DNA of 64,000 nt from Octopus sinensis (lineage: Eukaryota): contig NC_043011.1 of NCBI RefSeq assembly GCF_006345805.1, positions 53,580,464 through 53,644,463 of the forward strand. Direction: 5' to 3'. Below are positions 1 to 64,000 of the stretch, one piece after another. Position numbers and translations under genes: made by a program. Positions within the stretch are counted from its first letter, which is position 1. Every line of letters begins with the position of its first letter. The notes beneath the pieces are model-generated. The model had not been told where the DNA came from. It ran no database searches and worked only from the letters and a program-made list of their open reading frames with translations.

Positions 1-7
1 ATATGAT

Positions 8-168
8 GGGCTTCTTTCAGTTTCTGTCTACCAAATGCATTCACAAGGCTTAAGTCAGCCTGAGGCTATAGCAGAAGACACTTGCCCATGGTGCTAAGCA
101 ATAGGACTGAAACCCAGAACCATGTGGTTGGGAGACAGGCTTCTTACTACACAGCCACTCCAGTGCCT
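8..168 (-). mobile_element. tRNA-derived SINE, 5' half (same family as 62088-62499)
   Basis: Reverse complement reads ggagtggctgtgtagtaagaag...ccaaccacatggttctggg...gggcaagtgtcttctgctatagcc...ggtagacagaaactgaaagaagccc, matching the head of the full copy at 62088. Confidence 0.85.
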
Positions 169-180
169 ATATATATATGT

Positions 181-380
181 GACCACGTGTGTATCATTGG
201 CGATTTTCTTTCTCGGTCTTCCCTTCCTTGGACCTTTCCCTTTTCTATGTTTCTGATGAAGAGCTCCGCTCGAAACGTTAAATCCTCCTTCTTTCTTTCC
301 TTTCCTGAGCGTTCAATAACACTATACTTGTTCAGTGTCCTCGCGTTGTTGTGTTTTCTTTGTTCATGTTTGGATTAACT
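181..380 (+). mobile_element. Probable Penelope-like element terminal-repeat fragment with a minimal hammerhead motif
   Basis: CTGATGA-a-GAGC-tcc-GCTC-GAAAC-GTT at 253-279, followed by a pyrimidine-rich tract. Such motifs are typical of Penelope-like termini. No RT or GIY-YIG sequence is seen. Confidence 0.5.
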
Positions 381-849
381 ATATATATATATATATGCAC
401 ACAACACACACACATATATATCTTTTATTAAAAATGCAAAATTATCATAAGACTGTTACTCAGAGTTTCACATTCCCTCTCCAATGAACAAGAATGTGAA
501 ACTGAATAGCAGTTCTGCGATAATTTTGAAGCTTTAATAAAAAAAGCATATTACTCTACCTTTGGTATTCGAGTACTATTTTTTCCACCTTGTTTTGCAC
601 TTATGTACTCACCTGTGTACATACATACATATATATATATATATTGTGAATACATTTACATACAAATCCATATCCATCATATTCTTACAACACAAACACC
701 CATTATTTCTGCAATCAGAATATTTGCTACGCCTGATTCAACAAAGTGTATGTTCTCTGACGAGTCTCATTGAGCAACTGTTTTGCTGAAACAACAGTGG
801 CCATGTTGTAAGAATAAGAACAAAACCCATTTTCTCTATATCTACCCCA

Positions 850-959
850 CCTTATGCGCACACACACACACACACACATACACATATTTACGCGTATACA
901 TATACACGCATATATGCATACACATATCTACACACACACATATATGCATACACAGATCT

Positions 960-1018
<59 letters not shown>

Positions 1019-1032
1019 TATATGCACACATA
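850..1032. repeat. (CA)n/(TA)n compound microsatellite
   Basis: Read directly from the sequence. Confidence 0.95.
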
Positions 1033-1182
1033 CACTTGCAGTCTAAGGTAAAAGTACATTTTCTTAAATGCACACAAAAACATACATGTACCGAAGACTA
1101 GCGAAACAATAACCGCGGTTTTAATGGTAAATAACAATAACAACATGTACTCTTAGTTATCTCTCTTACAGGTTCACGGTAG

Positions 1183-1221
<39 letters not shown>

Positions 1222-1367
1222 GTGAAGTTATACATACACAGACACACGTACACGGTTTATTTTCCATCGCTAAAAACATATATTCATGTTGTTTTTTCCC
1301 CTGCATTTTACTTACACAAACACTAACATATGATAACAATTGTACACACATATACATACATACATAT

Positions 1368-1417
<50 letters not shown>

Positions 1418-1689
1418 GAATATGTTGTACACACGCGAACCATCTAATTTGACGAAAATATATTGTCAATAGTATAGGATATGGATGCGTATACGCATGT
1501 TTGCGTGCGTATATATACATGTATGTTCAATAAGGAGTACATTAATGAAATATTTTAAATTGTTCCCCACCAAATTCTCTCAACATCATCACTTTCTGAT
1601 GTTTGTTATTTTTTTGAATGACAAAAAAAAAGGTGTGTATGTATGTATGTGTGCGAGTGTTAATTAACGGGTGTCGGTAAAAGAAGGGG

Positions 1690-2342
1690 TTAAGAGAGAG
1701 AGAGAGAGGGTGTAAGCATGTATTAGAGAGGAAAGAGAGGGAATGAGGGCTTGAATACGTATTAGTGAGAGAGAGCAGAGAGGAAGAGAGGAAAGGGAAA
1801 AGAAGTAAAGAGAGAGAGAGAGAGAGAGGGGAGGAAAGGGAAACAAGGAAGGGAGGGAGAGAAAGATAGGGAGAGGGCGAGAGAAGTAAAGAGAGAGAGA
1901 GAGAGAGGAAATAGGTGAAAGAGTTTAAATATGTATAAGTGTACGAATGAAAGAGAAAGAAAGAAGAAAAATATGAGAGGAAAAGGGGGAGAGAAAAGAA
2001 GAGAGAGAGGAAAAAGGGAGAGAAAAAGAAGTATTCGTGAAATATGTTTTAATGAGAGGGGGGGAGTTAAAAGTCAATAATGTGAAAAAGTATTTCAGTG
2101 AGAGAGAGGAGAATAAGGAAGAGAGAAAGTGTGTATGCGAGAGAGAGAGAGAGAGGACCTGATATAGAGAGAGGAATTGACAAGAAAGAGAGAGAGAGAG
2201 AATGCGAGCATCTGTCAACAAAAGAGAGATAGAGAGAGGAATGGGCTCGAGAAAAAGGCCTGAGAAGAGAGAGAGAGAGAGAGAGAAAGAGAAAGGAGAG
2301 GAATGTGTCCGCGAAAAAAGAAGGCCTGCAAGAAAAACAGAA

Positions 2343-2360
<18 letters not shown>
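1690..2360. repeat. GA-rich purine low-complexity tract
   Basis: (GA)n and (GATA)n runs with A/G-rich spacers on the + strand. Confidence 0.9.
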
Positions 2361-2376
<16 letters not shown>

Positions 2377-2527
2377 ATAGACAGAAAGTGTATAACAGTG
2401 AGAGAGAGAAAGAGAGATAGACAGAAAGTGTATAACAGTGAGAGAGAGAAAGAGAGATAGGCAGAAAGTGTATATCAGTGAGAGAGAGAAAGAGAGATAG
2501 ACAGAAAGTGTATAACAGTGAGAGAGA
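2361..2527 (+). repeat. 40-bp minisatellite, 4 copies plus a partial
   Basis: Unit agagagagaaagagagatagacagaaagtgtataacagtg starts at 2361, 2401, 2441 and 2481. Confidence 0.95.
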
Positions 2528-3734
2528 AGGCTTCAGACTGTGAGAGAGGATGTTATTTAATGAGAATGTGAATGTGCTGTTTGTGCTTTATATATATACA
2601 CATACGTGCGTGTATATATATATATACACACACACATGCATATATATATATATAGAGAGGGCGAGAGAGAGAAGAGAGTCAGTGTGTATCTAGGGTGCCG
2701 GCCGGGCACGAATTAATCTCACACACATTTTTTATTTATTTATAGGGGAAGGTTGATAGTTGTGTTGTAACGTTCATGCATCTCCCAATGGGCATCAGCC
2801 AATAAACGTTCCAACTATGTAAAATTCTGACTTGGATTTGTGGTACTATTTTGTAGGCGAGCAAGGAAAATATGGTGGTGGGAGCTATATTGAATAGAAA
2901 GAATAAACTATATAGTATATTACTGGTGTTTATTTTCAGAGAGACATTGGAGGAAGGCTGAAGGACTGAAAAAAAAAAAAAAAAAAAAAAAAAGTAGGCT
3001 TGATTTGAACAGAGCAGTGAGGCACTACATTAGATCCCCGAGATCGGCCGTATACACTACTACCACCACCACCACCACCGTCACTACCACCACTACTACT
3101 ACTACTAGAACACAACAATACCATCACCGTTATTAATGTAGTCACAACAACGACAGCAATTTTAATTTCTTATATATTGACATGTTTTTGTTTTCAGTTT
3201 CAGTGGAGTTGAAAAATAAAATAAAAGATGACATTCATGCCTTTCTTTTGTTTTTTTACTTCCAAAAAAAAAAAAAAGCCATAAGTGAAAACCGAAAACT
3301 ACTACAACCGGAGATCGAAACCGGGTCGCGGACTACTTTTACAACAGTAACTGGCTACACAACAACAACAATGACAACTACAACAACCACGCCAAATAGC
3401 TGCTATGTGGTAAATGCTAATAGAACATCGTGACAAGGGCAGCTGTGATGGTGGCAGTTGTCTCCCCCTGAACTAGAGTCCTAGAAACCTGTTTGGGAAG
3501 TCTTGTCTCTCTGTCTCTCTTTCCTTCTTTCTCTCTCTCTCTCTCTATCTCTCTGTGTGTTCGATTTTTCTGTGTCTGTGTGTTCGATATCGCCTACTAC
3601 TTCTCTGTCTTTCTTCCTCTCTTCCTGTCGCTCCATCGACTGCTGCTGCAGTAGTTGGTGTCGGTGGTGGTAACGTAACGATAAGCGGCGGCGGGAGGAT
3701 GCGTTATAACGGGAACAGCCGACGTCTCACTCAC

Positions 3735-3766
3735 TTCAGCTACTATATTGCTTTATCTCCACCAAT
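3735..3766 (-). ncRNA. Candidate non-coding 32-nt exon of a divergent (antisense) transcript
   Basis: On the minus strand: (ct)n-gtttcag | ATTGGTGGAGATAAAGCAATATAGTAGCTGAA | gtgagt. Stops occur in all three frames. Confidence 0.35.
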
Positions 3767-4098
3767 CTGAAACAGAGAGAGAGAGAGAGAGAGAAAGTAT
3801 AATAATAATAGTAATAGTAATAATAATAGCAAAACAATCAAAAACTGTTCTTTTTCTTCAGTTGATATTTCCTTCATCTGCAATATATATATACCATTAA
3901 CTTCTACAGCTTTGGTGGCTTTTGTTAGCTTTTTTTTTCGGCTTGTTTCTAAAAGAGAAATATATATAAATACAACAGATCTATGTAATATTCTCAGTAA
4001 GCAGCGAAGGCAGGCCAAGCATGTAGGACTGGTTGTCGTAGAGGAAAAAAGTGAATAAACATAATTGCGTGCTCAATAATATCAGACTTGGCCCACTG

Positions 4099-4108
4099 CT
4101 GACGTCAG
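4099..4108. promoter_or_regulatory. Full palindromic CRE (CREB/ATF) site upstream of ARID1
   Basis: cTGACGTCAg, about 830 bp before the ATG, in a CpG-richer, repeat-free stretch. Confidence 0.4.
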
Positions 4109-4931
4109 TGCGAAAGCCCTTCAGCAAATATGAGCTGGTAGATTTCACTCCTCCGTAACGGAGAAAGAAAAATCAATTTTTACACAACACTCTCGACATA
4201 TCTAGTTGTTTTATTGTAAATAATAAATGTCTAAAATGTTCATCTTGTATCGCATGCTTTCGTGATGGATACGATATGCTCGAATTTCTCGACAATATTT
4301 CAGTTTAACGATCTGGTTTTGTGGAGGGAGGCACTAGCATCAGCTAATTGAAACGCCAGATTTGAAAAGAATGCCTTAGACGTGTCACAACCCAGATTTT
4401 TGTTCTTGCGCTCAGGGAACACTATTGCGAAAAGAATTCCCGAATTTGTTGGAATCATTATTACTCGTTGATAACATGTGTTTTGGGTGAGGAAAACCCT
4501 TTGGCGTATTACCATGGTCCGGAATATTCTCATGCCACCGTAAAGGACGTATTATGGACCTACATAAAAAAAAGCTTATTGCGTATGAATCTGCTCGTTA
4601 AATGCTGGAGATATTCCCGCTTATTGAAGTGTGCCATATAATAGCTGTGTGTATGATAAGACCATGCTGCCAGCCGACTAACTTTTCCCCCAACTGCATC
4701 CTTTTACCCCATCACAAAACACGTGTGTCGAAAGTCTGAAGACAGGTCGGAGAGGTTTTATAACATTTGGATACTCTTTGGATGTCGACTAGAGGTCGTT
4801 CTACAGATTTTTCTCACAGGGTGTGTGCTTTGCATTATGCCTGGGCTACCTGTCACTGTGGCCGAAAGGCAGAAGAAATTCGAAGAATTTAAGTCACCTG
4901 GAAGTACATGAGAGTGGATTAGTGATCTGAG

Positions 4932-5705
4932 ATGGAAAATATTAACTCTGAAGATGGATTAGATCGTGCTGTTACTACTACGAAGCTACGATCACCGAGT
5001 CAAGTCTCAGATTCGAACACAATGGACTCTTTTCAAGATGGTGGCCAGCAAAACATGAACTCAGAGCAAAATGATTATACAGCTTCTTTGGACTCTTCTC
5101 ACGTCAATTCCGAATCCAACAATTATCCACAGAATTCGGGAGATGGAGGTGTGAGTTCAGATAGTTATGCAAGAATGAATGAAAATATTCATCCTACACA
5201 AATACCTGGATTCGGTATGTACGGTAGGGGAAATTACAGCATGGGAGATCAACATGGCGCTATGTCTATGCCAGGAAGTTCGGAGTTTTCAAACCAAACC
5301 TCGCAATATCATGGACAGTATTTACCAACTCATGTTCGGCCTGGATTTCCTGGAGGTCCAAAACCTGGAATGAATCCGATGCGACCAGGAATGGGGACAT
5401 CTGGTATGGGAATGATGCCCCCTTCGTATAATCCTGCCTCGACAAGATTAATGTCTGGTCAAAGCATATCTCAACAGAGCGGACCAACACCGACCCTTAA
5501 TCAGCTTTTACAATCTCCGAATTCGGCTCAGAGATATCCGAATAACTACTCAGAATACGGAGGTTCTCAAAAGGTCCCTGCTGACATGGGCAGTGTGGCT
5601 GGTTACCCTATGCAACAGGCATGGAGTCCCCATCAACGAGGAGCTATAAACGCGTTCCCGCAGACTCAGGGGGCCATATCCGGCTGCCAAGCTTTCCGAA
5701 ATCAG
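4932..5705 (+). CDS. ARID1: ARID1 first coding exon (MENINSEDG...AFRNQ), phase-0 donor
   Basis: In-frame TGA at 4923-4925 just upstream of the ATG. Contains [14 protein letters not shown]. Donor CAG|gtatcc. A possible acceptor at 4818-4819 (ttttctcacag) suggests an upstream non-coding exon. Confidence 0.9.
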
Positions 5706-8700
5706 GTATCCACTCATTTTCTCCACATCTCCAGGCCCCTTTCAACACCCTAAATACATGTCCACATTTTTTCCTCCCCAAATATTACACCCCGTCTGTT
5801 TGCCATGTTTTCATTTCTATGTATTTATATGCTTACACTATGATATTTATATGTATCTAAAACCTACAAATGTTCCTCTATCTCATTATATATATATGTG
5901 TATATATATATATCTATACATATATATATATGTGTATAATGCTACCACTTGTTGACGATATGTTGGTATATTTTGTGAAATATTTATTTATATATATATA
6001 TATATTGTATAGTCAACAGCGTTAGTCATTTTATAGTTTGTACCATACCATACATCTATTTCTGAAAGAGTCGACCAATATATCCACATTTGCGTGAGGT
6101 AAATAATACGGTATTACAAAATTTTAAAAATATTTCTTGTATTTATTTACATATCTGATTAGGTTTGTTTATTATTATTATTATCATCGAATTATTATTA
6201 TTATTATTATCCTCTCCACCACCACCTCTCTTCTTGACTATTGAGCATTTTCTACTAAAAATTCAGGGACCTAGTAACCTCCCCCCTCACCCAGTCCTTG
6301 CTATCTTGTGATTTTTTGTTTACTTTCCTCCCCTCTTCATAAAAAGCCTACCTTTTTTTTTTTTTTCCACAATGAATCATGAGGTAGATACATACATACA
6401 TACATACATAATCATGTTGCTCCTCTCTTGCCGATGATGATGATGATGATGATGAAAGTTTATTTACAAATTGTTTGTTTATTTGTGTTGTTTATTTTTC
6501 GCAAACGGGGTGGAGGTGGTGGTGGGGTGGGGTGGATGAGGGGAGAAAAGCTAAGCGAAAGCTTATTTCCAACCCCCCCTCCCTCTCTTATTGATCTCCC
6601 CCCCTCCCTCTCCGTTTTCAATCTTTCTTTGTCTCTCTCTCCATCATTCTTTCTCTCTCTCCCCTCCCTCCCTCCTTCACTCTTAACATATCTCGATCTC
6701 ACTCTCACTCTCAACATTGTCTTCTCTTCTTCCTTTCTCTTTTCTTCCACCGTCTCTCTATCTCTCGTTTTTCTCTTGTCTGTGTGTCGCATTCTTCTTT
6801 CCATTCTGTCCGTCTCCGTCTCCCTCACTCTCTCTCTCTTTCTCTCCCTTCCTTTCTGTATCCTCCCTGAATCCTCCCTCCCTCCCCCCTTTCTCTCTGT
6901 CCCCTGTCCTTTTCGTCTGCCTCTTCTCTTTCTCCTGATCTCTTGTATCTTAATGTCTCCCACCCCCTGTTCTCCTCTCCCTCATTGCTTGTTTGTATAA
7001 CTCTTTTCTTTCTCTCTCTCTCTCTCTCTCCCAAACCTTCCTCTTCTCTCATTTAGCAGTTATTTCTATCTCTATTGTCAGGTCTGTCCCTTTCTATTCT
7101 CTCATCTAACTCGTTTGCCTTCTCCCTATGCGTTTCATGGGGTCTTTCGTTTTAGGTACGTAAAATCCAAACCTCCACAAGATGTATTAGATCATCTGAG
7201 GATATGTCGACTTGAGGTAGACGAAGGCCGTAAATATATTATTGTCTTTGTGAACACGACGACGCCAGCTGAAGTCCTTAAAACGAAAGATACCCCCGTT
7301 TCTTGCCTTCGTGTTTGTCCTTTTATCACTCTTCTCTCAGTTTCCCCCCGTTTTCTTGCCATTTCTCTTTATCAATCTCTTCTTCTCTCACAGTACATTC
7401 CTTCTTACTTTTTCTCTATCTTTTCCTCCTTCTCCCCCTCCTCCTCCTCCTCCTCCTGAAGTCCTGTCCTTTTCTAACAGTTTTTTTCCCCCCCTGTAAA
7501 TAGATATTTCCATCTCTGTCCCTGTCCCTGTCCTGCGAAGCTATATAGATGTCGAGAGTTGTATCTGTAAGAAAGCTGAGGGGTCCTTCCTTCATCACAA
7601 TGGCTAAGTCGTCTGGTTTAGAGAGTTCTTGCCTGCTTCTGCCCGGTTCGGTTCTCCATATTGATTCAGCAATGGTCTTGATGCCCTTCTGTTACTAAGT
7701 CGCGTCGGGATGGTATTGAACCGAGCAATGGTAGCATTGCGCCATCGGTTATTTTGAATTTGGTGGCAAACTGGTATCTTTGAAAGACAGCTGGGGTGTT
7801 CATAGCAATAGCTTCACATGATTGGTTGCTGTTTTTTGTCATCTAATCAATTAATCTGCCTGTCTCCATCATCACCACCACCCTTTACTTATTTATTTAC
7901 CTATACTTCCCTCCTCTCTCTCACCTTCCCCCAACCTGACCCTTTAATCTTCCTTCCTTCCTTAGTCTCAAACATTAGGGTGGTTAGTTAGCTGGTCACC
8001 TCTCCACTCCCTTCCACCATAGATGTGGTGGATCTTATATCTTTTCTGCAAACCAATATTTGTAGCTTGTTGTTTACGGTATATGGCTTTTGGAGTCTTA
8101 TTTTGTTGTTGTTTGTATATTTAATAACAACACAATTTCCAACAGAAACTTCCTCTTGAATCTTGAATCATCCAACCTTATTTCAAACAGCTCTTCCTAA
8201 CAGCTTTAATGTATTTCTTCTATAGAGCAAAGACAGTTATATAGCCAACTGTTCTAGATGACAACTATAATAACGATGAACTATAAAAATGATACAATCA
8301 GTGATTGTTATTGTTTATTATTGTTGTTATCTTGTTAAGTTGTATTTTATTGTTTCACTTTTAATCTTGGTTTCCTTTTTTTTCTTTTTGCACACTCTGC
8401 TGGTTAGTCACACTGCCTTATACAGGAAGTAGTAGACATCTGCATATATACATGTGTGCGTGAGTGTGTGTGTGTGTGTGTGTATGTACATGTATATATT
8501 TATATATATCTATATAAATTTTTTTTTTTTATGTTATTTGTTTACTTGGCTTCATCCTTATGTTGATTAGCCATGTGCTTTTTTCTCACCTTCACCTAAG
8601 TTATTCATTCAGATGTCAGGGCCAATTGCTGCTGCTGTCATCCAAACTATTCTTACCTACCACTCCCACCTGCTCCAGTCTCCATACACTTTCATCATAG

Positions 8701-11700
8701 TACAGCAACAACAACAATATACAGAGCTGAGAAAATATCTTATTCATCTGCTACTATCAACTTAGTCTTTTTTTTAAAGATGTTACCCTCACACTTTCTG
8801 GTTGCTTTATCACTTAAATCATTTTAATTGACTATATATATTAGTGTTGCTCTGTGCTGTACAATAATGTCCTCAATGGAAATATTTAATTTGAAATCAT
8901 TCATTATTATCAACCAAGGTTCTTATGGAAAGCATGAACATCTCAACATCTCCTTTAGTATTAAGTCCCCAAAGTTTGTATTTGCCATGGCTGCTGTAGA
9001 TGGCCTTTTTTTTTTTTACAGTCTCCTTTTCTCAATATACACTTCACTTCACCCTCCATTTTACAGAATTGCTAATAAATATTTCAGTTTCCACATTATA
9101 AATCTTTCTCAGTGTCTCTCACAAAACACACAGGCACACACTCACACATTATGAGCAGGAACTGTTAGAACAGTCTGTTTTGTGTTTCCCCCATATTTAT
9201 ATTTTATTCACTATAAAGCTGTTAAGATAATCTTAGACTAATGTTAGCATGGGGCAAGAGAAGCTGTGACTGGTGATTCAAATTACATTAATGTATGAAA
9301 CACAAATAAACACAGCCTCCAGTCTATACCGGCTCTACCTCTTATTCGTATTGCTTAAGGTCGCCACTACCCATATTTATTAATTACCCAAAATCTATTC
9401 CCCCCTTTTCTGTTGGGATTGTTGTGGCTTCAGTAGGCCACAGTTTCCACATTTGTTGTTGTTGTTGTTACTAGTAGCAGTACAGTGTATTATCGATAGA
9501 GAACGATCTCTGTCTGTGGAGTAGTGCATCGCCATAACTGCTACTTGGTTGAGCTGCTGCGACTAGCTGAGCTGGTTGAACTGGATGAATGAGAATAATA
9601 AGCAAACTTCTCGACGCTGTTGAGAGATGTTGTAGCAGGCTAGGAAAATAATAAATTATTTCTAATATCTCTCTGATGATTATTATTAAAATAGAATGGT
9701 TCTGTGTTGAATGAAGATCCTCCCAATTAAGTTTTATGTATAAGTGTAATTATTTTTTAATGAAGGTTTCATTTGTAGAATAGAATGAAAAACCCTGAGA
9801 AGCACGTCCTGTTTCGTTCGTGTCTACCAAACCTATCACGACAGTCGGGGTTTTGGCTGTTATAAACCGAAGCAACCCCCTTTATTCAAGAAGAGGACAT
9901 GGTTATAATATAGAGAGGCTAGGGGAACGAAGTTTTAGTAATTGCTGCTCTGACTTAACACTTAGCACACGTGCACCCAACAACATCCATCCATCCATCC
10001 AAAAGGATGGCTTAATAGGTAACAGTTGGTGGCATTGTTTTTGTTGGTTATTTTTTTGTTTTGCTTTTTCGTGATAATAAATAATCACGAAAACGTTGAT
10101 AATGATAATCATTTTCCACCCCGTCTCTAGTCCGTCTCTCGGCAAGCCATACATACCCCCCCTCCATCCTTGTATGGTTGGCTCTCTCTCTCTCGTCGCC
10201 ATCATCGTCCGTGTAATAAATAAATATGTAATATCGTACACTTTTCTCTCGTTCCACTTTCGTTTCCCGTCCCAAATAATATAATAAATATATTTTGTTG
10301 TTTAGTTTAAGCTATCTTATCATCTGAGAGCAGGAAATCTCAACCCTATTTCAAATAGTGTATAGACACAAGCCATTCGCTTCTCTCTATTCCTCATTCA
10401 CAGAGCCATTACTCATACTTTTCCTATTTCCACCAACGATCTGGGTCGCTCTATATTAAGTCTTGCTTTCTTGCTCAGCACTACTGCTTTCTCTTCACAT
10501 CAACCGGCTGCAGTTTTATATATATTCAATAACTTACTAGCTACTTACTGTTGGGGACAATTTTTCTGTTAATAAATTACTATTAAAGTTTATTTTATTT
10601 AACAAACATATATTTTCTTTCTTCTCTTCTCTTCGCCTCCTCTCTCTCTCTCTGTCTCTCTGTATCTCCTCCTCCTGTACCTCCTCTCTTCACAAGTCTT
10701 GAGACTCCTTCCCCTCCTCTCCAACATGTCTCTGTTCACTGTTTTGTGTTCACAGCTCAAAATGCTGAAATATAAATAAATGTGTGTACATTTCGTAGTC
10801 GTATTTCAGTATGTATGATAAACTTGTTAGTGATTTACCGTTGTGGTGGTCAACCACCACCGTAGAGTTAGTTTCGATGAAATGAGTCAAAAGCTGTTTT
10901 CTAGTTCACATCCCAGCTCCGACAACGACGACTAATTTCTCTCTCTACCTCCCCCTCTATCTTCCCTTTGTACTTACGGCTTTGCTTTATAACATTCAAA
11001 ACCTTTATTTCCTTCCATACCTATACTTTTATTAAGTACGAGTCTCTTCTTAATTTCGTCTCTCGGTGTTTATATCTATTTTGGAAATAAAAAACCAGAT
11101 TTTGAAAAATTACCCCAACCGCAATCTTTTTGTCTCATTTTCCCCCCACATCTCTTATCTACCTCGGTGACTTATTAATCAACGGCTTCTTGTACTTTTA
11201 ACCGATAATAACCGACAATTCCTCACTTGGAATCTATTTTAAACATTTATAAACGCATTCTCCTAACATTTCTTTTAAACGGTAACCATTTTGTCGCTCG
11301 ATTTTTTTTTTCCATGACGTACAGGATTTAATTTCCTTGATTTTTTTCTAGTTTAATGATGTATTTTTTTTGTTTTGCCACTGTGAGTGAATTAATGTTG
11401 GAAAAATGATATACATTTATGTTTTCGTTACTCTAAATTCAAAACCAGTTCTGACAATGAACGAGGAGTAGTGTGATGTGTATGTCTTAATTTGTATGTA
11501 TGTGTATGCGTGTTGGTGAAACAAAGAAACGTGTTTAAAATCCTTCTGAAGACGGTGGTGTTTCGATCGTTCTATTTCGTTGTTTAGTTTTCTAATCTAC
11601 CGTTCAAGACACTGCCGTATTGCTAATGGTGATATTCATGTTAGTGTTGCGAATAGTGAGAATAATACTATTGATTTGAAAGGAGTAATAGCCATTTTAT

Positions 11701-14700
11701 TAACGTAGTGTTTGTGATTCTGTCAATTGACCTTGCAAAGCGTTTGGAGTAGTTTCGAGTTGTTTCCCTTATATTTTTCAAAAGGCATGGTCAGGCCCGA
11801 GCAATTTTCTCTCTCTAAAAAACCAACATTCAGGACAGTCCCAAATTTACACCCTGTGGATTTCACTAGATTTCAATCAAAATAAAAGTCTAAATTCTCT
11901 GGCTACATGACATCCGGAAGTGTGGGGTGGTAGTTAAACATGGCTCGTCTTTACGTCACTCTGCTTTAATTTAAAACTCTTCTTAATCATTTCTGAGTAA
12001 TTATTTATAAAGTTTTTTTTAAAAATAACTTTATATGATTCGATCAATTTAGATTTATAAAATATACAGATTTACTGTGTCATAAGTAATATCTAAAATC
12101 TGGCTTTGACAATACAAGTTGCTGTATAGAGATATGGTAAGGTGGTGGTGGTGGCGATGGTTGTTTGTGTGTCATCGAAATGGTTGCATCTGTTTACTAT
12201 TTTATATAATAATTGTTTATTTTAATAAAGCTTTTGGAACCTGACTGTTTTGATTCGCTGTACAATTAAGATTTTTAATTGTTACGTTTTACGTGTTCGA
12301 AACTGGTTGTCTCCCTTGTTTGGAGTTGGTATCGTTTCCTCTCTTGGTTTCGCTTGTTTCCTTTTGGTCAGTTTATTGTCAATGACTTACCACACTATAT
12401 TACTATTCATCTAGTTTGGCTTGGTAAGGATCGCTGTATTTTTTATTTCAATGGATATATAATAGACTCTTGTTAATTTCTTTCGCTTTCATCCCAAGAT
12501 AATTGTGTGTGTGTGTCCTTATTACCAGCAAATTATACTACATATAGTCGGACATGCCCATTTAAACCATTGTTGCGGAGATCACATGATGATTGGAGCT
12601 GTGCAAGCTACTTCACATAGCAATTTTATACAGCATTCTAACAATTTGTAAATAAATATCACCACTATTAGATATCGTCAATATATCAGATAATTGCTAT
12701 GCAGTCCAGTTGTGTTTTTGATTTTTACTTGTCAATATTTCTTAACAGTTAAAAACTCCAAAGTGAGAAATATTTGCTTTCACACACAGGGCTTAGCGTG
12801 AATAAAATGTATGAAGATTGTTTGAACTCGGTGCTTTTTGGTGATAACCTAGATAGACAGGGCTTGTGTTTTTGTTTATGTAGCTAATGTAAATTGTTAA
12901 TTACCTATTTGGCTTCGCAACTGTGTCTTTCTTTCTTGTTTTGTGTTACTTAAGATAAAAAAAAAAAACAGAATTTACATTGAAGCTAGCGATATTTTTA
13001 ATAGCGTGTTGTCAAATACTTATATAGCCAGTCTTAGAAGAGGCTTTCTAGTTATTGGTGCTAATGTAATAAAGAAAAATTACTATAGACTTATGGAAAT
13101 TTCCTATCTTTTGAATATCTGAGTGCTTTTCTATGTGACCTAAGAAGAGAATTCCATTATTCATTAAAATAATTTAGAAGAATGTTCATTATTCCGTACT
13201 TGTAACTCTACTTATTTACATCAATAAAACATTTGTGTCTTTACAATTATCGTTATATCTTCAAAGTTCTATTCTTGCTTGTCTCTTGAATGCCGTTTGG
13301 TTCCTTTAGCGACTGTAGACTATATTACACAGTGTATAGAGGTCTTGAATATCCCTCTTGCTAGCCAACATCTTAGTTGTTTTGCCCTGTTGACTCGGGG
13401 GTGTGTATCGCAGTAGCATTTTGGTTTGTCCAAATTCTCTGATGTCAGTATTGATATCGCATTTTCTCTCTTCTTTTTTGATTTGCTTCCTTTGACTAGT
13501 GACACCTGCATATTGTGAGGGCAAATGTGTACAAGTTAGTATCTAATGTTGTATATTGTGTTCATAGCCATTTGCAAGAGTTTAGTTTTACCTTGCAAAA
13601 AAAAAAAAAAATGTCTTTCCTGTCCATGAATTAGTTCGGTCTATAAAGCAGATTCATGTTAAAAACCAACAACCATAATAGTAATTGTAACACGAAAACA
13701 ACATGGCATATTGTCTGAAATGTTAACATTTAGTAGATGTGAGTCTTTATTAAAAAATTGAGTTGAATATACATTTCATGTTTCTAGTTTTACTCTTACA
13801 GTTATCTCTAAGTTGTTTTTCAATCTAAATTTAATATCAATAAAATACCAATTGCAGTTGGAACTCTGAAGAGTATATATAATGTTTTGCTTTAGCTCTT
13901 TATCTATTTTATACATATTGTAGACGACCTGGTATTTTGTTTCGCTTTCACAATTAATATAAAGAGTTTAGTATATCCTATGAATGGTCTTCAGTATTTG
14001 AAACTTACATAATTTAAGAATAAAATGTTTTGGTGCAATTCAAAATTTATCATCTTTGTTTGTTCTAATAGATGCCATTTATTTTTTTTGTTGCAGGGAG
14101 GTGGAAATATGAATGAAATGCCACAACAAAGACGAGCCTCAGGTATTCCTAATTTTCCTCAACAGACATCTCAATATAACAATCAACAATTTTCACCTAA
14201 TTCCCAACGTTACATGATGGGAACCGGACAGGTTCGTTCAGGACAAATGAGCCAGCCCTATGGACAACAGGTAAGTTTTCGTTCAGTGCAGATGATTATG
14301 GAAATTACCTGCTTCTCTACTTGAAACTTCCCAATCTAAATAAATGAAAACGGAAAAATTTAATTGGTCTTTAATAGTTTTTTAAATATAGATTTCAGTA
14401 AGCGAAATACATTTAGCTCCAAAGAAAGGGAGACTCGTTTAGTGTGCATATACCGTACCTAGTTTAATTCATGACCAGTATGTTGAGATACGGATAATTT
14501 TTATGTTTAAAATTTTATTTTTCTAGCATCAAGGTGACTTGTTCAGTTATAAACCTGGTAAACCACGAATGGTTGATGTTAACAAGGTAATATTTTTATA
14601 CCTATCAACTTAGTTACATATTATTTTAAAATTTTAGTTCATATTTTTCGTAGCTGTTTTAGTTTTTAATTATTATTTTTTTGAAAATTACTATTCGAAA

Positions 14701-16407
14701 TAAAAGAATATATTCTATTTTAATTTCTGAAAACTGGTCCATGGTTTATTGAAGTGGGTGAAACATCAATTTCATTTCATTTTGCTTAGCAATAGGTTTA
14801 TGAAGGTTAACGTTATTATTTGAATAATCCTTAAGGCAGTGAGTGGGCAAAATACCTTGTTGTATTTAGTTACACCCCTTTACTCTCTGAGTTGAAGTTT
14901 TGCTAATGTTGGTTCTGCCTATCATTGTTCTAGGTTGATTAAAGAAGTACCTGATAAGTGCTTGCATTGACTATACACTCCCTCGAAATCTATAGATTTG
15001 AACCCATGTTAGAAATCCTTATTAATTGTAGGTGACATTGCTAATGTTTGATCTGTGTAGGCTGTTAAACAACCGCTATTATTTTTAAATAGTTGTCGGC
15101 TATTTCTTTCTGGGATCAGTAGAATTAGAATTGACCAACACCTTTCAATCACAGACATTTATTACCGAACAACCACAGTTGCACTTCGAGTTTAGAAGAG
15201 TGTAAATGTTATTGCTATTAAGCATAACACCAGTAAAACTAAAAACTAAGTTTCAAATGGTGTGATGGTGCTCTCAATGGTATATAATCATAAAAATAGT
15301 AGCAGTCAAATTTAGATTTTTTTTCGACATCTACCATCATCAGGTTTCATTCAATTTATAGCTTACAGATATTTATTTTAAATTCTTAAGTTTAAATTAT
15401 TGCTCTAAAAGTGTAGGAAATTTTTGCAACTAAATGTATTTGGATTAAGGCGAAGATATTAAATTGTTTCAAATGTTTTTCATCATGGAAAAATTAAAGA
15501 AGGTATTTGTAAATAATATTCTAGTGACTGAGACTCAGGAATCAGTATTATTATTGAAGGCTAATATTTGTGTTTTTAGTGTAGCTACAGTTTGAAGACT
15601 TATTGATTTCTTTTGTCTTGAAGCTATTTTCTCTTGATCTGGTTTAAATTTCATTTAAATTTTTAATGATAGCCTCACCAACAATCTACAATATTATTTC
15701 TTGTTAAAGTGGAATACCATTTCTTCTTCATTATTATTTTATCAGTAGAGAGACTTGTATACTGTGCTTAGCAACAGAACTGGCGTGCTCATGCTTGTAG
15801 GAGCAATCTGACACTGCTTGGTAAAAGTCATATTTACATGAAAACATTCACTATTTGACATCGTTTTCTTAAATTATGATTCCCTCCTCCTCCTCTTTTT
15901 ACTCCCACAATATATTCACTTGCCAGATTTATAAGTAATTTTGTGTATATATATATATATATACACATACACACCCACACATACAGGTACACACACACAC
16001 ATAGCTTCATATTTGTATCTTAAGATAACATTTTGTCCACTCATCATTGAAGTTTCTTGTTGAAAAATATGGTAAACTTTCTTTTGTCAGCTTCAGTATA
16101 CTTTGTAGATTGTTTCCTAATTATACCTTGACTACTCCATTGTGTCAGAATATCAGAAACCACTACATTAGCACATTTCTTGATAGTTTCTGTGTTAGAT
16201 ACTGACAAAATTGTTAGTTTTGTAGCTAAACTAAGCAAGAGTAATGTACCTTGTCTGGAGATGTTCAGTGAAAGCTGTAACGCAGAGTAAACTTTGCAGG
16301 TTTTTGGTATACAGATAAGAGTGTTCTGTTGAATGTAGTTTACCCTAAGAAAAATTAATTCTTTATTCATGTAGTAGTCAGCTAATGCCTCATTACTGTT
16401 TGACTAT

Positions 16408-16444
<37 letters not shown>

Positions 16445-16870
16445 TGTGTAGAGTAAGAATAGTTAATAGCTCTATCATGACTACTGTATAGTGTTTCTAC
16501 ACTGTAAGTCCAGTTATTGGTAAGATGGAAGGGCAAGTTTTCTTTTAAATTGTTTTGGTTGAAATCTTACTTCAAAACTAAATTTATATATTATTTTCTT
16601 AGTTAATTGCATTGATTAAATAAGAGTTGATAGATTGTTTCATTGGTTTTTTTTGTGTTCGTTTCATTGTAGATACCTGGTCAATTTGTTCCTAATCAGA
16701 TGGTCTTCAACCAATCAATGGCTGTTTCACAACAAGTGGTGCATCAACAACAACCTACACCACAACAACCACCACAGCCTCCAGGGCCCTCTCCACCAAG
16801 ACATTCTCCACAAGCTCCACTAGCCACTCCACCAACATCAACTCAACAGCAACAACAACAACAACAACAA

Positions 16871-16914
<44 letters not shown>

Positions 16915-19900
16915 ACAACCAACGTCCCAGTCCCAACCGTCCCCTCAATCACAACAGCAACAAAGTTCACATACTCCTCAACCATCCCCACTTCAGAATC
17001 AGTCTCCTCAGCATAATCAGCAAAACAGTCCTCAGGTTGGTTTTTTTCCTCTCCTCTTCAAAATGCAGTGATCGTTGCTCATTGTTATCTACACAGCCAC
17101 AGTTGATTATGATGATAATGGTAGGCAGATGGCCAAATGAAGGGTTGTCTGTTCACATTTTCATTATTTAGTGTTGTGCTGTGTCTGTGGCTTGCTCAAA
17201 AGTTCCCGGCTTTGAGTAAAAGGAGGATCATTTAATTGTGATTTTTTTCAGCATATTCACTTCTCAGATTCACAAACTTAATGCAATGGCCCTTCAGATT
17301 TTTTTAAGCCCTGTAAAAGAACTCGGAAAGTTGGGCCTCTGAACAGGCCTTTTGTGATACCCTTAAAACCAGGAATTTTCAGCCCCCAAATTTATACTTG
17401 TTTCTGTTAACAGTTGACCATAGATGAGGCAATATCAGTAATATATTCACCTAGACTAGAATCTTTAGCTTTCTCACTCTGACCGCTAGTTGTGTGTAGG
17501 GCTATGTGTGTTAGTGGTGTGTAACAATTTATCTTCCATTCAATTTATGGACTGCTTGTTGGATATTTGTTATTTTGGATCAGGCACATGGTAATGATTA
17601 TAGAAGCTCATGAAACCTTTGACTTCTCAATTTCTCTTCTCCATAAAGGTAACAAGCAAGACTAGATGCTGATAAGTTATAGCTCCTCCATATTCATGAA
17701 ATTTCACCGGTAGTTCATTAAAAGTCTAAATTAAAGGTGGACTAGTGATCTTGTATGCCAATGCAGGTCATATCTTTACTTGCCAGTGAAGTCATGTTGA
17801 ACAAATTGCTAATGTCTATCGAGGCAATGTTATTGAATTTAAGCAATTATTCATTGGTCTTCATCTGTAATGTGGCCATCGAAATGTAGCATTCCTGATC
17901 TTTACTTAATATCTTTAGGCTGCAGCCATGCTGGGGCACTGCTGTGAAGAATTTTTAGTTGGATGAATCCACCCAAATACTTATTTTTTTAAATCCTGGT
18001 ACTTATTCTATCGGTCTCTTTTGCCAAACTGCTAAGTTACAGAGACTTCTATGCATCAGCACAGATTTGTCAAGTATTGATTTACAAGCACAAATAAACG
18101 TCCACCCACACACACACATACATATACATATGTCAGGCTTCTTTCAGTTTCTGTCTACCAAATTCACTCTCAAGGCTTGGTCTACCAAATTCACTCCCAA
18201 AGCTTGGTTGGCCCCAAGGCAATAGTAGAAGGCACTTGCCCAAGTGCCACGCAGTGGAACTGAACCCAGGATCATGTGGTTGGTAAGCAAGCTTCTTACC
18301 ATATAGCCACGGCATTATTCATTTTGTCTGTGCTATAAAATTCCACAGATAGCAAGAAACTTAGAAGCATTGAGTTTATTAGCTGTAAAATATAATTAAT
18401 CAAATTTGATTGCAAAATTCTTTTTATAGTCCACTCTTTAAAAAGTCACTCCAATATATACTGTGATTTTATTAGTTGCATACATGAAATATTTAACCCC
18501 TTAGCATTCAAATTGACCATATTTGGTCTTTGCTATCGACTCTATAATGTCATTCTAAAAATAAACAATCAGATTATCAAAATCTCAACGCTACAAGATA
18601 ATGCAGGATCAAATTGAAAGCAATATAAATAAATAAGCATCACATTTGAAGAGTAATCTGAATGTTACAGGTTCAAATGTACAAAGGGGTACTGAAAAAT
18701 TCCTGGCTCGAAAGGTATTGCAAATGGGCAGAGCTGTTGCCTTTACAGGGGAGATAGGACAACTATTTAGATGCTCAAAATATTATGATGGTATACAATA
18801 TCTCTCTCCTTTTTTGTAGATTTGTTGCATGATGGCAGCTCCTGCAATAGAGTTTGATATATAATTGGAGCATGGGTGGTCATGAAATCTCTCTTTTTGC
18901 AAGGTAAAGGAGTGGCAAGATGTAAGAAGTCTTGAAGGATGGTTACCCATCTTACTCCACAGTGAAAATCTGGGTGTCAAGACTTTGAACTCAAGTTCTT
19001 GTTATAGGGCTTAGTAAACAAGTGATCCCTGCTCAGGACGGCCAACCTTTGTGACAACAGAGAATGAAGCCAGTGCTGTGCATGTCATTCTCAAGGACCA
19101 CTGGATTTCAGCTAAAGTCATTGCTGAGACTTTGGGGCTTTTCCCACAAAGGAGTTGGTCACATCACCCACAACATTCGGGACATGAGAAAGCTTTCCAC
19201 AAAGTGGGTTCCGGAATTCTTGAACACAGACCAGAAGTGCATCAGAGTGACAACATCAAAGGCAATTTTAGACCGGTTAGCAGCAGGAGAGGCTGATTCT
19301 ATGGTTTGTTAAGTCACCATGGTGATACTTGGCTTCATTATAATGATCCCTGACCAAGCAGCAATCAATGAAGTGGCATCGCTGCAGTTCATTGTGTCCC
19401 AAGTTTTGGTGCCAGAAGTCAGCTGGAAAGATTCTGGCCCCCAGTATTCTGGGACAAAGATTACTCATTGTAAAATACCTGTCAAAGAGTCGCACCATCA
19501 ATGCAGAATACTACATGTCTCTGTTGGATGAAGCAGTAACACCGTGAAAAGCTGAGCCATGGTGTCCTGCACCAGTGCACACAGCATATGAAACTCTACA
19601 GAAACTATGCGACTTTGGCTTCAAATTGGTAGACCTCCCACCTTACTCTCTTGACTTTGACCCCCTCTGACCGTCACCTCCTTCCTGAAGAAACATTTCA
19701 AGGGAATGAAATTTCACTCCCAATTTGGAAGTGAACGTTGCTACAGAAGCCTGATTGGAGTCCCAACCTTCTGAGTTTTTTGTTATAGGGCTTAGAAAAC
19801 CTGAAGGGCTAGTGCAATAAGCGTGTGAATTTGAGTGGGGAATATGTTGAATAAAATCATAATTGATTCGGTAAAAAATACAGGAGGATCGCCTGTATTT

Positions 19901-22900
19901 TCTTTTACTGAAAGCCAGGAAGTTTTCAGCATCCTCTTGTATTCAACACGGTCATTAAAAAGATGCTCTATTGATAACATGAAAAAAAATTTTTTTTTGT
20001 AATAACTAAATAGCTAGCCACCATTGTTAGCCTGTTACCAGTAACTGCATGTTTATTATTACATGCAAAGAAACCCAACAAAGTCTCAGATAACTAAAGT
20101 TTAACCACAACCAAAGGCCGTATCCTATCCATAACGGTCAAAATTTTCCATAAATTTGTGTAACAATAATTTCAGCTCAACCTATTATTAATTGAGAAAT
20201 GAAAACTTTTACAATTTTTGTGATCTTCATCGTCAGATTATCATTTGTTTGACAGTGAAATTTTCTTAATTGTGAGAAAAATATTGTGTTTTAGAGCAAT
20301 GTAGAGGTAGACTAACAGAGTTAATAAAGGTGACAACAGTGGCTTTGTTTAGTTTTAGTTTACCTGTGCAAGGAATTAATTTAAAGAGCCAATAACTTCT
20401 GTATGTAATTTAGTTATTTGAAAAATCTAAACTTTTAACATCCGTTGCAGATGTAGCCTTTCTTGTTATATTTTGAACTAAAATTGTGCTTTAATTAAAT
20501 TTTAAAATGATTGTGAATTTACACTGGTTTCATAAAATAATTAGTCATTTTGTTTCAGAACTATTGTAGTTTACAGGTAGAATGTGAAATATCAGTAATT
20601 TAGATATTATCATATAAAATGAGTTACTAATATATATCTGTGGTTTATAGTCAGCCATAAAGTGGATCTTCAGTCATGTCTAATTGGGTTTGGTTCTTTT
20701 GAAAATTTAGAAGAGAAATATTTTAAAATTACCCAAGAAGAAATAAAAGGGTTGATTCAGAGAAAAGTATCTACAAAATATTCAGAAAACTATTTATACT
20801 GTAAAATTGTCTGTGTGCAGCAGATGCATAGGGAAATCTTGGCTTATCACTTATGTTGTAATGATATTTACGTTTGATAGATTTAAATACGAATAGGTAA
20901 ATGTGAGTGGTCACTGGCGCTTTGGTATTTTATGATGTTGGCTAAATGGTGGGTTATTAAGGAAAGTGGAGTCAAGACATTTCAGGAAAATGTAACTTCA
21001 CTTAATGAAACATAGGTTGGTTCAATTTATCAAAGGATATTGGAAGGAGATGATTGAAAATACCACAAATGAACATAATGAATGTTGTGATGTTGTTCTA
21101 TAGTTATTTCTAATAACAAGAACAAAGAATGGTTTGCCTTTCTGAAATGCATTGGCTTGATTTCTTAAGGTACCCAACCTCTATGAATGGAAATTTACTC
21201 TATTAAAGATGTTTATGCAATAGCTACATATTTCTGTTAATTATTATAAAGTTACCATAAGGCAGTGAGCTGGTCAGAATTGTTAGCATGCCAGACAGTG
21301 CTTTAGTGACATTTTGTCCATCTTCGGAGTTCAAATTCCACCGAGATTGACTTTACCTTTCATCCTTTCAGTGAGGTTGATAAAATACCTGTCAAGTACC
21401 AAAGTTAGTGTAATCGATTTCCCCTTCCCTTCAAAATCCCTTCTGGCTCTGCCAGAATTTCTAACCTTTATTATATAATCAACTTAAATTTATTCCTTGC
21501 AGAATGTAACTCGCTCTCATGGTAAAAAAAGCAATGATGACGGTGAAGGAATGGTGAGTTTACATTCCAACATTTTCTGCTTGACTCTAAATAAAAAAGC
21601 ATGACATTTATAGTTGGTTAACTTCATTAATTTTGTTATGCCATGTTATTAATTATGCACTAGAGACATTCATAAAAACCACAAGCACACATTTATTTTG
21701 ACCATATATCATCACATAAAATTTTCTACGTTCTTATGGAATTTTTACTTCTTTGCAAACTTACTTCCAATGGAATACATAAGAAAACTATAATTGGTAT
21801 ATTTAACTGTTTGGGTCAATGTTGACATTAGTTCTTAAAATATTTTACTTAGTTGGGTTGTAAATAAGAAGGAAAAAAGCAAAAAAAAGTATATAAAACT
21901 AGAAATGGCATTGTTAAATGGACTGAAAAATTGCTGATAATTTTCTCTTATTTTTTTAAAAACTTTTTAATTCCTTTTCTGAGTTCATTGGCTAATACGA
22001 GTCCATTATTCATATTTTGTTGAAAGCTTAAGGGTTTTTCCCCTGCCCCTTTTAATTCTTTTGAGTAAGTGTTGGTATTTTGAATTTCTTTACTTTCATT
22101 CAAATTGTTCACTTTATGCAAATAGCTTCCATTCTAGTTCCTTATTTTGAAAACCGATTGCAGAAAACTAAATGGAATTTTGACAATGCCTTTTCTGAGA
22201 TTTCATATATTCTTTTGAGATTTCCTAATCTATAAGTTTTATTTTTGAAGTTAACAACTTAGTTGTGTAATTTTGTTTTGGTTTATTTGTTCTGTGTAAA
22301 TTTCTTGTCTGTGACCAGTTTAGATTTTGCATATCTGAATGTTTTATGAAATCTCAATTTGTAATTGTTCTTTTAAATATTTTATATTATTTTCTTATTT
22401 GAGAATTTAGGTAGATCTTTATCTGTTAGATGTTTTGTAAAATTTATTATCTTTGGGATAGATATATTTCAAATGTAGAAGACATTGGTATTCTGGCTTC
22501 GTATCGTTTTGGCTGTTTGCAATATATATACTGATATTTATCAGAATCTAAGAAATTCTTCTTCTTCTTCTTGTTATTGTATCCACTACGGTGTCGTTCT
22601 CAGAAAAAGAAAACTCAGCCAGTTGTTTTTGTGGGAAACAAGGTAAGTGAGTGTTTTACACTCGAATTCAAGTCTGGCATCTGTATCTTATGGCTGTTCT
22701 GTATTTATGGGCTTTTTTTTTTTTTTACATACTTTTATTGAGAATATCATTTGCATCAATTTAATTTCTCTAAACTTGTAAAATTTAATGGAAAATGGAA
22801 TTTTTGAGTCAATTCATGGAAGTTTTTATTGCCATCAATACTTAAAACACATTTCAATTTACACCCTAAGTGGAGCTAATCCCTTCTTACAAATGCTAAT

Positions 22901-22960
22901 TGTGTGTGTGTGTATTATATATATGTATATATTTAAATATATATATATGTATATATTTAG

Positions 22961-22992
<32 letters not shown>

Positions 22993-35500: not shown

Positions 35501-38500
35501 CATTTATAGCATTGCATTTGATTTATTGCAATATACAAACCTTTGCTTGTTTTAGTAAAGAGAGAAGTTGTCACAATTAAAAAAAACTGCATGCATTTTG
35601 TGACATTATTATTATCTTAATGGAAAGCTGTTGAATGATTTTGACAATTTCTGCATGGAATGAACTGATGCTGTATAAATTGTCTTTTTTTTTATGTCAA
35701 TATCTTTGGATTTCTTTATTTTTGTTAAGCTTTACTTGTAGATTTTTAAAAATATTGTTTTCTCTACATTCAATATAAGGAGTATCTTTTCTGAAGATTT
35801 TAAAACTTAAGACTCCATATACTTTAGTTCATTGTTCTTTTATTTACTTAATTAGGAACTTCTGAAATATCTAGTTAATATAAAGCACCATCCGAACGTG
35901 GCCAATGCCAGCGCTGCCTTGGCTGGCTTCCGTGCCGGTGGCACGTTAAAAGCACCAACCGATCGTGGCCGATGCCAGACCCCTCCCTGGCACCTGTGCA
36001 GGTGGCACGTAAAAAGCACCCACTACACTCGTGGAGTGGTTGGCGTTAGGAAGGGCATCCAGCTGTAGAAACACTGCCAGATTAGACTGGAGCCTGGTGC
36101 AGCCCCTGGCTTCCCAGACCCCGGTCGAACCGTCCAACCCGTGCTAACGTGGAAAACGGACGTTAAACGATGATGATGATGATAAATCGTGCAATTTCTT
36201 AATCAGATGTATTTGTTGATACCTGAGCAGGTATAGCAGTTGCCATTGTAACTACTATTTCTAAAGTGTATTGTAAATGCTTTAATGCAAGGAACAATAA
36301 AATATGAGATGAGTTATGTGCTAATAATGTTTGTCGATTTAAATAAAATCTTTGACTGGTAGCTGCATAAATATTTATTACTCAACATTTAAAAGACATA
36401 AAAAAGTTTGTAAATAACTTTATTTACAAGCACTTTGCTGGAACTGAAGTTATTCTGCAGAAACTTAGTTTCATAGTTGGTTAGTTGGACAAACACTCGC
36501 AGGGTAATCTTATATACAACCCAGATGAAATTCCTTAGTGTCTCTATACATGAAAATAGTTTTCAAACCACTTCCCTTCCTAGAAAATCATAAGAAGGAA
36601 TTGAACTGGTTTGATTGAAACCTGTAAAAACTGGATAGATTCAAATTTACTCAAAACAATCTTCAGGTTTGAAGGAGTTTGCTTATTTAAGAGGGGTGAC
36701 TAGCAGGAAAGAACTTGACAATATTCCAAGAAGATTGGATACCCGAGTTCACTGCTTCAAATTTGGATACAAGTTCTCCAATCTCTGTAGGTATGTTGGC
36801 CATAAGCTACAGAATAGAGACTTGCTTTAACTCTTTAGCATTCAGATTCTTCTGTCGTCATATATAATGGTTATTTATTCACATTGTCTTGAATTAATCA
36901 TTATTATTCTGTAGCTTCAAAATTTCAATGCTAAGATTGTTTATATTTAGAATGACATTGTAGAGCCGGTGTGAGAGGCCAGATCTAGCTGGTTTGAACA
37001 TAAAACAGCTAGAAAATTTGGGGTTGATGTGGCCTGTTTAAATGCTAATGGATTATTAACTGTGATTTTAATGTAAAAGTAAGGAATTTTTTAGCAATTT
37101 GGTTTCAAGAAGATTATAATCTTCAGATTTGTTTTATTTCACACAAAGATTAAAGTCTGAATGCAATTAGAATATATATATATATAGGTCTTCCTTGATG
37201 GCATTTTTACAGGGTGGGTCAGTGGTGGTGGGTATGGCTTAGAGTAGCCATACTGCATGATGGTTTGTAGCTCTGGTGTTAATATTTTGTCCCAAGTAAT
37301 GTCTATTGTTGGGTTTGATATTGTTTAATTTCCATAGGACGGTGCTAGTTACTGCTCTTGAACAATTCACACACACACACACACACACACATACACATAT
37401 ATATATGCTAAGGAATTTTTGAAATGTTTGCATGTATCAACATTTTCAGTCCCATATTCCAATATGTATTTCTCTGCACTGTCTTGGTTAAAATATTATT
37501 GTAAAATATTACTTTGTAAATATTTTAACATAAATATTATCTATAGAGATAAATAAATGATTGAAAGTTGGAAAACATTTTGCTAGTTGGGTTTCTAAGA
37601 TTTTACCAAACGTTTTGATTTTAGTCTATATTGTGTAAAATTTTTTTAAATATGTAAAATTTTTTGGTTTTCTGTTAACACATTTTCCTCTGTCCTCAGG
37701 AAAGTAACAATACATTTGATGAAATGAGTTCTGAAAATACACGAGGATCTCAAGGTACTCCAACTCCATCGGGGAGTCATCATCCTAGTGTTTCTAACTT
37801 GCGGGTTACACCATCACCTGCTGGCTCAGCTGGATCTCGATCAAATACTCCAGCATCTGTTACAGGTAAACCTCTTCTTTTCTGAAATGTATTTCCTCCT
37901 CCTCCGTTTTATTTAACTTCTTTCTCTTTCTCTTAATTCTATTCTTTCATTGACTCTGATTTCTTAAACTTTTTCATTGCTTGTTTTTTCAATTCCTTCT
38001 TTTCTCCAATTCTTCTTTCATTTTCTCTTCATCTTGTTATTAGCATAGATTTTGACTCAGTATTTCACTTATGAATGTAGATTTCTAGAATTAAGTGTTG
38101 ATTGCTTCAGAAATATGCAAAATTGTAAAATTTCATTCTTTTTCAACTAGCAAAAGAAAAATGGGTGGAGGATTACCTAGCATAGCAGTATAAGCAAAAT
38201 ATTCCTGTCATATTTATAAAATAAAGTTACTCTGTTTTGTATTATTTAAGACCTTTGAACAGACTCTCTTTTGAGTTGTGGTATGAGCTAGGTGTGGTGA
38301 AATGGTTCTTAGAGAGCTTTAATGAAGTTAACCACTATAAAAGTAATGTAGTGGCAGTTGATATTTTCCAAGCACACTCTTAAGTGGTTGTCATTAGGAA
38401 AGGCATCCAGTTGTAAAAACCATACCACAACAGACAATTGGAGTCTGGACAGCTTCCAGTTGGTCAGCTTCATGTTAAACCATCCAACCCATGCTAGCAT

Positions 38501-41500
38501 GGAAAACGAATGTTAAAACGATGATGATGATGATTTCATAAATGAGGTTTATCTGTAAATGTGATAATCTGTCCAATGTTTGAGGTGGGTAGTTCCATCT
38601 TGTTATAATTACATACAGCGCCTTAAGTAGCTAACTTTTTGTTTGGAGAGGGTTGTGATATTGGAAATCATTTACATTGTACACATAAATTAACACAATT
38701 TTTCTTTTCTCATTATTGAAGGAAACCAAGCTGGTAGTCCAATGCCCCCTCGTCCACCTTCTAGTCAGTTGGATGGACAAGGTTCGATGTCCCAGTCACA
38801 AATGACAGGTCAAGGTAACGTTCATCTCAGTTGTTTTCAATATGACTTCAAATCAGGTTTCATTCATTGCTATTAATTCAACATTTGCAAAACTCAAACC
38901 GTGAACTTCTATTATAAGATCAATTATAAAACTTAACTGATTTTTTACCTGCCTGTCTCCTATGTAATAAACAATAATAGCTTGATTTTGCTAACCGGTT
39001 TTACTCTCTGATTAATAACAAGTGCATCAAGCAGTACTGCATACCATCTGGCTATTTTAATTTTGCACATTTTAGTCTGTAATGTACCCTGCTCAGCACG
39101 TGTATTTCAATTTGACATTACTGAAAGATTTTATTATTTTCATTTTCTTAATTTTGAGAACTTCCTCATTGGTAATTTTCAAACCAACAGACAGTAATTC
39201 TGTATGAATTTTGCATATCCCATCTCATGCCAGAGTATTTATTTGTGTAATTGTAAGAGCAAAAGGCCACAATAATTTATAACTTGTTATATTAGATCAA
39301 CTATCCTATGTAGTACACACTAGATAAATTCAGCAATTTAGCTCTGCTTGTAAGCAGAGCATTCCTTGATTATTTAAGGATTATGTTAAACATTCAATCA
39401 AAGCCGCAAAACACCAAGTTCCATAATTATCCTGTGCACCAATTTGATCAGTGCCTTATTCAGCAATTTTTAGGTGACCTCTTACTACATGGTCGTCATT
39501 TGGGATTGTGTTTAATTTCGAATGTAGAGTTTAAATACTCTCAACCTCTTTCTCATACTCTCATTATGCCTGAGAGTATTGAATTCTCACAATTATAATC
39601 AAGGTATTGATTTCAAACCCACTTATTGATTTTTGGGGATGGGGAATGATGGATGATTTTCACTGGCTCTTCAAGGCTGTCGAGATTAATACTATGAGCA
39701 TTTTACATAAGACTCTTGCAGGTTTACTCTGTAAAAGAAAGACATGAATGGGGAGGGAGTTCCAGAGAGCAGCTAATGTGTTGGGTAGGAAAAACTGGAT
39801 TTAATAGTCGGTGAAGGGTGGGAGCAAGGCAGGGTGGAGTGAGGAGTGGACAACACGTGAAATAAGATGAGTCAGTCAAGGGTATCCAAGTGGAGACAGC
39901 ACTAGATCACTCAGCTGAAGGACACAGGATGAGGAGACAACATGCTTTCAGATCAAAGAATGGGGTATATCTATGAGTAACTTTACGTTCAATTTGATCG
40001 AAGTGGTCTTTTTCTGGGTTCAGTCTTGAATGTCTGTCTGTCTGCTTGGCAGAAACACTGACCCAGATGTAGGAGCAGTATTCCATTGTGGGGATTAACC
40101 TGAGCTTTGTAAATTGCCAGTAAATTATTGAGTGGGGACTAAACTATTTTTTATCCCCAAAAAAGAAAAGCCAGTTTTCGAAATGCAGTCCTTGCTCTGT
40201 TAGTATGTTTGCCATAAGAAATGATTTGAAACAGTTATGTGGGCTCTGGTTAGGTACTGCTCACGTTTAACTCTTTAGCAGTCACGTTACTCTATCAAAT
40301 GTAAAAAAAAGGGTTACGAGCTCCTTCAGTCATGAATGACCATGGGATTGCATCTATAAAGTTACTTTCTGCGACACAAGTCTGGGCAAGGTGGTTTGTG
40401 GGAGACCAGCAATTGCTCATGTATACCAGTCTTCCTTCTTTGCGCCACCGATGTTGTAGAAAGGAAAGGTAAAGCCGATACAGCTTGGCACCAGTGACTT
40501 CTCAACTCATTTCTACAGCTGAGTGAACTGGAGCAACGTGAAATAAAGTATCTTGTTCAAGAACACAACATCCTAGACCAGAAATTGAACTCATTACTTT
40601 ATGATTGTGAGCCTGACTCTCTAACTACTGAGCCATGCACCTTCACTGCCAAATGTATTGCTAATTTGCATTATCTTGTAGCTTTGATATTTTAATGATG
40701 CTATTGTTTATTCTTAGAATGACATTGTTGGGTAGGTGTGAGAGGCCAGATATGGCTATTTAAATGCTAAAGGATTAATGGAATTGAAGTTATTTACTGT
40801 TGAAAGTGTTGATATAGTATGTCCCATCAGAAGATATTTTTGGGGAATATCCATAAATAGAGAGCATCTAAACATTCAATCAAAATGTCTTAGAGAGACA
40901 AGAAAAATGAGGTTAAATTTTGGATCTTTTTTTGTGTTGTAGAATGATATTGTAATTTTGGAACCTCCTCCCTCAACAGACTATATTTCTAGTCCTAATC
41001 TTTAGCTATTCATTAAAGGATAAATTAACCTAAACAAATCTACACAACTCCTTTATTAATTTGCAAGAGAACCCTAAAAATGCATGATAAGAATTAAGAC
41101 TTTTTTTTTTTGTAGTAATGTTATTTTTTAATATTTTATAAATGATTTTATATGTAAATCAAGAAGATCGTCAAATTATGTTTGATAATTAGGCTACTAC
41201 TACTAATACTAACAACTTGCTTGATGTTATATAATGTTACCTTATGGTTTGAATGGTTTATATTTTTAATTCTACTTACTTTATTTTATAATTAATATTC
41301 ATCCATTCTAATTATAATTCAAAATTTTCAACTAGGCTGTTTGCGTCTCCTGTTTTGATAATCTAAGATATGCGTTGCTAAATCTAACTGAAGTAGGTGA
41401 AGTTACTGAAGATTTCATGTGCTCTGTCTTATGATAGAGGGTTGGGTAGCATTTTTTTTTTTTTTTGGTATAGAAAATGCTAGTTTCAAATATTAAAGTT

Positions 41501-44500
41501 ATTATTCTTAACTTTTAAACATCTTCCCCAATTTACCTTGACGATCTAGACCTGGCTATGTAATTCCGTCTCTCTACCAGAATCAATGTTTTGGCCACCT
41601 CTACGTATTTTTCCTTTTCTTCCATTTTTTTTCTTTTTCTTTTTAAATTCACGTTATCTTAATGAAATAGGATGTTTAGCATCATCGAAAAGTTAATGCT
41701 TGAGTGTCTGCAATTTTCTTAGGCTTCGGTCAGCATATTATGCCTCCTCCAGTTGGCCCCAATCAGATGTACAACACAGCCAATAAACCAATGGCAGGGA
41801 TGAATGCTGTGGCTGCCTCAGTTTCTCAGATGGGAGGTCACTTTAGCCAGTACAATTCCCAATTTCCTGGTGAGTAAATAAAGTTCAGTTCTGTAGTTTC
41901 TTAAGTCTGCCAAATAATGTTTGTTTTCAACTGACTTTAAATGATATAACATTGCCAATATGAGAAAGCATTTGAGCAGAAGGGTTTATTTCCAGTTAGT
42001 GGGTGATAATTTTATTTTTGTTTACCTCTTCCTTTTCCCTGGTAGTGGTTGAGAAGCTCTAAATGGCCCAAGAGGGTAGTGATTGTTGTATTGGAACATC
42101 TGCCCCTTACTGATAGTTTTTTTTGGTTTTTTTCTTCTTTTTTTTTTTTTTTTTTGTTTTTGTTGGGTGTGTTTGAACAATGCTGCCAACTTTGGTGAAG
42201 GCATGCCTAACATCATTTCTACTTATTCTCACTCCTTTCTCTTCTGGCTGGTTTAATTGCATGGAGTGAACATTAACATATATTTCATCTTTTGTTTCAT
42301 TTTCTTAAGTTGAGATTTCTATTTTATTTTGATTTTTTTTATAGCATGAAATTATTAAATTATGTTTTTATTTCCTTTCATTTTTCCTTTTTTTCATCTT
42401 AACCTAAGATTTAATTTTTGTTTGAAATATTTATATGGTAATAAATAAACATTGATATTTATTTTCATGTCTTCTTTTGTTGAAAATTCTTTGAATCTGT
42501 TGTGTAAATCCTAAATTTAAAAAAAAAAATAAAATTTTTTATTATATTTTTTTTTAGCTAATAAGCTTTTTTTTGTTTTTTCATATTATAGATTTAAGTA
42601 TTTGGTTTCATTTTTCCTAATTTATTTTTATTTAATGATCCTTTATAAATTTCCTTGTGCCTCTTATGCTTAGTGTGTCTTTAGAATTTAATCTATCGAA
42701 ATTGTTAATATATAATTCTTTGTTTAGCAATATAATTTCACAAGTCATTTGAGAAGTGTTTCTTTTCTTCCCTTGATTCTAAGTCACTATAAGGGGAATA
42801 GATTTGGGCCAGTATTATACAGATCAATGCTGAACTTGTTTTCCTACAATCTGAAACTGTATTTGCAGCTCTAATTCTTTACCATTTTTGCATTAATGTC
42901 CTCTGCAGCACATGTTAATATCTTAGATTGCACCCGCTCAGTATTGATGTTCTTTCCTACTCTCTCTCTCTCTCTCTCTCCTCAATCACTATCACTTTCC
43001 CTCTTTCTCTCTAGCAGTATATAAAGTATAATCAAAAGAAATTAGACAAATTAAGCAGTGTTATTCTTGTTTGAGTCTTCTTCTTATGCAAATATTTATA
43101 TATCATTTAATACTTTATATTTATCCTTCATTGTGGTAACTGTTCTCTTCGATTGGATATTTATATTTAGAAATTAGATGGACTAATTTTCTGAAACAGT
43201 TTATAAGTTTCTTTTCTTTGTTTGAGATATTAGGCATTGTCCAATACAGTTTTCTCTCTTATTACTTTGTTAAATCAAACCTTAGAATTTCAATTTTTCT
43301 AGTGAGTAATGTACATTTAAAATTATTTTCCAATTAGCTAATTACTTTGGTAGTTAATAATTTCCACTTGTAGGTTTAAATTTTCCTTTGATAGTTTCCA
43401 TAAAATATTTTTTTCTTTTGTTTTTATTCAGTTGTCACTTTGGAATTAGTTGTTCTGTTATGAAAATTTGATGTCTTTCTAGAATTTAGCGAGTTGATTA
43501 TTTGCACTCATTTGAGGGTGACAGTCTGATTTACAGTCAGATTGCTTATCCTCTACTCAGTGTTATATATGCAGCCAGCTTTCATTAGCGGCAACCATTT
43601 CCATATTGGGAAACATTTTGTGGATCTTTATAGTTTGGTATGCTGCTATGTCAAATTGCATACAGTACCAACTGCTAATTGTGTACATTTTATACAAGTT
43701 GTTGTTCTATATTTTACTTGAGATAAAAAACAACAAAAACATTTCACATCATACAAGAAAACAATTCTTTATTGTCAGCTGCTGTTACAATGACTTGTCA
43801 AAGATTTTACAAAATTTATTTTCATTCCGTTTGTGAAATGATTTAACTATATTTAACATCTGAAATGACTTTGAGGATGTTACTAAGATAAGACATTGAC
43901 CCTGCCATTTGACTTGTGATTATAAAGTAAAATTGAGAAGTATCGAGATAGATATTTAGATTTACTGTTTTTTAAAAAAAAGTTTCTCAATCTGTTTTGA
44001 AATGATATAGATTTAGCCAAATGTACCCATTAATAGTGGTTGGGTGGGCGGGTCTTTTTCCCTTTCTTTCTTTTCTTTCCTGTCTAACAGTAGTTCTATA
44101 ATAATTTTTCATTTTTGCTTCTTCCTCAGTCGGTGATCTGCTTTAGATTTGCTTTTACCTTTGACACACTCTTTCCTTTGCTTCTAGGAAGTTTCCATCG
44201 ACAACAGAACCCTGCAGGGATGCAGAATTATCCCCAGCAAAATGTGTACAATGGACCCAACCAAATGAGTTCGTTATCTGGAGGATCTTTGTATAGTAGT
44301 ATGCCCATCAATAGAAATATGTCCTCAGCTAACTACAATAGTGCAAGCTACCCACAATCTGGCAATATGAACTCACAATGTAGTAATTTTAACAGTCATA
44401 GTAGTACTGCAGTTTCCGGAGGACCAAATGTTCATGGAGGACCCTGCTCCAATATGCCAAACCATTCGATGAATTCCATGCAGCAGCAGCAGCAGCAACA

Positions 44501-47500
44501 AGCATCACCTCTTCCCTCGCATCCTCACCCACCCCACCCTTCAACCGGAGGTGCCAACACCATGACCATGTCACCAAGTGGCCAGTGTGTAACACCACCT
44601 ATTGTACCTGGAGTTAAAGGTGCACATGCAGCAGCGCAGGCAGCTATGATAGCTGCTGCTAATACTGCTGCTGCCACTCGTTGTCATCAGTTACGGACAG
44701 GATCATCTAATCAGCCAGCCAGAATGTATCCTCCAGGAATGGCACCTGCTGGTCCTTCATCCAGTCACATTGGATCAATGAACTTCTCTTCTGCCATCAA
44801 CAATATTCCTAGTTCATCTGGTCAGTTTCCTTCTTCAGTGTCTCAAACAACAGTGCCTAATTCTATGACTCAACAATCAAATTCTTGTAGCCCAACTAGT
44901 CCCTCAACCAGCAGCACACACAGTAGCAACACCACTAGTGCTAATTCCAATCGAACATTGGATCCAATGAAACAAACTCCCTCTTCCATGTCTAAGGAAG
45001 GATGTTTACCAAGTAACTGTGCCAGCAGTTTTAGTGCGATGATTCCACCGACAGCCAACTCGGGTATGGACGGCATTGGAATCCCAACCCAAGGTGATAG
45101 CACAGAGGAAGGCAAAGCTGTTGACGAGAACAGTGAATGTAACAGTGATGGCAGTCGCATCATCCCACCTGGTAGTCTAGATTCATCTGGTGTTGTTGGA
45201 CCAACTGTTTCAAGTTCCATGTCAACTCGCCATAGTTCTGCTGCTGGCCCAGCTACTTCCTCCTCAGTGCCTGTCAGCCAACATGTGTGCGTGAGCAGCC
45301 AGGCTCCTAGTTCAAATAATTTATCCTTAGAAGACAGTCACAACACAACCACTTCTACTGCAAATTCTAGTGCAGGTAACCAATTGCTTTGGTCTTGTCT
45401 CTTCAGCACAGCTTTTTGCTTCTGTTAGTCTAGCCTCTCTTTGACTCTTCTTGCCCATTTTGTTTTATTTTTCCATTGACAAATTCTTAGTTTATTTGAT
45501 CCCTTTGAGTTATTCTCTGGCAGAAAACGTAACATTTTCACATTGACATCAGAGAAAAATCACTACAATGAGAACATGTCTTGCTTTGCTTTTTTTTTGT
45601 GTCCTTGGATGTTTTTTATTTTCATTTTTGTTTATAAACTTCAGTTATGTGTGTGCATTAATACATAACTCAGAGTTGCTTTCTGAATGTTTTCCATTCT
45701 TCCTAGACTAGTCTCTGTTTTTTTCTTTTATTTTTTCTTCTAATGATTGGTGCATGGAATGTTGTTGTCAAGTTCTGTTTTGAGTTATTTTGTGCCTTTT
45801 GAGCAATAGTTAAGATTAAATAGCTGGGAAAATAGTTTAGAAAACCCCTTGTAACTTTCCTTGATTTCTAGGAACTGTCTATGTTGTTCAGTGGAATGAG
45901 CTGTCACTTTAAACGTGACCTGCAACTTTATTTTGTATTCTATTTTGTTTCTCTACATTTTGTCACTTTGTTGTGTTTTTCTTTGTATTCAAAGAACATT
46001 ATTGTATTTGTTTTCGTATTTTGTTTTTGTATAAATTTGATTAAAAGAATTATTAATCTAGCTTTATTATTCTACCATAATGTGTAATTTCTTCTCGAAT
46101 CGAAGCATTTTAGTGCATCTTTTTATACTGAAGCTGACAAGGAATATTTATTTTATCGAATTCCATTAATAATGAGCACATTCTCTATAATGCCTTCTAA
46201 ACCTCTTCTCTTGGAAGTGGCTCACATCACTTTATTTACAAAAATTCAGAGAATAAATTTACACAAATCATATTTTATGTCCAGCCATTTGTTATTCTGT
46301 GACATAATCTACATTGCTTCACTGTTATTCTATAATAGAAGAAGAAAACTTGAGAATAAATTAAAAGTTGGATTAAAAATTCTGATTCCTTATATATTTT
46401 CAGTGTTTCCTGCAGCCTTTAAGATTATTTATCTTTTAATGCTCTCTAGTTACATAGTTCACTGCTAATTGATTCTGCAGACAAAAAAAGACAGCTTGTT
46501 TGTTACTTAAAAATAATAAAAGTAAAGAAAGTTATGTGAAATTATTAGTTTTTTTTTTTAAATTTTATCGTGGATCTGTTGTAAGTTTGGAATTATTTTA
46601 ATAACTAATATTTTGTTCTCAACTATTTTAATATAGGCAAAAGACATATTTTCCACAATAACTTTTAAAATAATGTTTTTGCCATCCTGAATACTAATTA
46701 TTTAATTAATTTTCTATTTTATTTTCATTAATATCTGAAGATATGAAATGAAATATTCTTCATTCAATTTATTTTCTCTTTGTAGTATAATTTCACATAT
46801 TGGTAGAATATTTAATTAGAAAATTATATTTGAAATAAAGTCTCATTCAACTTTGTTTTTAACTTCTAACAAAACATTATTTATTATTGTCCACTCGGCT
46901 ATTAGAATAGCTTTTTAATGATCTTGTTTTTCTTCATAATTTATTTTTATTAATTCATTTTTTAAATATTTTCTTGTAAGCTTAAAATCAAAACTGTATT
47001 AATTGACTTCATTGAGATTTCAGCATTACTGATTGAGTTGTTGTTTGGTATTCATTCATTCATTCATTCATTCATAAGTTCCCCACCTTGGAATCGACAG
47101 TTAGTCTCTTGTTTCAGAAGAAATCCACTTAGCAAAATTTGCCCAAAGCAGCTGTTGCTATTACATTAGATATGGCTTAAATCACTGCTGTTTAAGTAAG
47201 ACCACTGTGCTCTGCTGCATCTGTGATTTCTTTGAAACTTGGCCCTTAGTTGCAGTGAAATTGTTTACTGTCAATTTAATGCAGAATTTTAAGTTTTAAA
47301 TTTACGAAGTTTAAGTTCCAATCAGTTCTTTGGTTGGTTAATTAATTGTTAGAAATTAAAAAGGCTTTTATTGTTAGTTTTATTAAGAAGAAAGACTCCT
47401 GTTTTTGCTTAGTCCTTTTTATTTTTTATTGATATAAATTCCAGCTTAAATTTTTGATATTGATTTAATTGAGCATTAGCTACATGTATTTTGAATTCTT

Positions 47501-50500
47501 ATAAGCACCAACCGATCGTGGCCGATGCCAGACCCCCCTGGCACCTGTGCAGGTGGCACGTAAAAAGCACCCACTACACTCGCGGAGTGGTTGGCGTTAG
47601 GAAGGGCATCCAGCTGTTGAAACACTGCCAGATCAAACTGGAGCCTGGTGCTGCCCCTGGCTTCCCAGACCCCGGTCGAACCGTCCAACCCGTGCTAGCG
47701 CGGAAAACGGACGTTAAACGATGATGATGATGAATCCTTATATACAAGTCCACAGTAAGGAGGAAATGGGGCACGCATTAACAATACAAATGACATGGAA
47801 GGGCTACACAGATGAATGAACATCAGAACAAAGTTGTAGTCCCTATCGTTTTTATAGGTGTCACATTTCATATGCAAATAACATGTTGACGTGTTTGTGA
47901 ATCCAAAACTTAAGTTTTTATGGAACTTGTGAAATAGTTTTAGGAATCAAAATAGCTTGTATTATTTTTATTTTCGGTTATAATATAGCTAATGTCAGTT
48001 GTCATGTGATTATAAATCTTTTTATATTTTTTAATAGGCACATCAAACTAGGTCCTTCACATTTGCTTGATTTAATATTTTTTTCATTTTACAGGTTAAT
48101 TTGTATTTATTTGATTATTTACATAAACTCAGTGTGTTTTATATATCTGGAGCTTAAATGAAACTGAGCTACTAAGCTTAATATGTTGGACTGTGTGACT
48201 ATAAATGTATATTTTTTGAGTTACTAGGAAAACCTCAGTGTTTGGGTTTCTTTTGCTTCTTCAGGAAACACCGCCACAATGGTCACTCAAGCCATTACAG
48301 CTCCTGTTGCCAGTGTTGTGGAGTCTATGAGTAACGATAGCCAACCAGATCTACTTTCAACATATAGCATCCCACCAATGGTGAATTCAAGTTCGTCAGG
48401 AAATGTAATGTCTTCCGATGAACCACCAGAAAAGAAGAAAAAGGTTGGTGGTACTCTTTTGCATTTATAGAGTTCTTTTTTTTGTTTTTTTTTCATGCTT
48501 CCTTGATTGTTACCATGATTTCACTGTGATTTGTTGGAAGATTTTTCTCTTTATGAGTTTTGAATGCTTCATGTTTTAAAATAAGGGAAAATCTTCAGTG
48601 TGAGTTTTGTGTGTGTATGTGTGTGCGTGCGTGTGTATATATGTATGTGTGTGTGTGTGTATATATATATATATTTTTATGTATATATACACACTCATGC
48701 ATACACAAGCACACACACACGCACATACAAATAACATCTTAATCCAATCTCTTGCTTTTTTTTTTCCTTAAAGTAAATTTGCTCTTGACTTTTTGTGTGA
48801 ATTTTTGCATCATAATTATTCTATTAATACTTCATTCTCAATTAATTCAGTCATTACATTGTGAGATTCTGAGGCACTGGCTTTTTACCTTCAAGCACAA
48901 AATACACATCTTACAATTGAAACTTAATGCTGCTTTTTGTACTCAACTATAACCTGTTATAATTGTAACAATATATTTTTAATTTTACTAGTTTAGCCCC
49001 CTAAAAGTGTGCAGGTGTGTGTTTGGCTATATTATTAAATCCATGCAGTTTATGTTAAGTAACTTCGACCAGATGTTGAGTATTGATTAAATGTTTTGTT
49101 TTATCAGTACCTTTCAGTAGGACTACTCTAGCTATGCCACATATGATGAAATTATTTGGAAATTCTCATAGGTTCAGGATGGATCTCTGCTAATTAAAAA
49201 AAAAAAAGTCAAGTTCTGTCTTCAATATTTTGTAAATATTGAATCATATGCACTGGTTATAAAATTATACTCATGCACTAAATTAGATTGCTTGAAAAAT
49301 CAAAACTGATAGTACATCAGTTACAGTGGAATAACTTACAGCACAAGCAATCAAAAACTGCAGACTATGAAGCTCTATATAAACGACAATAATCAACATT
49401 GGCTGTGGTGCTTTGATAGCATGGTGGCTATACTAAAGGTTTGAAGATAGACAAAAAATACTCTTGAGATGTCTGACCAGATGGTAGATTATATGAAGTG
49501 TCTGTAGCAAGCAAGTGTTATGGTCTATTGTAATCGTATTACAAGATCAGCAATAACTGGTAATGAAATGCCAGCACCGCCTCTACTGGCTTCCGTGCCG
49601 GTGGCACATAAAATACACCAATCCGACCGTTGCCAGCCTCGCCTGGCACCTGTACAGGTGGCACGTAAAAAGCACCCACTACACTTGCGGAGTGGTTGGC
49701 GTTAGGAAGGGCATCCAGCCGTAGAAACTCTGCCAGATCAGACTGGAGCCTGGAGCAGCCCCTGGCTTCCCAGACCCCAGTCGAACTGTCCAACCCGTGC
49801 TAGCATGGAGAACGGACGTTAAACGATGATGATGATGATGAAACAATGTGGTCTGCTAGATATGCAGCATTTGTATGCTCAAGTAAATTACATGGATTGT
49901 TAGAAAACATTAGTTGATGTTCATGCTTTAAAGCATGTTTGAATAAAAAGTATATGTGTTTGTGGATGCGTAGTAGTAAGGCAAGATAATTTAGCAAGAA
50001 GTAATTAGGATAGAATTTGGCATTATGGAAGAGGTGATGTGGGATCAAAATGCATACAGGAATCTGTTGCAAATTTGCTCGCTTCATAACACTATGCAAA
50101 CAAATGCAAAGTAGATGTGTATGTCCACACATATATATGTTCATGAACTCCCACAGCTAGGCCAATAAAAATGGGCAACAGACAGATTCATAATGCACTC
50201 AGTGCACTTGTTTACCTTTGTTTTTAGCTGTTAGCTTCTGACTTAATGAATTTTATTTCACTTTTAAAATATTATTATGTGTAACATTAGATAATATTAC
50301 TTCATTGAAGTTAATACTGTGAAATATATTGTTTTATTTTGAGGTAGGTGTTGTCTTTAGTGAATACTTATTAAAAGCACCGATTTCTTTTGAATGTCAG
50401 AAGTCCCTGAACTGTTTCTGGAAACAGTATAGTAATGCAACACATAGTTAGGGGTTCTTTGCATACGCACACACTAATATAATAAACAATGGATTTTTAT

Positions 50501-53500
50501 ATATTTTATAATATCTTGCCTAAGCAGAAAGCACAGTTTTTTGGTGGGGAGGGAATATAGTTTTATTATATAATTTCATATTTATTTTACCAACCTTCTG
50601 AGGGACGAAAGACAAAATTGACTGATTTCAGAAACATTATGATCTATAATTGCACAAAAAAAAAAAAATTGTTATAATTTTACGTAGCAATAAGATATTC
50701 TCAAAGTTGGTATTAGAATCTTTTTTTTTATTATCTGAAACTCCCAATTACACACACACACTCAAGAAAAAAAAAACAAAACATGTTTTCCAACTGGTTT
50801 TCTTCAGTTTTCCCATTTAATGTATTCCTATGAATGTATGTGTAACAACACAGCCTACTTTTCATTCTACAGTTTTGTATCTTTCTTCTCTTTTTCATTC
50901 TTCTCTCTATCAAAAGTAATCTAATTTTATGTTGATACTGTCTATAATTTAGCAACAAATTTCTTAAAATTTGAAACAGTTTTGAATTTCAGCATTTTAA
51001 ATGCTAACATCCAAAATTGTTACAAATTCCATTCTATACAAAAATCAAGATATCTGGTATAAGAATTTCATTTAATGTTTTTATTCCATGAACGAATGCC
51101 ATTAATTCTCTAACTTAATTTATATATTTTTCTTTCCATGTATGAGAGTAGATTTGTCTATTTCTATTTTTTTAAAACCATTTTAAATATGTTTGGAATA
51201 AATTTCCTCAAATAAATTAAGATCCCTGCTCTCATTTGTTAGGTATAAATAACACTACATTATACCCAGTTGGGTTTTGTTTATTGATGAAGGCAACATT
51301 TGGTATTTTTCTTTCATTCTTCCATCCAACATTACCAAATTGTTGCTATTTTTATAACGAGAAGGTTCAGTGCCAGTCTATGTTCATTCTAGGATTGTGT
51401 TTCACATCCCCCAACACCGACCAATCTATCCCAATCTCCAAGTGGAACAAGTGTGTCCTCCTATCCAGAGGAGATAGAGAACCTTAACAGTCCGACAAGC
51501 TGGTCGGTGGGCACTCCAGTAAGTGGGTTTGGGTTGTCGTCACTTGTTTCCAGGGGTTCATGCTTTTGGTTTTTACTCACTATATTGGTCCCATCTACTA
51601 TTTTTCTTTTTCCTCTTTTTTTTCCCTCCTTTTCTCTTTGCTTTATTACTGGATCTTATCTGGAGCTTGGTGCACGCCACAACCTTTTATGCCCTCCCAT
51701 TTCCTGCTTCTATTGGCATTTTGTTTGTCATTCACATATCCCTGCTGCCACTTTTGAGTTTTCATAACTTATTGGTTTTAGGTCTATTAAAACATATTTT
51801 GTTGCACATACACATAATGTTATATAATAATAACTAGTTAGTATATATATATATTCTAGTTGTGCAGTAATTTTTTTTTTTCATCCTTGCAAAGCACAGC
51901 AATTGTCATTTATCACACTTTATATTCATCTTATTTGTTTGTCTTCCCTCCAAAATTAAGTGTAAATGTAACTGTTTCTTCATCAAACTTATATCATAAC
52001 TTTTTAGTTACGTCTTTCCTGAAGAAGGCTAATAACATTAACAAGCAAAATCATTATTGCTTAAATTATATTTCATAGAAAATATGACTGGATTTCTTGA
52101 ATTTTATTTTATGGTTAATTGTAAAATTACTTTCAAGAAGTTAACTTTCCATGTTTTTCATGCAAATTAAGAATTTCACACAAGATTCAACAGAATTAGT
52201 CATTAGTTTCTTTTAAATCTTTTTAATGCTATCATGATGGTGCATTATTAGAATATTGCACCGCAGAAATCTGGTCTCTTTTCTGATGTTATTGAGCAGA
52301 AATACCAAATTTTAATATCTACCTACCTCTAAGCTGGTCTGTTGGTATTGGATGCTAGTTACTAATAAGTTAACTCTGCACTTAATATTTCTGCTTCATC
52401 TCTGAAAATAAGGATTGGCCACTACTTTTCATACACTATGGTTATGTGTTTGCAAGATTGATGTTCATTGCATTTTTTTTCCTCCAATTTAAACTTTTTG
52501 CTATTAACTTATATTAACTACAAAATAATTAAATTTAAAATATTAACAGATATATTTCTTAATTTTCTGCTTATCACACTTTTTCCAATTTATTTTTCGA
52601 TACTGTGAAATAAATGATTGACATAACTGAATTTAAAAAATAATAATAATAATAATAATAATAGAAATTTTCAATAGTGTTTTTGTTGACATAATTGCAT
52701 GCAAAATGTTTGCCATCACAAGTCTGTCATCTTAGATCACTTTCCATCATCTCAAAACAACATTCTCTCTTTCTTTCTCTCTCTCTCTCTCTCTATTTTT
52801 TCCACTGTGTGTGTTTGTGTGATGCAAAAATAAGCTTTTATATATTGGTTTGTCAATTAGATTTAGATATTGTATATGATGTATTATCTTGAGACAAATA
52901 ACTTTTCTAATGAGAGAATATATTTTGTAAAATCTTTAAAAAAAATCTATTTTAGTTACCTGAGTGTGAGTGCATAAATTGACTGAATATCCATCCAAAT
53001 ATAGGGATTTTTTTTTTTTGTTTAGAATTGTAAACAAAATGTTGATGCTAGTTTTCTTTGAAATTTCGTCTGTTTTTGGAGTGACAAATAAGATCTATAA
53101 GGTGTAACAGTGTCTTGTGAATGAATTAGAAAAGAAAAAAGTCAAGTTATTTTCATTTTCCTTTGTGGTATACTGATACAGCATTTAGTTTTGTTTTCTC
53201 TCACTTCTATCAGTTTCAAAGAATTACTCTAACAGACTGTACATCGTTAGAAGAAACTGTATTGATAGCTTCTGTTAGCCAAGTCAAGATATAGTGGAGA
53301 GTGAAGTACATTTATATTTATTACTCTTGGAAAAGTAATAAAAAGAAAACTATGATGTTGTTCTAGTAGTTTCCTCGATTTATAAATGAGGTATTATGTT
53401 ACCTGAACATTAATCCAATCCAGTTTGTAATTATAGCATTAAGTAATTTCTGTGTAATGTTTGTGTTTTATCATATGGTTATTGTTATCGAAATTAGAAG

Positions 53501-53628
53501 TTCCCAAACGTGTTTAGGATATTATTATATTCTCTGCTTGATTTTTACCAGCTAGTAATTGTTATCTAAAGCGTTCTGTTCTAAAGTGATCATAAGTGGC
53601 TTCCACTATGTGTGTTGAAGTGTGTGTA

Positions 53629-53668
<40 letters not shown>

Positions 53669-56600
53669 TGCATATATGCATATATGGTTGAGAATACAGA
53701 TTCTTCTATTTACAAAACGGTATTGAAACAGAGCTACGATCACAATATTGATAATTTTTTAGTCTACTCATTTTTGATGCATTCATAAATATTTATTGAT
53801 CTTAATTTGGTTTCATTGAGTTTAATTTCGGTACATAGCTTCAGATTCCAGTCATAAATAAAACAAATCATTGAATCGCTCACAAATGTTAGCATTTTAA
53901 TTTAAGCCTAGATCTGATGTGTCAAGCCTTCCATCCATCTACACTTGCCTGCATTATATAACACCTTTTTTATTTTCAGTTTCTTCTCTGTTTTTGTTCA
54001 TTACCATGCATGTTTGTCTTTGTATTTCTGTTGTTTGTGTTCAGTCTGTAAGGTGGATGGAGTTAGAAGCATTATAACTACGATGAGACTTCCGTTTCAT
54101 TTTCTTTATTCTTTAAAAGTTTGTGCTGTAAAAACAAAACTGTTCACAACATTTAACATACTCTATTCACACGTTTTGTTGTAGTTAAGGTATGACAACT
54201 TAAAAGTGGCTCTGTGGGTAGCTTCTTGTATCTTTCCTGTGATCACTGTCTTCTGCACTATATTCTTGATAACTGAAAATGGTCAGAAAACAATCTATTG
54301 TAAAAAGTCTGTAATGAAGTGAACACATTTTACTTGCATTATTTTCTGTTATATTGTTGTGTTTCCAAAGTTGCTTAGACATGTCTTCATTCCTGTGTCT
54401 GTTGGTCTTCTATGTATGTTTGCATTTAGTATGTATGTGTGGATGCATGTTGTCTTCTGTTCTTTTCATCAGTTGGTTCACATGCTAAGATGAATTGTCT
54501 GTAAATATTTCAGGAGTTTTTATTCTGCTTTTTTATTTGTTAATTCTTTCAACCAATTGAACTGTTTTTTGTTAACGATCATTGCAATCAAACCAGTACA
54601 CCACAGCTTTTAGAACTCATTTTAGGTAGCTTGATTTCTTATTTTTCTGTATATTCTGGAAGTTCCTTTCCTTCTAGATGTCTAATGTTACTAATGTTAA
54701 CACTGCTGCTTTTTAATTTCTAGATGTTCTGTAAAAATCTGGAACATTTATCCAGATTAGTTTTGGATTAGCAGTTTATATCTGTTTTCACTATAATTTA
54801 ATTTGGTTTTAAGATTCTAATGTTATGTTCATGTACAAAACTGAACATTTTACTAAATTTTCCATTCTTAGAAGTTTCAATTTAAAACCTAAAATCTTTA
54901 CACTAGAATGAAAGTGATTTTAATTGACAAAAAAAATTTTTCTTATGTTAAGTACATTGCTCCATTACAAAGGTTTTGTGTGATTGTGTATGCGTAAATA
55001 TGAGGTAGTATCATAAAGTTCCTGGGCTAGTTCTGTAGCGCACCAACAGATGGCGGCATACATTTGCATGCACCACGAGAGCTAGCAGTGACCTTCATGA
55101 GGCAGTGTGCTGAGTGACATTGCAGTGTTTACTCCATAAGATGTGAAATTTGTGATCACATGTATGCTGCAGTCTGTGATTTTAGGACGTTAGCACAAAA
55201 AGCCAATGTGAAATTTTGCATTAAACTTGGGAAGTCTGCTACAGAGCAGACTATTGAGCATGTTTAAGCAAGCTTACGGTGACAAGGCAGTGGGTTGTAC
55301 GCAATGTTTCAAGTGGAATGGGCACTTCAAAAGCAGAAGAATATCCATGGAAGATATGCCACAAGTATCATCCCTGGAAATGTGGCATTGTGCATCAAGA
55401 ATTTGTACCCCAGGGCCAGACTGTCAGTTGAGAGTTCAAGTGTGACATTTTGAAGTGGTTGAGGGAGGACATTTGATAAAAGGGACAGGATCTGCAGAGC
55501 GTGAAGAATTGAATTCTTCATGACAACATTGCACCCTGTCACCAGGCTCTCTTTACTTGTGAGTTTCCCACCAAAAACATGGTATTGCTTCTGCATCCAC
55601 CCTATTCGCTAGATTTAGTAGCTGTGGACTACCATTTCTTCCTCAAGATGAAAATACAGCTTGGCAGTTACTGTTTTAACAATGTTGTCAAAATCCAGGG
55701 CAAATCACTCGCTTATGGAAGACATCTTCCAGGCCGGATTCCAAAAGTGGCGGGAACATGGGGACCAGTTCATTGCTGAACAAGGTGACTATTTGGAAGG
55801 AGATGATGTGAAAAACTTAGGAAAATAAGTTATATTTTATTAAACATAACTAGTCCTGGAACTTTTTGATACCACTTCATAAGACAAATGATTGCATCAA
55901 TTTGTAGGCAATAAATGCTAGGTCATAAAGATTTTAATTTGTAATCTATATCCTTTATTTTATAGATGCAGTTTTAATTACTGTTTAAGTGTTTAAATAT
56001 TACTTATGAATTTTCTATGATATTTAATTTTAGTTAAAAATATTTCTAGTTGTTAGTTATTTCAACTTTTGCTGGTTAGTTTTAATTATCTGTTTGCTAA
56101 TTGTTGATTTTTTTTTTACTTCTTGAAAATCTGTTTTTAACTATTCTTTTATGGTTGTTTTCCTCTGTAGAAACCTGGACAGACTGCCGACTTACACAAG
56201 TTATACACCATGGGGGATGAACCAGATAGAAAAACTTTTCTAGATCGGTTATTATATTTTCTAGAAGAGAAAGGTACACCTATAACATCAATGCCTCAAA
56301 TCAGTAAACAGCCCCTCGATCTCTATAAACTGTACCACAGTGTAAAGGATAGAGGAGGAATGGTTGAGGTAAGTAGCTCTCTCTTGACAGCTTTTTATGT
56401 GTGTTCCTACATGGAATTGATCCAAGCTATTTGGTATTAGCAGAAAGTTAACAGGCTTATTAACCCTTTCGTTACCAACCCAGCTGAAACCGGCTCTGGC
56501 TTTGAATACAAATGTCTTGTTTTCATAAGATTTGAATTAAAATCTTCCACCAAACCTTAGTCACAATTTATGTTCCTAACATTAGCTGAATGATAACTAA

Positions 56601-58224
56601 GTTATTTTACTAAATTCTTTGTTATATTTAAAGTAATTGAAAGAAACACAGAGCATCTCAAAATAAATACAGTAACGAAAGGGTTAATGATTTTTCAGTA
56701 TTTTAGATTATAATTATTTAATTAAAAAATTACTTTGGAAGTATGTGGTTAAGGACATGGAGTGGGTCATTGTTTTAGGTAAGCGTAATAATTTTATGGA
56801 CTTTAGTGTTGGAATTATTATTACAAAATGGACGGAGTAGATAACTTTGATGACAAGATTCCTAACAATGTAGCATGCACCATTGCATATGTTACTAGTA
56901 GATAGGAGATTTAAAGTGTTAATTGTAAAGAGCTTATTACTGTTTGTAAGATTTACCTAAATGTTGACATGCAAACAATTTCTGTACTTTCTGCAGGTAA
57001 GCAAGGCTAAGAAATGGAAAGAGATCTGTGCAGTTGTGAACATAGGCTCTTCAGCAAGTGCTGCTTTCACTTTAAAAAAGAATTATGTTAGGTATTTATT
57101 TGCTATGGAATGCAAATATGACAAAGGAGGTATAGATCCAGCACCAATACTAGCACAAATGGAAGCAGCAATGCAACAGAAACGAGAAAGCAAACAGAGA
57201 AGAGCACCCTCACCAGGTGAGTTTGAAATTCTATTCGTTAATAATGCAACATGACTTTTCAGCCCTTTTTTATTTTTTTAAATTTTTCTGTTAATGTCAT
57301 TTTATTTATTTTGTTTTGTTCCTTCATTTCAGCTGGCTCCCAAGGCTCTTCTCAAGATGCATTCCGACCCCCTAGCACACCTAACAGCAACAGCCAAGGA
57401 ATGGACCCATTTTCTCCAAACATGCAATCCTATATAGGAGGCCCCAATTCTGAATCTAACATTGGTCCAATGAGCTCAACTATGATGCCTCACGGAAATA
57501 TGATGAACAGTATGAACCCTTCCAATAGCATGCTGGCTCAAAATTCTGTGGGTGGTCCAAATTCAAGTATGCTCCCTCCTCACCATATGTCTTCTGGACC
57601 AAACAGTATGCATGGCAATATGATGCCAGGGAACATGCCCCCTTCTAATAATATGATGGGGAATTCGTATGCCCCAAACAACATGATGCCAAACAATATG
57701 GGTCCAAATAATAATATGATGGCAAATAACATGGCAACATCAAATAACAACATGCTTGGTAACAACATGGGACCTTCTAACAACAATTTATCTTCCAACA
57801 TGAACCAGGCACCTCAAAATGAAAGTGACAGTGTTAGTGTTCAGGACCCATTTGCAGATGAGCCATGTGCCAGTGGCCCAAGTTATCCCAGGCAGAGTAT
57901 GAATTCGCAAATGCCACCCTACACTGGCATGCAATCACAGACTACCATGTCTGGTAATTATGGCTTCAATCGTCAAAATGCCCAGCACGGAATGTCACCA
58001 TACTCAAATATGAGCCAACAGTCTATGAACAACTTTTCTGAGAACCGAATTGGTCAGAATGAACAGTATAATGATGCCTATCGAAGGACAATGAGTATGG
58101 AGAATTTCAATAACAATAATAGAAATTCAGAAAATTTTGGTCCTGCAGCTACTCAATTTGGACCTCGGAATAGTCAAGTATCAGGTGCTCAGTTCCCATT
58201 TGGACCTCAGTTTGACCGTGAACG
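4932..58224 (+). CDS. ARID1: ARID1A/ARID1B/osa-type BAF subunit, 5'-partial spliced CDS: join(4932-5705,14097-14270,16673-17035,37700-37865,38722-38814,41723-41869,44188-45375,48265-48443,51393-51518,56171-56368,56997-57216,57333-58224), plus candidate small exons 14527-14586, 21503-21553, 22604-22642
   Basis: All junctions are AG/GT and phase-compatible, giving one open frame. It contains an ARID domain ([18 protein letters not shown]...PLDLYKLY...GGMVEV...KKWKE...AFTLKKNY), PTPTLNQLL and MPPRPPS motifs that I recognise from ARID1/Osa, and Q/P/S/G/M-rich low-complexity regions. Confidence 0.93.
6560..7110. repeat. CT-rich pyrimidine low-complexity tract
   Basis: (CT)n and C/T runs on the + strand. 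Confidence 0.9.
7139..7296. mobile_element. 158-bp MITE with GGGG...CCCC termini and an 8-bp target-site duplication
   Basis: Left end ggggtctttcgttttagg; the right end reverse-complements to ggggtatctttcgttttaagg. Flanks are cgtttcat (7131-7138) and cgtttctt (7297-7304). Confidence 0.7.
14097..14270 (+). CDS. ARID1: ARID1 exon ([10 protein letters not shown]...QPYGQQ), 174 nt, phase 0-0
   Basis: tttttttgttgcag| and CAG|gtaagt; Q/S/N/M-rich. Confidence 0.9.
14527..14586 (+). CDS. ARID1: Candidate small exon, 60 nt, [20 protein letters not shown], phase 0-0
   Basis: ttttatttttctag| ... AAG|gtaata. Exactly 20 codons with no stop, in a phase-0 intron. Confidence 0.6.
16673..17035 (+). CDS. ARID1: ARID1 exon ([14 protein letters not shown]...polyQ...NSPQ), 363 nt, phase 0-0
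   Basis: ttttttttgtgttcgtttcattgtag| and CAG|gttggt. Contains a 25-Q tract at 16844-16918. A second in-frame acceptor lies at 16698-16699. Confidence 0.85.
17185..17420 (-). mobile_element. Mariner 3'-end fragment, same family as 18680-19941, opposite orientation
   Basis: ctcaaaagttcccggctttgagtaaaa...ttaagccctgtaaaagaactcggaaagttggg aligns to the reverse complement of about 19740-19930. Boundaries are approximate. Confidence 0.7.
17900..18313 (-). mobile_element. Full-length tRNA-derived SINE with an internal (CA/TA) microsatellite and a 27-bp internal tandem duplication
   Basis: Both halves match the 62088 copy. tctaccaaattcactc(t/c)caa(g/a)gcttgg is duplicated at 18154-18180 and 18181-18207. 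Confidence 0.85.
18493..18677. mobile_element. TTAA-CCCTTTAGCATT MITE (piggyBac-like), degenerate
   Basis: ttaaccccttagcattca at the left end; the body is shared with 36827-37059, 40267-40778 and 62025-62535. Confidence 0.6.
18680..19941 (+). mobile_element. Decayed mariner transposon, about 1.26 kb
   Basis: TA-flanked ~29-bp imperfect TIRs (tacaaaggggtactgaaaaattcctggct / agccaggaagttttcagcatcctcttgta). Transposase remnants [20 protein letters not shown] and a PPYS.D-like motif, with stops and frameshifts. Confidence 0.88.
21261..21440 (+). mobile_element. Second tRNA-derived SINE family, degenerate
   Basis: ggcagtgagctggtcagaattgttagc (A-box-like) ... gagttcaaattcc (B-box) ... gactttacctttcatccttt. 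The 3' end is approximate. Confidence 0.7.
21503..21553 (+). CDS. ARID1: Candidate microexon, 51 nt, [17 protein letters not shown], phase 0-0
   Basis: tttattccttgcag| ... ATG|gtgagt. 17 codons, no stop. Confidence 0.65.
22604..22642 (+). CDS. ARID1: Candidate microexon, 39 nt, [13 protein letters not shown], phase 0-0
   Basis: (ttc)n...gtcgttctcag| ... AAG|gtaagt (consensus donor). 13 codons, no stop. Confidence 0.65.
24415..24514. other. Assembly gap (100 N)
   Basis: Run of 100 N; the true length is unknown. Confidence 0.99.
24520..25110. repeat. (TA)n/(TATG)n compound microsatellite array
   Basis: Read directly from the sequence. Confidence 0.95.
25111..25486 (+). mobile_element. Non-autonomous Helitron-like element nested in microsatellite
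   Basis: 5' TCTATATAAA; internal gtctgt repeats and ccgattctgatgaaactt; 3' imperfect GC hairpin (cctgagcaacgccggg) followed by CTAG then T; no target-site duplication. Confidence 0.7.
25487..26325. repeat. (TA)n/(TATG)n/(TG)n compound microsatellite array
   Basis: Read directly; includes a 60-bp-period duplication at about 25487-25605. Confidence 0.95.
26326..28523 (+). mobile_element. 5'-truncated, decayed RTE-clade non-LTR retrotransposon (RT, PHD-like finger, C-terminal region, start of 3' UTR)
   Basis: ORF 27078-27797 has [32 protein letters not shown] and FRYLG RT motifs. Upstream KAPGPSGI- and NYKGIKLL-like remnants and downstream GRGRPRKT...DRDLWR are present. Multiple stops and frameshifts. 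Confidence 0.9.
28524..31710. repeat. About 3.2-kb (TA)n/(TATG)n/(TG)n array
   Basis: Almost purely alternating T with A or G on the + strand. It is the source of the artefactual 300-600 aa ORFs. Confidence 0.97.
31715..32469 (+). mobile_element. Tc1-like transposon, 3' part, decayed
   Basis: Remnants [22 protein letters not shown] and [14 protein letters not shown]. The right terminus ...ttattttgttcaacccctgTA is Tc1-like. Confidence 0.8.
32537..32630 (-). mobile_element. SINE head fragment (62088 family)
   Basis: acatttgtccaagatgtcatggtagaggacttgaacccagaaccatgtgg matches the reverse complement of the SINE head. Confidence 0.65.
33830..34187 (+). mobile_element. CR1/L2-type LINE 3' fragment with a (TAAC)n tail
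   Basis: The + frame reads [10 protein letters not shown]...RLRGHSEKL...[21 protein letters not shown]...LFKVSLD.KW, typical of a CR1 ORF2 C-terminus. Tail taactaactaactaac. Confidence 0.8.
35883..36183 (+). mobile_element. RTE-type 3'-tail copy with a (GAT)n tail
   Basis: Tandem ggcacgt(a/t)aaa(a)gcacc units, then tggcgttaggaagggcatccagc...cggacgttaaac(gat)n. Confidence 0.85.
36827..37059. mobile_element. TTAA-CCCTTTAGCATT MITE (piggyBac-like)
   Basis: ttaactctttagcattca ... taaatgctaatggattattaa; the body is shared with the other copies. Confidence 0.7.
37700..37865 (+). CDS. ARID1: ARID1 exon (ESNNTFDEM...[21 protein letters not shown]), 166 nt, phase 0-1
   Basis: ttttcctctgtcctcag| and ACAG|gtaaac; open frame with an Osa-like TPSP.GS.GSRS motif. 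Confidence 0.88.
38383..38534 (+). mobile_element. Older RTE-type 3'-tail copy
   Basis: ggaaaggcatccagttgtaaaa...acccatgctagcatggaaaacgaatgttaaaac(gat)n. Confidence 0.75.
38722..38814 (+). CDS. ARID1: ARID1 exon ([19 protein letters not shown]...), 93 nt, phase 1-1
   Basis: ttttctcattattgaag| and CAAG|gtaacg; MPPRPPS motif of ARID1. Confidence 0.9.
40267..40778. mobile_element. piggyBac-like MITE interrupted by a minus-strand tRNA-derived SINE (about 40304-40649)
   Basis: MITE ends ttaactctttagca / tgctaaaggattaa. The SINE head at about 40580-40646 (reverse complement gtgaaggtgcatggctcagtagttagagag...gagttcaatttc) is flanked by duplicated caaatgta at 40296-40303 and 40650-40657. Confidence 0.75.
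41723..41869 (+). CDS. ARID1: ARID1 exon ([10 protein letters not shown]...YNSQFP), 147 nt, phase 1-1
   Basis: caattttcttag| and CCTG|gtgagt; open frame. Confidence 0.88.
44188..45375 (+). CDS. ARID1: ARID1 large exon (GSFHRQQNP...ANSSA), 1188 nt, phase 1-1
   Basis: ctttcctttgcttctag| and GCAG|gtaacc; lies within ORF 44115-45428; contains the [16 protein letters not shown] Osa/ARID1-like segment. Confidence 0.9.
47504..47730 (+). mobile_element. RTE-type 3'-tail copy with a 12-bp target-site duplication
   Basis: Flanks tgaattcttata (47492-47503) and tgaatccttata (47731-47742); (GAT)n tail. Confidence 0.88.
48265..48443 (+). CDS. ARID1: ARID1 exon (GNTATMVTQ...EPPEKKKK), 179 nt, phase 1-0
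   Basis: ttttgcttcttcag| and AAG|gttggt. Ends in PPEKKKK, which resembles a monopartite NLS. Confidence 0.85.
49568..49840 (+). mobile_element. RTE-type 3'-tail copy with a (GAT)n tail
   Basis: Same body as the 35883 and 47504 copies. Confidence 0.85.
51393..51518 (+). CDS. ARID1: ARID1 exon (DCVSHPPTP...[17 protein letters not shown]), 126 nt, phase 0-0
   Basis: ctatgttcattctag| and CCA|gtaagt; 42 codons. SP..W...TP resembles the segment just before the ARID in ARID1 proteins. Confidence 0.82.
54999..55881 (+). mobile_element. Internally deleted mariner transposon
   Basis: TA-flanked ~34-bp imperfect TIRs (tatgaggtagtatcataaagttcctgggctagtt vs reverse complement tatgaagtggtatcaaaaagttccaggactagtt). 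Remnants LHDNIAPCH and [16 protein letters not shown]. Confidence 0.88.
56171..56368 (+). CDS. ARID1: ARID1 exon encoding the first half of the ARID domain, 198 nt, phase 0-0
   Basis: ttttcctctgtag| and GAG|gtaagt; [57 protein letters not shown]. Confidence 0.97.
56464..56683. mobile_element. 220-bp piggyBac-like MITE
   Basis: Perfect 12-bp TIRs ccctttcgttac / gtaacgaaaggg with TTAA on both sides (56460-56463 and 56684-56687). Confidence 0.85.
56997..57216 (+). CDS. ARID1: ARID1 exon encoding the second half of the ARID domain, 220 nt, phase 0-1
   Basis: tttctgtactttctgcag| and CCAG|gtgagt; [42 protein letters not shown]. Confidence 0.97.
57333..58224 (+). CDS. ARID1: ARID1 exon after the ARID (N/M/P-rich, [10 protein letters not shown]), 892 nt, phase 1-2
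   Basis: ttgttccttcatttcag| and GAACG|gtaagt; lies within ORF 57251-58228. Confidence 0.9.
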
Positions 58225-58907
58225 GTAAGTATACATTTGTTGTTTTTCTCCTTTCTTTTCTTATTTTTAAAGATTACAGTTGTTTGTGAAATGTTAGTAT
58301 GAGTATGTGTGTGCCTGTCTGTGAATAGTCGAGCGTTGTAGAGGTTGCTTAGTATCTGGTTTTGATTGTTAGCTACTTAACTACTGTGTGAGAGTCTTTA
58401 TCACCTGTCCATTGATGGATGACTGATTACAGTGGAGCTGAAAATATAGCATGTTTATTCTTCCTTTTCTATTTTAAAATTTTTATTTTCCATGTATTTT
58501 TTTTTTTTCCATGCTGTAGTATATAATATAGTATACTTTTGTTAGCACAATTATGTTCAGCTGTGAAGTATTTGTCAATTAGATAATTAAAAAAAAACAA
58601 AAAACAAAAAAGCAGGCAGAGATATGTGGGGTGAGTGGGTGTACAACATACTAGTAATAATGTTTGGACTAATGACTTCATAGTACTTCAGCACCTTTCA
58701 AGCTTTTGACAATTTTTTCTTATGTGTATTAAATATTTATTTGTAAAATTATGTCTTTAGAATAATGATGTGTTTGCCAGGTTTAAAGGATGGTACTTTG
58801 ATGTTTTTACACAATTCCTATTTTTACACAATTCCTGTGTAAATCTGTGTTAGGTGTGATTGTTTGGATATTTGCTTGCGAAAGAGTGTAACTCAACAAT
58901 GATGTTG

Positions 58908-59010
58908 ATCATCATCATCATCGTTTAACGTCCGCTTTCCGCGCTAGCACGGGTTGGACGGTTCGACCGGGGTCTGGGAAGCCAGGGGCTGCACCAGGCT
59001 CCAGTCTGAT
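58908..59010 (-). mobile_element. Short antisense RTE-type 3'-tail copy
   Basis: The reverse complement differs from about 47631-47730 at only about 3 positions by eye; (ATC)n on the + strand. Confidence 0.9.
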
Positions 59011-60371
59011 AATGTTTGAAATTTATATTGTGTACACTAAGCTTATGGCCGTAGTTGTTTCCTACCCATTGATGAGACATTCATCTTCTGATTATTTCTA
59101 ACAGACAGTTTATTATTGTAACACTTATAATTTTATAAACAAGTAATGGGAATTTTGTCAAAACAAGTCTTATTCATTGAGGTTTATGAAAGAGCCACCA
59201 ATTGTCTGAGATAGAAATGTCTTTATTCTGTTTGTTAAAAATAGTTATTTTTTCTGAATCCTAGGAATCCTTATTTGCTGATTTTTTATTTGTAGCTTTA
59301 GCATGTATTATCACCAAATCCCTTAGGGCTACAAGTCAGCAGAGTTATAAAAAGTATTAGGCAAAATACATTTGGTGTTTGTTCCAGTTAACTTTACTCT
59401 AAATTCAGATACTGCTGAGGTCATTTGTGTCCTAGATTTTTTCTGGGACCATAAAGTACAATATTTAAATCCAGGACAATAGGACTTGTTAGGGTGAAAT
59501 GCCTTGTACTTTTTCTAGCTTTTTGCATTCTGAATGTTTGGCTGCTAGACTTAATATGTCATTTAGTTTAACAGTATCACCTGCCCCTTATGGTGTCTTT
59601 GACTGAGTTTATTCAGTTGTAAGCATTTAGTCTACATCTCCAGTTTGTATATAACTTTATCTTTCCATTCTCTGAGAGTTTCAAAAATAGAGGGTCATGG
59701 TCACTTTCTCTCCCTGACCAAGTAATAAAGGAAACAAAGAAAGTTAGACTTTTTTAGATTGGCATCCTATACAAGTGAGGATTTATCCCATATGTTTGCT
59801 GTTTAGATACTTAAATAGGATAGACCATCTAAGCATAAAAAATAGGTATAAATCTGTTGTCTGTCGATGGGTATGGTTATGATAATGATGTAACAGTCTG
59901 TTGTGTAGAGAATGAATGGTAACAGGAGGTGATGAAAAAAAAATCTTTGTTGACAGCAATTGTTTAGTATGAGTGTTATTTTTAGCCTAGTTTTTCAACA
60001 ATGTGGTCAATGAAGTCGGAAAGTTTTGCAAAAACTGGGAAAAGAATGCAGTGAATGAATGATGTGTTAGTAGATGAGGTGGGAATTAGAATGGATAAGT
60101 TGATTTCAAAATAACTTGGTGGTGAGTGCCTGTGATGAGTGTGTCTGTGTGTGGAAAGTGTATAATGTTCTGCAGAATGAATTAAATAAAACAAATGTTA
60201 TGAAATAGAATCAATGCAGAAAGGCTGTGAAACTTCAGAGAAGTTGAAGTTAACAAAAGGAAGCTTCAGATTTATATGGAAGGGTTTAGAAGACTCTTTA
60301 GGGTTACCAGGAGCTAGACAACTTCTATAGTGTTGGTGCAGTGTAAACATTGCTCCCAATACAGTGTAAAG

Positions 60372-60420
60372 TGATTGGTGTTAGGGAGGCCATCCAGCTG
60401 TAGAAACCAAGTCGAAACAG
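60372..60420 (+). mobile_element. Degenerate RTE-tail-like fragment
   Basis: gtgattggtgttagggaggccatccagctgtagaaacc resembles gtggttggcgttaggaagggcatccagctgtagaaac. Confidence 0.5.
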
Positions 60421-60564
60421 AGATGTTGGAGCAAGTAGTCTTCTTTCTGATGTCAGTTCCTGTCTGAATCTTCCACAGTGTGGGAAACGGGCATACAATA
60501 ATGAGGATGATATGTGTCTATATTGATATATGTATGCATGTGTATGTATGTATATATATATATA

Positions 60565-60602
<38 letters not shown>

Positions 60603-61450
60603 TGTGCATGTGATCCAGACGTAGTGCATCTAGAGTTGCATTATCCACTATACCCTCCCCTCTTTTTTTTTATTTCTAGAAAAAGAAAAACCGATTTCAT
60701 AGAGGTTAGGTTGCTAATTCCTATAGGATGAACACTTGCATAGATTTCTTTTGTAATCAGTTTTGTTAGTGACGGGGGTGGGGATGATAATTGACCCAAG
60801 GTCTGCTGGTGCTAATATGAAGGAGAAAGTGAGACCCTCCATTAAAATCCTTCTCAATGGAACTAGAATAGCCTTTGTGTGAAATTAGATGTGGGCAGAA
60901 AATTGCAGTGATACACTTTTGCTAATGGTGAGGGTGATGTTGATAAACCATATTCTGTGCAAATTGTATTTGCAAGCCTTTGAATTTAAAATTCTTGGTG
61001 TGTATGTTTGAGCATCAACTTCTTCTAAATATTTTGATGTGTCTCTAAAATCTAAAGCCTTTGTTTCATATTTTCAATTAAATCTCTCATTCATATATAT
61101 ATATATATATACTTTTCTTTGCATAAATGGTGCTCCTATCATTTTTGTTCTACTCTGTCCCACCCACTCTTTTTTCTCTTAGATTTGCTTTCTCACTTTC
61201 AATCAGCATGGCACTGTGTTGTACCACAGATGGCAATACACAGGTCTGAACAGTTGGCTAATGTTCCCCTGCCAGATACAGGGTTAGCTTGCATTACCCT
61301 CTTGGGTTGGCTAGCAAGAAACAGTATCCCTCAGTATTAGTGATGAAAACGACAGATGTGAAGTTACATTATTTCCTCAGTGAAAATAGTTACAAGTCAC
61401 TCTATTTATAATCTTTTGAATATGTATTATCAAAAAAAAACAAAAAAAAA

Positions 61451-61489
<39 letters not shown>

Positions 61490-62087
61490 GTCTGTGTGTG
61501 TGTGTGTATTTTGAAATGCTGCCACTCCTATGTTTATGCTCACACAAATGAATTAGTTTCTGAAAATTGTTAGATTGTTTTTCTTTCTTTCAATCTTATT
61601 TAATGAATCAGCCATAAATTAGGGATTGTGTCTTGAGTAAGTCCTCAATTTCTTGGCTTTTGCAGCTGCCAATTTTAGTGACTAGTAGAATCTGAACTTT
61701 GCATATATAGTCAGTCATTAATCCAGCAAATTATCCTTACTCATTTTTATTACCACTTGGTTCTTTTTATTGTTAAAAAAAGTCCACTGCCCAAAATCAA
61801 ACAGGATGATATTGAATCAAGTTATCTACAATATAATGGCTGTATGAATATATGGCTTTGAATTGTTTCAAGTATTGCATTTTGGCTCCTTGGCTTGTAA
61901 ATTCATGTTATGCTACTAGTAAGGTTAAATAGTCCTGTGTGTTTAAGGCTGATAATTTAAGAAGAGTAAATTGAATAATCTTATGGGTTGGTATTGTGAT
62001 GCTTTCTTGTACATGTAAAACCACCAATCATATCATTGAAATCTCAGTTACAATTCAGTGCATGATTAATTCCAAATAATGTAAATA

Positions 62088-62499
62088 GGCGCAGGAGTGG
62101 CTGTGTGATAAGTAGCTTGCTAACCAACCACATGGTTCCGGGTTCAGTCCCACTGCGTGGCATCTTGGGCAAGTGTCTTCTGCTATAGCCCCAGGCCGAC
62201 CAATGCCTTGTGAGTGGATTTGGTAGACGGAAACTGAAAGAAGCCTGTCGTATATATGTATATATATATATATATATGTATGTGTGTTTGTTTGTGTGTC
62301 TGTGTTTGTCCCCCTAGCATTGCTTGACAACCAATGCTGGTGTGTTTATGTCCCCGTTACTTAGCGGTTCGGCAAAAGAGGCCGATAGAATAAGTACTGG
62401 GCTTACAAAAAGAATAAGTCCTGGGGTCGAGTTGCTCGATTAAAGGCGGTGCTCCAGCATGGCCGCAGTCAATGACTGAAACAAGTAAAAGAGTAAAGA
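62088..62499 (+). mobile_element. Full-length tRNA-derived SINE with an internal (TA)/(TG) microsatellite, inserted in a piggyBac-like MITE remnant (about 62025-62535)
   Basis: Head ggcgcaggagtggctgtgtgataag...ggttccgggttcagtccc; duplicated gtaaata at 62081-62087 and 62500-62506; the MITE right end tgaatgctaaagggttaa follows. Confidence 0.9.
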
Positions 62500-62809
62500 G
62501 TAAATAAGCATTGCATATGAATGCTAAAGGGTTAAAGAATTCATCATCATCATTGTAGATGATTGAAATTTATTAAAGGAAAATGTTTCTGTAAAGTAAC
62601 TTTGGAGATTTCTTTTTAATTTTGAGTGGCTAAACATTGTATCCAATGCAGTTCTTTCATTGATCTACTGTGAATATGTTCAGGAGTTAAGCTTTTATGC
62701 AAAAGTTACTAATCATTCCATTACCCTGATTATTTCATTAGGCACAATAGTCTTTTTTGTAAGAAATAGTAGAGATAGTTTATTGATTGGCATTCATACG
62801 TGGTATATG

Positions 62810-62840
<31 letters not shown>

Positions 62841-64000
62841 CTGTCTTGTGCTGATATTATTGGGATGGAAGACTTATCTGGTGCGAGTTGAATTGAAAAG
62901 TGTAAGGCAGTCCAGTATTACCTGTACTGTTTTGATCACATTGATTGCTTTTACTGTTTTCAAACACACCTAGTGTATTGACTGAATACTCTGTCTTGCT
63001 GCTATATAAATTTGTATCACCCACATCTTCCATACATATTGTAATATCAGATGGAGAGGTGGGTGTATTCAAACTCATTAATGCTTGTAGGCAGTTCCAT
63101 CCGTATTTTGCTCTTACACGATTTTTAGTCCCTCTTCCTCCATCTATTAATCTGGTTGCTTTTAGTATAAATTAATCTGCTGCAGGAATTCACTTAAAGT
63201 ACCAGTTAAGAAATCCCTGCTCCTTGGTTGGTCTGCAATGTCTGTGGTTATTCTCATTCTGTCAATCTATAAAACTTCTGTTTGGTATCAGATTCTTAGA
63301 AGTATTCGTTTTATTTTTATATAGATTTTTAAAAATGTACCTAATGTTAGTAATGCTACAAAATCTCCATTGTTAAGGCTTGCGTGTTAAAATAGAAATC
63401 CTCAATATTTTCCAATTTCTCTTTTAGTCTTAAGTGCTATCGAGTTCTGAAGTATCTGAAACTTCCATAATTAGTGCGCGAGTTGTCCCTCAGTTCATTC
63501 TCATTGGCTTTTACTGGGCACATTCCTGATTGTTGCTTCCCAGATAGCTTTCACCTTCCCCTGTCTCTCCAATGTCAGCCATCTTCTCTCCACCCCTGCA
63601 CCTTTTCCCTACAGCCAGCTCTCCGCTTCCTATAGCTGTCTCATCTCACTTTCTTTTCATTCAGTTTAAAATACCAGATCATGTATTAAACATCTGTTAA
63701 ATGAGGCTTATGCAATGTTTACATAAATGTTCATTTTCATGTTCATTATGTTTTCAGCATAAATATTGCTAGAATAAAAAAGCATGGAAAGCCTTGATGT
63801 TTTCCTTTCCACTGTTCATTGTGGACACTTGTGTAAAGGCGTGGATGTCAATCCTTGTAGACATGTTATTGTTTTCTCTATGGAAATTATTATTGGAGGC
63901 TTGACTGAAAAATAACTATTGAGGGGAAGAAAAGAAATCTTTGCAAAGCCATTGTATTACTATGTTTTTATATTGCTCTCTCTCTCACTCTCACCACTGG

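Follow-up and report, generated by a model that had tools for sequence, protein, structure and literature searches.

The stretch of 64,000 nucleotides of the Octopus sinensis genome analysed here (referred to as the window) covers the 5' half of the cephalopod ARID1 (BAF250/osa) gene, whose disordered N-terminus is assembled from phase-0 exons in an ancient layout. Three small candidate exons, named B, D and E, lie in the long introns between the accepted exons A, C and F of this region (Table 1), out of which D is probably an ordinary exon, and B and E are unproven candidates. The BAF (SWI/SNF) chromatin remodeller has ARID1 as its large scaffold subunit, whose disordered N-terminus is believed to control interactions and condensation. 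Cephalopods, in turn, are known for their unusual RNA-level diversification.

The explanation preferred here, to which about an even chance is given, is that D is a genuine and likely skippable exon, that B, E or both are lineage-specific in-frame cassettes, and that they provide an ordinary tuning of the disordered region. If B, D or E were spliced into the octopus mRNA, a short and more basic stretch would be inserted into a Gln/Pro/Ser-rich disordered region without a change of frame. Such inclusion may be regulated and may have an effect on the protein, which would be that of ordinary cassette-exon tuning.

Table 1. Accepted exons, candidate exons and conserved block in the N-terminal part of the gene (L001, contig of a sister species)
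Feature	Start	End	Strand	Length (nt)	Phase	Lys	Borders and remarks	5' start	3' end
ARID1 coding exon 1	4932	5705	+		donor 0		MENINSEDG...AFRNQ; ORF and donor seen		
Exon A	14097	14270	+	174	0/0	0			TATGGACAACAG (at junctions)
Conserved block centred on B	14405	14604	+				part of 14061-14760 block; 98.5% identity to L001		
Candidate exon B	14527	14586	+	60		3	ttttctag/CAT...AAG/gtaata	CATCAAGGTGAC	GATGTTAACAAG
Exon C	16673	17035	+	363	0/0	0	poly-Gln	ATACCTGGTCAA	AACAGTCCTCAG
Candidate exon D	21503	21553	+	51		2	ccttgcag/AAT...ATG/gtgagt	AATGTAACTCGC	GGTGAAGGAATG
Candidate exon E	22604	22642	+	39		4	gttctcag/AAA...AAG/gtaagt	AAAAAGAAAACT	GTGGGAAACAAG
Exon F	37700	37865	+	166	start 0, end 1	0		GAAAGTAACAAT	

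Gene identity and layout of the N-terminal exons

The product of the exons at 56171-56368, 56997-57216 and 57333 onwards contains an ARID domain (Pfam PF01388), which scores 82 bits against a cut-off of 24.1, and the top full-length matches are the Haliotis osa-like, Plakobranchus ARID1b, Tubulanus ARID1A-like and Lingula ARID1B proteins. The gene is identified from its sequence as an ARID1 orthologue by this domain and by its best full-length relatives, which are ARID1/osa proteins of lophotrochozoans, in agreement with a preliminary description of this DNA. The C-terminal domain BAF250_C (PF12031) is on record in the Lingula and Tubulanus orthologues, and the window does not extend to the 3' half of the gene.

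The borders and phases of exons 1, A, C and F agree with those of Lingula and Tubulanus. Exon 1, which shares 99-100% identity with L001, is homologous to exon 1 of both species, and these too end in ..RNQ or ..YRQ before the gt. Exon A, 99% identical to L001, is the homologue of exon 2, which has 177 nt in Lingula and 183 nt in Tubulanus, and exon C corresponds in the same way to exon 3 (144 and 216 nt, respectively). Exon F holds the conserved motif RP.PSP.GS.GSRS, present in all ARID1 orthologues fetched, and is 81% identical to L002, a contig of a more distant cephalopod. When exons A to G were joined and used for a protein search, only the genomic ORF of exon G was returned; poly-Gln words probably swamped this search, since it missed the ORF of exon A that was later found by HMMER.

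In Lingula, the exon map consists of exon 1, the 177-nt exon, the 144-nt exon, a 66-nt cassette (AYVATRTPNNGKMVLQQDGDLP) and the homologue of exon F, all in phase 0. Since Lingula has this same layout, the arrangement of exon 1, A, C, a small cassette and F with phase-0 borders is judged from the sequences to be ancestral. The cassette is present in XP_013384495 (X1), X2, X4 and X5 and missing from XP_013384498 (X3), X6 and X7, and across the NCBI models X1-X7 the cassette and the homologues of A and C are included or skipped in several combinations. In-frame cassette splicing of this region is therefore already modelled in Lingula and is not new in kind, and other modelled splice variants, N-terminal and pre-ARID, are those of Haliotis and Tubulanus. 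Because the Lingula isoforms vary the homologues of A and C as well as the cassette, combinatorial in-frame splicing of the octopus disordered region is plausible by analogy.

Splice signals and conservation of the candidate exons

The preliminary description had proposed three small exons of 60, 51 and 39 nt, whose coordinates, lengths, AG/GT borders, peptides and phase-0 setting were all confirmed. Each of them has an AG acceptor and a GT donor, is free of stop codons, has a length divisible by 3 and lies inside a phase-0 intron; as the junctions of A, C and F on the relevant sides are all phase 0, the frame is kept by any subset of B, D and E. The three sequences have no further copies elsewhere in the window, and an origin from a repeat or an exonised transposon is thus not indicated.

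Chance expectations were obtained with a crude generic splice PWM, not trained on cephalopods, from 1.28 Mb of Markov-1 sequence. According to this generic matrix, the 31 kb of phase-0 introns would be expected to contain by chance about 0.12 splice pairs at the level of E, about 0.8 at the level of D and about 7.7 at the level of B. Among the 678 real candidates in the phase-0 introns, E and D take the first two places in the ranking of splice scores, E having the best pair in the whole window on both strands (acceptor 2.7, donor 7.9) and D the second best among the candidates, and the reverse strand holds one D-level candidate. The scores of B (acceptor -4.3, donor 2.1) are lower than those of every accepted exon of the gene. 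Given these counts and ranks, the splice pair of E is unlikely to have arisen by chance, that of D is a borderline case when splice signals are considered alone, and the splice signals of B do not set it apart from chance.

Candidate D is probably a real coding exon and the counterpart of the lophotrochozoan small cassette, as suggested by the ancestral phase-0 layout together with the inclusion and skipping of the Lingula cassette in NCBI isoforms; by analogy with Lingula, it is probably skippable as well. It would then be the octopus version of the cassette that other lophotrochozoans have after the poly-Gln exon and before the 'PSPxGSxGSRS' exon. D and the Lingula cassette occupy the same intron, have both borders in phase 0 and belong to the same size class (51 and 66 nt), and they have Gly-Lys in a polar stretch; in some Lingula models the neighbouring phase-0 exons are skipped too. 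In contrast, their sequence similarity is weak and not significant when composition is controlled, and Lingula has one cassette in the C-F intron, whereas the octopus has two candidates.

When included, D would also take the place of a stretch rich in Ser, Asn, Lys, Asp and Glu, which in the N-terminal linker of ARID1 from gastropods, nemerteans and vertebrates lies directly upstream of the exon-F motif (Haliotis ..NNRTSQNKRSESEEE.., Nucella ..STSSRKSEENTES.., fish ..GNSGKTNSEDG..). In Tubulanus, this stretch is split across the ends of the two flanking exons, with no separate cassette exon. When 681 candidates are ordered by their similarity to the C-F linker segments of the outgroups, D has rank 2; shuffled versions of D score equally well (p=0.3), so that the similarity is compositional only, and a residue-by-residue homology of D to these linkers was rejected on the basis of this control. 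Neither the joined ORFs of 20.6-23.2 kb nor the tail of exon C joined to downstream ORFs, used as queries for orthologous contigs of cephalopods in the region of D and E, gave a match. No D- or E-like sequence is present in L002, a contig reaching just 3.8 kb upstream of exon F. The intron between E and F in the window is 15 kb long.

At least one of candidates B and E is probably a lineage-specific in-frame cassette, for which E offers its near-consensus splice sites and B its strong local conservation. Compared with the outgroup linkers, E has no similarity (rank 294 out of 681), no counterpart of it was found in any outgroup protein examined, and as an exon it is unproven. The peptide of E has a hydrophobic core, PVVFVG, unlike the disordered sequence around it.

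In L001, all 60 bases of B are identical (60/60), with one in-frame 3-nt insertion, and the AG and GT are retained. The median identity of 200-nt windows to L001 is 82%, compared with 98.5% for the block centred on B; values this high or higher occur only in exon A and in exon 1 together with the region upstream of it. Identity within the block reaches its peak at B, and the sole indel is in frame. As a control, the chance candidates inside the block were inspected, and 10 out of 12 are also preserved in L001, which comes from a very close species; the preservation of the frame is therefore not specific to B, and its value as coding evidence was downgraded. Contigs L005 and L006 belong to the same species as L001, hence the comparison includes no third species.

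The alignment of related introns had been proposed in the preliminary description as a check. Its outcome is mixed, as the frame and the AG/GT of B are kept in L001, but most chance candidates behave likewise and neither B nor E has an outgroup counterpart among the proteins examined. Degenerate DNA patterns for B and E gave no matches in metagenome contigs. Lingula is without an equivalent of B, its A-C intron having just 214 nt, with no insert modelled at the A/C junction, and B as an exon is, like E, unproven. Further conserved intronic elements without coding features occur nearby, as patches in intron 1.

Lysine content and likeness to known signals

Together, B, D and E carry 9 Lys in 50 residues, whereas exons A, C and F have none and contain 8 Arg. 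The Lys counts had been given correctly, and the accompanying term "Lys-free N-terminus" is true of the neighbouring exons A, C and F only, but other N-terminal exons carry Lys: there are 3 in exon 1, 1 in the exon at ~41722 and 4 in exon G, and the exon at ~48267 ends in a KKKK-containing stretch, in which PPEKKKK is conserved.

A classical bipartite nuclear localisation signal (NLS) is composed of two basic residues, a linker of 10-12 residues and then at least 3 basic residues in 5. Joined D and E are similar to it in that KK is followed by KKK, and differ from it in the linker, which has 8 residues. Regular expressions for the bipartite NLS and for the monopartite K-K/R-x-K/R pattern gave zero matches, and the bipartite NLS that had been proposed for this junction thus failed the classical pattern test. 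An NLS role of D+E is not supported, and a nuclear-import or charge-tuning function of B, D and E has no support yet.

The neural microexon programme of bilaterians depends on SRRM4/nSR100 and comprises exons that are 3-27 nt long, a range that looser usage extends to 51 nt. The candidates are comparable to these microexons in being short and symmetric and in lying within a disordered part of a chromatin regulator, and differ from them in their greater length (39-60 nt); all three exceed the strict limit of 27 nt, and only E and D are within the looser one of 51 nt. Neural or tissue regulation of B, D and E is pure conjecture. A 2026 preprint with splicing data of Octopus bimaculoides does not mention ARID1.

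Competing explanations

A first alternative, possible if rather doubtful, is that only D is real, maybe as a constitutive exon, that E is a chance pseudoexon, and that the block around B is non-coding, being an intronic element such as an enhancer or a regulator of exon A splicing, in which an AG...GT open frame occurs by chance. With the generic PWM, 0.6 B-level pairs are expected in the A-C intron alone, the chance candidates of the block are mostly as well preserved as B, and intron 1 contains other conserved non-coding patches. In addition, the outgroup isoforms lack both an insert at the A/C junction and an E-like peptide, and a D-like stretch is present in every fetched Haliotis isoform, which suggests constitutive use there. 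However, a splice pair at the level of E would be expected just ~0.12 times by chance, and the position of B at the identity peak, with the sole indel in frame, also speaks against this alternative. That none of the three is used, each being an AG...GT open frame that arose by chance among ~680 in long AT-rich introns, is very improbable. By its splice score and, independently, by its linker-like composition, D is among the top two, and its position is that of the Lingula cassette; the splice pair of E is rare by chance, and B is inside an exon-grade conserved block, although the candidates were selected post hoc out of 678, a D-level candidate exists on the reverse strand and the similarity of D to the outgroups is not order-specific.

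The preliminary description had gone further and proposed that B, D and E are all real and included independently in a tissue-specific way, giving up to 8 isoforms, with the Lys residues tuning charge, modification or import and with D+E forming an NLS-like patch. Such a module is unlikely. Every subset of the three would be in frame, their Lys content stands against none in A, C and F, and the Lingula models skip parts of the same region in a combinatorial way; yet the linker from KK to KKK is too short at 8 residues, a monopartite match is missing, Lys is already present in other N-terminal exons, including the conserved PPEKKKK, and B and E remain candidates only. Little credence is likewise given to the view that three genuine exons, included independently and tissue-specifically (e.g., in the nervous system), represent the expansion, in cephalopods, of a single ancestral cassette. 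If it were true, the expanded cassettes would equip an otherwise Lys-poor disordered stretch of the BAF scaffold with further Lys residues, at which acetylation or the attachment of ubiquitin or SUMO could take place, or with a basic patch, and the expansion of one ancestral skippable cassette into several Lys-bearing ones would be a tidy example of splicing that tunes a disordered region.

The ARID1 gene and its candidate exons

The 5' half of an ARID1 (BAF250/osa) gene lies on the plus strand of the window, with ARID exons that score 82 bits against Pfam ARID. In an exhaustive HMMER search, the closest full-length relatives are lophotrochozoan ARID1/osa proteins, namely those of Haliotis asinina (XP_067675307), Plakobranchus, Tubulanus, Nucella and Lingula; the collections searched contained no annotated cephalopod protein of this gene, only genomic ORFs (Logan, ENA assemblies, related cephalopods). 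The exons beginning at ~38722, 41722, ~48265 and ~51399, between F and the ARID domain, were missing from the preliminary description, and the one at 41722 shares 90% identity with a contig of a more distant cephalopod, above its neighbouring exons.

ARID1 coding exons and candidate exons B, D and E in the window. Scores are summed acceptor and donor values; the numbers of equally good pairs expected by chance are rough because the splice matrix is not cephalopod-trained.
Feature	Position	Strand	Description	Score	Expected by chance in 31 kb
Coding exon 1	4932-5705	+	first coding exon
Exon A	14097-14270	+
Candidate exon B	14527-14586	+	60 nt, ttttctag/CAT..AAG/gtaata	-2.2	~7.7 (0.6 in A-C intron alone)
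Exon C	16673-17035	+	poly-Gln
Candidate exon D	21503-21553	+	51 nt, ccttgcag/AAT..ATG/gtgagt	7.1	~0.8
Candidate exon E	22604-22642	+	39 nt, gttctcag/AAA..AAG/gtaagt	10.6	~0.12
Exon F	37700-37865	+
Exon	~38722-38814	+	between F and ARID domain
Exon	41722-41869	+	between F and ARID domain
Exon G	44188-45375	+
Exon	~48265-48452	+	product ends in conserved PPEKKKK
Exon	~51399-51524	+	upstream of ARID domain
ARID-domain exons	56171-56368, 56997-57216, 57333-58224	+

Candidate exons B, D and E match the window exactly in coordinates, lengths and borders as first described, so that the observation itself is confirmed, while its interpretation as a lysine-rich, combinatorial splicing module is partly supported. 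The exon ends involved, at the 3' side of exon 1, A and C and at the 5' side of A, C and F, are all phase 0, and therefore any subset of the three can be included in frame, as had been proposed. Together they carry 9 Lys in 50 residues (approximate net charge +2 for B, 0 for D and +4 for E), compared with no Lys and 8 Arg in A, C and F. The surrounding N-terminus had been called Lys-free, which is true of A, C and F but not of the N-terminus as a whole, as exon 1 encodes three lysines, the exon at 41722 one, G four, and the exon at ~48265 the PPEKKKK motif.

Splice sites and sister-species conservation

All stop-free AG...GT stretches that measure 27-90 nt and are a multiple of 3 long were collected from the three phase-0 introns (31 kb; n = 678) and scored with a simple generic splice-site matrix, and the chance expectation was taken from Markov-1 sequence (1.28 Mb) of the same composition as the window. 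D and E have the two highest scores among the 678, and the reverse strand holds one candidate at the level of D and none at that of E. The accepted ARID1 exons score 3.8 to 17.4 with the same matrix, which places B beneath every one of them.

What speaks for B is its conservation in a closely related octopus, represented by a 13.1-kb Logan contig (SRR11869394) that spans window positions 3203-16873. All 60 bases of B are identical there, the AG and GT are retained, and the only difference is a 3-nt insertion that keeps the frame (HQGDNLFSY...). Identity over the 200 nt around B reaches 98.5% (median 82%), on par with A (99%) and above C (about 90%). The conserved stretch, however, is the whole of 14061-14760, in which 10 of 12 chance candidates are also preserved, and an insert at the A/C junction is absent from every outgroup isoform compared. 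On this sequence evidence, B has slightly less than an even chance of being a real exon. For E, the one line of support is the quality of its splice sites. It does not resemble the outgroup linkers, the protein stretches between the C homologue and the exon-F motif (rank 294 of 681), no copy of it was found elsewhere in the window, searches for orthologous cephalopod DNA turned up none, and its PVVFVG core is unlike the disordered sequence around it. E is a tentative exon too, with odds similar to those of B.

In intron 1, identity to the sister species rises to 97-100% (median 82%) in patches at 8538-8742, 9457-9593 and 10368-10457, which show neither an obvious coding frame nor obvious splice borders and may be regulatory elements. 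The alignment stops at 16873, within exon C's CAG/CAA repeat, and the contig ends ~250 nt further on (its unaligned positions 12749-12995), probably because the assembly broke at the poly-Gln tract; the comparison consequently reaches only as far as the 5' part of exon C.

Modelled alternative exons in other lophotrochozoans

The Lingula ARID1 protein, mapped onto its own locus, reveals the order exon 1 (..FRNQ/gt), a 177-nt homologue of A, a 144-nt homologue of C, a 66-nt exon encoding AYVATRTPNNGKMVLQQDGDLP, and the homologue of F, with phase 0 borders as far as the start of the latter. NCBI models X1, X2, X4 and X5 contain the 66-nt exon, and X3, X6 and X7 leave it out; the C homologue is also skipped in X4 and X6, and the A and C homologues are both skipped in X7. 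With this layout and these models, D lies at the site of a modelled cassette, sharing position, phase and size class with a brachiopod exon modelled as alternative. Gastropod proteins have a stretch rich in Ser/Asn/Lys/Asp/Glu at this position (Haliotis NNRTSQNKRSESEEE, Nucella STSSRKSEENTES), and D ranks second of 681 candidates when local similarities to these stretches are summed. Because shuffled D scores equally well (p = 0.3), the match reflects composition and not residue order, and in Tubulanus the matching residues are divided between the ends of the two flanking exons, without a separate cassette. D scores close to the top by two independent measures and is in the right place, and it is very probably a real exon.

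Lingula N-terminal ARID1 exons are modelled as skipped or included in frame, the C homologue in Haliotis isoform X10 is short of 46 residues, and isoforms of Haliotis and Tubulanus differ in small inserts immediately upstream of the ARID domain. Since these models cover the same part of ARID1, the octopus candidate exons would belong to an already known kind, and alternative use of N-terminal exons has a modelled precedent there. The modelled inserts upstream of the ARID domain comprise 19 residues in Tubulanus (VSDPMLKMHGNSMGPVKEK) and 41 residues following PPEKKKK in Haliotis rufescens. Tubulanus X5 has an alternative first exon spliced to the C homologue, and some Haliotis models include the homologue of the ~51399 exon while others skip it.

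Possible effects and intronic repeats

The proposed likeness of joined D and E to a bipartite NLS is not supported, as they encode KK, 8 residues and KKK, whereas the classical pattern requires a linker of 10-12 residues; the monopartite pattern has no match either. In vertebrate ARID1A, the mapped NLS is located far downstream, and the corresponding part of the gene is beyond the window. The safest mechanistic statement is that B, D and E would be in-frame insertions into a disordered region, to which they would, if used, contribute a small number of basic residues. Any tissue regulation, modification sites or condensate tuning is conjectural.

Two segments of the introns, ~14830-14990, downstream of B, and ~21240-21460, which ends ~40 nt upstream of the D acceptor, are similar by eye (aaggcagtgag..) and may be SINE-like, and blastn of 21200-21700 against the window did not pair them. 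A series of broken ORFs at ~18900-19800 (+), which we take to resemble a decayed mariner-type transposase, had no Pfam match. In the E-F intron, ~24500-31800 contains TA/CA-type microsatellite arrays several kilobases long in total, whose GC skew is extreme and which yield long, spurious ORFs rich in Y/I/C/H/T on either strand, and a 100-N assembly gap (24415-24514) lies at their edge. The same intron harbors a retrotransposon remnant at 27078-27797 (+; Pfam RVT_1 55 bits, PHD finger 25 bits), within which the candidate stretches with the best coding-like composition fall.
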